A DNA stretch of 62,041 nt, the filler included, from Jimgerdemannia flammicorona (Eukaryota), in the NCBI GenBank assembly GCA_003990765.1. It is 3 parts of 3 records of this genome, joined end to end, with 100 filler letters (N's around TTAATTAATTAA, not from the genome) between each part and the next. Parts side by side here need not be neighbours in the genome. Positions count along the whole stretch, not along the records: positions 20,719 to 41,333 come from RBNJ01001634.1; 2 more parts are not named here. One strand, 5' to 3'. Numbering within the stretch: the first letter of the stretch is position 1; the number at the start of each line of letters is the position of its first letter. Made by a program: the position numbers and the translations under genes. The notes below the pieces were generated by a model. The model searched no databases. It was not told the DNA's origin and saw only the letters and a list, made by a program, of their open reading frames with translations. Positions 1 through 62,041 of this stretch are shown here, piece by piece.

Positions 1-312
1 TTGGGGTGGCAGGGGCTATTCTATTCGGCTCGGGCATGGCCTTGTACATACGTTGGGTTCTCAGGCGTGCGCTTTCGGTCGTTGGCGTATGGTTGGGTTT
101 CCCCTGGTGGTAGGGAGAGCATGGTGCACAGAATGAGGTGTGGGCTTATCAGCCCTGCTGCGCCTGGCATGGTCGAGCTGCTGGACAATAGCTAGCCTAG
201 GTTAATGGGGGGGCAGTGCTTGGTGGGTGGTGGGGGAGGGTTTTGGCCTATATAGTCTAGGTTCCCTTCCAATAAAAATCCGCGGGACATGAGTCCGTAA
301 AACAAAAAAAAA
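1..312 (+). mobile_element. 3' end of a LINE (non-LTR retrotransposon) with AATAAA and poly(A) tail
   Basis: G-rich Trp/Gly-rich ORF tail ends at 195. AATAAA at 271-276, short hairpin at 285-296, A-tract at 299-312. Same layout as the other LINE 3' ends in the window. Confidence 0.6.
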
Positions 313-622
313 GAGTCAGAAGTAATATCTATCTGATCTCATTATCAGACTATCAGGATGAGACTTAAACTCTTTTGACCTGAGGTTTATTCACTCTAGA
401 TACTGGGATATTTATACAAGTTTGCTAGCTATAAGGTGGCTAAGTTATGATTATATTTCTGTAAGTTATTTTCTATAAGTATAGATTCTCTATATCTGTA
501 AAATCTCTATATTTGTAAAGTTTCTACATTTGTAAAATGAATGCTATTTATAAGGATTCAGATACTATAATCAAATATATATCTATTTTCTATTTCTATT
601 TTATATTATATATCATAATATA

Positions 623-2180
623 TAAGTACTTATAGTATATTTCCAAACTAAACTAATGTTTTATTAAATTTAATATTTTAATTATTTAAATATATTTTAT
701 ATAAGAGGTATTTAAAAATATTAAATTTATTATTTTAAAATTTTTATTTTATCTCTAAAAAAAATTCTAAAAAAAAATTTATTGGTTTGGTTTTGAAATG
801 AAATTATTTATAAATATTTTTTATTTAATTGACAGACAATAAATTGAGATATATATTTAAAACTTATTATATTTATTATGTTAATATTTCTCTATAATCT
901 TATATAATTTATTTTTTAAAATCTTATTAATTTTATCTTTTAAAAAAATAATAAAAACTCCTTTTTTAAATATATAAATATATATAATATATTATTAATA
1001 TATTGAATTCAAACATTAAAGTAATGATATTTTGTTTAAAGAAGATTATTTAAGTATACTTTCTATTCATAATAAATTATAATTTATTTATTAAATAGAT
1101 TAGTTATAGTTTGAGATTATATAAATTATTATAGTATTAAATATTATAAGAATAATAGGAGAATAAATAGATACTATATAGAATAGATTGATATTAGATA
1201 ACTAGAAGTATATAACATTCTCTAATAAAACAAAAATTAATTATTTTGGATTTTACATATGATATATGTCTTTTTGATCATCTTTGAATTTTATAGTCAA
1301 TTGATATTATATAACTTTTTTCATATTGAAAATGCCACAAAACTACTTTAAACTGACTATAAATACTCAAACAATATATTATTATTATCTCAAATCTCTA
1401 AGATACCATAAAATTGAATCAAAGATATGAAATATCACTTAATGCAAGTTATGTAACATTAGTTGACTAAAATTTAAAAATGATAGAAAAAGACATATAT
1501 TATTTGCAGAATCCAAAATAATTGATTTTTGTTTTATTAGAAAATATTATATACTTCCAGTAATCTAATATCAGTCTGTTCTATATAGTATCTATTTATT
1601 CTCTTGTTATTCTTGTATATACATATATATTTAATACTACAATAATTTATATAATCTCAAACAATAACTAATCTATTTATAATTTATTATAAGTAAAAAG
1701 TATATTTAAATAACCTTCTTTAGATAAAATATCAATACTTTAATATTTGAATTCAGTATATTAATAATATACTATATATATTTATATATTTAAAAAAAGT
1801 TTTTTTATTATTTTTTTAAAAGATAAAATTGATAAGATTTTAAAAAATAAATTATATAAAATTATAAAGAAATATTAATAGAATAACTATAATAAGTTTT
1901 AAATATATCTTAATTTATTGTCTATATATTAAATAAAGAATATTTATAAATAATTTCATTCCAAAACTAAACCAATAAATTTTTTTTTTAGAATTTTTTT
2001 TAAAGATAAAATAAAAATTTAAAAATAATAAATTTAATATTTTTTAAATACCTCTAATATAAAACTATAATATATTATAATATAAAATATATTTATATAG
2101 AGTATTTTTATTGAAATACCTAAAATATAAAATTTAATAAAACATTGGTTCAGTTTTGGAACATTCTGTATTAATACTTA
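623..2180. mobile_element. AT-rich foldback / long-TIR non-autonomous element (arms about 623-1317 and 1446-2180)
   Basis: The arms are reverse complements along their length, e.g. ttccaaactaaactaatgttttattaaattt (641) vs aaatttaataaaacattggttcagttttggaa (about 2130-2161). Spacer about 130 nt, no ORF, no clear TSD. Confidence 0.8.
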
Positions 2181-2296
2181 GTAACCTCTCTATATAATCT
2201 CTCTTTTCAGCATATTTCTGAGTACAATTTCATTCAAAGTACTATACAAGATTTTCAAGTTGCTAAAAACATCCGATATAGGGTATTATATTTCTT

Positions 2297-3575
2297 TTAG
2301 TTTATTTGTATTCCCTTCTTATCAATTATTTGGGTTATTCGGGATATCTTAGTGAGCGATTTATAACTCCATATATGACGTACGTCATTTATTTGTGGCT
2401 TATGTAAAACATCTAAAATGGTTACGTCACCAATAATCGCTCTGCCATTGCTATTATCCATATTCGTTATCATACAACAGAATTCTACAATTCCTGAAAC
2501 AGAAGTAACCTCTGTTTCTTTATTCTTTTTATATCCCATGTGAGGTTTTTAAAATTAAAATATAAACGTCCCTTATTTCCCTTAGGCGGCCCCGCACGTA
2601 CTAAAGTCCACAGTGTAGATTTTTGATTCGGATTTAGAGATGATCCTTGTAATACATGATGGCGTCGGACCAAGAGTCCGTTCGGACGGTATGCCTCCTT
2701 GCAAAGGGAGTGAAAATGAATAACTAGTTAAATAACCGAATAAAGCAATGTTCAGTGATGTTCATGCAATATAAACTGTTAAAATGGCCTTCCTCCTAAA
2801 TCCACCCTCTCGTTACTCGCTTGCTCTCTGCCTGATTGAATCTCATCGACACCCCTCATCTCCGCCAACTTACTGACGACGGTGCCAGTCTCACCTTCAG
2901 CATGGAGCACCCAGAGCCAGGGTTGCAGGACTGATGCAAATATTAGCGAATCGAAAAGATTGGCCTAGGAGAACAAAAAAGTTGGAAGGGTGGGCCCTTA
3001 AAGTTGCGCTGATTTGGACAGGTAGAAGAACTAGAGAAATTAGGATGTACATCGCGACAAAATAAATCCAAATCGCCGAAAGACAAAAATCGTAACCCCA
3101 GTTTATGAAGTTAGTAAGCACGAGCGCGATGGTGCATCATTGGATGAGAAAGGCAGTGGTAAACGGCATACCGCAATGTAGCTGTCGCTGTCACGGGGGT
3201 TCCACCAGTAACGCAGTCTTCGACGTTGATGCCGATGTTTCCAGTGGAAACGCTAGCGTTGAAATCTGCACAACCCGCTTGCGGAAGGGTGCTTAGATAT
3301 CGTCTGGAAGGTAAAATGAGAAAATAGGAGTTAGGGAGCTGGTAATTTGATGCTGACCCTAGTGGACCTTTTTCGGTATCTTAGAACCACAATCACAATC
3401 CCACCCGCAACCTACATATTTCAACCCCAATGATATGGCCGTAGGTCCAGCAACCAGAGGGCGCGACAAGGGAAGCGGCCAGATAGAAGACTTACCAGCT
3501 AGGGATATCCGGGCTGAAGAAGTAGCAGTTGAACGATGCAGAGCGGATTTCACACGCGGTGAGTAAGACGGGCAT
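2297..3575 (-). pseudogene. Probable spliced gene or pseudogene of unknown function
   Basis: ATG at about 3575 (MPVLLTACEIRSASFNCYFFSPDIPS), followed by canonical minus-strand donors (GTAAGT, GTCAGC, GTATGC, GTGAGA, GTACGT). One clear 54-nt intron at 3357-3304 with CTAAC and CCAG. I could not assemble an uninterrupted frame. Confidence 0.3.
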
Positions 3576-4457
3576 GAAAAGTGTGACCAGCAAGACTAAA
3601 AGGAAAGATAGTTTCTCTGTAGGCGAGGAAAAACGATGGATACAAAAAAGTAGAGTTAAAGGAAAAGTAGAGTCAGAGGAGTCGTGAAATAAAATACCAC
3701 ATTTGACAAAATAAAACTATCAAGATCCCAAACACCCTAAATCGCCAGGAATATAAAATAAACGTACCCTTTGGCGCTATCATGGACAATAGTGACGGAC
3801 GTCGCAGCTTCGGCAGGCGCTCGGGTTTAACTACGGTAGTAACAGGAATGTTCTGTGTGAGGGGCTTGGCACACATTCCCTTGGTAGCCCCGACGGTCGC
3901 AGTGACGGGAGAAAACGACAAGGGGGCGCAGCGAATGAACGTGGCACGTGATGGTCAGAATAGGTGCACCTTCTTGGTGTTGTATCTCTTGTGGTTTGGG
4001 AATGGCGTTATAGCGTTCGTGGAACAAACGATAATTCAATACATGGGGTACAGAAAAGAGCTATGCCGATATCGAACACGTTGACTAGCAGACGACAAAA
4101 TTCAAGCCACCGAAACAACAGTATATATATATATATATATTAATACCCTGAAAAGATCCAGCCCCCGAAATCGCTACCTGGGATGAACATACAGTTTTTG
4201 TCCACTTTCGACACCCTGTTCGCGGATGAAACCCGACCATGTAGCCAACTTGTGTGGTCGGGAACTCTTGTGTGGTCAGGAATTTTATTGTCTCGCTGAA
4301 ACATGGTATTAATTATATAATTGTTTCAAGACATTGATGACTGTAAGACAAGAATGGTTAAGCATGCAATATAAAGAGTTTCCAATCGAATCACGTGTGG
4401 CGAATACGCGGACACCTCCTGACCTCCACCTCTTCCGCCTTCCAACTACAAACCACA

Positions 4458-5621
4458 ATGGAACCGGCCGCCGTCCCGAAACCCCAGAGTGTCGTATTCG
4501 ACGACATCGCAAAGTCCCTCCAGTGCCAGATTTGTCTAAACACCATGGCCGATCCACGCACACTCCCTTGCGGCCACAACTTTTGTTGGGAGTGTATCAT
4601 CAACCTGGCCACCTCCCAACGCGCTAGTCGCTCGATAAACCTCAAGTGTCCGAATAGCTGCCACCAAACCATCCGCAGCGACCGCTCCAGCCTCAAGAAT
4701 CTTCCTCGGAACTTTACCCTTTGCAGCATCATCGAGTCCATGAATCAGGCCACACGCTGCGAGAGCCACGACGATTACGTCAACTTCATTGACATGACCG
4801 ACGGCAAGCTGCTCTGCGAACATTGCCTCAAGGACGAGCAGAACTGTCCCAACCTCGTCAAGTCCGCAAAGATCCATCCGGTCGCACAAGCCGACCCATT
4901 TGCCACACCTTCAACCACCGTAACGATTCCAAGCCTCTCCCTGCCCCCCGAAATTCTACCTCTCTCCATAGCCGGAGACGTCGTAAAGTCGAACCTCGAA
5001 CAATTTATCAGCCAGTCCATGTTCTTAGTGACGCAGATGAAGTCCTTGGAATCTCTGCTCCGCAACAATCTCAAAGTCAGCGAGGAGAGTAAAAGGCATA
5101 CAATGCGCCAGGTTGACTCAATATTTTCCTCCTTCACTACCGCCCTTTCCGAGCAGAAGGCCCGCCTCAAGTACATTATCGACGGCATGTATGACGACTT
5201 TGAAGTCCGCGAGAGCGTCGATTCCCTTTCGAAGGCCATCGTCACCATCTCCAAAACAGCCGAAGACACCTCAGTCATGCTCAACGCCCAGCACCGTCAG
5301 TCCTCACAGGACAAACTCATTCAGTTTCTCACATCCGTCATACCGCTTCAGTCCTCATTTGCCCCAGACCTTGGCGCCGCCTCCAAAGAGTTCGACGCCG
5401 CCAATGTCTTCAAAAGGTCACCCGACGTCCTCGTCACATGTCCAACCATGTTGTCTCTTCTCAAAATCTTGAGATCTCCGGGCCTCTTCAAGGTAACCCG
5501 GGACGAAGACATACCGGCACCACCAAAATCTACGTCGAAAAGGTCAACGACAAACGGGACCCAGATCCAACCTCAACAAAATTTAGCCCGCAACAGCCGG
5601 ACCAGTCGACAACAATTGTGA
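4458..5621 (+). CDS. RING finger (C3HC4) / B-box-like / coiled-coil protein (TRIM/RBCC-like E3 ubiquitin ligase), about 387 aa
   Basis: ATG at 4458. RING: CQIC..PCGHNFCWEC..KCPNSC, then the TRIM-type LPRNFTLCSII motif. Degenerate B-box2: CESH..FIDMTDGKLLCEHC. Helical heptad region follows. Open, CpG-rich frame. Confidence 0.85.
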   Translation: MEPAAVPKPQSVVFDDIAKSLQCQICLNTMADPRTLPCGHNFCWECIINLATSQRASRSINLKCPNSCHQTIRSDRSSLKNLPRNFTLCSIIESMNQATRCESHDDYVNFIDMTDGKLLCEHCLKDEQNCPNLVKSAKIHPVAQADPFATPSTTVTIPSLSLPPEILPLSIAGDVVKSNLEQFISQSMFLVTQMKSLESLLRNNLKVSEESKRHTMRQVDSIFSSFTTALSEQKARLKYIIDGMYDDFEVRESVDSLSKAIVTISKTAEDTSVMLNAQHRQSSQDKLIQFLTSVIPLQSSFAPDLGAASKEFDAANVFKRSPDVLVTCPTMLSLLKILRSPGLFKVTRDEDIPAPPKSTSKRSTTNGTQIQPQQNLARNSRTSRQQL

Positions 5622-5942
5622 GTGCGGAGGCTATTGGAAACGAGCATTGGTTATTGGGAGACGCCTAAATAAGGATACCGTTCTTATTTTATTTTTTGTG
5701 TGAGGGTATTTACGTATAAATTTCTATATCACTCACATTTTTCATGATGTTTTTTCCGATACTCGAGTTTTATACGAAATAAAAATAAAAATAAAAAAAT
5801 TATATCAATATATCTCTGATATCTCAAATGACGAAATCGCGTCCACGACAGAACGCGAAAGGTCGCTCTTCACAGAGGGGCCCATACACAGATTAACAAG
5901 AAAGAAGGGAAATCCAAGCACAAATCTAAAAGCCGCTTGATC

Positions 5943-6235
5943 TGCAATATTGGATTGGTGGGTGAGGAATTTACTAGCTTTGATGCTGGCATGATTGAAA
6001 TTACATCGACGTGGATATTTCGATCTTGGAGTTAGGATAGTCGGAAGGTAATTGATAAGTCAAATGAAGTAGTGACTTTCCATCCGGATAACAACAAATA
6101 CGCTTGCACCCTTTCCATCAACGGGATTAACTACGGGATTGCATGGACCGGCCTTCCAGAGAAAGTTGGCTTTGGGAGTTCAAGCCAAGTATCGGATAAA
6201 GGATTGTTTTTAAATTCTCCCCCTTCTGCTCAGTG
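5943..6235 (+). pseudogene. SPRY-domain C-terminal fragment, paralogue of 9426-9782
   Basis: Translates CNIGLVGEEFTSFD..WIFRSWS*..VVTFHPDNNKYACTLSINGINYGIAWTGLPEKV with an in-frame TAG at 6033-6035. The 3' flank (6210-6410) is homologous to 9760-10030. Confidence 0.75.
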
Positions 6236-6599
6236 AATACAAATGCACTTCATTTATTTATTATCTGATTATATGTATTGGATATGTTTTTGTAGATGTA
6301 TGCTTTAGGGCATCTTCTTGGAAGTGCTTTGTTAATTTACAAAATGATTCTTGTTTCCATTATAATCATAGTGATATTGTCTATATAAATTTCTGAAACA
6401 ACTTATACTATATGGAAAAATGTTTCAGTAATTCCTAGATGGACGAGGTGCAGTAGGCACTGAAGTCTGTCACAGACTTCGCAAGCATTGTGGACTGTGA
6501 AGAGTTGGTTTCTGCCATTCCAAAGACAATGGTGTACTTTATTTATAGTGTCTTAGATATGTCTTATGTGTGAAATAGTATGTTCTATAGATATAAATA

Positions 6600-9000
6600 A
6601 TTGAGACAGAGTAAGACAGTAGTCTCAATAAAAGAACCTCTTGACTCTTATAGATTCCCTTAGCTTAGAAAGCTTAGCACATGAGCTAGAGAAAAAGAGG
6701 AGAGAAAATGGAGACTAGGTGACAAAGATCCCTAAAAAGCAAAACAGAATAAAAACAAAATAAACTCCAATAAAAAAAGAAAGAGAGTAGAGTTATTTAA
6801 GAAAGATAGATAAGAGTGAAAAATTAACTCTTTATGATCCTTTACAATACTTATAAAGTCTGGGACAAACTTTGATATCTATGATATCTCATCTATTCAG
6901 AACTAAGTATTACTTTATTCTAGACTATTTCAGAGTAGACTATAGATAAGTAGAACACCCAACTAGTATAGAGGTCTTATGCTTAAGAACTATATAAATG
7001 AGAGATATGGTTTAAAAGAATTAGAAAAGAACTAGTATTCTGTAAGATAAGTAGTAATAGTATTTGAAGATAGTCTTAGAGCTTCAGTTTCTGCTCTCAA
7101 GTATCTCATCAATAGATGTCCCTCCTTTCAATACTTTGGAGAACTCAGTATAGACAAAGTAGAGATAGTAAATAGAATCAATACTGATAACTACTATATA
7201 TTTCAAAAACTGGTTATAAAGATAATTGGTAATCAGATTATAATAGAAAGATTGTATACTAATGAAGAGATGGTTACTATTGTTTAATGAGTATAGAGAT
7301 TCTATTTTATATATTTAGTAAAAAATCCAGTATATCAAACATATATTCTTATCTTCTAAAAAGATTAGAATATAGTATAAAGTCTTAAAAGAGGTGTCCA
7401 GCATATACTCTTTAGTCATATCTGCAGTAAGAATTATTTCAGCAGACTAGTTATCTTGGTCATTCTAAAATTCAACTATAGTTCAGTAGTGATAAAGTTA
7501 CTTACTATATATTATAAAGTATAGAGTACAAGAGGATATATATCTTTTTATATTATAAGACTCTCTGTTTAATAAATTGAAAAGGTCTAGAGAGTTTAAC
7601 TATTAAATAAAATTAGAGATATTCTACTATTGGACCTTATACTTAGGTAAAAAAAGATATAAGTTATATATCTATCTCCTAAATAAGATAAGAGATTGTA
7701 GAGAGTTTGGAGAAGTAGATACTATTGATAACTAGAGTCCAGTAGTCTATAACAGCCTTAATACTATAAAGTTAATAGGTGCTCATTCTATTATAAAAGA
7801 GATAGACTAAGTAGTTAATCTATTATTCAGTAGATATATATAAAAGAGATCAATATACTATTAATGATATCAATAGATATAGTATTGATAAATAGACTTA
7901 TAGTTCTTATATAATGAGGCTCAAATATTAGCTCTAATAAAGTAATGAGTTAGTTCTACCAATATTATAATTTTTGAGAAATACTGCTAACTAAATATAT
8001 ATATAAGAGTATTCTAGTAATAAGTCTGCTTTACTATTACTAGTACTCAATGAGAGAGAAGAACTAGAGAGACTATTGCTATCTTCAAGAGTTCAGACCA
8101 CCAGCTTTATTACTACCAAAATAAAGTAATGAGAATTTAATATAAGTAATAGTCCTCTATTATTTTGTATAAGATATAGTTGGACAAAATTTAGAGAGAA
8201 TTTGTATACATAAGCTCCAGTAGATAGTATCAGTAGCAAAAAGCATCTATTTCTAGACTTCAGGGTCAGCTCATCAACTATAGAAGAGTTAGATCTATAT
8301 ATATAGCAAATCAACCTAAGATAGAGAGGATATTAGTTATAGAAAGTAAACTTGGAAGAATGCCTACCAAATCTTATAACTGGTAAGGTAGCAGAGAAAG
8401 GAGTATATAACTGCATTGCACACAATTCCTTTTCATGAATATAAGATACAGAATATGAGTATCCTCTAAACTAATTAATATCAATACTCTAATATCTAAT
8501 ATATAATTATTTCTCTATCATTATAACTCTCTTAAGTTATATATTATTTCCTATAATTAATATTTATTAATATTAATAAATTTATCTAGTATATAGTACT
8601 AAAATAACTATAATTTAATTTTTACTCTGAATTAAAACTATATATATTATTTAATAATATATCTGAAAGTATTATTAATTATAAATAATTACAACTCTAT
8701 TTAATAATTTAAAGTAGTTTATAAATATTATTATTTTTTTAAAATTTTTTATCATTCTTTTAATAATTCTAGTATTTATATTAAATTTAATTAGAGTATT
8801 AAATAAGCTATTTATTATTCATTTTTATATTATTTTAAATATTTTATTTAATATTTTATTCTATAATTATATTTCTATTATACAACAATTATATTAGATT
8901 GAGAGTTATATTATTAATTTATACATTAAATTGAGAATGCAGAGTTAAACGTTAATTGTAATATAATTATAATTATTTATATATAATGAATATTTTCTTA
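6600..9000. other. CpG-free, AT-rich, heavily decayed repeat-like block (unassigned)
   Basis: Abrupt compositional change from the flanks, essentially no CG dinucleotides, very TA-rich. Coding-like remnants are full of stops and show no recognisable domain. Confidence 0.4.
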
Positions 9001-9099
9001 TAGTACTTTGACGTACCGATGACGTCGGCAGTATATACATCACTGCGCCACAGTTCGAAATCGTCATTTCAATCCGTAACAGTAACCAAACCCTAAAAA

Positions 9100-9782
9100 A
9101 TGACCAACAATAGTGGCCTTAGCCTCAAGAACGACATCGCCGAGATATGGACAGACACAACCTTCCATGACGTAACCATTGTCTGCGTCGATGGTGTCGA
9201 ACTTGGAGCTTGCCGTGCTGTGCTGGCTGCAAGGTGTGTTCCGTCGCTTCTTGATCGTGTTTCATGTGTTTATATCTTTTTCTCTAACTATGTCAAATGG
9301 TCGCACAGGTGCCCTGTGTTCAAGGCGATGCTGTACGGTAACATGCAAGAGAGCATCTCGCAAAGAGTCGTTCTCCGTGACATCAACTCTGCAGTGCTCA
9401 CAGTCGTCCTCGGCTTCATCTATCCGTGGGGTCCAATGGCTACTGCGAAATTGGGTTGGTGTGTGAGGAATTTACTAGCTTTGATTCCAGCCTGTATGGG
9501 ATAGCATCGGCGTGGGTATTTCAATCTTGGAAAGGTGAACATCGAATGGTAAGTGGTGGGGGGAATGGAGCCCGCCACTATGGTGTCATTCTTCGGAACG
9601 GTGACGTAGTGACTTTCCACCTGGATAACAGCAACCACACTTGCGCCCTTTCCATCAACGGTATTAGACAGGGGACTGCATGGGCTAATTTACCAGATAA
9701 AGTGTACCCTGCTGTGGTTTTGATATTTCAAGCCAAGTATCGGATAAAAGATCGTATATCTCCCCCCCCTTCTACTCAATAA
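9100..9782 (+). pseudogene. BTB/POZ-SPRY gene with one intron (9234-9308) and an internal deletion/frameshift
   Basis: BTB: FHDVTIVCVDG..ACRAVLAAR|CPVFKAMLYGNMQES..VLGFIY, with a 75-nt GT..CTAAC..CAG intron. At about 9420 it switches frame into SPRY: CEIGLV..GDVVTFHLD..SINGIRQGTAWANLPDKVYPAV. Confidence 0.8.
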
Positions 9783-10899
9783 ATACAAACCCACTTCATT
9801 CATTTATTGTCTGGTTGATATGTATTGTATGTGATATATATTGTATGTGATATGTATGGGGCTCCGGCCTATAAAGAAAAAAAAAAAAAAAAAAAAAATA
9901 TGTAGATGTATGCTTTCAAGCATCTGCTAGGAAGTGCTTTGTTATTTTTACACAAATGGTTTAATTTCAATTTCTCCCTTTTAAATTTAGTGATGTTGCC
10001 TAAATAAATTTCTGTAACAACCAACATTATGCACAAAAATGATTCTGTAATTTTAAAATTCCAAAAATTTACAACGTTATATTCTGCAATATCTAAAAGA
10101 ACAACAGATAGCCGCTGCTGCTCCGAGTCACAGTAAAAGTAAACATCTATATTCATCAACTTGTGTCAATTTCATAGTGGACCAGCCAAGGATAGGCTCA
10201 CTATAGCACGTAATGTTGAACGGAAATCTTGAGGTCGTGGCGGACGCGAATGCCTCAGACCAACGCCGTTGTTCAATGCTGTAAGGGAGAGAAACAACAA
10301 TGTCGTGAAGTTAGTCGTGTACGAGTTTGGGATGGACAGGGTTGGAATGGGGGAACGCCGATATCATGAGGTACCTGCAGCACGAGTCGGAACACAAAGG
10401 ATATTTGCAGCAACAGTTGTTTTTTTTTTTTTTTTGGTTGAATGTAGCAAAATTCTGCAGCACATTGAATGAAATTAATTTATCAAGCAAAATACCACAA
10501 GTTTAATTCATATTTATTAGATATATTTTTTATTTAGAAGATAATGCGACCTTGCTGCATAGTGAAAGCTGTGCCACTGAGAAAGCACCCATATGGTTAT
10601 TCTAAAACTTTATCATGACACCAACAGCTAATTACATAGTTATCAAGTTTTCACTACAATAACATTACACATGTTACCAACACCCAAATTCATTCGCATT
10701 CAACATACTGTGTCTGCTCAACCTCCTCGCAATGCTTCCCTTCCACAAGGCTCGATCGATATCCACACATCACATATCATTCCCTAACCCCTCCAGCTTA
10801 CACATATTCTCTCATCTTCCACCACACCTCCAGCACAAATAGAAGCATCTCCAAAAAAAAATCACAAACAGTCCTGAAGGCTATTCAACCATGACACTA

Positions 10900-13800
10900 C
10901 CTCAAAGCATTAACCAATTCGCAATTGTCACTAACGACGTACATATATTTCTGAGTCTCCAAAGTGGTGAAATTATAAAAATATCGTGTCGAAGCATGGA
11001 TCAATTTAGTTGATGGTGGGAGGTCATCGTCCATTAGGATCTTTCTTAAAGTGTGATATTGCCTGAGTTTCATCTACGGCACACATGTATCACCATAAAA
11101 CAGGCTGACATATGAGTAGAATTTGAAAGTGATTAATGTTGAGCACACGATGTCATCAACGAGTTTGAGGAACACCTGGAAGATCAGTAAGCGCATGCAG
11201 AGGTCATATGCATCTGGCGTACAGAGGCACCAAGTGATGTCGATGCCGGCAGCGGCTTCGAAGGATAGAGTTTAGGTGAAGAGTGTCTCAACATAGCCCA
11301 TCTGCACCAGCCCTTCTGCACCAGCCCATCTGCACCACCTGTAGGTGGAGCATAGGTAGGAATACGAGCTCGGTACTTTGAAAGGCGGTTTTTGGACCCA
11401 TGAAAATTTTGATACCACGCGAGGCCAAAATTGTATTTAGGAAGTCGCATGGACTGGTCGGGGGCGATCGCAAAGATCGTTGGCAGACATACTGATATTC
11501 CAAGATCCTGAATTTGTGGGTCGAAATCGACTCTGATATTGGCATTGTTTTTATTCTGCTCATCGATCCATCCATTAGATGATATCTATTTGTGCTGCAC
11601 GTAGCAGTTCGCATGTAGCCTGTAAACACACTGTGCAATTCCACGAAACATTTCTGCCATCCAAGGAACCCTACATTTAGGTTGCCATGCGCAATGCCGA
11701 TGATGGTAACTCAATAGTAAAAAATAAAGACTGTCACGAGGCCGCGGCAAACAGTGGATGGTGGTTGGGCAGCAGAGGTGAAGGTGGCCAAAGTTGAGGT
11801 TCTATCGGGTGATAGGTGCGGCGAGAAAAAATACAGTGATAATTAATTATTTTCCCTTTGAGTTTCTTGGTCAGAGCCGAGAACAGGTTTTCGTAAAAAG
11901 GCTACTTGAATGCATTTGCACCTGATCTTGGTACACATCGGGGTGGGATTGTAAGAATGGAGGATGATCATGTTTTGCAACTGTAAATCCATTGTCACCT
12001 TTCCTGTTTGCAACGCCCAATGACGCAGACTCCGCCTCCAAATCACAACAGCCCTGAATTCCCCATGATACGTATGCCAGCTCACCATGGTCCTTACAGA
12101 ACTACATGGATCTGCTTTTCGTCTCTCGCCCATAACATCGCGATCACGAGGATCCCGAACTCAATCCTCACGGGCATCGGAAACACAATTCGAAAGACCT
12201 TCTTTGATCATGATGTCTTTGGCATGGAGTTACAGAAGATTGAAGGCGCTTGGGTGAGCTGATCCATCCCGGATTCGGAAATTCGGTAAGGCACCGTGCC
12301 GAGCTAGGCCGGGACACGAGAATGAATGTCAATTTATTTCCGGTCGTCATGTTTTGAGAAAGTGGTCATGCTTGGCTCAGGTGAGAAAGAGCTTGAGCTA
12401 AAGAGGGGCTGGGGGTATATGGGGGATGATATCTCCATGCTCACTTCTAAGGGCTTCTTGCTGTGTAAAAAGCATCATCCATTTCTGAATTCCACTGCAC
12501 CTAATCTAATATTTTCTCATTGCTTAAAGGTCTTTCGACTGATTGGGGCAGCACACTTTGCGAGTCGTAATTGAGAGGTGTCATGTCTGCTTCTTAGTAT
12601 TGTTATTGCATAAGCATCTCATACAGCTTCCGTAGCATGCTGAAATTGAATCAAGGGCAGAAAATCTGTTCTCTTGCTCCATATGCTTCATCACACATTC
12701 AGCTTCATCACCTCGTAAGCATAATTTTTTACTTTTGCTCGTGCAGCTAGTTGTCAACATCATCCGAACACCTGAAGAATAGACCTGCTGGTTATGGCTC
12801 CAAGTCTGCATGGGTCCTCTCGGCACTGATGAAATCCACAGACTGTGTTTGGCAGATGGTGTTGACAAAGGTGTAATGAATTGCACTTCTGAGATTACGA
12901 TCACCAGATGGCTCAATCCATTTTGTTGTAACGGCCGTTATGGGAGACCTCAATAGTCTTCAGCTCTTTCCCACGCAGTCTTGCAAATGGTGTGAGATGG
13001 CAAAATTCATCACCTGGAAGTTTGCCTTTAAAGTAGAGCCTCTGCAAAGTGGTAAAATTATAACGATTAACTGTCGAAGCGCAGAGCGGTTAGATTGAAT
13101 GTGTAAGAGGTCATCGTTCATCAGGAGCATTCATAAGATGCAAGACGGCAAGAGACGGTGCGAGTTTTGTCAAAAATTCAGTACTGCTACACTATAGATT
13201 TTCGAACTCGTGAAGTCCCCAAGTGGTGACCATTTATTTCGGTGGTTTTCAGGAGATATAAAAAGTCTTGGGGAATGATGTTGAATGCGACATCGTCAAC
13301 GGGCTTGAGGAACACCTCAAGGGCTAACTGATAATGTACGCATCCGGCACCAAGCAATATCGACGCCAGCAGGGATGAAGTGTGAGTGGAGCATGGCAAT
13401 GTACTCCACCTGAGCCATTTGTTGTTGGGGGGATTGCGATTTCTGCACTTTGGAAGGTGGCTTCCAGGGGCATGCAGATTTGGGTACAGTATGAGACTGT
13501 AATTGTAGTTATAAGTTGCGCGCACTGGTTCGGACACGAACGAGCATGGTGGCGGTGACCAGGAGTGCGAGTGCAAAGATTGTCAGAAAGTAGTACGATC
13601 ATCCGAATTCCCGAATCTGCGGGTTGAAAGCTACTTCAAAATTATCATTTTTATGCCGCCCATCCATCCATCCATCAGACGATATCTATTCAAGCTGCTC
13701 GTAGCACCTCCCGTGAAGACTGTCGACACACTGCAAATTTTAGCCTAATAAATCTGCCGCCCAAGCAAATGTATATCCACCAAAAAGCAAGTTGGCATAT

Positions 13801-14650
13801 GCGACAGCGATGATGGAACCATTGTATACAGCTCATTAAAAACTCGCTGATTGAGCATTCAGAACGACAGTTGAAGCCGACCCTGCCAGCAACAAAATAA
13901 GCCAACTTCACCAGACATTTAAATATAGTGCTGCATATGACTGTTGCATGGCATTTTCCTTCACCTGAAGAAAATCACGTAGCCTGATAAGCTTGCAATG
14001 ATGATGTAGAACAATAAGGACATTTGTATGATCAATGTCGAAATCCAACTGGAGTCCACGCCCAAATGCAATCGACCACCTTGACATCAAAACAACGCGG
14101 ACACCATCCGAGGCTGCGGGTTCATCGAACGGGGGCCACCACCATGTTCATTGGGATATTTTCCAAATATGGGTCCATCTGGCGTCATGTTTGCGCCGAC
14201 ATTGCATTCGGGCAGAGGGTTTGCGAACACCGCATCCTCATCGCTGACGACGGGATGAGCAGAATCAAAAGTTGAGGAAAACTTCCATGAGGCTTCGCTG
14301 AACGTTGGATAGCGGCCGGGCATTGTATAGTGGGGTCGGGCAAGTGGCGGTCGGCCAGTATAGGGTGAGGGTAGCTAGGTTGGATGGCAGGCGCGGCAAG
14401 AGAAATGGCGTTGATTATAAATTATTTCTCTTCTGAGATTCCGGGTCGGAGTCGAGGTCGTTTCGAGGCGCCGATTTTCGTAGAAGTGCGGTTTTCAAGC
14501 ATCTGCTCCCGGGCTTGGCACATCAGGATGGGATTAGAACGATGGAGTGGCTGAAAAGTTGTATATGGAAGCAGGATCGCATGCAATATACTTCGAAAAA
14601 CCGATGCGATGGTCGCAGAATCACCGTAGATGAAAGGTGCCATGATTAGC
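10900..14650 (-). pseudogene. Decayed tandem duplication of a minus-strand gene region (two copies, 2.1-2.6 kb offset), function unknown
   Basis: Homologous blocks: about 11020-11040 vs 13110-13130; 11150-11185 vs 13292-13330; 11555-11590 vs 13655-13690; 11815-11960 vs 14390-14545. All frames are interrupted. Confidence 0.55.
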
Positions 14651-16833
14651 TTATACAGCTCCCCATTCGAGACATTCAGGAAGGCACCGAGCCAGGGGGA
14701 CGCCGGGAAGAGACCGGGAGGAGGTCGGGAGGATGCCGGGAGGAGGTCGGTAATCTGTTTTTAATCACCTATATACTTTCGTAATAATGCAACCATGCGA
14801 CAATTTATAAACTATCCAGTAAAACTGCTCTTTTATTAATAATACCTTTAGAGTTTATGCATTATTTTTAAAGCGGCGATAGTTTGAACACCCAAAAAAT
14901 GAAATGGGGGTTATCGCCTACAGTTATATATAGAATTATATCACAGAAAAATAGTTGAAGATGCTAATGACACCTTAGAGTTATCTGTGGTTTAATTGGG
15001 TACTCACAAAATCTGTGGGAAAGACCCAATAAAAACATTTTACCATGTAAATAGACACCTGGATCACCCATCATCATCCATCATCATCGGCAGGATTATG
15101 TCAATGCTATCAACTAGGCCAACAAGAAATTCAATAACTCTCACCAAGTGACTCGACTGAACATATTACGCTGCAGGGCATTGTATAGTTCGCGGTGGCT
15201 GTCGAACCTTTTTTTCTTTAGGGGATGGAAAAGAAATATTGTATTGTTTGTACATTGGAGTTACAGAGGTCTCAGGAATGGAACAGCTCTGCGAACCAAT
15301 GATCCTGTTGATAAAATTTGATCCTAACTAAATCTTGATTAGCTCTTGAATTATTTCTTAAACTTTCTCCTCTATTCCAAACCAACGCCTTTCCTGTCAG
15401 GAGCAGAGCGTTGGTGAACATCTCTAGCATGCTTGACCAAATGTTTGTCAACATGGTTCAGTCTCTCTCCTGAGGGCTATCAAGATACAGGAGAGTCTCT
15501 CTCTTATCATACATTATCTTCTGATTTCGAATTCAAATACAAATGAAATATATGCCAATTTTATTTTATTTAGATAATATGTATAGTCCAGTAAACCATG
15601 CAAATAATTCTAAAAGCATCTCTCTTTGATCTGAAATCAATTCACTGAATTTATCTCTGATTGAACTTCATTAAAATGTGAAATATTCCATAACTAACAG
15701 AAGTAATATTAGAGAGCTATGATATCAAAAGAAATGCAACAAGTATCTTCAAATGTACCTAGGCAGATAGAGAAGGATTGCAAAATTGTTAGAACAGCAG
15801 AGATGCAAAAAAATAAAATAAAATGAAAAGCAGTAAATAGCATTGAAAGTGCTGACAATAGTCACACATAACATTGCTCTGGCAAGTAAAATCCTTCGAA
15901 TGAAAGGCCACAATTACGTGACCATACAATGCCACAATTACGTGACCACAGTTTGATCGTCAATAGATTTCACCGGAATTTTTTTAAAATTTCAACAGAA
16001 GTGTTGGCTGATGACTGCTACAGACTGAATTTTATGACATCGAAATCATACTTTATTATAAGATGCGCGATGTGATGTGTGATAATAGCGATTGGTAATT
16101 TAATAGAACGACAGGTTAACGATCTCTAAAATGTGAAGGAGCCTATATACGGTCGGTATTTGACCTTGCCGTCCTAGATTTTTGCAGCCATTACGTTGTG
16201 TAATACTCGCAAGCCATATTGTGATCCAAAATCGTCACTTACGCCACACCATTATGTACTAGAAATCCCAATGGCTGGGTTTAAAGAATTACGTGGCTTG
16301 GCTGCATGTGGGCGTTTCATGCCAATGCCAAGGTTCCACCGGCGCCTAAGAGCTGATTGGGTGGGAAATTGCAGCTATTTTTCAGGGGTTTGGGCTGGCC
16401 TAGCATTGAATATGGGCACATTACTTTATTATTGCGAAAAATAGAACTAGGGAACGGAGACCACAGGCATAGGGATCATCAATTGCGAGTACTTTTTTTT
16501 TCTATTGGTAAAGTATGCAGACCAGAAAGTGACATATTATCACCGAGAGTCATGCAACAGCGGCAAAATGTTACACCGTGATGAAACGGTATCCCACGGT
16601 ATTGGGCCATCGGAGGTACAGAAATAAATGAAAAAAACATGAATGAACCCCTTATCATCCTATCAGAGATAGGAAAAAAAAAACAATATCTGAAGTATCG
16701 TTGAGATAGAAACAAACCGTAAAAACCTTATCAGCATTGCGAAGATGGGAATAAATCAAAAATATATTGAGTAAAATCCTTACCAGGGTACTGGGAGATA
16801 AAAATCAATGGTATACGAAGCATTTGTTTAATT

Positions 16834-18657
16834 ATGGACGGCATAACACGTCACTTCACGAGCAACCCACCCATAACAATGCAAAACGGTAAAGGAAAAA
16901 AATCTGCGACCACTTCGAATACCACCTGTGCAACCTCGACCATCTCCCCCCCAACAAGTGAACAAACGCGCCTCCCTCACCCTACCGGAGAACCCTCGTC
17001 TTCCCAGCAGTCTGTTCGCAACATGCAAGTGCATCACAAGAAGGACGTCAAGTCTCCAAGTGAAATTATCGAAAACCTGAAGGCGAAAATGCTCCACTAC
17101 GAGCTCAACGAAATAACGTCACTGTTTGAACTTCTTACCCTGGCCGACGAGCCTACTACAATCCGTCAGCTGAAGAACGAGGTTGAGGAGCGCAACACGC
17201 AAATTGCTCAGTTGCAAAAAGTTGTGGCTGCACAACTTGAGACTGAAAAACAATGCAGATCGCAGTTATTTTTCAACAATTCGTACATAATTCAAGGAGA
17301 ACACATCGTGTCAGAGCTTTCCTCTCGGAACAATACTCTAGAAATGCGGATGCATGCAACGGAAGACGAAATGATCCAAGCGCAATCCGTCTGGAAAGAT
17401 GACCAAAAATTCACGTTGATTAAGCTTGCCGTATGTGAAGCAAGAGTCGCGGAGTTAGAGGCTTTCAGGAAGACTGCCGGCGATCAACATGACGATGTCG
17501 TTCGCGCCAATAATGAACTCGTGTTGCGGTTAGCACAGTTGGAGAAGGAGAGCGCTAAGCAGTTGGGAAAGTTAGAGATAAACCTGGCTATAGCAGAAGT
17601 GACTGCCAAGGCAATGGAAGGTGAGTTGGTCCTGGAAAAAAGGAAGGTAGAGGCGCTGGAGGCGAAACTCACTTTGCACGAGGTGGAAGCAAAGGCGATG
17701 CAGGAGTTGCTAGCGGAGCGTAACGGAACAGTAACTCGGCTTGAAGGTGAGCTCGCCATGGAGAGCGAAAAGGCAATGGTGTTGGGGAAGAAACTTGCTA
17801 TACACGAGGTAGAAGCAAAGGCGATGCAGGAGTTGCTAGCAGAGCGTAACGAAAAAGTAACTTGGCTTGAATGTGAGCTCGCCATGGAGAGCGGAAAGGC
17901 AGTGGTGTTGGGGAAGAAACTGATAACACAGGGCGACGACTTGAAAGCAGCAAAAGAGAGGGTCGGCAAGTTCGAGGATTTGAGGGCGGAGGGTGAGAGA
18001 GCTGTAGTGAAGTTGGATAAGAAATTGGCAAAGCAGGAGAAGGATGTGAGGAGGATGAAGGAGAGGACGGAGGAGCTTGAAAGTAAACTATTGATGGAGA
18101 GCAAGAGGGTCGAGCAAATGAAGGCGAAGAGAGATGTGGCGTTGGTGGCAATGGAGAAGAGGCTGGTGATGCAGGAAAAGGATGCCAGTAGGATTGCCAG
18201 GAGTTTGGAGGCGGAGAGAGACGTGGCAGTAACTGCACTGGAGTCACAGCGGTCGAGACTCGAAGAACAGCTTAAATGTTTGTTGGAGTCCAAGGGGCTC
18301 GCAGAGGAAACCGCTTCTGCTTTGAGTTGTCATCTTGTGCAGGCGCAAAGCTGTTCCAAACATCTTGAACGGACCGTTGAGATGAGGGACAAGAAGATCG
18401 ACCATCTACTGCAAGACAGGAATGACTACGCCAAGCTGATTGATGGGTTGAAGATCAAAACAAAATCGATGACCGAGGTGCTCGAGGTGGCAGGCAACCA
18501 AAAACAGTCATCAACCGATGTAAAGGTTGCTGAGCTCGAAGTGTGGACCGCGGAAATCGACATGCTACGCAGGAATAAGCAATATCACGATCATCGGGCC
18601 GACAAGTACGGGCAGGCGGTGCAGAGACTCAGGGATGGCTACGCAAAACTCCGGTGA
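16834..18657 (+). CDS. Long coiled-coil protein (607 aa) with S/T/P-rich N-terminus and an internal 42-aa tandem repeat
   Basis: Uninterrupted ORF rich in E/K/L/A heptads. A 126-nt unit (KLxxHEVEAKAMQELLAERN..ELAMES..AxVLGK) is duplicated at 17665 and 17791. Confidence 0.75.
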   Translation: MDGITRHFTSNPPITMQNGKGKKSATTSNTTCATSTISPPTSEQTRLPHPTGEPSSSQQSVRNMQVHHKKDVKSPSEIIENLKAKMLHYELNEITSLFELLTLADEPTTIRQLKNEVEERNTQIAQLQKVVAAQLETEKQCRSQLFFNNSYIIQGEHIVSELSSRNNTLEMRMHATEDEMIQAQSVWKDDQKFTLIKLAVCEARVAELEAFRKTAGDQHDDVVRANNELVLRLAQLEKESAKQLGKLEINLAIAEVTAKAMEGELVLEKRKVEALEAKLTLHEVEAKAMQELLAERNGTVTRLEGELAMESEKAMVLGKKLAIHEVEAKAMQELLAERNEKVTWLECELAMESGKAVVLGKKLITQGDDLKAAKERVGKFEDLRAEGERAVVKLDKKLAKQEKDVRRMKERTEELESKLLMESKRVEQMKAKRDVALVAMEKRLVMQEKDASRIARSLEAERDVAVTALESQRSRLEEQLKCLLESKGLAEETASALSCHLVQAQSCSKHLERTVEMRDKKIDHLLQDRNDYAKLIDGLKIKTKSMTEVLEVAGNQKQSSTDVKVAELEVWTAEIDMLRRNKQYHDHRADKYGQAVQRLRDGYAKLR

Positions 18658-18834
18658 CGGTTATTATGATGCAATCAAGCCACAACAAGCGTCCCCTAAA
18701 TGACACCGTTAGCGGCTCAGCTAGCAAACGACACATGACTAGAAAAGCAGAGTATGACGTCGAACAGTAGTGCCAAGCAATGAACTATGCCTTTTACGTT
18801 ACGTCACAACCATGACTTGCTCCCATTTTTTTTA

Positions 18835-19190
18835 TTTTTGGCAAAAATTATTGCCATTAGTGTTGCACTCGCTCAACATTATTTCTGTTTATTTTATTTT
18901 TTCTTTTTTTTTTATTTTATTTTATTTTATTTATTTATTTTGGCACAATTCATGGCCATTAGCATCGCTCTTGCACAACTTTATTCTACCTTTATTTTAT
19001 TTTATTTTATTTTATTTTATTTGGCAAAAATTATGGCCGCTAGTGTCACAGTTGCTCAGTCTTCTTTCTACCCTTACGTTTATTTGCAAATTTATGGCCA
19101 TTAGTGTTGCACTTGTTCCTATCATTATTACCCTTATGTTAATTCCCAAAATTGTGACCATTAGTGTCGCACTTGCTCAGCTTTATTCCT
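18835..19190 (+). repeat. Five diverged copies of an approximately 40-nt motif separated by T-rich linkers
   Basis: Motif TGGCAAAAATTATGGCCATTAGTGTTGCACTTGCTCA-like at about 18839, 18941, 19022, 19085 and 19144. Confidence 0.8.
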
Positions 19191-20618
19191 ACCTTATAAT
19201 TTTTGAATTACGCCGCCACAGCAAGAAAGCCGAATGCCGCCAGATAGGAGCCACTCATATCGATATAATCAGGTTTGTGGAGTTTATACCCAGGTCCTCA
19301 TTATTATTATCATCATTCAAAAGTGGCGCAGTTCATTTAATATTATTACGATCCCTCCTCACCATCAGTTCAAAGTTCTCCAACAAACCGAACGTGAGGG
19401 GGCCATTGGGCAGGTAAGGTCGCCATCCCAACAAAGCAAGTGCGCCGTGACCTTCTTAGGCGAGTGCCAGGACATGAGACCGGAGTTTGAGTTTGAGGAG
19501 CGCGACTTCTGGAACGACGTCGACAGATTCGAGATGGTGTGGGTATGTAGATTTATTGTTTGGCCTGATTGGGTTCGGATGGAGTCTGGATAGATGTGTG
19601 GTATCACTCTTGAAAAAGAATATCTGAGTATTATTTTTGGTTGGTTCGTATTTGCAGAATAAGGGGACACGCAAGATCGACTCCGCCAAGGCCGTCAACA
19701 CATAACATAGACCCGCACCTAGAAACGAGCAGGCATTGCCATCGATGCGCGGCCGCCGCCAGTACTTGAGGTAATTACAATGGAAAGATAAACTATCCGC
19801 TATGTCATTGGCGCTTATTATGTTCAGGCCATGATTATTTTCTTAATTCGATTCGCCTTGTCGACTGATCTTCTAGCGCACGCTGGACTAGCTGTTTAAC
19901 TACAATGTGGGGGGCAATTTCACGTCACTGGGAGAGACGCATGGCCTCGTGTGGGACCGTACGAGGTCAGTCCGCCAAGACTTCATGCTGCAGAACATAC
20001 TCCATCGAAGTGCAAGGTATTATATCCTGTTCTGACCGAATCCAAGAGGTTTGAGGTGCAGAAGGAGCAGTAACAATTGAGCATGGGCGAGGTTTGTATG
20101 ATATTTATTTTTATTTATTGAAGTTGGTCAACTGGAGGCCGGCGGTCGGCTCACATTTCTTTATCGGCGACTGCATTTTCAGCTGCATATAGCCTCAAAA
20201 CTCCCCTTTCTCCACTCTTAAACAAAACTCCTTCAGAGTTTTACCGAGATCTACGACGACCTTCTTATGGTCAGCATCGTTGCGCCCCATGAGCTCGAGT
20301 TTCGTGCCTATTACATCGTCAACCGCCTCCGCGACGGGAACATCCTCGGTCAGGCTCAGCTTCGGCTTCTGCGACCCCAGGGTTCAGCGCGCTCCCGAGT
20401 TCCACCCACTCGCCAAACGCAACAAAGGAATCGCAAAATTCCGCTCACCTTTAAGGCCACCTAGAACTTTTATTCACTCTCCTTAAGCGCGTGGCCTACC
20501 CTCAACACCCTACTTCCTCGCGTGCATATTCGAGATACAATTCCCGGACGAGCGGAAGGGGCTCTCAAGGCAATGGATAAATCGCACTTCGCGAATTATA
20601 ACAGATACCCTCTGACGA

Positions 20619-20718
20619 NNNNNNNNNNNNNNNNNNNNNNNNNNNNNNNNNNNNNNNNNNNNTTAATTAATTAANNNNNNNNNNNNNNNNNNNNNNNNNN
20701 NNNNNNNNNNNNNNNNNN
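20619..20718. other. Assembly gap with artificial TTAATTAATTAA linker
   Basis: 100-nt N run containing a six-frame stop linker at 20663-20674. Confidence 0.95.
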
Positions 20719-22861
20719 AAAAAAAAAAAAAAAAAAAAAAAGAAGTCTAATTACATCTACTCCCCATCTCTGAAAGATGTTGTCTGGTGGTCTAATTGGT
20801 TGCAGTGGTGCTTGGTAATTCTTCCTTCCTTAGTACTTCTAGCAGGTGTTACATTTCTTGAGTATGTTCCAGACTTATATTCTGAGGTTGGGCCAATGTT
20901 GGTATGTTGTTTGCAGCTTCTCTTCTATATTCACCTGTCCTTGATGGGCTTTCTGATATTCTTTTCAGATGAGATCTTTTTGTACCTTGATGGTCTGAGG
21001 GGCTTCCTTTAGGGTATAGTTTCTCATGATACCCTTCTTCTAGTTTATTGGGGTTAGTAGAAAAGTACATCAATATTGTTGTGAGTTTTCCCTGCCTTAT
21101 GGATGATGGTGATTTTGTAATCCTGGAGGATAAGAATCCAGCAGGCTAGGATTCCAGTAGGTTCCTTGTAGTTGAATAGCTATTTGAGGGCTGAATGGTC
21201 AGTTATCAGAGTGAATCTTTTTTCAATAAGATAGTGTTTGAACAGAGTAACTGCCCATATGACTGCAAGGTATTCTAATTTGGTACTGCCATAATTCATC
21301 TGTTGCTGATTGGTAGCTTAGCTTGTATAAGCTATCATATAGTATTGTTGGTCAGGTCCTTCTTGGGCTAGAACTGCTCCCAGGCCATCTTTAGAAGCAT
21401 CTGTATATAAGATGAATGGCTTCTATAGATTGGGGTAGATGAGGATTGGTGCTATAGTTATGCAGTTTTTGAGTTCTTTGAAGGCTTTCTCTTGTAACTC
21501 TATTTATTTGTAAGGTACTCCTTTCTTGAGAAGGATTCAGATTGAGGTAGCGATTTGGGTGAAGTCCCTGATAAATCTTCTGTAGTAGGATACTAGCATC
21601 AGGAAGAATAGTATTTCCTTTGGAGTCTTGAGTATTGGCCAATTGTTGATCTTCTCAGTTTTCTTTGGGTCTATATGTGTTCCTTTTTTTAAAACTACAA
21701 ATTTAAGGAATTTGAGTTTCTGTTTCCCAAAGTAGCATTTCTTTACATTGAGTCTCAGATGGTTCTTGTGGGTGAGCTTGAAGAATTCTTCTAGGTGGTG
21801 CAGATATTCTTCAAAATTTGCTGAATAGATGTTGGAATCATCCATATATACAATCAGGCAGTGGTAGATCAGGAGGGCATAGACTGAATTTATAATCCTT
21901 TAGAAGATGGGGGATATATTACAAAGTCCAAAGGACATTTGGAGATATTCAAAAAGTTTTCCTAAAGCAAGAAAGGCTGTCTTTTGAATGTTATTGAAGT
22001 CTATGGGAATTTTGTGAAATCCTGCAAAAAGGTTCATACTGCTGAAGTATCTGGTATCTTATAGCTGGTCCAAGAGATCATTGATTCTGGGCAAAGGATA
22101 GACATCCTTTTTGGTAACTGAATTGAGTTTCCTGTAGTCTACACAGAGTCTCTATCCTCCTTTCTTTGATACAATAAGTATAGGGCTGGTCCAAGGGCTG
22201 GTTGAGGATCAGATGACTCCATTGTCTAAGAGTTCTTGAATGTGCTCCTTTTCGAATGTCTTTAAATGATAGGGTATTCTATAGGGTTTCTGCTGGATAG
22301 GTGTTGCATTTTCTATATTTATGCTATGGTGATATGATGAGTTGTATGGCAGGTTGCCATAGTCTATAGTGAAGATATTTTGATATTTATTGAGAAGATC
22401 CACTAGTTGTTGCCATTGCTAGGGTATCAATTCTTCTCCAATATTAGTGGAAGGCTTCACTATCTTCTGGGTCGCAGAGAGGCCTTTCCTTTCTTCTAGG
22501 ACCTTTTGCCATTTTCTGATAGGTTTAGCTCATAGACTTCTCTGTAGATTTGGTTGAGAAAGAGCACCAAATATCCTATAATGGTTCCTTTTGGCAAGAT
22601 GATGGTTTCCCAACTTTGGTTGGTTGCTCAAGAGTACACTGGGTTCATCTTGTCAGGAAATATATGTCCTTCTATATCCAGATGCAGGATATCTTCATTG
22701 GGTTCAAAGAAGAGATTTCTGGAATCAGGTGGTGCAAAGATTTTGAAAGTGGTTTGCTCTCTAGGCTCCAGGATGAGATTCTTGTGTAGTTTGACTGATT
22801 GGTGGTACACTTGCTGGGGAACATTCCTCTTGAGATAATTGATATAAAGGAGATGTACTTA

Positions 22862-23280
22862 CTTCTTGTCTGAGCTTCCAAATCCTTTGGCTTGTCTCAT
22901 TCCTCCAGTCAGTTCAGTGACTTCTTACAATTGTGGAGTCTTGACCTTCATGAAGACTGCCTGGGCAATCTTCTGTCCTCTTATGATTTAGTATCATTCT
23001 GTACTACTATTGTACAGGATAACCTTGATTTTGCCTATATATCCTGGGTTAATAGTTCCTCCTTCTACAGTTATTCCTTGTCTGGCAAGCCCAGACCTTG
23101 AGGTCAGTTAAATATAAGTTCCTTGGGGTGGCTGTATGGCTAGTCCAGTTCTGATTATGAATGTTTTTTCAGGCTTGATGAATTCATCCTCCAGACTGTA
23201 AAGATTATACCCTATATCTTCTGGGTAGGCTTTGGTCAGGGGTTTAGCCTTGAGATGTAGCAGAGCATACTAAGCAACAT
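22862..23280 (-). pseudogene. dUTPase domain within Gypsy pol, between protease and RT
   Basis: All five trimeric dUTPase motifs in order: IGYNL (motif 1), SRSGLA (2), GGTINPGYIG (3), KIAQ (4), RQAKGFGSSD (5). One frameshift and several stops. Confidence 0.9.
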
Positions 23281-23854
23281 TTTTGCTGAGTTTGAGCTGT
23301 CCTTGGGCTGAAGCTCTGCTAGCAGAGAGCCTCCAGGCTCTGAGGTTAAGGTGCAGCCATCTGGCTCCAGTGGAGGGGTCTCAGAGATAATTGATTTCTC
23401 TTTTTCCTATAGAGTCTAGGGCTTCTATGAAGTTGGTGGTATCTTCTACTCATCCTTGATGGGTGGCATGTCTGATAAGAGCTAGGATGTCTTCTCCTAA
23501 ATCATAAATCTTGAGGATCCTTCTCTCTGGCTTCTTGGTCTGGCTTTTTCAGATCTGATCTCTGTTATCTCCTCTCTTCAGGGTATAGATTGTAACATTA
23601 TGGCTGAGGTAGATCTTCTGATGTCTGCAGTCTCAGTAGTCTGGGTATCTTCTATGGTTACAATATCTCATTGCTCAGAAATGCTATTCCCAGTTATTGA
23701 TCTCTTGTTGTCTTGAGAATCAGTATCTGTCTTAATCATAAGTTGGGGAAAGAGTGGATAAGAGGTTTACTTCTGTTCAGGTAAAGAGACCTTATCCTCT
23801 AAATTGACTTTGCAATCTGGTAGTAACTTCTTGAAAAGTAGTTGACTGTGCAAC

Positions 23855-24319
23855 TATAACAATTTCACAGTCATATTTAGTCTTAGTACATTTTTCACAT
23901 CTTTTAGTCAGTCTTTTCTTGTTATTTCTTGAATATTCTACTATGTTCCAGCACCTTCTACTTGCTTAGAAACCTTCTCTCAGCACCCAGACACCACTAG
24001 AACATTCTTATCTTTCCTTGGCATCAAGTATCTTATCTCAGCTAGTTATGGAACTTTTTGGAACATTGTAGAATAATATTAGTCAGCTTTGCTGAGAACT
24101 TATTTCTTGGCATTTCTCTTTCTTTCCAAGATTCTTCCAGATCTTTCTTTCAGATCATGTATAAATATCCTTGTTTTTTGCCTGAATAAAGCTCAGAATA
24201 TTTTCTCCCAGAAATCCTTCAAGAATACTTGAACCTTTAAGTATCTCATTGAGCTACTTTAGGCCAACCAGAACTTCCAGATTTAGCTGCTTTCTCTTAA
24301 AGAAACTAGAACCATTACA
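23855..24319 (+). repeat. 5' LTR of chromovirus (465 bp)
   Basis: Direct repeat of 28385-28848. The initial TG has mutated to TA; ends ...ATTACA. Confidence 0.95.
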
Positions 24320-27300
24320 CTTGGTAGCAGCAGTTTCGTTACACCTTATCTTATTAAGAAACCTCACATGAATTCAGAAACCAGTCACAACTAGTCACAT
24401 GAACCTGAAATGAGCCATGAAGAGTCAGCCTATCAGTTAGACCCCCCTGCTACAGAAGAAGCAGGAGGAGTGTCAAACATCATTTAGATATAAGCACTGG
24501 TGTCATTGACCCAGACTTTTGAGGACAAGTTCAAGTCTTGCTTGTCAACCAGAAGAATCAAGACTACACAGTTAAAGGAGACCGAGTCATGCAAATGATC
24601 CTGGAAAAAGCCAGTCAACTCAAGATTACAGAAGTCCAAGAACTCCTTAAAACCAAATGAGATCAAAAGGGTTTTGGCAGCACTGATCAAGCAGCAAGTC
24701 TTAGCAAAAATTGAGCTCAAGCTATGCTCATTTTCAAATATCTAGTCAAAGGAAAAGAAGTTCAAGTACTTATAGACAGCAGAGCTACAGGGAACTTCAT
24801 CAATCAGAACCTCATTGAAAGCCTCAAGATCCTCACCAAGCCTGCACTCAAGAACAATAGTATAGTCACTATAGATAGTACTCTGCATCCCATTGAGTCA
24901 ATTGCTACCAAACTGCCTATCAAGATCTAGAAATATTGGGAATGAGTAGACTTTGAAGTTGCACCACTAGGAGATCATGACCTGATCTTAGAAAAACCCT
25001 GGCTTATGAAATACAACTACATTGATTAGTGTAAGAATGAAGTCACTCTACTTCAAGGTGGAGCCAACATTACCATCAAGATAGACAAGACCATGAGCAA
25101 GACCCAGATTGCAATACTGTCAGCTATATAGTATAAGAAAGTACTCAAGAAGGCAATGCATACCTTTATTGTAATGATCTGCCCCAAGAAATAAGACAAG
25201 AGACTATCAGTCAATGAAAGCATCAAGCTATTGCTAGAAGAATTCAAGGATGTCTTTCCAGACAAGCTACCTGATCTATCACCTATACAAGAAGTTGATC
25301 ATGAAATCAAACTGACCCCAGGAGCTGTACCACCCAAGAAATATATATACTGTATGTCACTACTTGAAATTGAAGCAGTCAAGAAGGAATTAGAAGAACT
25401 ACTTGCATGAGGAGCCATCCAGCCAAGCAAATCTCCTTATGGCTCACCAGTCTTATTTGTCAAGAAGAAGTATAGTACCCTGCAAATGTGTATAGACTAC
25501 TATATACTCAACAAACTCACTGTCAAGAACTGCTATCTGTTACCCTTAATTGATCAAATCTTTGATGCTCTCAAGAATACCAAGTACTTCACCAAGTTAG
25601 ACCTCATGTCAGGATACCACCAGATCCGAATCAAGCCAGAAGACATTCCCAAGACTGCATTCATGACCCCCTTTGGACTCTATGAATTCCTGGTCTTAGT
25701 ATTTGGTCTCATCAATGTACCTGCTATATTCCAGACTCTGATGAACAAGATATTCAAGGACCAACTATTTATTTTCCTGTTGGTATATCTTGATGACATC
25801 CTGATCTTTAGTACAACTAAAGAAGAACACCTCAAATACATTCAAATAGTCCTGGAGATTCTGTGAAACCACAAGCTTTATACCAAGCTCAAGAAGTGTG
25901 AATTCTTCAAAGAACAAGTTGAATACCTTGGCCATATTGTCTCTGTACAAGGAATTCAAGTAGACCTACACAAGATAGAAGCAATTGAAGAATGGCCCAT
26001 TCCATCGAACCTCATAGAACTCTGATCTTTCCTTGGTCTAGCTGGCTATTATTGTCACTTTGTCAGAAACCTCTCTGGCATTGCTGAGCCACTGACTAAC
26101 CTCATGAGGAAGGCCCCACACTCAAACCACTATGTACCCTATACCTGGGACCTCTTCTGTCAACAAGCCTTTCAAGAACTCAAGAACTACCTGACCCATG
26201 CTCCAGTCCTGCATAATGCAGATCAAGGTCTAAAATTCATGGTCACTACTGATGCATTGAATTTTGCCATTGAAGCAGTTCTGTTACAAGATGATGGCAA
26301 AGGACATTGCCCTATTGCTTTTGAGTCCCACAAGCTGGCCCCAGCTGAACAAAAGCTAGCTACTTACAAGAAGGAACTACTAGTAATAATATATGCACTA
26401 GACCACTAGCAATGCTATCTAGAAGGTGTTGAGTTTGATGTCATTACTGATCATCAATCTCTCAAGTATATCAACACTCACTCTATTATGTCTATAAGCC
26501 AAGTAGAGCCTCAAGCTTCAAACCTTCAACCTGATGATCATATATAAGCCTGGTAAGACACTTGTAGTACCAGATGCCTTATCAAGGTACCCAGACCTTG
26601 CTACAATCATGCAAGTCACCTTGACATCAGAATTCCTAGACCAAATCAGGTAAGCTTATAAAGAAGACACAGTTGCCACTAGAGTTTTCTTAAATGAACT
26701 CAAGGATACATATGCTATTGAGAACAATCTGATCTATCATCAAGACCAAGTCTACCTACCTGAAAACATGAATCTACACTACAAGATTTTGCAAGAACAC
26801 CATGACTCCCCTCTCACTGGTCACCTGGGAATTGAGAAGACCATCAAGAATATCCAATACCACTACTATTGGCCAAACATGGTCAAGGAAATCAAGAACT
26901 ATGTTGCCAGCTGTGATCTATGTCAGTGCAACAAGTCTACCAACCAAGCACCTATCAGTTTGCTATAACCATTGCCAATTTCTACCAAGAAGTTCAAGCA
27001 AGTTACTATGGACTTTGTAACTCAACTACCATGAACTCAATCTGATGCCAATGCTATTGTCATATTCATTGACTGCCTGACCAAGACTATGGTTGCTGAA
27101 CCAATCACTACCAATGCTACTATATCTGAGATTACAAGAATCTTTTTCAAGTCCATCTTCTATCACTATGGCCTACCACAAGTAATTGTTAGCAATTGTG
27201 ACCCCAAGTTCACCAGCCACTTCTGGCAAACCCTCTTCAAGACTCTGGGAACCCAATTGGCTATATCTACTACCTTTCACCTACAAACTGATAGACAAAC

Positions 27301-28384
27301 TAAACACATGAACAGAACTCTAGAATAAATGCTTAGAAACTATATTTCTTATAAGTAAGATGATTGGGACATCTACCTGACTTATGTAGAGTTTGCATAC
27401 AACAATGCTGTCCAATCATCTACTGGTCTTTCCCCTTTTCAGTTACTCTATGGTCAAGATCCTGAGACCCCTGCAAGTCTATTCTCTTTTAAGAAAATCA
27501 GTCAAATACAAGTCCCAACTACCAAGAACCTTACAGACAAAATGGAAAAACTACTCAAGATTGCTACTGTAAATCTTCAGAAGGCTCAACAGCATCAAGC
27601 CAATTATGCTGACAAGAAATGCTGTGATGTCATCTATACTATTGGAGATCAGTTCTACTGTCTACCAAGAACCTCAAAATACAATCTCAAGTCAACTGCC
27701 CTTTGAAAAAGTTCTACCCCAAGTATATTGGACCTTTTGAGATCACTGAACAAGTCTCTGCATCCTCCTACTGCCTCAAGCTACCTGAAACCATGAGAGT
27801 GCACCCAGTCTTTCATGTGTCACATCTCAAGATCTGGAACCAGTCACTACCCTACCCTGGTTGAATTCCTAAGCCTTCTGCCCTGGTGATTATTGAAGAC
27901 CATATTGAGTATGAAGCTGAGAAAATCCTTAACAAATGAATCCACTACCACTGTCCCAAATACCTAGTCAAATGGATGGGTTATCCTGAATATGATGCTA
28001 CCTGGGAACTACTGGTCAATCTCAAGAACTCTCAAGATCTAGTTCAAGACTTTGAGGCAAAATACATTGTCCAATCTCTATAGTGACTTTCTTGGATTGT
28101 TGATGACCTATAGTAATGACCAGTGCCTTATGCATCAGAAGTTTACTTTGGGACCCTGGAACTAGCAGAACATTTAATGAACAAGAAGTCTACTGAAATG
28201 AAGCTACTAGCTGGGTTCAAACCCCTCCTAGTTGATTAGTCTGGTAATAGGCCCTCTGCCCTATACAAGGATGGCCAATCTCCACCAATATGCCAATTCA
28301 AGTTTGAGAAATTTTGATTAAGTATATCTAGCCTTATGTTACCTAAGAACTCAATGAGGACATTAGTTCTTAAGGAGGGAGGGA

Positions 28385-28848
28385 TGTAATAATTTTACAG
28401 TCATATTTAGTCTTAGTACATTTTTCATGTCTTTTAGTCAGTCTTTTCTTGTCATTTCTTGAATATTCTACTATGTTCCAGCATCTTCTACTTGCTTAGA
28501 AACCTTCTCTCAGTGCCCAGACACTACTAGAACATTCTTGTCTTTCCTTGGTACTAAGTATCTTGTCTCAGCTAGTCATGGAACCTTTGGAACATTGTAG
28601 AATAGTATTAGTCAGCTTTGCTGAGAACTTATTTCTTAGTATTTCTCTTTCTTTCCAAGATCCTTCCAGATCTTTCTTTCAGATTATATATAAATATCCT
28701 TGTTCTCTACCTGAATAAAGCTCAGAATATTTTCTCCCAGAAATCCTTCAAGAACACTTGAACCTTTAAGTATCTCATTGAGCTACTTTAGGCCAACCAG
28801 AACTTCCAGATTTAGCTGCTTCCTCTTAAAGAAACTAGAACCATTACA
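28385..28848 (+). repeat. 3' LTR of chromovirus (464 bp)
   Basis: TGTAAT...ATTACA, preceded by the PPT. Confidence 0.95.
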
Positions 28849-31800
28849 GTAACTGTAGTTGGGAGTTCTGGTCTTTGGAGCCTCTGTCTTTCTTATTAGT
28901 TTAGTAAATAGCACTGATAGCAGTAGTCTCTAGAAGAGTGAAAGACCATTTGGTGTGGACATCTTAGCCGAAAAGCCCTTTCTTAGTGAGTTTCTTTCTT
29001 GGAAATAATGGTGATTGTACTGGATTCTCCTTCTATATTCCAGGGATCATTATCTTCAGGTGGTGTCCAGTGAGAGTTATCTCAGGGAATGAGTTTGGAG
29101 ATCTCTTCTTCCTCAGGCACTTTTTGTTTAGAAACTTCCTGTTTAGGGGTTTCTTCTTCCTCAGATGATTCTTGACCCCAAATTGCTTATACTTCTACAG
29201 CTTCAGCTGCAGGTATCTCTGGAACATGTCTGCATTTCTTCTTCTTTCTTCTGCACTTGGGGCAAGCTGTGCCAGGCGAATTCCTTGTCCCAATGATCTT
29301 GGAGGAGTGCTCAGAGCACTTGTGTCTCTTGAGACAGATAGGGCATCCTTTGATTTCTTCTGCAATGACTCTAATAGTGATGGGGATGGTGTTCTTGACC
29401 CATATATTGTCTTCTGGCCTGTCATCTACCAGGTTGATTCAGGGGTTGAGTCTGAGATCATTTCTATCTTTGGATTCTTCTTCCTCTTCTGTGGTAGACT
29501 CTTCACTGCTGGTATATTCTTCTTAGATAATGACCTTCTTCTTTTTCTTCAATTGCTCATAGCTGGTCACCTTGACCCTATACTTCTTGCCTTGGTAGTC
29601 AAACTTGAATACTTGTTGACTAATATCAACAACTGTATTCATTTCCTTCATCCAGTTGGTGCCAAGGATCATATCATAGATAACAGCTTCAGTGACAATA
29701 GCTTTTGGAATAGAGAACTGAATGTGTCCAAGAGAGATGATGATGGTTCATACTTCTCCCAGGGGTTGAGTCCAGGCTCCATCTGCTACTATAATGCTGA
29801 GATTAGATGGTCCATCAATGGGCTATTGGAGGGTGTCCAGGAATTGTTTGGCAATAACACAGATAGCTGCTCCTGTATCTATGAGGATTTTCGCCTTTTG
29901 TCCTCCAATATCTCCATGTAGGTAGGTACTGACATGTCTTTCTGCAGCTTGTATAGGGGTGGGAGCTGGCTCTTGCTGTAGGATGGGGACTGGACCAGTG
30001 CTAGACATAGTAGTCCTCAGCAATTTGTTTTAGACTCTAGGTGGTGTCAGTTACAGGAACTGTAGAAGAGGGACTTCTATCTTAGCTTCTTGAATCTTCT
30101 GCCAGACTTCATTGTAGATGTCTCTGGGTATGGTCTGGGTGTACTTCTTCTTGGGCTTTGGGGCAGCAGGCTCTCATTCTTCTTGTTTCATTTCTTTATC
30201 CTCTGATGGCAACTCATTTGTCTTAGGAGCAAAGAGTGAGAGAGTCTGGAGAGATGTATCTACTTGCTCCTCCTTGTGTTCTTCATCTTCTTCTTGAATG
30301 ATTCTTCTGCTGGTGTTCCTGGATGGCCTTCCTACAGGTCTCTTCCTTTTCTCTACTGGGTAAACTGTCTTTTGAGTGGTGACTTTGGCTGGGTATAAGT
30401 CTAGGTTACTGTAGTCTTCACTATTGTTTTCTTCAAAATCTTCAACAGAATGAGCTTTAGTCTTCTTGTACTGGGTTTCACTTTTTTGGTTTGATGGTTC
30501 TGAGTTCCTTTAGTCACTTCTTTTATTGTTACATTCAGTGGCATAGTGTCTGAATTGTCCACAGTAAAAGCATTGGACTTGGGCTCTGTCTCTGATAGAG
30601 TATCTTCTTTCTTCTTGCTGGTAATTTCTGTTATCTCTTGGTGGATAACCTTGGTTCCTCTATGGTGGGTATCCTCTGTTATCTTATTGGTAGCTCTGAT
30701 TTTCATATGTAGTGAGTTTTTCAATCTGTCTAACCAATCAGTCCAACTTGGAACTAAGATCTTGGATTTTACTTCTGTTCTTCTTTCCTTTTTTGACTGG
30801 TCTTCTTTCTTTGAATCTTTTCTATTCTTGAAGAAGTCCTTATAGGGCTTTGACCAAAATGTCTTCTTTATCATCCTTTTTGTCATGGTCACTCCAGGTA
30901 GTTTCTTGTCTGATATCAAAGAATCCTTGGACTACATCTACTTGTTCTTCAGACCTTCTGATACCTAGGATGTAGATATGTTGGGCAATGTTCAGGGGAA
31001 TTCCATTCATGAAGGTCATTGGACCTATGATATCTTAATTAGTGGTATTGAACCTGGCTACACATATTCTCTTCTGGATTCTTGTGAAGAATACTCTGGG
31101 TGATTCTCTAAGGTTCATTTTCATCTCTATGATAGATTATTGAGCCTTGTAGTGGGTTTCACTTCCTGCATATTTTTCAATGAGCCAGTGGGCCATGGCT
31201 ATATATTCTAGCTTATAGAATGCTACTGCTTATATTTCTACTACTAGTGCTGAGTGTGGGTCAGTTGCTGTTCAGTGGAAAATTCCTCTAGCTGGTTCTC
31301 TGAGCTAGACCTTGTAGATGGTGATTTTCCTTTCATCTGAGAGATTCCTCAGGGTTGCGATTCCTTCGGAATTCTCTAGGATCTTCTTCTAGATATCTTG
31401 CAAAAGTTGGCAATGGGTTGGCCATTTCACCATCACTTTCTTCTAATTCTGGTTCTGGTTCAGATTCTAATTTGGATTCTGACTCTGATTCACTTTCTGA
31501 ACTATTACTGGAGATGGGGGTGCTTGGGTATCTTGAGAATAGTGTTATAGACCTTGGACAAAGTGGGATAAGTCTAGGTATCCTTGAAGGAGCTACTTCT
31601 AATTCTGCAATGGCTAGTAGTAAAGATTCAATAGGTGAAATTGGTGGGACTGCTGTGGGGTATCTGGCTGCTGAATTTCAGGCTTGTGCAATGAGATCTT
31701 CTAATTCTTGGGCAAGTTCTTCAAAGTCTTCAACAGGACCACCTATATTGTCTGGTTGATCTGGTTGAGGATTTTGGGCTATACTGGTTTCTGATTGGGA

Positions 31801-31970
31801 TCTCTCTGATGCTGGGTAGGTGGTAAGTCTTGAGGTAATTACTTCTCTTCTTGTCCAAATGCTGGAGATGACTGGTTCTCCTGTAGTGGCAGAGATTGGT
31901 GTTGTATCAAATATATCCAGTTTGACTGTGGGTTCTTGTAAGCTAAAAAGTTATATTGATTTTTGAAATC

Positions 31971-31988
31971 TTTCCAGTTGAGCCCCCA
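31971..31988 (-). promoter_or_regulatory. Primer-binding site, tRNA-Pro-like
   Basis: Minus strand reads TGGGGGCTCAACTGGAAA two bases after the LTR's CA end. This resembles the tRNA-Pro PBS TGGGGGCTCG... after CpG decay. Confidence 0.7.
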
Positions 31989-31990
31989 AA

Positions 31991-33177
31991 TGATGCCTGG
32001 CTCAATGGAGGCAAATTACAAGGTGTAGTTTGGCTTGAGCCCCTAGTTACTTTGTTAAAAGCAATAAAATATTCTTAGTGTTTAGTGGTATAATAGTTAA
32101 AGCTGGATATCTGCAAGCGATTTCCTTATTGGGATGGTTCTCTGGGTGTAGCAGTGATTTGTATGTCTTTCCTTCCTGGTCAACGAGTAATTTCTGTATA
32201 GTGTGGTGTTCTCCAAAAGTAGGCAATTTCTGCATAATGATCTTGGTATGATCTCTACAAGTATGCAATTTCTGTATAACAATCTCTTTGTGTAGTACGA
32301 CGATCTCTGTGTAGTATGAGTGGACTTCTTATGTGATTTGGCAGATGACTTGATTTGGGTGCAGGTTCACTGGGAATAGAGGATGGTGTGGATTCTTCCT
32401 GAATTGGCAGCTTACTGGGAATTGTACTGGCAGCAGATTCTTCTCACTGGAAATGGATGAATAACTCAGATGGCATAGATAACTCAGATGACACAGAAGG
32501 CAGATAATTCAATAACTCAGATTCTTGGCAAGTTATGTCAAAGACTAGCTTCGTTTGCACAAATGAATCACTGTGAAGTTACATCTAGTAGACTGACTTG
32601 TGGTAAGGTTCCTTAAGGCTCTCTAGGAATGTGGGTTTCTCTTCAGACTTATCTGGCAAGTGAACCAAAATGTAGTGGACTTCTCTTGAAAATGGTGGCT
32701 TATTCCTTAAGTAGCGAATTACTCAAATGGTGGCAAAGTTCTTCCTTGAACTTGGTGGCAAACTTCAGGCTTATCTGGCAAGCAAACTAAGGCTTTGTAT
32801 CGGAAAGTAGACTGGAGTGGAAAGGGGACCAATGCTCAATCTTTAGAGGCTTCTTTGGTGTTTATATTTCAGACTGAGGTTTATTCACTCTTATCTCTGG
32901 AGTATTTTATACATTGTGGTTACTATCTGGTTACTATGTGGCTAACTATAGATTTGCTATTTGTGGCAAGTTGTGCAGGTCCAGCACAAGTGTGCAGGTC
33001 TGGCACAGGTGTGCAGGTCCAGCACAGGTATGCAGGTCCTACATAGATATACCTTATCTGGTAGTCTGGCTATTTATACAGTTTTCCACAGCAATGATTG
33101 CTGTGTCTGGTTACTATGCTATGTGTTCACATCATCTGGCTAAGTTATAATTCAGGTGATATGTTTTTGGTTTGTCA
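31991..33177 (-). repeat. 5' LTR (about 1.19 kb) of the dUTPase-Gypsy element
   Basis: Bounded by TGA...TCA and adjacent to the PBS. Contains internal 20-nt tandem repeats at 32973-33040. The outer end could alternatively be 33179. Confidence 0.7.
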
Positions 33178-33829
33178 CACTACATCACGAAATTGAGATG
33201 TGGTCTCTAACTATACCCAGAAGTACCCGAAAATCTCCAGTATTTTTCATAATCTGGGCTCCAGGAGTACCTGAACATATCTGGCGATTTGATATAAAAT
33301 CTCCAGAGAATCTCCTGATGTCTCCAGAGAATCTCCTGATGTCTTCACGAACCTTCAGCACAATTTACTCATATATCCAGAGATGGCATTTTCATCATAG
33401 ATATCTCCCAGAGCATTGAGATATACAAAGATGCTTTTATTGACAAATAATTTTGTAGTATATTTTTTATTGAATGCCAACCAAAATAAATTACAATTCA
33501 TCATCCAAAACAAATATCCGCAGAATAGCAACAATGAAGAATAATCCACATGGTGATAATGAACATGTGGAATGGACAATAGATGGGACAAAGTGTGGCA
33601 ATGAAATATAAACTGCTGAGTGGCCAGATGATATACTAATGAGTGACAATAGATGAAGAATGGACAATGAGCAACAATGGTGATGAAATCAACAATGAAT
33701 GGAATTGCTCAGCAATAATAGAATAGACAATGATCAACAACAGACTCCTATTTTTTTTTTTTTTTTTTTTTTTTTAACTAAAGATTGTCAAAAACATACC
33801 ATGACCAGCAACAAGATATCATAGGTGAG

Positions 33830-34415
33830 AGAAATGGGCATATCAATGAGTTCAGAGAGTCAATAAGTTCGGGGCAGATAGCGTCAATGAGTTCAGGGCA
33901 GATGGGTATTGTCAATGAGTTCAATGAGTTCAGGTGGATAGGCATGGCGATGATAATAATGATGACAACAGAGACACCAGAAGAAATATCAATAGATAGA
34001 CCAGACGATGACAAGACCCACAACAAATTAAAAGGAAATAGGTATACCTGGAAACAGGCCAATTCAACATGAGAGAAATGGGCATGTCGATGAGTTTGGG
34101 GCAGATGGTATCGATGAGTTCATGGAAGATAGTGTCAATGAGTTTGGGCAGATGACATCGATGAGTTTGGGGTAGATGGCGTCGATGAGTTCGGGGCAGA
34201 TGGCGTTGATAAGTTTGGGGCAGATGACGTTGATGAGTTTGGGGCAGATGAACACATTGATGAGTTCAATGAGTTTGGGATGAGTTCGATACTGGACAAA
34301 TTAAAAAGAAATAGGCATAGGCCAATTTGATGTGAGAGAAATAAGCATGTCAATGGGTTTGGATAGTCAATGAGTTCAGGTAGTCAATGAGTTTGGGTAG
34401 TCAATGAGTTCCAGG
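33830..34415 (+). repeat. Approximately 24-nt minisatellite (gtcgatgagtttggggcagatg-like)
   Basis: Many diverged copies; a larger sub-block (gagagaaatgggcat..caaattaaaaggaaatagg) is also repeated. Confidence 0.85.
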
Positions 34416-34499
34416 TAGGTAAAGACAACACACATACCAGATGATAGCGACGAGATGACCCCAGATAATGGCGATGAGCCTGTTCATCTGAATTCATCC

Positions 34500-35851
34500 C
34501 TATTTCCTGTATCCTTCTCCACAAGATTGATCCATAAGCAACAGCGCATCAAACTTAACCCCTCCTGCCTCATCTTCCTTGTGCCTCTGCACTACCATCC
34601 CTCTGCTCCTTTCCTTTATCTGGTTGCAGAGATACCCCACATTAGCAACATGCAACAAAGTGGCCATGCTGGGTGGCTGGCCCACCTCATGGTACCTGTC
34701 TGGGTTCTTGTGAGTGAGATTGATGAGAACGTGAATTGTAGCCTTGAGACAGGATATGGCTGTTAGAGGGGGGATGTAGTTGTGGGAGTTTAATGTAAAG
34801 AAAAAAAAAACAGATATACTTGATAAATAGTAAATCATATGTACTGGCTGCATTGTCCGAATTATCATTGTATGCCTCAACTGTGACGTGCTCAGGATCA
34901 GAGGTTTTCAAGCAAAAGTGTGAAAGGTAAATGGTATACAATGCTTTCTACCAATCTTGACAGAACAACAAGAAGTTGAGCAGCCTCCGAAACAGCCCCT
35001 CGATCACCGCAACCTCCATTGTATTCGCAACATGCTGCATCAACAATGTCTCAAGGATCAATAGGCAGTGTTTCAAGAGTGCAAAATTGACTAGAGCTGA
35101 CTCGATGATAAGTGCCTATATAAACATCCAGTCAGTTAAAATCAATCATAACTCCCACTCGCAAACCACCTCATTGTATGTTCCATATGCCCAAACTACA
35201 TACCTCACCACTCTCATAGCCTTTAACCTTGCCAGCATGTATTTTGCAGCATCAAGCAGGCTCTTGACAACTCATCACAGACTGCCTGCAGTCCGCAGCT
35301 TGTCCTTGGCAAAATCCTCATACTGCGTGTAATGGCGAACAGAGAGTGGATGCCCATACACTTGACCATGATCTGTGAAGTATACATGACAATCAGCTTG
35401 ATGCCATTTTGGGCTGTACTGGATTCTGATGCGATGCGATGCGACTTCTTACCTCGACATTACCATCGAAGAGCATTGAGGAAGAGACGATCTTCTTTAT
35501 GTCTTCAACCTATTTCAAATAATAATTAAATAAAATAAAATAAAATATAGACACATACATTAACCCTCACTCATAACCAAATACCAAATGTCAACCTACG
35601 CTACACACCCCACCCCACCCTCATCCTCACCAAGAACCGATCACCCTTCTTCTTTATGACTCTAGCCATGTCATGTAAGCATAATAGATCTATGGTCTCA
35701 ATGTCCAGGAACTCATCCTCCATCATCAGCAGCTCCATGTTGCATTTGTCCTGCACCAGCACCACAATCATAAAGGCCAGGCAGCAACGGATAATCTGTG
35801 GGAGCAGAGGGTGACAATTATTCTTGGGATTAGATTCAGCAGGCCATTGGG

Positions 35852-35884
<33 letters not shown>

Positions 35885-36490
35885 AGATGAGGCATGAATG
35901 AGATAAGTGGTACTTACCAGGTCATTCTCAATGTGCAGACCCTGGTAAATACGAGGGATGAAGTTGTGCATGTGGAGCTTCATTATGAACTCGGTGTTGA
36001 GTAGCTTCCATGCCAAATCAATGTAGCTGTCATAATTGCCAATCCAAATTTGTCAATAAAATTCGTACATTAATTCCAAGAAAATGATAGCCCCCAAAAT
36101 GTACTAATACAGCACTCTTTTTGATGTTCCCTCACCTATCTCCCTTCTCTACAAACAAAACTGCACCAATGCATCTTGACTGCTTGATATTAATTCCCTG
36201 GTTCTCATACAGGCCGTTGAGAATGTACTCCATCTCGTCTGAGAACTGCTTATACTCACCAGCCTCCTACAGCTCGTGCATGCTCTTGAGGTCTTTCTTC
36301 TTCCCCACAACCTGCAGGAGAGGAGACGCAAAAAAGAGACAATGGATGTCAGTGCTTCACTCGATTATGCAGATAGTAAAGCCATCTACTCAAATTATAA
36401 TGTAACCCTTGACCAGCAAACTCATCCCCCAACCCTATGCCTCTCTGTTAATCCTATCACATCCATGGCCTCATCCTCATCTGTGTCCTC
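34500..36490 (-). pseudogene. Multi-exon WAPL-domain (cohesin release factor Wapl/Wpl1/Rad61) gene fragment
   Basis: Exons translate KSMHEL*EAGEYKQFSDEMEYILNGL / YIDLAWKLLNTEFIMKLHMHNFIPRIY / IIRCCLAFMIVVLVQDK / VEDIKKIV / AISCLKATIHVLINLTHKNP / KFDALLL..INLVE. These match WAPL motifs as I know them (HELxEAGE..FxDExEY; VLxNLT; FD..LINLVE). GT-AG introns, stops and frameshifts are present. Confidence 0.8.
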
Positions 36491-36586
36491 AGCAACATCC
36501 TCAAAAAAGAGGCAATGGTCCTTAGTACCAAAATCAAAGTAGTAGACAGTGGGGACACTGCCAAGGATGTCATTCGAGTTGGACAT
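36491..36586 (-). pseudogene. Glutathione S-transferase N-terminal fragment (start codon and first about 31 codons) fused to the WAPL exons
   Basis: MSNSNDILGSVPTVYYFDFGTK-..LFFEDV resembles the fungal GST N-terminus (PTxxYFDFxxxGRGExxRLxxED) with the GRGE segment deleted. TATA-like TATATAAA about 65 nt upstream. Confidence 0.6.
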
Positions 36587-37326
36587 ATTGTGTTTTGTGG
36601 TGTGAAGGGATGTTTGCTGATGAGTTTTGGAATGCGAGAAGGGGAATTTTATATATAATTATGATTTTCATTGATAAACATGTGAGGTGTTTCCACCAAG
36701 ATCATCATATAAAATCAACCTGAACTTGACCTGTAACCTGTAACATGCCCAACCTAGAGGAGCCCAATATAGAGGACCTACTCATGAAGTGATTTCAGCA
36801 TCTTGTTGGTAACAATCTCATCAGTGCAAATCTCATTGTGGGAATCTTGCTGGGAGAACTTGGCTGTTAATCTTGAAGAGATCTTAGTCGAGAGTATGAA
36901 TCTCACTGGGGCATTTGCGATATAGTGTACAAAGTGGCCATCCAAGTGATTTGAGTAGTTTTTATTATAGAGTGTGGGCTTCCTCAGCTTTGGCAATCTC
37001 AGCATGGGAAAGAGTATATTGGTTGGGAAAGAGTGTGATGGCCAAGTTGCAAACCAAGACAATTAATTTAGAGCTTTATGACAGATTTATTCACATTCAC
37101 TCATTCACATTTTTGCATTTATGTATTACATTTACACATTTATGCATTACATTTACATATTTATGCATTATATTTACATTCACAAATTCACATATATGCA
37201 CAGAAATATCAGATAACTAATAGAATTTTGGCAGGCTGTATGGATGTATTTGGACATATGTGGACTACTAGTATAGCTGTCTGCAGGTAACATGATATGC
37301 AGTATGGACCTAATAGTCATTGATGC

Positions 37327-39026
37327 CTACCAATCTGACTTTTCATCTTCATCCATTGGGATATCCAGGTCCATGCTAATTTCCTTAGTCCTCTGTACCT
37401 CAGACAAAACCATTGTATAGAAGTCTTGAAGATTCAACTGGCCAGCATCAATATGTTTTTCAATCTGTTTTTCATAGTTTTGATAAATTTTGCCATAGTT
37501 CACAGAAAGGAAGCTCTCCTTAATATCTTTGCAAATATGATAAAGCTAATACAAAAAATATATATATATGTCTGATGAGTTTATAAATATTCAAAGATAA
37601 AAATAACTAAAGAAAACAAAACTGGACATACTAGAGTACAGACAAATGCAATCTGAGGGATTGTAAACTTATCTACAAGAATCTTATTCCACTCAGTATA
37701 ATCTTCCAGAAATAGCACACGGAGGGTGTTTCGAATATATGGCCCAGTGAATGGATTCTTTGGCTCCTGGATGAATACTGGTTTACTCTGATCATCCTTT
37801 ATAATGTCTCCATTGACATTATAGTCAAAAACAGGTAGCTCCCAGATGAACTGGTCATTGATCCAGAGATCAGCTAAAGCCTTTGAACATGATTCCTTAA
37901 CCTCGGAATCACTAATAGATCCAGTAGAGTCAAACTTGCAGTCAACAAAAATACATGCTAGATAATTTTGGACATGTTCTTTGGACTTCCCATGGGTCTG
38001 AGAATGTTCATGATCATACTGTAAATTTAAAGTATTTTTAATAGACTGAAATATCTTTAGATAGGATTAGGCTAACTCAGATATGATATTTACTTTGGAA
38101 ATGAGATCCTTAACATCATTAACATGAGGATATTTTTGGATTACCAAATCTACCATCTGTGTTTATTCCTCACATGAAGGAAAGGCATCAACAAAGAGGG
38201 TAAAGTATTGAATATCCAGGATAGCACATTTAAGCTGCTTGGGGCTCATTCCATGCTTCTGACAGATATTATGGTTGACCTCGGCATCTGTTCTTCAAGA
38301 TTTCCTATATGGAGAGTTCCTGTGTAAATTTATACTAAATATCAAAAAATTATAATTATTAATATTTCAGCATCATCACACCTAGTGGTGCAGATTATAG
38401 ACACGTGCAACTCCATAGAAATATTAAGAAAATTACAAAACATACCCAATTTTTTTTTCGAATATACTGACATGAAGAGGAACAGGATCTAATTCTTCTG
38501 CATCATTATCCTCATCCTAAAATTCTGTATCTTGAGCTGTGCAATCCTGAGCTTCCTCATCTTGAACATCTTGCTGTCTATAGTTATCTTCACTACTTTC
38601 AATAATATTTTGAGCAGGTTGTTGGATTCCAAGGTCATCTTCATCACTATCAATGATTTGGTGAGAAGGTCTGGTGGTCTTCTGGTACTTGAACTGTGGC
38701 TCAATTTCTTCTTGCTGTCCAGAGCTATCCTTGTTATTCTCAATGGTTTGGTGAGAAGATCCAGTAGTATTTTGGTGCTTTTGCTTAATAGTTTGTTGCT
38801 GGTGAGATCTAGTGATCTTTTGGCTGGTAATTGTGCTGATCTTTGGCTGGATGACCTTTGGGCTGTTGACCTTTGGATTACTCTTTGGCTCAACAGTATA
38901 TTCATCTCTATCAGCAAGATGCTTAGTATTTTCTTTTCTACAAGCAGTCTTGCATAATCCCTGAATCTTATTGAAAATCTTTTGATCGTCTGATTTGAGA
39001 TCCTTTACATTCTTGCATTGGCCCAT
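37327..39026 (-). pseudogene. Multi-exon transposon accessory gene (DUF6532-like), divergent from the transposase
   Basis: Low-complexity Q/D/E N-terminal exon, then YFTLFVDAFPS.., PFTGPYIRNTLRVLFL.., FTIPQIAFVCTL|LYHICK..DW*. Short GT-AG introns and some stops. Family assigned by motif resemblance only. Confidence 0.55.
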
Positions 39027-39084
39027 CTTGTGCAGTCCCTGAACCTTGTTGGATCATCCAATTAGGGGTGTTGGCTCACTTTTT

Positions 39085-40145
39085 CAGTATGTTGAGTGTG
39101 GTATGCAGAAAAGAGAAGTTACTAAATGTCCAATGTGTGGAGTGGCATGCAGTGTACAGTATCTGATATATAGTATATGGGTGTGGTATTGTGGCATACA
39201 GTATGCAGAAATGAGAAGCTGCTCACCTTCCAATATGTGTAGCATGTGGTGTGCAGTGTGCAGTGTATAGAAAAGATGAACTGCTTATGTCTTATGTATG
39301 CAGTGTGGGGTGCAGGGTATGGCATGTGGTGTATAGTATGCAGTGTGTAAGAATTATGTTTTGTGTCATGCAGAAAAGAGAAGCTGCAAAGTTGCAAGGT
39401 AGGTAGGTGGTTATAAGATACATCATTTATGAAAGCTGCCATGAAATGTGAGCTTAAGAAATAAAATTGATCTCCATCATCACACATAGGTGAGAAAATA
39501 AGCTCCATCATTTAACCATAAAAAATACAAGTAAGCTAAATGATGCAATTACCACCACAGGTCATCAGATATGAGCAGCTCCATGCTGCATACCAAACTC
39601 ATTGGACATAAGCTCAGACCACATGCCACACACATCAGACTTTTGCTTTTGTATACTACACTCATCGAACATAAGCCTGCACACAACACACAACCACACT
39701 CATCAGATATAAGCAGCTCCTCTTTTCTGCATGCCATACACCACATACATTGGACATTCATTTCTGTATACCACACTCATATAAGCAGCTCTCCTTTTCT
39801 GCATGCCACATACTGCACACCACACACATTGAACATGAGCAGCTCCTCTTTTCTATACATCATATACATCAGACATTCATTTCTGTATACTGTACACCAC
39901 ACTCATCAGACGTAAGCAGCTCCTCTTTTCTGCACACCATATGCCACACACCGCACACCATACACATCGAACGTGAGCAGCTCCTCTTTTCTGACATATA
40001 TTGGACGTGAGCAGCCCCTTTTTTCTGCACATATATCACATACATTGGATGTGAACAGCTCCTTTTTTCTGCACACCACATATTACACACATTGGATGTG
40101 AGCAGCTCCTCTTTTCTAGCTCCTCTACGAGTAGCTTCTCTTTTT
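39085..40145. repeat. Minisatellite arrays in opposite orientations between the two divergent transposon genes
   Basis: gcagaaaagagaagctgc-type units at 39085-39390. Reverse-complement units tgagcagctcctcttttctgc at 39570-40145. Confidence 0.8.
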
Positions 40146-40180
40146 TGCCACATTCTATATACCATACTGCACGAACAACT

Positions 40181-40363
40181 ATGACTCATCACAAGTCTGG
40201 AAACAGACTTGAATGTCATATTTGCCACAGAGTATTCAAATCGGCCTCAGGGCTGACCCAGCACAACAATAGCCAATATCGCCACATCTCCAGAAGTCCA
40301 AGTTCTCTTCTGATTGATGACAGTATAAATCTCAAAACATTACAGGTGAATTCTGCTTCTACA

Positions 40364-40410
<47 letters not shown>

Positions 40411-41333
40411 AATTGGAGTACCTCCAGATGTTATAAACCTCTTGCCACAATTACCAATTGATGGCAGTGAAATTCCTGCTGCAACTGCTGCAATTGGTGA
40501 TTCTGAACACAATTTCAAGCATGATTCCAAGCACAATTATGAGCATGATTCTGATTCTGAACACGGTTCCAAGCATGATTTCGAGCATGATTCCGAGCAC
40601 AATTCCAAGCACAATTCCGAGTACGATTCTGAGCACAATGAGCACAATTCTGAGTATGATTCTGAGTATGATTCTGAGTATAATTCTGAGTATAATTCTG
40701 AGCATGATTCCAAGTATGACTCCGATGGTGATGCAAGCTCTGAGATAGAATCTGTAGATATTGACCAAGGATTTGTGAGTCTCCCAGATCTGATAGTACA
40801 TGGTGACATTTTACCACATCATCAGGCTGGCTACATATATCAAACAGAAGGTTCTGCATCTCCAGTTTTCGAAATTCAGAAAACTCGACATGAACAGGAT
40901 GGACATCCATATCATCCCTGGTTGAATGAAGATGAGCTCTGGCTTACCGACTTTTTGTTTTCAAAGTCCAAAATGTCGATGAAAGCTGCTGACTATTTAC
41001 TGGATGGATTTAAATACCAGAGAATAGTAATGTCTGGTCTATCTTTTAATACAAGTAGACAGATGTTAGAGCGCATTTATCAAGCACTATTTATTCAGGT
41101 AGAGTGATTGATAGTTATTGAAGTATATTTGTTAATTGTATATTATAATTATTGAGTATTAATTACTATAATTACATTTTAATCTGTTTTAGAAATTCTC
41201 TCATATAGTTATTACTGTAAAACATAATTCCGAGTCTTGGAGTGGAGACTATATTTTATGGTATCAAAATCCTCTGAATATTATCCAGAGCCTCTTCAGC
41301 AATCCTATATTCAAAGAACAAATGGTATATACT
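40181..41333 (+). CDS. Plavaka-family transposase, 5' part (exons 40181-41098 and 41193 to the gap)
   Basis: N-terminal C2H2-like finger CHICHRVFKSASGLTQH, poly-Ala and acidic 12-nt repeats. Then PYHPWLNEDELWLTDFLF..MS..AADYLL..SFNTSRQML, an intron (41099-41192), and LWYQNPLNIIQSLFSNPIFKEQMVY, all typical of Plavaka transposases. Confidence 0.8.
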
Positions 41334-41433
41334 NNNNNNNNNNNNNNNNNNNNNNNNNNNNNNNNNNNNNNNNNNNNTTAATTAATTAANNNNNNNNNNN
41401 NNNNNNNNNNNNNNNNNNNNNNNNNNNNNNNNN
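41334..41433. other. Assembly gap with artificial TTAATTAATTAA linker
   Basis: 100-nt N run with the linker at 41378-41389. Confidence 0.95.
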
Positions 41434-41987
41434 CCCTAACCAATCCCTCTAGGCCCCCCCCCCTACCCCTACCCGATGAAGGGCCACTTTGTCCAACACT
41501 ATCTCCACCCTTCCACCACTCTGTTCACAGATCCTTGCTACCAAGCCATGATGTTGCCCCCTCTGAGGGCCCCAACCCACCCACCATCCAGTCAGCAGAT
41601 CTCTCAACAACTCCTCCCACCATAATACCTTCTTCTGTAGTCTCATCTGCCTCCTCTCCTCAAATACAAAAAGCCAATGTCTAGCTAGGCCCACCCATAC
41701 TGCTAATACCCACCCTACAGTGAGCCAACTATCACCTACACCACCCACTAGCCAAGATCTCAAGTCTTCCCAGCGACCACCCTCACCTGCCAGCCTCTAC
41801 TCCACACCCAGCCTATTCTCTATTTCTATCCAAAAGTCCCCCAAAACCTCACACTCTCCCAACCAGTGTTCTGGTGTCTGTATAAGTCCCCCAGCTTGCC
41901 CAACATTGTAATACTCCTCACAATCTAAATGGCCACCATCTACCAGATGCCTAGTACAGTAATTCAACATGACATTCCTCTACAGCA
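41434..41987 (-). mobile_element. LINE ORF2 C-terminal fragment
   Basis: RNVMLNYC..DCEE..QTPEHWLGECEV..GWVLAVWVGLARHWLFVFE; homologous to 42076-42630. Confidence 0.85.
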
Positions 41988-44900
41988 TTTTTTTTTTTTT
42001 TTTTTTTTTTTTTATAGTCCCTTGGACTCCATCTTTATTACCAGTCTATGAATAAGTATACAATATCACCACCCACTAACCGATCCCCATCGGGGGGCCC
42101 CACCCCACCTCTTCACGTATAAAGACCACCCTCTCACCAATAACTCCAACTCTCCCACCACTCTGATCACAGATTTTCACCACCAAGCGGTGCCTCTGCC
42201 CCCCCTGCAGCCCCCAACCAAGCCACCAGCCTGTCAAGGTATCCTCCATAAGGAACTGCCACCTTGCTAACTGGCACCCCAAGCTCTGTTGCTCCTCCTC
42301 CTCAAATACAAATAGCCAGTAGCCAGCCAGCCCAACCCAAATAGCCAACACCCAGCCTAGCGTAATCCACTCTTCCCCTACCCCTCCTATCAATCGATCC
42401 CTCAGGTCCTCCCACCTCCCCTGTACATCATCACCCCTACGCCTTACCCCCAATCGGTCCCCAATGGCCTGCCAAAAGTCTCTCAACACCTCACACTCCC
42501 TTAGCCAATGTTCTGGCATCTGTACCTATCCGCCTTCCTGCCCTACATTATGGCACTCCTCACAGTCAAAGCAGCCCCTGACAACAAGATGTCCTGAGCA
42601 GAAGTTAAGCATCACATTCCTCCTCAGTACACACCACCAGACTATCCAGTACTTTGGCGGCATCCAATTCTTCACTGCGGCACTCCAGGTCCAAACCCCA
42701 TGCCAGTCCCACTCCTCACCAATTCCAACTCCTTGCCAACCACTAGGCCACAGATCCTGGCCTGGTCCCCTTTGGTATTTGATGCCATCATGAATGTTGA
42801 ACTCCAGTAAAGGCATGCCTCCCAGAAGAATGCTATTCCATCTCCACATCACCGAGCCCCAAGCCCTCTCCCCCTCATCCCCTCGCCAGCGAATACCAAT
42901 GCGGTATGCCCCCTCAGCTATACCCCACCAGAAGCCTTTATATCTCAGTTGCGCAGTGTTCTGAAGCCCAACTAATGAAAGAAGATCACCAGTCAAGCCT
43001 CTAGATGATGTCCTCCTCTCCCATATCTTCTGCAGCAAGAGGACCCAGCCCCCTCCATGCAACTCCACCGCCCTCCTCAGCCACCAAGCCCGCAAGCAGT
43101 GTAGTCTTTTGGGGAAGTCCACCAGCCCAAGACCACCTCTTGCCACCAGTAGGGACAGAGTCTCCCAACCAATCTGACTCCGTCTGCCAGCCCAAATCCA
43201 TCCCTTGGCCACCTTCACCAATCTCTTCACCATCCAGGCTGGGAAGTCCAGATGATAGGCCAAATACCACAGCTTCGGCAGCCAGTAAACATTCAAAATC
43301 GAGATCCTTCCTGCCAGAGAGAAGTGTCTACCCCCCCAACCCCGCAGGTCCTCCTCCCAAATTCCAATCCTCTGCTCCCACCACAGCCTGAGCAAAACAG
43401 CCCCATAGACTGACAAATAGATGCCCAAGTACCGCACTGCCTCTCCAGTGGGGACAATTGTTCCAATAACTTCTCCACCCACCAAGCCATTGCCCAGCAC
43501 CATTGTTTCACACTTGTGCCAATTCAGCTTTGCCCCAGAGTTCGCCTCATACCACTCCACTGTCTTCTGTAGCTCCTCGACATCCGCAGTCACTCCCAAA
43601 CCAACTACCATGTCGTCTGCAAAGGCTCCAACCTTCCAGCCAACTCCATAGATAGAGAGCCCCACAATCCTCTGCCAAATCCTATCCATGAGAGGTTCCA
43701 AGGAAAGGGCATACAAAATGGGGGACAGTGGGTCCCCCTGGGGCACTCCCCTACCCAGAGGGAAAGCCACCCCTCAATGCCCATTGCACACGAGTGCAGC
43801 CCTACTCCTTTCCAGTAGGCTGACCATTGCCGACCGAAATGGGGCCGGAACTCCAATTCTATCTAATACTTTCGCCAGCCAGACTTGCTGCACCCGGTCA
43901 TAAGCCTTCTCCTGATCCAAGAAGACAAGATGCCCATCTAGTCCATAGGCTTGAGCATCTTCAATAACTCCATGTACCCAGGCCATGCCATCTCTAATGA
44001 GCCGACCCCCTATGAAGCCCCTCTGTTCAACACCCACAATTTGCTGGGCCACCTTCTGTAGCCTTGCGACCACCACCTTAGTCACCAACTTCCTGTCCAT
44101 ATCTAGCAACATTATCAGCCGCCAGTTCTTCCAATCCTCTCACCTTCCCTTGTTCTTATAAAGCAGCATCACCAGCCCAAGGTCTTGCTCCCCCACCCAT
44201 CTCCCTGACTGTAATATAGAGTCACACAGTGCTGTCAACTCCCCCAATATGCCTGGGACCCCAACCATTCGCTTCCAGAAATCCCAGGGGAGGCCATCCT
44301 CCCCAGGTGCCATACCCGAGGCTGTCGCAGCAAGAACCTGGTGGATCTCATCCTCCTTTACAGGCATCACCAGGTCACCTAGTCCTTTAGCTTGTGGTGG
44401 GTGCCAATCTTCTAATGTTTGGTCAATGGCTGTAGCATCCGCCCCACCCTCCTCCTCACTCCACAATCCACTCCATTGCGCCTTCAGCATTCCAAGGATG
44501 TCCTGTACACCATGCACTAGTACATCATCCGAGTCAAGTACCCCTTCCCACCGCTGCTGTACCCTTCTTGCTCAAAGTGTCCTTGTGAGAAACTTGGAAG
44601 GCCTCTCCCCTTCCTCCACCCCCTGCCAACAGCCGTGCCACCAGGCCTTGCACCCTTGACTCTTCCTCTTCCCACAGCACCTGTTGCAGTTCCCCAACCT
44701 CCATCCTCACCCTCATTATTCTCCAATCTTCTTCTCCCTCCACTGCAGCCAGTCTCGCCCACTCCTCCAGGAGCCTAGCCAATCTAGTAGAAGCCCAATG
44801 CACTTTCTGCCTTCGCTGCTTCCCAGCCACTCTGCCAACCTCGCTCCAATACATCCTGGCCATCTCTTTCAACCTCATCCACCGAACCCCAATTGCGGCC

Positions 44901-47880
44901 CCTTCCTGCCGCCAATTCGCCACCTTCAGCTGAATGTCATTCGCCCACTCCTCCCACCGGACCTCATCACCCAACAAGGAGGAATTCAGGCACCAATATC
45001 CAGGCCCATCTCTACTTCCCCCAAAACACCCCTGTCCTAAGAGGCCCCAGTGATCTGACCATGGACACCATTCTATCTCTATCACCTTCCAGACATCGTG
45101 GCCCCAACAGTCGGCCATCAGAATCCAGTCAATCCTTGTCCCCAGACCTCCAGCCCAATGCGTATATACCCTCCTGTCCCCCCAGTGCTCCCTACCTGCA
45201 TCCACCAGTGCTCCTAGCCTTTCAACCTCCTCCCACGTCGCTAACCCCCCACTCCTGCTCTCCGCACCCCATCCTCCATCAGTTCTATCCAGCCGTACAT
45301 CTCAAACCATATTGAAATCTCCTCCAAGCATATCCAACCCAGCTTCAGCAAGGATCCCACTCTCCAGGAGCCCTTTCACCCAATCCACATGCTTCCCCCG
45401 CACCGCAGGGCAGTAACAGGAGCCAACTGTGACCGGCTCCCAACCTGCTCGAATCCACTCACCCCAGACCAGTCTCTCCCCCCAGCTCCTCACATCCTTT
45501 ATCTCCCCTCTGCCTTTCCGAACCAGAATCCCAACCTTGCTGTTCCAAATCGCCATACCACCCCATTCCTTAGTCTATTCCATCCTATCAGCATCATCCT
45601 CGCACCTGACATCCTGCAAGAGGAAGAGATCGGCCTCCAATCCCTTCAACCAAAGAAAAATGTTCCTGCATCTAACTGTACCCCTTAGCCCATTCATGTT
45701 CAAAGAAAAAATATTGGTTGTACTGTTCATAATAAAATATGGTTTGTTCTCAATCAATCTCTACTGCTCCATGCCCCTCTCCTCCTGTGCTGTGTCCAGA
45801 TTATGTTCAGCCATCACCTCCTCCTCTTCAGCCCTCTGCGCCTCCAGTCCAGCCAACAGCTCATTCATCTCCTCATCAGCCTTCTCCTCAAACTCCTCTC
45901 GGTACTCAATGCAAGCCTCCTGCCAAAGCTGCAACCCATAACACCTGTTCCAACAGTACTCAGCCTTCTCCCCAGTGACCACCACCAACTCCACCTCCCT
46001 CTCCTTATCCACCTCATTCCCTTCCTCCTCCAGATACACCGCGAGAATTTCCGCCTTCAGCGCCATCGCCACTCCTTCCCCCTGCAAAATTCTCGTCCAG
46101 TGCTCGTCACCCATCCCACGCAAGTCCACCTCCCCCAGCTCTTCTGCTGCCAGGTTATTCATCATCTGGCACATCCAAAGTAGGTTCCCCACCTCCTTTC
46201 CACCAGGGGTTGCCAGCCTCCCTCCATCCAGCATCATGGTGTCCGCTCCTGCACTCGCATCCTCATCCCACACCTCTGGGACATCCACCAGTTCCTCCTC
46301 CCCTGCTGCCACTACTCGGTCCCCATCCAACACCTCCGGAATGCTGAATTTCACCTTCTGGGTTCCCAGCATCATCACATCCTCCCCAGGCTTGTTCCTG
46401 GAAGCCGGGCCCCGCCTGATTAGAGGGGAAGGGGTGGGGGAGTTCTCTCAGCCATCATCCCAAATCTCCAAGGTGCCGTCAGTATATAGGTCTCTAATCT
46501 CCACCTCCTTAGCCTTCCCTGACCCTGCCCCTTCGTTCCCACTCCTCTCACCAGCCCAGACACTCGCTTCGGCCCCTTCTGTGCCCATCTTCATGCTCGC
46601 AACCTTCTGTTGTCTGCCCCCCAGCTTGGCCAGCAAATCCTTCTGCCTCTTCCGCCCCTGAGCCCTTTCCCACTGCACCTTGTCCACTCGAATCCTCTTT
46701 CCATCCACCACCTCCAAGAGCGTTGACTCCTCAAAAGTCTTCCAGGCCTTAGCTCGCCATTCCACAGCCCCATCCAGCTCCTCCAGCGCTTCCAATAAAT
46801 CTTCCTCCTCTTCTTTACTTCCTTTCACCCGCATCACCTTGCACAGGAAAGCCCCCCAGACCAACACTGAAGGCCAGTCCCTTGTCTTCCCGGTAGCCAC
46901 TTTCCCAGCCAGCTGAATCCTCACATCCACATCCCCAGTCCTGAGCATGGTCCCTTCCCAGACCCTGAATCCGATATCCACCACCTCTCTATACTCCACC
47001 ATGACATCCTCTACTCTCTTCCTCATCTCCATTGCTGTCACCATGGGTACTCCTTTCACCAGCAGTTGGACCACCCTTGGATCCCATTTCAAACACCTCG
47101 CCATCGGAACATATATCTCCCCAACCACTAACCCAACCTTCAGCGCCTCCTCCAGCGGTTCCACCTCCTCAAATCCCACCTCCACCCCCTCCAGTCCCTT
47201 CAGAAACTTCACCGAAGCCGCTCCGGTCACCTGCTTAGCGATAAGCCCCAACACCATTTTTGCCATCACTGCTAAGCCCCGGAAGCACAGCATGACTGCG
47301 AATGCCGAGATTGACTTCTTGAGTAATGGAGCCACCGCCAGTCCTGTTACACCATCTGCCAGGTCCCCAGGCCTCGTGCCCTTCCCACTGCTCAGCTCAC
47401 CATCAGCAGTCCCATCTAGATTTTTTTCCAGATCACCCATCACACCCCCATCAGCAGTCCCCACCCCAGCTGCTACCCCCCCAGCTCCACTCCTATGGCC
47501 CTCCAGAGAGGCACCCCCAAGAGGTTGCTGCCTGGAAGCCGCCACCAGTACCTTCCCCCCTCTCAGCCAGCTCTCCAGTCCAGCTCCCTGCCAACCCCCC
47601 TTCACCTTCTCCACAAAGCTCACCCTGCCAGACCCTTGACCTCCAGCTCTGCCCCCTCCTCCACCACGGCCCCCTGCCAGCAGGCCCCTCATACTTCCCC
47701 CCAAGTCGGGGCCTCTTCCCACTTGCTGCCATTCAAATGCTCCAGGGTCACCCTGCCCAGTACGTACCTTCGGATACTCATTGGTTACCATGATACTAGT
47801 AGCTTTTCTCCAGAAACTGTGTCGAAAGTGTTGCCAAAGGGTTGTGTAACCTGAATGTTACCAGAGAAAGATGCCTATGA
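41988..47880 (-). mobile_element. Near full-length L1/Tx1-clade LINE (ORF1 47791-45761; ORF2 45757-42076: APE-RT-C-terminal Cys/His region) with poly(A)
   Basis: APE: SLNMNGL, LLQD, GGDFN, RIDW, SDH. RT: APGEDGLP, FLDQEKAYDRV, GVPQGDPLSP, FADD, YLGI, GGLGL. Poly(T) at 41988-42013. ORF1 has one in-frame TGA at 46448; ORF2 has a few stops and frameshifts. Confidence 0.92.
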
Positions 47881-49216
47881 CTTTGATGGACACCTCAGCT
47901 GTCTCTACCTCTTCCATCTGACTCTTGGCCATCTCTATCCTTTCTTCTTCCTCCACTTTCAAGCTCTGGAGGACTGTCTGTAAGTGCTCCCAGTTCGCCC
48001 TCCACCACTTCTTCCTCCTCCCATCCATCGGAATCCAGATCCAATCCTTGGCAAACTCCTCCCATCTCCTCTTCCACACTTCCTTCGCAGCCTCCCTCTC
48101 CTCTAGGGCAATCAGCAGTTCCTCCTCCTCCTGTTCCGAGCCCTTCCTTCTCCACACTTTGCACTCCTGTCCTTCGACACGAATCACCTCTGACCAGTCC
48201 CTCCCTAGCCCTGTAGCCTCCTTGCCTTCCAGCCTCACCATTACCTCACAGTTGCTATTCCTCAGCTTGGTCCCCTCCCAGAATATGAACCCAAAGTTGA
48301 CCATCTCACCAAAGCCCCCCAGCACCTCCACTACAATCCCTTAAGTCTCCTGTCTTCTCAATGTCAGCAGCCCCTCAATCACCAGGTGTACGGTATATAG
48401 ATTCCACCTCAGGCACCTCACCATACCCACCTTGATATTCTTGATGACCAGCCCTTTCTTCAAGGCTTTCACCATATCCTCCTCCTCCACAAATCCTATC
48501 TCTATCATCTCTACCAATGGGATGAACTTCAGCGACTCTGCCCCAGCAACCTCCTCTTCCACTAGCTGCAAGACCTCCCTAGCAGACATTTCCAGCCCCA
48601 GGAAATTTCCCAAGATAGCCCATGTTGACACCAACTTGTGAAAGAAGAGGTGCACCACTAGTTCACCAGAGCCTGCTGCTATCATAGCCTTCTTCTTATT
48701 CTCAGATACTCCAGCAGTCACCCCAGTCACAGGCCCAGTCCCAGGAATACCAGTCTCAGCTACACCACTTCTGGACCCCTGACCCCTGGCAGACACCTGA
48801 CCAGTCACCTGACCAGTCACCTGGCTGGTCACCTGACTTCTATCCCTGTCAACACTACATCTCCCCTGCCCTACTCCCATGGGCCTAGTAGCTGCCCTTC
48901 TGCCCCACATCACTGTGTGCTAATTTCAATACCAGCCTACCTTGCTTGACCACCCACTCCTCCTGCTCCAGCACCAGTCCCAGCTGCTGCTGCAAAACTC
49001 TTGGGGAGGCCCAGGCCAGGCCTCCTTCTCTCCAAGCACTCCGAGCTTGATGAATCCTGGGTTGCCATTTGATAAAACTCATTGTAGACTATTACTAGAC
49101 TCCTGCTGCACCTTATATACCAATATAAATGAAGTGAAAACTTGAAAATGTGTTGCTTTTCATGAAAAGATGTCTGTGTGACTTAGCTTGCTCTGAATGG
49201 TTTGAGCAAAAGAAGT
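47881..49216 (-). mobile_element. 5' end and ORF1 portion of a second LINE subfamily
   Basis: Homologous to 56231-57610 on the opposite strand, including the shared 5' terminus acttcttttgctcaaaccatt. Confidence 0.85.
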
Positions 49217-52200
49217 CTTTCACTAATTTGGTAACTATAGTGAGGTTTATAATCATAACCTTTATCAGATAGTTTGTGATCAGCACCTCTATTGCTAGGC
49301 AATGATCAGCTGCTGCAGTACTGATTGCTATAGTACTGATTGCTGGAGATAAGCTAGATATTATTTATTTACATTATTTATATTATTTATTATGTTTGTC
49401 ATATATTATATTTAATCTTGACTGCAATAACTCTTATTTATATCTCTCTCTTATTCTTTGGATAATTAGAGAAATAAGATATTACTTAGGGACTTAGTAC
49501 ACAAGATATATTAAGAAGCCTTCAGTGTGAGGAAGTACTTACTTGAAAGTAGTTGTAGTAGTAGTACTCTTCTTATCAATCATAGTTGTAAGGAACTTGT
49601 TCTTTGCTATACACAGACTGAATTTGCCTTGGAATTTAGGTTCAATGGGTTTATTTAAGTTTTTGTAATTTGTATACTGTTCTCAGTTCTGGCAGAAGTT
49701 AGCTAAGCTTCTGAAGTTTAGTCAGAAATACTAAAATCACTTAGGTGTCATTACTAAGACTTAGGGGAATGTATATATGGAGAGGGGACTTGATTCTTGT
49801 ATCAAGGACTGAACTAAAACTGCTTTATTTTGGATGAAAACTGGGGGGCATTTATACAAGTTGGTCTGTGATTTCTGACTAAATATAAGTAACTAATTTG
49901 GTAACTATGGTAAGGTTTGTGATTATGACCTTTGTTAGATGATTTGTGATCAGGAAGACTTTATGATCAGGACCTCTATTGCTAGACAATAATCAGTTGC
50001 GATGGTGCTGATTGCTGCAGCACCAATTACTAGAGATAAGCTGGATATTGTTTATTTACATTATTTACATCATTCACATTGTTTGCATCATTCATTATAT
50101 TTGTCATATATTGTGCTTGATCATGATGTCATTGCTGGGTCATATGATCACTTATTGTATATCATGTCTTATCTGTTCACATACCACTCATTCTATTACA
50201 TCCTTCTTCCCTTAAAAATCAACATCCTCATTGATTCAGAAATTGAGAACTAGGAGAGAAAAGGGTGGAGAATCCTTCTCAGTTTTATCACCAATAGTTG
50301 GGAGAGTAGTTGCTGATGGCTCAATGTCTAGGATGGAGAAGTCAATGAGGTCTGCAAATGGTTTTTAAACTAGTATAGGCAGTAGGGTAGGGGTTCTCCA
50401 TCTAATAGGTTAGAACTATCCAAGTAGGGTTCTTGATTCTTATGCCTGGGGATATCCATTCAGTTGGGCAGTCCTTCAAAGAGATCAGAGAGACCTTGGA
50501 GTCATTGGTCTGAGTTATCATTCAGGAGGGAGCTTCAGTAGAGTTTGCAGTCAGTAGATTTGAGAGTAATTCAGGAGTTGGCTTCTTGGGCAACCTTGAT
50601 CTCTAGTTCATCAATCTTGGGGAATGAGAGGTTCTGAAAGTCCTTCAGTATACATAGTTGAGATTGGAGATTGTAAAGAGTATATGGTATATGATTTAAT
50701 AGATCTTCTTAGCTAGTCTTTACTTGTGCCTGTCTAAGTTGGTTCAGTCTGAGATCTGATCAGTGAGTAGGCTATTTACACATTGAAGAAGTTAATGGCC
50801 AATTTTGTATTCATACCAGATTTCTAGGTAGCTGGTAGCAAGGTAGGCCCTTTCAATGACTTTATAATAGTTAAGAATATAATATCCTAAGTCCTAGCTG
50901 GTAAGGTTAAGGGCCTCAGAGTGGCAGTTCCTTTCTTGGATAGCAATTTAATTGTATCCAAAAAGGCAGTCAACCTGGCTTAGGAGAGGCTGGCTATAGT
51001 AGGCTATTTTGTTGCAAATAGTAGGTATTCTAGTCTTATATTTTCTTTAGAGAGAGGGGGATGAGGATTTTGATGTATTCTTGCCCTGGATATTTATACT
51101 TGTTCACCTATTTAGTATGACTTCATTTCAATTACATTCTCTAGTAGAATATATGACCTGTTGTTATAAGCAGAACATGTACTAGTTATATGAGAAAATT
51201 CTGATTTCAAAGCTATTACTACATTACAGTTATAGTTACACAGAGTTGACAGATCTTGCTTCTCTTTTTTTTTTTCTTGTTGGTGTATTTGTGAGGACTC
51301 GCCATCTTTGTCTAGGGTGAGAGCTCCCATTGTTATAGCTAGGAGTTTAAATCTCTCAGAAATAGTATTTCTTATAATCTGAGGCAAATTCTAATAACAA
51401 TATCTGTCATATAGATGAGCTGAGATTGGTTTTGATATTGTCAGCTTTCTTAAGTTCTATATAAAGTATCTGTTATCCTCTAATGGAGATGATACAGATA
51501 GTATAAAACAGAGTTATTCAAATTTATTTTGCTACACCTTATTGGGTTATTCTTTACCTAAGTATCCTCTCATTGATTAATTATAGTATTCCTTTTTTCT
51601 GTAATGTTTGGTATTATATATCCTGTATAAATATATGATATCTTCTTCCTTTACTCTATGCTCTAGTTTGGTCAATTCATCTTTGAGAATCTTGAGTTCA
51701 GGTTGGGCCAGCTGGTAGATACTCTGGTATGTATAGAGGTTCAGATCATCAATTTCATGTTGGATTTGGTACTTAGATAGAAGTTCTTTGAGTTTCTAGA
51801 ATATATCTTGGAATTTCTTGAGCTTCTGATAGGATTAGACTACTCAAAGCTTCAGTGACTTCTTGTATAATACAGATGAAGTAGGTGTTTCCTTTTTTGC
51901 AATAGAGTCTCTTCATTTGAATAGCAGAGATAATTTCAATTCTTTGATAGTTGGTATCTTCCTAGAGTATCAGAGTGATCTTTCTGCCTTTATGGATCAG
52001 GTTAATTTCATTAGTCCTTCAGTTGATATCTGGGTTATACTAGGTCAATAAGGTTTTTCCTAAAATAATATCTTATCCTTGAAGATCTATGATACTGAAG
52101 TCCAACTTCTCTTGATATTTGCCAATCTTGAGTAGTAGGTTCTTGCAGATCTTAGTCAAAGGTGTAGTCTTGCCATTACCAAAGATAATACTCCTTTTCT

Positions 52201-52560
52201 TGATAGCTGGTCTTCTTTAGGCTCCAATCCTCTTGGCAGTCTTGATACTGATATAGTTTCCTATAGCACTACTATCCAAAAAGACATTGACATTCTATCT
52301 GTAAACTTGGCCTGTAAATTTCATACAACTGTCCTCCTTCTTGATAATATTGAGTTCTTCCTCCTCATTGTTATTCTAATTACTATCAGTCTCCTTGAAG
52401 TCAGTCTCTCCTCATCCTTCATAAGGAGGGTGATCTTATTTGGATTCCTCAGTCTATTGGGCTTGATGTCTTTCAGATTGGATTTTGAAAACTTTGGAGA
52501 GGCATACATGGCATTTACCAATATATTCTTTTCAGTACATTCAAATAGAATGAGGGCATC
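49217..52560 (-). mobile_element. Degenerate, internally deleted Ty3/Gypsy element; its 3' LTR (49423-50200) sits inside a related LTR fragment (49217-49422)
   Basis: PPT aagggaagaagga (50213-50201) followed by TGTAAT...ATTGCA. Protease relic VNVFLDSSAIGNYISIK at about 52245-52295. RT-start relic IQHEID..IYQLAQPELKILKDEL at about 51670-51770. 49222-49420 duplicates 49892-50125. Confidence 0.7.
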
Positions 52561-53674
52561 ATCTATATAGTATATAATATAATGGTGACCTCAGAATAAT
52601 GATATCAGCACAGAAGATAGCCTTTCTTTACAAGTCACCAGATCAGAGCACAAGAAGATCATACAGCATATGAGATGAGCAATGATGACCAACTGTGAGT
52701 CATTGTGACCACAGTATGGTACCTTAAGAAATATAAAAGAAGGATCAAGGAACTGTAGTAGCAGCAACCAACAAGATCCACCAATCCCAAAATAGCTCAA
52801 AGACTTACTACAAATGAAATGCCTACTGCCCACTAAACCTAAAGGTCAAGGAACCACCAAGGCACCTTTGTTGAAGAAAGGATGTTCTAAGACATCAGAA
52901 GAGCTATGAGGACCCACTCAAGAAGGACTCCTCATGTTAACCTGGGTACTGGTGACCCCTATCACTATATCCTCTATCACTGTAAAATAGAAACAAGGAT
53001 CACTATTGCTACTGAATGCCTTCAAATGTGGCAGGAATATGAAATAGGAAACCTCCTCTGTCAGAGTTCCCACAGGCCAGCACTCAAGGGCTATAAGATA
53101 CCACTTCCATGGATATATGTGAAACAAGAATAGCTAAGAAGATCCATCAGATCTTCCGACATGCACCATGATCAATCCCCAACTTGGAATATGTTAGAGT
53201 CTCAGATTTCAGAGACCTGTCATCCCACCATATCAATGCACTAGAAGCCAGGGTGGCTACAGAAGCCCAGTCCACTATCACCCTCAATAGTGATAAAGTA
53301 GAAGACTTCTGGCATCTCATCCTTCAGAACAACCCAGACCAATTCTTACAAGGATTAATCTCAGTATTCTAAGGCCCAAGCATCTAGGTTAGACCTCTTC
53401 AAGACTCCACATTTTTCCCTATTTTGTAGAAGAGAACCTCATAGATTAGAGAGCTCTCAATTTCCCTGCTAACAAATATGATGATGTCATCAGCGATGAT
53501 GTCATCCTGTGTGACATATGCAAAGCACATGAAGTATGCAAAACACATGACCTATGTGATGACAATGATGAGACAGATGAGACATTCGTGGACCTCATCT
53601 CCTTTGAAGACATTCTGACCTCTGATGATGAAGTCCCCATAATCCTGAATATTCTGCTCTAAGTCTCTTGGTTA

Positions 53675-53770
53675 CACTGAATAATGCCAGCACTGACATT
53701 CTGATGTAATACTGAATAATGACAGCACTGGCATTCTGATGTGATACTGAATTATACCAGCATCCTGAAC
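53675..53770 (+). repeat. Three copies of an approximately 35-nt tandem repeat
   Basis: actgaataatgccagcactgacattctgatgtaat units. Confidence 0.75.
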
Positions 53771-53875
53771 CTGTACAACCATCAGTACCAACCCTGGAAC
53801 TTAGCAGTTTTTCCTATCCTGGTATTTTATTTTAGATATTGGAATTTATATTTAGCTTTATTATTATTATTATTA

Positions 53876-56225
53876 TTTTTTTTTTTTTTTTTATAGTCAC
53901 TTAGACTTCACCATTTATTATCTATCTATTAATAAATTTACAGTTTACCCTCCCACTACCCAATCCCCATAGGGGTGCCACTCCACCCATCCACACAAAC
54001 AAAGACCACTTTCTCACCCACAACACCAACCCTCCCCCCACTCTGCCTATAGATTAGTTCTATTAAGTGATGCCTTTGACCCCCCTTCAACCCCCAACCA
54101 AGCCACCAGCCCATCAAGGTGTCTTTCATAAGGCCATGCCACCTCATCAGTCTGACCTCAGAGCCAAGTCTCCTCCTATCCTCAAAAACAAATAACCAGT
54201 GACCAGCCAGCCCCACCCAAATGGCCAAAGCCCAACCTAGCATCAGCCATTCCTTCCCCACCCCTCCCTCCAGTCTGCCCCTTAAATTCTCCCATTGCCC
54301 CCACACATCAGCTCCCCTATGCACAACTCCCAGATGATCCCCAATGTTCTGCCAAAAGGTACTAAGTACCTCACACTCTCCTAGCCAATGTTCAGGCATC
54401 TGTACATATCCCCCTTCCTGTCCTACATTAAACCACTCTTTGCAGTCGAAGCAGCCTCCCTTGATAAGGTGACTGGAGCAGAAGTTTAGCATAACATTTC
54501 GCCTTAGCACATGCCACCAGACCACCCAGTACTTTGGCGGCAGCCACCTCCTCACCTTGGCACTCCAGGCCCAAATGCTATGCCAGTCCCACTCCTCACT
54601 GATTCCTATACTCTGCCAACTGCTAGACCACAGATCCTGGCCTGGTCTCTATTGGCATTTGATTCCATCACTAATGTCAAACTCAGTTAAGGGAATGCCA
54701 CCTAGTAATACTCAGTCCCATCTCCACATCGCTGGGTCCCAGGCCTCCTCCCCTTCATTTCTCTGCCACCTAATTCCAATGCAGTGCACCCCCTCTGCCA
54801 CTCCCCACCAGAAGCCTTTGTATTGCAATTGTCCAGAGTTCTGAAGGCCCACAAGTGCTAGGAGATCACCAGTTGACCCTCTCGGAGAGGACCTCATCTC
54901 CCAGACTTTCTGCAGTAGGGGAACCCAACCACCCCCTCTCAACTCCACTGCTCTCTTCAGCCACCATGCTCTCAAGCAGTGCAGCCTCTTAGGAAAGTCA
55001 ACCAGCCCAAGTCCCCCACTCACCACCAGTAAGGACAAGACCTCCCAGTTGATCTGACTCTGCCTTCTAGCCCAGATCCACCCCTTGGCCAGCTTCATCA
55101 ATCACTTCACTACCCAAGCTAGGAAGTCCAGATAATAAGCCAGATACCACAACTTCGGCAGCCAATAGACATTCAGAATTGAAATGCATCCTGTCAGAGA
55201 CAGTTGGCGGCCCCCCCAACTCCACAGGGCCTCCCCCCAGATGCCAACCCACTGCTCCCACCAAAGTCTGGGCAGAACTGACCCATATACTGACAGATAA
55301 ATACCCAAGTACCATACCACCTCACTAGCAGGGACAATGGTACCAATAATCTCCCCTCCCACCAGACCATTGCCTAACACTATTGTTTCGCACTTATGCC
55401 AATTAAGCCTAGCCCCAGAGTTTGCCTCATACCATTTCTCTGTTTCCTTGAGCTTCTCAACATCCGCAACTGATCCCAGACCAACCACTATATCATCCAC
55501 AAATGCCCCTACTTTCCACCTGATGCCAAAGATAGAGAGCCCCACTATCTTTTGCCTGATTCTGTCCATGAAGGGCTCCAGAGACAAAACATACAAAATG
55601 GGGGACAGTGGGTCCCCCTGGGGCACCCCCCTACCTAGGGGAAATATTACCCCTCTATATCCATTACACATGAGTGCCACCCTACTTTCTTCCAGTAGGC
55701 TGACCATAGTAGTCCTGAACTGTTGTAGGACCCCAATCCTATCCAAAACTTTCACTAGCCAGACCCATCACACTTGGTCATAGGCCTTCCCCTGGTCCAA
55801 AAAGACCAGATGCCCATCCAGTCCACTGGCTCGTGCCCCTTTAATAACACCATGCACTCATGCTGTACCATCCCTGATGAGTCAGCCTCCAACAAAGCCC
55901 CACTACTCCTCACCCAAGACTTGCTGGGCCACTTTTTGCAACCTTTTGACCACCACTTTGGTAACCAACTTTCTGTCCATATCCAGTAGCATAATTGGCC
56001 TCTAGTTCCTCCAGTCCTCTCGGTTTCCTTTATTCTTATAAAGCAATGTCACCAACCCTAGATCCTGTTCTCCCACCCATCTCCCCATCTGTAGAATCCA
56101 ATCACACAGTGCCATCATCTCTCCCAGTACTCTAGAGACTCCCACCATCTTTTTCCAGAAGTCTCAGAGCAAACCATCCTCCCCAGGCACCATACCCAAG
56201 GTTGTCATGGCAAGAACCTGGTGGA
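53876..56225 (-). mobile_element. 5'-truncated L1/Tx1-clade LINE (RT to poly(A))
   Basis: Colinear with 41988-44345. GVPQGDPLSP and FVDD present; poly(T) at 53876-53892. Confidence 0.9.
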
Positions 56226-56230
56226 CCAGA

Positions 56231-59200
56231 ACTTCTTTTGCTCAAACCATTTGGAGTGAGCTAAGCCACACAGACATCACTTTGTGAAAAGTAACACGTT
56301 CTTAAGGTTTCACTTTAGTTATACTGGTGTACAAGGTGCGGCAGAAGTCTGACAACAGTTCACAATAAGTTTCATCAAAATCCATCAAGTTTTCATGACA
56401 TGGCGACCCAAGGCTCATCAAGCTCGGAGCGCCTGGAGAGGAGGAGGCCTGGCCTGGGCCTCTCCAAGAGTTTTGTGGTGGCTGCTGGTCAAGGAGGAGC
56501 TAGAGGGCAGGTGGGTGGTCAAGGGTCAGCAGCAGGACTGGATGGTTGGTATACAGTGATGGGGAGTCAGCAGGCAGCCTCTAGGCCTATGGTGGGGGGC
56601 AGCAGGGGTATAGTGTGGATAGAGGTGGATGTCAGCTGACTGGTCAGCTGACTGGCCAGGGACCCAGCAGGGGTCAGGGGTCCCGGGGTGTGATGACTGG
56701 GACTGGCTTTCCTGGGGCTGGACCAGTGGCTAGGGGTGGGACTGCTGGTAGTGCAGTAGCTCCTGGCGAGGTGGTAGCAGGTGTGTCTGGTAGCAAGAAT
56801 AAGGTGACTCTGGCGATAGGAACTGGGGAGCTGGTAGTATGACCATTCTTCCATAAGTCAGTATTGACTTAGGCAGTTTCTGCCAACTTCTTGGGCCTTG
56901 GTTTGTCAGCCAAGGAAGTTCTATGACTGGTGGGTGAGGAGGTTGCTGGGGCTGAGTCACTGAGATTTATCCCCTCAGCGGAGGCAGTGGAGGTCGGATC
57001 TGTAGAGGAGGAGGCTATGGTGAAGGCCTTGGAGAAGGAGCTGATGGTCAAGAATGTTAAGGTGGGAATGGTGAGGTGCCTGAGATGGGACCTGCATGCG
57101 GTGAGGTTGGTGGTAGAAGAATTGCTGACATTGAGCAGGTAGGAGACTAAGATAGTGATCGCCAAGGCACTGGAAGGCTTTGAGGAGATGGTGGATTTCG
57201 GATTTATGTTCTGGGAGGGTATGAAGTTGAGAAATGGCAATTGTGAGGCAACGGTGCAGCTAGAGGGGAAGGAGATGACAGGCCTGGGGTGAGACTGGCC
57301 AGAGGTCATTCGTGTTGGGGAGCAGGACTGTCAGGTCTGGAGGAGGAAAGGCTCTGAGCAGGAAGAGGAGGAGCTACTGATAGCCCTTAAGGAGCGTGAT
57401 GAGGTGAAGGCTTTGCAGAAAAGAAAGTGGGAGGAATTCGCCAAAGATTGGATCTGGATTGAGACGGATGGCAAGAGGAAGTGTTGGCATGAGGCAAACT
57501 GGGAATGGCTGCAGGCAGTGTTGTGAGCATCTTCAGAGGAGGAGGTTGAAAGAGTAGCATCTGATAGGAACCGAATGGAAGGGGTAGAGGTGGCCAAGGT
57601 GTCCTTCTCCCAGCTGGGGGGAGTGGGAGAATCTGCACATGCCCCAGTAACTGGAAAGTGGGCAGACAGTGAGGAGGAGTGAGGAAGGGGCTTCAAAGAT
57701 AATGTTGAGATGGTTCTAGAAACTCAGATGGAAGACATGGTGATGGCTAGGTCAGTGAATGTTCACTAGGAATGTCCAGAAGCAGGGGAGGTAGTGAGGT
57801 TAGATAAGATCTCTGAAGAGGATGAGCTGGTGGATGTTGCCTCGGATGTATCTGCGGACAGGGAATTGCTTCAGGAGCTGTACAGGACTCCCAGGCCTGC
57901 GACTCCTGGGCCATCAGTGATGGTGGCAGATGGCTGGTTCCAGGCAGTTCTGGAGGAACTGGCAGAGGATGACATTAAGGAAGTGGATGTATTTCAGGGC
58001 TCCCTGGAGACATGGGAAGGATTTCTCAAGGTGGCATTGCAGGGACCAAAGCTGGTGATGGCGATGGTAGCAGCCCTCCTGGAGGATGAAGGGTATGAGG
58101 TGGATGATGGCTGAATGGCAGATATTCATAAGGTGGCGTCCAAGCAAGTAGACCTCTTCTGTGGCAGTGACAATGGTGAGAGGATTTGGTGGGCTGTTTG
58201 TGAGGAGCATCGAGACATCATTAAGGGCCAAGCCAAGAAGGTGGTGGTGGTGGTAGCTGATATCTAAACTTCAAATTCTTCATAATGAAGTACAACCTAT
58301 GAATTCTGTCAATCAATGTCAATGGTTTGCAAGATGGAGTAAAGTGACGGCATCTGTTTCAGTGGTTGAAAGTCCGGGGGTATGATGTGGTATTTCTTTA
58401 AGATATTCGGACCTATGGTGAGGAGGATTATGGATCATGGAGTAAGGAATGGATTGGAGATACTGGGTGGAGTAAGCAAGTTGGTATTTTGATCGGGGTT
58501 GAAAAGGGGGAGTTAGTGGATGTGGAATGTTTTGGTGATCGACTAGTATGGGGCAGATTGAAGGGAGGAAAAGGAGAAGGACTCTTGGTGGGCTCTATAT
58601 ATCTGCCGGCAGTTGGCAGAGAGTGAAAGCAATGAGTGGAGAAGTGGCTGGCTTGGGAGGATTGGGTGGCCCTAGGGTTAGACATTTTAGGGGGTGATTT
58701 TAATATAGTTAGAGACTGTGCGCTAGATTGGTCTGATGGTGGAGCTGGTGTAGCAGTTTCTCCAGGGTTATCTCAGTGGCTTCAGGTGGAAAAGGGTATG
58801 AGATTGGTGGATGGTGTACGATTACAGGTGGGAGATGAGTCAGGCCCCTTTACTAGGTGGCATTCTATAGACAATGGGATGGTTGGTACACGGATTGATT
58901 GGGTGCTAGTATCTGAACATTGGGGTAATGTTTTTGATGCAGTTGGAGTGTGGTGGTGTCCTTGGTCAGACTATTGTGGAGTTGAGATGAGTGGACGATT
59001 TCAGGCTATTAATGGAGGAGGTGGGCATTGGCATCTTAATGTGGCTCTGCTTCGGCGTCTGGTGGAGCGAGAGTAGTTTGTATACTTAGCCCAACAGGAA
59101 GTGGAGCGGTGGGTGGCTGGTGGTCTATCTATTGCTGATTGGTGGGGCAGATTCAAACACCTTGCTGGCATGTATTGGAGAGATGCTGGAGAGGTGGCGG

Positions 59201-62041
59201 GGAAGGAGTGTAAGGACAAGGAAAAGAGAGTTGAAAGTGGTCTACGGTGGCAGCTAAAGTTATTAGAGGATGGTTCTCTGACAGAAGAGAGGAAGGGTCA
59301 ACTTGCTAGAGAGGTAGTCAACTTACAGGCAACTTTGAGGGAGACAGAGGATAGAGTAGTGGATGGGCTACTGGCATGCCTGAGGGCTAGATGACTGGAA
59401 GAGGGTGAAAGACCGACAAAGTACTTATCTGGTGTCCTGAAGGCAAGAAATGTTCGACATAGCTGGTTGTCGGTCCTGCGAGATGATGGTGTTGAGATTA
59501 CCAGTATGACGGAGATGTTGGAGGAGATTTCAGGACAATGGCAGGCTCTCTGGAGTGATGATGAGGTGGGAGGGAGGGTTGGAGTAGGGGATATTGCAGA
59601 GGCGCCTCTTGTGCATAACTGGCCAGTGGTGCCATTACCTGTAATAGGAGCTACAGTACTAGGCAGAGTGTCTTTGGAGGAGGTGTTAGAGGTTCTGTAG
59701 AAGGCACTGAGTGGTTCATCACCAGGGGAGGATGGACTCCCTTGGAAGTTTTGGAAGGAGTTTCAGGTGGAATTTGGAGCTTGGTTGGTTGAAATGGTTT
59801 ATTTTGTGTTAGAGGAGGGTCAGTGGATTGGGAATGGAAACTTAGGTCTGGTGTCCTTGTTGTATAAGGAGAAAGGTGACAGGAGGGAGTGGCATAATTG
59901 GCAGCTGATCATGCTGTTGAATGTCAACAGGAAGCTAGTCTCTAAAATCTTAGCAGGGAGATTGTGGCAGTGGATTGGAAGACTGGTAGGAGAGGAGCAG
60001 AGGGGCTTCATGAAGGGTTGGCAGATTAGAGATAGTACTGCCTGGGTGCAGAATGTTTTGGAGGGCTGTAGGAGTCGGCAGATTGATGGGAGGATGGTCT
60101 TCTTGGATCAAGAGAAGGCATATGATAGGGTATGGTGGCATTATCTTGAGGCAATACTCCAGAAAGTAGGATTTGGGTTTGGAGAGGTTAGAAGGTTGAT
60201 GGGGCTGGTGTGAGGCTATCGAGGGGCAGTACTGATGAATGGATGGAGCAGTCAGGAGTTTGCCTTAGGAAGAGGGGTTCTACAAGGAGATCCTCTTTCC
60301 CCTCTTCTTTACATTCTCTTGCTAGAACTGGTGCTGGCCTGGCTAAGAGGACAGCTGAATGGATTGCATATGGGTGAGGTAGTATGGAAGCTGGGAGCCT
60401 TTGCAGATGACATGGTGGTGGAGCTCGGCAGTGTGGCAGATGTGGATATTTTAAGAGATGGAATTGAACAGTATGAGGGATTGGCAGGTGCAAAGCTGAA
60501 TTGGGGGAAGTGTGAAACCTTAGAGCTAGGTGTGGGCTTAGGGGCAGCAGGGTTTGGATAAGTGGTGCCTCCAGGGGAAGCTGTACAGTATTTAGGGATA
60601 TGGTTCTCAGTATTTGGGATGATTTTGCTGAAGGAGTGGTGGAGTACCATAGTTCGAAAATAGGAAGGTGTGCTGACAGGCTGGGCTGGTTGAAACTTTT
60701 CTTTGGCAGGAAGAGTGGTGGTCCTGAATGTATACTAGCTGCCGAAGCTATGGTACCTGGGCTACCACCTAGATTTTCCTAGATGGGTGGTGCAGCATCT
60801 TAAAAAGGTTATGGAAGGATGGCTTTGGAAGGGGAGACAGCCACAGATTGGATGGGAGGCATTGGTGCTACCAATTGCTGATGGTGGTTTGGGGTTGATA
60901 GACTTTTGGTGAAGGTTGAAGGCACTTAGGGGCTGGTGGGGCCGCCAATTAGTAGAGTTAGGAGAAGAGAGCTAGGGCAGATTGGCAATAGACAATTGGG
61001 AGATCAGATTCTGCTCCTGGAGTACGGAGAGGAAGGATATGCGAGGGCTACTTCAGGTTGGATCTGTGGGGAGGATGAGGTTCAAAGGATTCTGGTGGGG
61101 CATTGTTGAGGCCTGGCTTGTGATGGGCCTAACAGGACCAGAGGTGGAAGCTGTAGAGGAGGGGGCAGACCCTGAACAGTGGTGGTGGTGACTTGGACTT
61201 CTCAGGGTGGAAGGGAAGGAGTTGAAGGACTATTCTCTGGTCAAGGCAATGGAATGGGCCAGATCTGGCCCTCTCAAGCAGTGGCCAGTTGGATGGCAGA
61301 CAGCTGGTATTGGTGAGATGTGGGAATGGGGTTGAATTTGAAGATGGGCAGCCACTTTGAATAAGGTGGTACCTCCTCGATATTGGATAGTTTGGTGGAG
61401 GTTCCTGAGAAGGAATGTGATGCTGAATTATTGGACAGGTTGGATGGTGGTTGATGGGTACAAGGATTGTGAATGGTGTGTTGAGATCTCGAAAGAAGTG
61501 ACTCAGACCCCAGAGCATGTCATAGAGGCCTGCCCAGGGGTGGAGGGTTATTGGAGAATACTGGAGGAATATTGGGGTTTGGATTGAAGGAGGCCGGGAG
61601 AGTTGGCCAGTGTTGTCATCTGGAGGAGACTGGTGGGAGATGTTGGGGATGTTTGGGGAGGTGTTGGGCGGATTTTGGGAGTGTGGGTTTTAATGGTGGC
61701 ACACTGGTGATGGGTCTTTGAGGGTGAAAGTTGGATGGGAATTGGGGATCTGGTTGAGAGATGGCATTGGCTAGTGCGAGAGGTAGTACAGGGTTGGTGG
61801 CACCAGGGGAGGCAGCAGGAGATAGGGGTAGTTAAGAAGATGCAAGATGTCATTTTGGGGAGTCAGGGTCATTTGCTGCTAGGTGAAGATAGGGTGTAGT
61901 AGAAAATTAGAGTGGGTTGATTGGACCTGCTAGGCTTATTTCGCTCCAATAGTAGGAGATAGGTAGTTGGTGGAAAAACTTTGTAGTGTAATTCATATAG
62001 ACTAGTGGAATAAAGGAGTCCAAGTGACTATATAAAAAAAA
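56231..62041 (+). mobile_element. Full-length but degenerate L1/Tx1-clade LINE (ORF1 about 56400-58265, ORF2 about 58285-61900) ending in poly(A)
   Basis: SINVNGL, GGDFN, RIDW, SPGEDGLP, FLDQEKAYDRV, GVLQGDPLSP, FADD. AATAAA at 62009 and an A-tract at the window end. Many TGA/TAG stops. Confidence 0.92.

What the first reader, a model, noticed from the sequence alone, without database searches (positions are those of the whole stretch)
33178..41333. Putative 'Pack-Plavaka': fungal CACTA-like transposon carrying captured host gene fragments
Seen in sequence: CACTACA plus subterminal-like repeats, minisatellites, intron-containing WAPL and GST fragments, an accessory gene and a Plavaka transposase, all in one contiguous block with similar CpG decay. 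Known: gene-fragment capture is established for plant Pack-MULEs, Pack-CACTAs and Helitrons; I am not aware of it being well described for Plavaka elements. Inference: the host fragments are cargo of this element. Retained introns imply DNA-level capture, not retroposition.
Basis: partly seen in the sequence, partly recalled or inferred. Interest (0 to 1): 0.75.

Follow-up and report, generated by a model that had tools for sequence, protein, structure and literature searches.

The report
Fungal Plavaka transposon carrying host-gene fragments
A now-dead jumping gene in a soil fungus picked up first a piece of a detoxification (GST) gene and then a 2-kb intron-containing piece of the chromosome-cohesion gene WAPL and copied them around the genome, and the stolen WAPL piece differs from the fungus's own WAPL in a way that suggests it came from a related lineage or was once kept useful.

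Summary
Real cargo, wrong terminus. The block is the left 8.2 kb of a ~12-kb PlavakaB DNA transposon (14-bp TIR CATCACGAAATTGA starting at 33183, 2-bp TSD, PF18759 transposase, DUF6532-like accessory gene). CACTACA at 33178 is an accident: LTR end + 3 bases + TIR start; 1 of 12 copies has it. The 'gap' is a contig join; the right end lies on other contigs. The WAPL piece (34480-36492, 8 introns) copies the intact gene on C11494 and sits, with identical junctions and indels, in at least 9 copies. A sister subfamily (4 contigs) carries a three-exon GST piece and no WAPL, so GST came first and WAPL replaced most of it, in frame. All copies are CpG-decayed pseudogenes. Unexpected: cargo differs from resident WAPL at 34/183 synonymous and 70/659 intron sites but 8/711 replacement sites, too few for a neutral ride; donor was a diverged WAPL (sister lineage, allele, lost paralog) or the fusion was selected. 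GST donor not found. Fungal transduplication and Plavaka accessory genes are known; serial genomic capture by Plavaka was not found in my searches, nor earlier in this scan. New variant, interest 0.55.

The parts
32519..33179 (.). LTR of a neighbouring Gypsy-type retrotransposon (not part of the element); its terminal CA supplies the first two letters of the apparent CACTACA
   Evidence: other LTR copies end at 33179; RVT_1 in the nested retroelement at 25411
33181..33182 (+). TA, expected left copy of the 2-bp target-site duplication (inferred; right-hand partner of this copy not identified)
   Evidence: 2-bp TSD shown for five other insertions
33183..33196 (+). left terminal inverted repeat, CATCACGAAATTGA (14 bp perfect with the right end)
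33197..33420 (+). subterminal region with short TCTCCAG-type repeats (21-bp tandem at 33300-33344); similar CTGGAGA repeats line the right end on C6451
33825..34418 (+). 24/17-bp minisatellite backbone, shared with the GST-only subfamily
34480..36492 (-). captured WAPL genomic fragment = C11494:~4810-6826; exons at 36492-36458, 36311-36175, 36026-35918, 35795-35619, 35509-35453, 35372-35204, 35115-34956, 34880-34845, 34759-34480; 8 introns kept; pseudogene
36493..36586 (-). GST stub: ATG at 36586 plus about 31 codons, fused in frame to the end of WAPL exon 1; remnant of a three-exon GST cargo kept in the sister subfamily
36706..37012 (.). backbone stretch bordering the cargo slot, conserved in all three subfamilies (promoter role is a guess)
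37327..39026 (-). spliced accessory gene, DUF6532-like, with stops
   Evidence: Pfam DUF6532 E 0.11; Atlas first hit DUF6532 0.97 with low recognition, 167 features; coordinates
39087..40137 (.). repeat arrays in inverted orientation between the divergent accessory and transposase genes
   Evidence: D3, D6, I1-I4
40181..41333 (+). 5' part of the Plavaka transposase gene (C2H2-like finger, poly-Ala, acidic repeat, start of PF18759), cut by the contig end; the rest and the right TIR are on C6451 (93.5% identical over the overlap)
41334..41433 (.). spacer between two contigs (N44-TTAATTAATTAA-N44), not a gap inside the element

Best explanation
A PlavakaB cut-and-paste transposon of about 12 kb with a cargo slot between its left minisatellite and a conserved stretch at about 36,700. 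Shown: an older lineage (B) holds in that slot the 5' three exons of a fungal GST gene with leader and introns; a derived lineage (A, the window's) has most of that GST replaced by 2.0 kb of genomic WAPL, fused in frame after GST codon ~31; this single chimera was then copied with the transposase and accessory gene to at least 9 places and silenced by CpG methylation. Inferred: capture was DNA-level template switching during repair of a break in the element (GST and WAPL share CGAGGACG at the 5' junction, with a short duplicated filler); the cargo is a passenger, dead before the copies spread (two frameshifts shared by all copies). Inferred, about even odds: the WAPL template was not the direct ancestor of today's resident gene but a diverged WAPL (sister lineage followed by introgression or horizontal transfer of the loaded element, or a divergent allele or lost paralog).
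For: Termini CATCA..TGATG in 12 left and 11 right ends; 2-bp TSD from 4 empty-site reconstructions out of 19 x 15 flank pairs, two of them for WAPL-bearing copies, plus intact C4474; PF18759 E 2.7e-30 and 1.3e-21; C6451 links WAPL cargo, accessory gene, transposase and right TIR on one contig, C1066 does so for the GST cargo. 10 other contigs carry the WAPL cargo at 88-93% (24 of 24 candidates scored); 9 of 9 copies that span it share the GST/WAPL junction; shared indels 7/7 to 9/9 including 10- and 11-bp exon deletions. Resident WAPL: open spliced frame, GT-AG introns, CpG o/e 1.17; 30-50% of its CpG sites are mutated in each copy. A forms a 99-100% supported clade in three noncoding trees and sits inside B in two of them (weaker 95/93). 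Divergence pattern.
Against: The window copy's own right end and TSD were not identified. C3115 has two TIR-like ends without a 2-bp duplication. The GST donor is not in the assembly as far as searched, so GST capture rests on homology (58-61% to a Jimgerdemannia GST) and intron retention only. The junction microhomology is read from CpG-decayed copies. The foreign-donor step has no direct support: no sister-lineage WAPL sequence was available (one search gave one 67% relative).
Confidence: 0.85

Rival explanations
1. The GST-WAPL fusion was an expressed accessory gene kept under purifying selection on the active element (a truncated cohesin-release factor), and broke only shortly before the copies spread.
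For: In-frame fusion to a kept ATG; all 16 splice sites intact in the least decayed copies; fixed differences 34 synonymous to 8 replacement against 64 to 93 in copy-private changes, Fisher p 4e-6; the A stem is long enough (0.046-0.084 in noncoding backbone); selection on captured fragments was reported in 9 of 24 testable cases (PMC3597677, section 11).
Against: Two frameshifts fixed in all copies, the first about 180 residues into the WAPL part; the C-terminal WAPL exons are missing; cargo-branch amino-acid changes are not rarer before the frameshift (5/180 against 10/210, p 0.44); a diverged donor gives the same pattern without new function.
Confidence: 0.17
2. Plain vertical capture from the resident gene's ancestor, then neutral decay; the low replacement count comes from rate differences between active genes and methylated repeats or from small numbers.
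For: Only one intact WAPL was found in G000; fixed differences lean towards G/C in the resident gene, so gene-specific GC bias could inflate intron and synonymous distances; the most conservative version of the test gives P = 0.011 only.
Against: With a transversion clock 25-30 replacement changes are expected on the cargo branch, 8 are seen in total (P <= 1e-4); the outgroup puts 5 amino-acid changes on the resident branch; the neutral pre-spread phase looks short (7 of 28 first-position CpGs lost).
Confidence: 0.3
3. The block is a true CACTA/EnSpm element starting at 33178 with a TGTAGTG right end and 3-bp TSD, as first read.
For: CACTACA is present at 33178; Plavaka is placed in or beside EnSpm/CACTA (PMC12730594; bioRxiv 2025.02.11.637652, passages).
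Against: 11 of 12 copies lack CACTA before the shared start; right ends read TGATG; TSD is 2 bp.
Confidence: 0.02
4. WAPL and GST pieces are an ordinary segmental duplication or pseudogene into or beside which a Plavaka inserted.
For: Repeat-rich, nested region.
Against: Cargo lies inside the TIRs in copies with unrelated flanks, with identical junctions; flanking genes of resident WAPL are not carried.
Confidence: 0.02

Closest known systems
PlavakaB DNA transposons, CMCT clade (Kojima 2025, PMC12730594; passages and a supplement search seen)
   Same: 5'-CATCA..TGATG-3' termini, 2-bp TSD, PF18759 transposase with C(2)C and H(3)H motifs, extra gene(s) inside
   Different: Described there from Agaricomycotina, with TET/JBP as passenger; here a Mucoromycota-type (Endogonales-like by nearest proteins) host, a DUF6532-like accessory gene and two pseudogenic host fragments; no Jimgerdemannia, Endogone, Rhizophagus or Mucor entry in the one supplement file searched
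Giant red-algal Plavaka with PAG1-3 accessory genes (bioRxiv 10.1101/2025.02.11.637652; passages seen)
   Same: Plavaka carrying non-transposase genes and tandem-repeat arrays
   Different: PAGs are long-kept transposon genes; here the cargo is a traceable piece of a housekeeping gene with its introns
Fungal transduplication: histone H3 in hAT elements (PMC3538342, PMC6710886; passages seen)
   Same: Housekeeping-gene sequence captured by a TIR transposon that keeps its transposase, amplified, then inactivated; original intact
   Different: There a processed (intron-less) copy in hAT, decayed by RIP; here genomic DNA with 8 introns, two successive captures, CpG decay
Pack-MULE / Pack-CACTA (Pack-TYPE) of plants (PMC8903248 search listing; PMC13317346 passages)
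   Same: Intron-containing host fragments from more than one gene joined between TIRs, chimeric reading frame
   Different: Pack-TYPE elements are non-autonomous; this element carried transposase and accessory gene. The Pack-CACTA model (aberrant excision of tandem elements) does not fit a replacement inside an earlier cargo as well as template switching does (inference)

Membership tests
PlavakaB | Plavaka transposase (PF18759) | tested here: met
   E 2.7e-30 and 1.3e-21 on C6451, E 2.5e-4 for the cut window exon
PlavakaB | termini 5'-CATCA..TGATG-3' | tested here: met
   definition from PMC12730594
PlavakaB | 2- or 3-bp TSD | tested here: met
   CT, AG, AT, GT by empty site, GG in intact C4474; C3115 shows none
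PlavakaB | C(2)C and H(3-4)H motifs between second D and E | tested here: met
   CPIC and HILQH read in the C6451 translation; by eye, no alignment to references
PlavakaB | transposase groups with PlavakaB in a tree | not tested
   no reference transposases were fetched
EnSpm/CACTA in the strict sense | CACTA/CAC termini and 3-bp TSD | tested here: not met
TET+ Plavaka | TET/JBP dioxygenase gene inside the element | tested here: inconclusive
   no such Pfam hit in six read-through frames of 34400-36700 and 37250-39100, minus strand; divergent TETs may escape Pfam
Pack-TYPE (Pack-MULE, Pack-CACTA) | host gene fragments with introns between TIRs | tested here: met
Pack-TYPE (Pack-MULE, Pack-CACTA) | non-autonomous, no transposase | tested here: not met
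   transposase gene present in cargo-bearing copies, now broken
Transduplication (TIR element with captured host sequence, amplified) | intact donor elsewhere in the genome | tested here: met
   WAPL on C11494; not met for GST
Transduplication (TIR element with captured host sequence, amplified) | several copies with the same junctions and unrelated flanks | tested here: met

The most novel reading that the evidence does not exclude
The element expressed a spliced GST-WAPL fusion from its cargo slot and kept it under purifying selection for most of its history: a transposon-borne, truncated cohesin-release factor that could act on host chromatin, lost only shortly before the last burst of copies.
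Probability: 0.17. Interest if true: 0.8.

Novelty: new variant of a known kind. Interest (0 to 1): 0.55.

Why it matters
It extends genomic-DNA gene capture to the Plavaka lineage and to an early-diverging fungus, with the order of two captures, the junctions and a donor all visible, which is rarely the case. The cargo also works as a dated fossil of a single-copy host gene: if it matches a sister lineage it marks transposon passage between fungal species far more cleanly than transposase trees can; if it matches none, a transposon kept a cohesin regulator under selection. As it stands all copies are dead and no effect on the host is shown.

Tried and rejected
CACTA terminus and TGTAGTG right end: rejected. 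Closing the 'gap': it is a contig spacer. GST donor in G000: DNA search gave only element copies (11 of 11 candidates); protein searches gave C10799 (40-43%, lacks one cargo intron) and C13227 (no intron match, only 33-50-bp DNA matches); neither is the donor. C15999, C9829, C14296 turned out to be decayed element pieces. Word-index search with the GST alignment found nothing. WAPL search gave one relative among 208 candidates, so no close outgroup. Sequencing runs for the resident WAPL region: 3 listed, no RNA holder listed, one small-share soil run; no reads were laid, so they are no evidence on expression or on a sister lineage. Payload of subfamily C and the inside of C3115: no Pfam hit in 12 read-through frames. 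CpG gain/loss asymmetry and position of amino-acid changes did not separate 'diverged donor' from 'selected cargo'. Scan notes: nothing by sequence or by words.
Full report
Setting. The window is three contigs joined by N44-TTAATTAATTAA-N44 spacers. The finding lies on G000:C1634 (window 20719-41333), so the sequence stops at a contig end. G000 is a 231-Mb fungal assembly in 35,354 contigs; the nearest named proteins are from Endogone and Jimgerdemannia, so Endogonales is likely.

The ends. A search with 33100-33800 gave two sets of hits: one ending near query base 80 (an LTR ending at 33179) and one starting at base 81-84 (40 of 1218 candidates scored). In 12 of 12 loci examined the second set starts at CATCACGAAATTGAG (one decayed variant) with unrelated bases in front; only the window copy has CACTA there. 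So CACTACA is LTR end + CTA + the first two bases of the element. Contig C6451 matches 35676-41333 at 93.5% and runs on through the rest of the transposase to ...TCAATTTCGTGATG: a 14-bp TIR, element length about 12.0 kb. Eleven right ends were read. Joining 19 left to 15 right flanks and looking for empty sites in the repeats at hand gave 4 pairs, each with a 2-base duplication (CT, AG, AT, GT); a 1.5-kb deleted copy on C4474 has both ends and GG/GG. C3115 has two TIR-like ends without such a duplication and may not be one element. The transposase hits PF18759 (E 2.7e-30, 1.3e-21). Kojima 2025 (PMC12730594, passages) defines PlavakaB by CATCA..TGATG and 2-3-bp TSDs. The element is a PlavakaB. 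The accessory gene (37327-39026, minus) is DUF6532-like on weak evidence (Pfam E 0.11; Atlas 0.97 with low recognition).

The WAPL cargo. 34400-37300 matches 10 other contigs at 88-93% and one, C11494, at 77% over the WAPL part only (24 of 24 candidates scored). C11494 holds the resident gene: a 642-codon first exon, GT-AG introns, no stop in the spliced frame, CpG o/e 1.17, gene neighbours, cut at the contig end. It is the top and only intact-looking PF07814 locus among 15 candidates. The cargo runs from the last codons of exon 1 to the end of exon 9 with all 8 introns, so capture was from DNA. Nine of nine copies that span the 5' junction share it and all share the same indels, among them 10- and 11-bp exon deletions (7 of 7): one capture, dead as a full frame before it spread, then at least 9 copies, each with 30-50% of the resident gene's CpG sites mutated.

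Order of capture. Four contigs (C1066, C6028, C6817, C21591; 75-84% to the window's backbone) have no WAPL; in the same slot they carry leader, ATG and three exons of a GST (GST_N_2 E 3.9e-6), and C1066 links this to transposase and right end. The window keeps the same leader, ATG (36586) and about 31 codons, then WAPL in frame. The WAPL-bearing copies form a 99-100% supported clade in three noncoding trees, nested among the others in two. GST came first; WAPL replaced most of it. GST and WAPL share CGAGGACG at the junction with a short duplicated filler (read through CpG decay), which fits template switching during break repair; that step is inference. More distant copies (C511, C278, C7926, C794, C646) hold a third, unidentified, splice-site-bearing sequence in the slot, so the slot has changed content at least twice. 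The GST donor was not found in G000; the best relative is a Jimgerdemannia GST at 58-61% to the decayed copies.

The unexpected part. At sites that are CpG in neither sequence, the state shared by the copies differs from resident WAPL at 34 of 183 synonymous, 70 of 659 intron and 8 of 711 replacement sites, while single copies differ from that state by about 0.02. Copy-private changes are 64 synonymous to 93 replacement (Fisher p 4e-6 against 34 to 8; copies are not independent). An Endogone outgroup places 5 of the fixed amino-acid differences (CpG sites included) on the resident branch. If the resident gene's ancestor had been the donor and the cargo had ridden neutrally, 25-30 replacement changes are expected (transversion clock, P <= 1e-4), or 17 under the most cautious setting (P 0.011). 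So most of the divergence arose under purifying selection. Backbone transversion distance between the two subfamilies (23 of 1623) equals the cargo-to-resident intron distance (10 of 659). That fits a split of host lineages, capture in the sister lineage and return of the loaded element, which would also explain the missing GST donor; it fits equally capture at the birth of the subfamily followed by selection on the fusion. CpG asymmetry and the position of changes did not separate these. My odds: diverged donor (sister lineage, allele or lost paralog) about 0.5, rate artefact 0.3, selected fusion 0.17. No read-level evidence on expression or on relatives was obtained.

Against what is known. 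Gene capture by TIR elements is known in fungi: histone H3 in hAT (PMC3538342, PMC6710886, passages; an intron-less copy in the latter), and by Helitrons (PMC4289320, listing only). Plavaka elements carry TET/JBP genes (PMC12730594) and PAG1-3 (bioRxiv 2025.02.11.637652, passages). Plant Pack-TYPE elements are non-autonomous (PMC8903248, listing; PMC13317346, passages). Selection on captured fragments has precedent (PMC3597677, abstract and section 11). Searches listed no paper on genomic host-fragment capture by Plavaka; the library lacks most subscription journals, Repbase was not available, and bioRxiv supplements were not seen. The original Plavaka description (Iyer and others, recalled) was seen only as cited. 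This scan's notes show nothing alike by sequence or words.

Verdict. Observation partly confirmed; interpretation largely right with a wrong terminus. It works like a Pack element but is an autonomous-type PlavakaB with serial cargo: a new variant of a known kind, interest 0.55.

Noticed in passing
G000:C511, C278, C7926, C794, C646, C14296 (L119:4700-5700, L122:2700-3600): A third subfamily with the same TIR holds a different, unidentified sequence with splice sites in the cargo slot; several copies keep their CpGs (o/e about 1). No Pfam hit.
   Followed up: partly
G000:C4474:8267-9748 (L108): 1.5-kb internally deleted, non-autonomous copy with both TIRs and GG duplication; C16667/C23966 repeat it with the same flanks.
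   Followed up: yes
G000:C3115:11561-14492 (L118): 2.9 kb between two TIR-like ends, CpG-rich inside, no 2-bp duplication, no Pfam hit.
   Followed up: partly
window 23857-24319 and 28387-28848: LTR pair (94% alike) of a Gypsy-type element nested in another LTR retrotransposon; CpG almost absent from 21,000 to 32,000.
   Followed up: no
window 41434-48900 and 53900-56200: Decayed LINE-like elements (RVT_1 hit at 42529-43773); related LINEs interrupt many Plavaka copies.
   Followed up: no
window 4362-5621 (+): Intact-looking 419-aa frame with a RING finger (PF13445 E 3e-11).
   Followed up: no
L024:1000-2530 (-), beside resident WAPL: A divergently oriented gene whose translation looks like a Hen1-type small-RNA methyltransferase (by eye, name recalled, not tested).
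   Followed up: no
G000 GST genes C10799, C13227: Two intact paralogs of the cargo's GST family; the gene closest to the cargo (protein P0008) has no close match in G000.
   Followed up: partly
L028:2294-2830 (C6817) and L119 near 4100-4300 (C511): A ~500-bp palindromic, MITE-like insertion inside the GST cargo of one copy; similar sequence sits in other copies.
   Followed up: no

Follow-up and report, generated by a model that had tools for sequence, protein, structure and literature searches.

Jimgerdemannia flammicorona carries a reading frame that starts like a GST and continues in frame into WAPL exons, which raises the question of how the two genes came to be joined and whether the fusion works or ever did. 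The DNA analysed here, called the window, is a stretch of 62,041 nucleotides made of three contigs joined at N spacers, with the chimera on the contig C1634 (window positions 20719–41333). This is a real, in-frame, transposon-made GST–WAPL chimera, and it is dead in the copies examined. Our analysis bears out a preliminary description of it as a mobile, multi-copy fusion of a GST 5′ part to the WAPL domain with an in-frame junction, in which the lesions specific to the window are late transitions. The explanation that we hold to be probable, if some way from certain, is that the chimera is dead cargo of a Pack-type transposon whose WAPL part came from a diverged working WAPL allele, an account that needs no function of the fusion.

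A PlavakaB element and its cargo slot

The chimera sits within a CACTA-like DNA transposon of approximately 12.2 kb belonging to PlavakaB, a group defined in the available text of PMC12730594 by CATCA..TGATG ends and duplications of 2–3 bp. Outside the chimeric gene, the window copy has the following parts.

33183–33196, no strand: terminal inverted repeat (TIR) of 14 bp, CATCA type; the cargo-side end of the element, where copy alignments stop, with a flank ending in TA
33197–34479, no strand: subterminal region with tandem arrays (periods of 17–71 bp), shared with the GST-carrying sister elements
36587–36700, minus strand: putative promoter, from sequence and alignment; this upstream stretch is also present in the GST-carrying elements and has a TATA-like run some 60 nt ahead of the ATG
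37100–39053, minus strand: decayed accessory gene with several exon-sized frames, common to both subfamilies
40180–41333, plus strand: transposase gene, 5′ part only, with a C2H2 finger (zf-C2H2 E 3e-4, under the cut-off) and an acidic repeat, running to the contig end at 41333

First, the element has termini of the form 5′-CATCA..TGATG-3′, and its 14-bp TIR finds 28 exact matches in the assembly, against 0 for the reversed control. Second, insertions are flanked by target site duplications of the PlavakaB kind (GG/GG, TT/TT and AC/AC), although the window contig covers just one end of its own copy. Both termini and the GG/GG duplication lie on a single contig in C4474. C6451 and C1725 together represent a single insertion, interrupted by a poly(A)-tailed element with a duplication of about 14 bases, and jointly span about 12.2 kb between TT/TT flanks; C13339 and C6028 have AC/AC flanks (both pairings are ones that we infer across contigs). 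Five of six left ends pair one-to-one with a right end, which has a probability of 0.016 by chance. Third, a Plavaka transposase domain is present, in a decayed gene, in C6451 (PF18759, E 6.4e-16, 58.9 bits). This copy is 93% identical to the window across 34940–41333; the window contig stops before the Plavaka domain. The accessory gene gave no convincing Pfam match, and its nearest Atlas clusters, DUF6532 and DUF6698, which are commonest in Basidiomycota, are a weak lead with a low recognition score.

Other family members vary in form. C4474:8267–9748 is a 1.48-kb internal-deletion derivative that keeps both termini, and C16667 is apparently a second piece with the same flank. A more diverged family element lies in the region C14296:1854–2881, with about 1 kb of other DNA between the upstream region and the end.

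The rest of the window is populated by other sequences. Nested, decayed LTR retroelements occupy 21391–33179, with RVT_1 at 21540–21899 and 25411–25863 and direct repeats of about 460 bp at 23857 and 28387. Only 3 bases separate an LTR-like end from the Plavaka TIR at 33183. At 41434–62041 are three decayed copies resembling non-LTR retroelements (class assigned by eye from RT motifs), with strong G/C skew and two of them inverted. A very AT-rich, foldback-like long inverted repeat, with arms 79–96% complementary in several pieces, lies at 631–2170. An AT-rich contig carries an open 419-aa RING-finger frame (4362–5621, plus strand; zf-RING_UBOX E 3e-11) and a split frame that looks BTB/SPRY-like by eye (9097–9782, plus strand), and a 628-aa open frame at 16771–18657 (plus strand) is coiled-coil-like, with a 126-bp internal duplication and no Pfam match.

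What the element carries differs between subfamilies. Four sister elements (on C1066, C6028, C6817 and C21591) have the same upstream region and the same ends as the chimeric elements, with a GST in the cargo slot; from this we conclude that WAPL DNA replaced GST. Native WAPL DNA (4811–6827, about 2 kb, with 8 introns) took the place of the GST after about codon 30, in frame. Counted by 5′ junctions, 9 elements carry WAPL and 4 carry GST, numbers that are lower bounds given the fragmented assembly. The GST of the sister elements has three exons and is decayed and 3′-truncated; in one of them it matches GST_N_2 (E 4e-6, over the cut-off), and in C6817 a roughly 560-bp insertion with inverted ends sits inside GST exon 1 (2290–2835). 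Compared by eye, the sister cargo runs into element repeats before the C-terminal part that is present in P0012. Of a complete GST, with its N-terminal thioredoxin-like and C-terminal helical domains, the chimera holds about 30 codons.

The nearest GST piece comes from Jimgerdemannia; P0012, the closest public piece, reaches 58–61% over exon 1. A word-index protein search with a decayed GST exon gave no match, and a HMMER search returned 108 GST-like proteins, with a best identity of 61% over part of the query only. The fragmented assembly yielded no close intact GST donor, the best intact relatives reaching 40% and 55%, a result that agrees with part of the element's history lying outside the present genome.

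The chimeric gene and the native WAPL

The gene model was built by aligning native WAPL with 13 element copies, 9 of them chimeric and 4 GST-only. All features lie on the minus strand, listed in reading order with native coordinates in parentheses.

36458–36586, minus strand: chimeric first exon of 43 codons, comprising about 30 GST codons, about 13 nt of probable filler and the last codons of native WAPL exon 1; shared 12-nt in-frame deletion in the GST part; donor AT in the window copy
36175–36311, minus strand: captured WAPL exon (4972–5108), where the Pfam WAPL domain starts; TAG at 36269 in the window copy only; GT>AT at the donor in the window copy and C2985
35918–36026, minus strand: captured WAPL exon (5229–5337)
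35631–35795, minus strand: captured WAPL exon (5435–5620); shared 21-nt in-frame deletion (~35701), 7 residues
35453–35509, minus strand: captured WAPL exon (5727–5783)
35204–35372, minus strand: captured WAPL exon (5870–6049); frame shifted at ~35332 by a 10-nt deletion common to the covering copies; in the window copy only, stops at 35277 and 35274 and the loss of 1 nt near 35219
34956–35115, minus strand: captured WAPL exon (6128–6287); donor GT>AT in the window copy
34845–34880, minus strand: captured WAPL exon (6373–6411); shared 3-nt deletion
34480–34759, minus strand: last captured WAPL exon (6533–6826); shared 3-nt and 11-nt (~34533) deletions; shared stop at 34486; the capture ends at a native exon/intron border

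The ATG at 36586 that opens the GST-like reading is present as first described, as is the acceptor AG before 36311 that leads into the WAPL exon 36311–36175, which by itself matches Pfam WAPL (E 0.0037). The first exon had been given 51 codons (36586–36434). We shorten it to 43 (36586–36458): the native WAPL donor lies 24 nt earlier than the one proposed, which falls within the native intron. At 36458 the native gene and 7 of 9 copies have a GT donor, which has become AT in the window copy and C6451. Nor is the splice junction the point of fusion, as had been supposed. Alignment identifies the acidic end of the first exon as the end of native WAPL exon 1, which moves the GST/WAPL breakpoint into the first exon, near 36495–36476. 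Here about 13 nt match neither parent; they are probably filler, the native gene agreeing at this place with two Endogone-like WAPL proteins. On its own, the window's first exon matched no Pfam family, and its GST origin is established by alignment to the longer GST cargo of the four sister elements. Derivation of the whole exon from native WAPL was rejected, native exon 1 being a 642-codon disordered region.

Both 5′ lesions traced in the preliminary description are real. The in-frame TAG at 36269 is a late transition, CGG in the native gene and private to the window copy among 9 covering copies, and the GT>AT change in the donor after 36175 is found in the window copy and C2985. The preliminary description traced lesions in the 5′ part; further 3′, all covering copies share frameshifting deletions.

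The native WAPL gene is on C11494, with 1,029 codons free of stops to the contig end and 8 GT–AG introns. Four of its six scanned exons match Pfam WAPL (PF07814), at model positions 3–341 of 344. A DNA search of the assembly with 34500–37100 gave 24 matches, of which nine other long ones are 89–93% identical and several cover the 5′ end only. Against the chimera, C11494 shows 77% DNA identity across 1,982 query bases, and this extent means that the likeness to WAPL is not due to chance. The element thus holds a fragment of a host gene inside its TIRs while an intact native WAPL stands elsewhere, as in Pack-type transposons. All 8 introns of the captured stretch are retained, so WAPL was copied from DNA and not from RNA, and a retrocopy origin was rejected.

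Much of WAPL was left behind. Missing from the captured piece are 636 of the 642 codons of exon 1, including the motif TYGRSRSFL (native residue 593), which fits a TYxxxR[T/S]-type Pds5-binding motif as given in the available text of PMC10656103, and the C-terminal exons, which are on C19159. Aligned to the human construct 4K6J (568 residues), the captured part reaches about residue 386, with a weak alignment at that end. It therefore has neither the N-terminal Pds5-binding motif nor the full helical domain of a Wapl, and with a third of that domain missing its folding appears doubtful.

The native gene seems to have no close companion. WAPL exon 1 and the C-terminal exons each have one match in the assembly, and neither a second intact WAPL nor a diverged donor allele was found in this fragmented assembly. 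The nearest named WAPL protein, from Endogone, is identical at 300 of 405 residues (74%); protein searches found no sister-lineage WAPL closer than the Endogone-like proteins, and 596 pattern matches in metagenome contigs included no confirmed WAPL locus.

Decay of the copies and an older signal of selection

The amplified copies share a broken ancestor. Three deletions, of 21, 10 and 11 nt, recur in every copy that covers them (7 of 7 in each case), and the 10- and 11-nt ones shift the frame; two 3-nt deletions and one 12-nt deletion are also shared among copies. The residues removed by the 21-nt deletion are present in three outgroup WAPL proteins. As reconstructed, the ancestor of the copies had all 8 introns with GT–AG borders and read through 248 codons to a stop following the 10-nt frameshift. 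That the 10- and 11-nt deletions together restore the frame was rejected, as a stop falls between them. Among six copies long enough to test, one (C4364, with all 8 splice pairs) keeps the 248-codon frame, and the others stop at 57–94 codons. Two shorter copies have an open frame throughout the 125 codons present in them, and in one more a frameshift falls at codon 27. The window copy has a stop after 57 codons and three dead donors.

Relative to this ancestor, 1,182 of 1,227 substitutions in the copies are C>T or G>A. Rates per site are 0.39 at CpG, 0.085 at CpA, 0.053 at CpC and 0.011 at CpT, and the low value at CpA compared with CpG does not favour classical RIP. CpG sites are lost alike whether replacement (0.41 per site), silent (0.40, 5′ part) or intronic (0.38), and the observed/expected ratio of replacement and stop changes is 0.95 before the shared frameshift and 1.28 after it. 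The amplified copies are therefore pseudogenes. The idea, raised with the first description, that the family consensus might be open and under selection fails for them: there is no open spliced ancestral frame, the ancestor stopping at 248 codons, and no purifying selection among the copies, which have evolved neutrally since amplification.

By contrast, the divergence that preceded amplification carries the mark of selection. Between native WAPL and the ancestor of the copies (375 codons), pS is 0.214 and pN 0.031. At non-CpG sites the two differ at 6 of 575 0-fold, 13 of 110 4-fold and 63 of 665 intron positions; the shortfall at 0-fold sites relative to introns indicates that selection acted on the captured lineage through most of the time since it separated from native WAPL. 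Had the captured branch been neutral throughout and contributed half of the divergence, about 27 0-fold changes would be expected from it alone (P 7e-7 if the clocks are equal). When the Endogone protein serves as outgroup, the 25 changed codons divide into 16 on the captured branch (13 CpG losses and 3 others), 5 on the native branch, where the copies agree with the outgroup, and 4 unplaced; amino-acid changes outside CpG number 5 native, 3 captured and 2 unplaced. These comparisons divide the history in two: a long period of selection, followed by a brief one, ahead of amplification, in which CpG decay set in and deletions arose. Purifying selection before amplification is compatible with a fusion or with a diverged native donor. 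The fusion may once have been expressible, as had been suggested; an allele that had already diverged, or the WAPL of a sister lineage, is the likeliest donor, and a once-working fusion is less likely.

If the fusion did once work, it would have been an accessory gene of the transposon, a truncated WAPL domain taken long ago from the WAPL of this lineage, expressed from the former GST start and kept for most of the time since its split from the host gene, which later broke and whose dead copy was amplified. We regard this as unlikely. In support, the scarcity of 0-fold changes and the balance of non-CpG amino-acid changes are what such a gene would leave, all 8 ancestral introns are GT–AG, and the junction and the 12-nt deletion are in frame. 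Frame-keeping events also make up 5 of 7 in exons and junction and 2 of 13 in introns (a post hoc comparison, P 0.02, or P 0.10 without two triplet slips), and the limits of the capture coincide with the Pfam WAPL model. Chromatin-acting accessory genes occur on Plavaka elements elsewhere, according to the available texts of PMC12730594 and bioRxiv 10.1101/2025.02.11.637652. The product would lack the N-terminal arm, the Pds5 motif and the last third of the helical domain; on the roles of Wapl parts drawn from AlphaFold models (PMC10656103, available text), it could dock on Scc3/SA and Pds5 and not finish release. It would then be a competitor altering cohesin residence, probably dominant-negative towards WAPL, and selected until the master copy broke. 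Such a transposon-borne cohesin-release gene would add control of chromosome structure to the anti-silencing cargo (TET/JBP, SET, methylase) of these elements. Yet the same substitution figures are expected if the donor was a diverged native gene, none of the six testable copies has a full open frame, and a third of the helical domain is gone. Moreover, the two subfamilies do not clearly differ over the first 23 GST codons (by eye, in a small sample), in keeping with a late replacement of GST.

Activity of some copy today, through a 248-codon product such as that of C4364 (a GST stub and the first third of the WAPL domain) or through small RNAs acting on the native WAPL transcript, seems to us very improbable. 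C4364 does retain its frame and splice sites, and 111 of 1,002 native exon 21-mers have an exact counterpart somewhere among 11 copy pieces (35 of them within the window copy), making small-RNA cross-targeting possible. But one open copy in six is allowed by neutral decay, and the region 5′ of the frameshift shows no excess constraint, with its observed/expected ratio near one and captured-branch changes in 5 of 174 as against 11 of 199 codons (P 0.31). Native WAPL, with a CpG observed/expected ratio of 1.16 as against 0.34 in the window copy, bears no trace of long-term methylation decay, and the window copy is disabled by its early stop and dead donors. Least probable of all is capture from the resident WAPL with neutral evolution since and nearly all silent and intron divergence on the native branch, which the lopsided intron indels favour (copy longer in 10, shorter in 4, as if more deletions had struck the native branch; among them are gains of 9, 8, 19, 11, 15 and 10 nt and losses of 11, 11 and 32 nt in the copies relative to the native gene) but which needs a roughly tenfold slower clock in transposon DNA and sits badly with G/C-to-A/T differences that run both ways at silent non-CpG sites (17 versus 13).

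Dead cargo from a diverged donor remains our preferred account. A diverged working donor allele explains the old signal of purifying selection without a function of the fusion; such a donor could have come from a deeply polymorphic WAPL locus, from a sister lineage (by way of introgression or horizontal transfer) or from a paralog since lost. Within-population silent diversity of 0.13–0.20 is on record for a fungus in the available text of PMC4576712. In favour of this account are also the lack of a close GST donor in the assembly and the missing third of the helical domain. Against a diverged donor stand the failure to find such an allele, the frame-keeping bias and the match of the capture limits to the Pfam domain. 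Dating of the capture speaks for neither side. Transversions amount to 0.8–2.9% in the backbone between subfamilies and 1.7% for the WAPL split; these two ages are about equal, and this similarity fits an old capture equally well. The ancestors were reconstructed by a rule favouring C/G, and those of the GST subfamily are rough, resting on 3–4 decayed copies. CpG loss, 21/47 in the backbone and 13/40 in WAPL introns, is of no help in the dating.

The copies record the following course of events. From a PlavakaB element carrying a GST passenger there arose a subfamily whose GST had been replaced, from about codon 30, by about 2 kb of genomic WAPL. The replacement presumably took place when a break inside the element was repaired by template switching; the retained introns and the filler at one end make this route, as proposed for Pack-TIRs, a likely one. 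The in-frame junction would be a 1-in-3 chance. The last common ancestor of the subfamily already had two frameshifts; it was then copied at least 9 times, after which the copies decayed by C>T and G>A changes at CpG, probably through deamination of methylated cytosine.

Comparison with known systems

Capture and amplification of host genes by TIR elements are known in plants, animals and fungi (PMC1947982, PMC8277862 and PMC6710886, in their available texts), and Plavaka elements with accessory genes are likewise known (PMC12730594 and bioRxiv 10.1101/2025.02.11.637652, likewise). A literature search, with most subscription journals outside its scope, found no paper on a transposon-borne Wapl. 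What this locus adds is a clean fungal case of a TIR transposon exchanging one host-derived cargo for another, in a PlavakaB family of an Endogonales-like fungus whose decay can be measured. It also carries a caution: low dN/dS of a captured fragment relative to the resident gene does not amount to a working fusion, as the donor may have been another allele.

The carrier is closest to PlavakaB of the CMCT clade (Kojima 2025, PMC12730594), with which it shares the Plavaka transposase, the CATCA..TGATG termini, a 2-bp duplication and passenger genes beside the transposase. The families described in the available text come from Agaricomycotina and carry TET/JBP cargo, and the word Mucoromycota is absent from the main text; here the host is Endogonales-like and the slot holds GST or captured WAPL. 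The cargo belongs to the Wapl/Rad61 family (PF07814; human 4K6J), nearly the full span of whose Pfam model is covered by the captured exons, and differs from its members by the lost part of exon 1, the lost C-terminal exons and the frameshifts.

For the capture, the nearest parallels are Pack-TIRs and Pack-TYPE elements, Ssk-FB4 (Tan et al. 2021, PMC8277862) and the CACTA element Tgm-Express1 (PMC1947982), where, in the texts available, intron-bearing host DNA was likewise captured, the interior partly replaced, chimeric exons formed and the result amplified. Ssk-FB4 and the present element also both have filler DNA at one breakpoint. Unlike Ssk-FB4, which is supported by peptides and selection, the chimera here is known from sequence, all of its testable copies are broken and its fusion partner is an earlier cargo gene. 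For its fate, the closest match is the transduplication of histone H3 by a fungal hAT (Dhillon et al. 2019, PMC6710886, available text), in which a housekeeping chromatin gene was similarly captured and multiplied, the copies then being inactivated through C>T changes and the original left intact. The histone capture was transcript-derived and RIP-inactivated, whereas the WAPL capture kept its introns, reached about 9 copies and decayed with a CpG bias.
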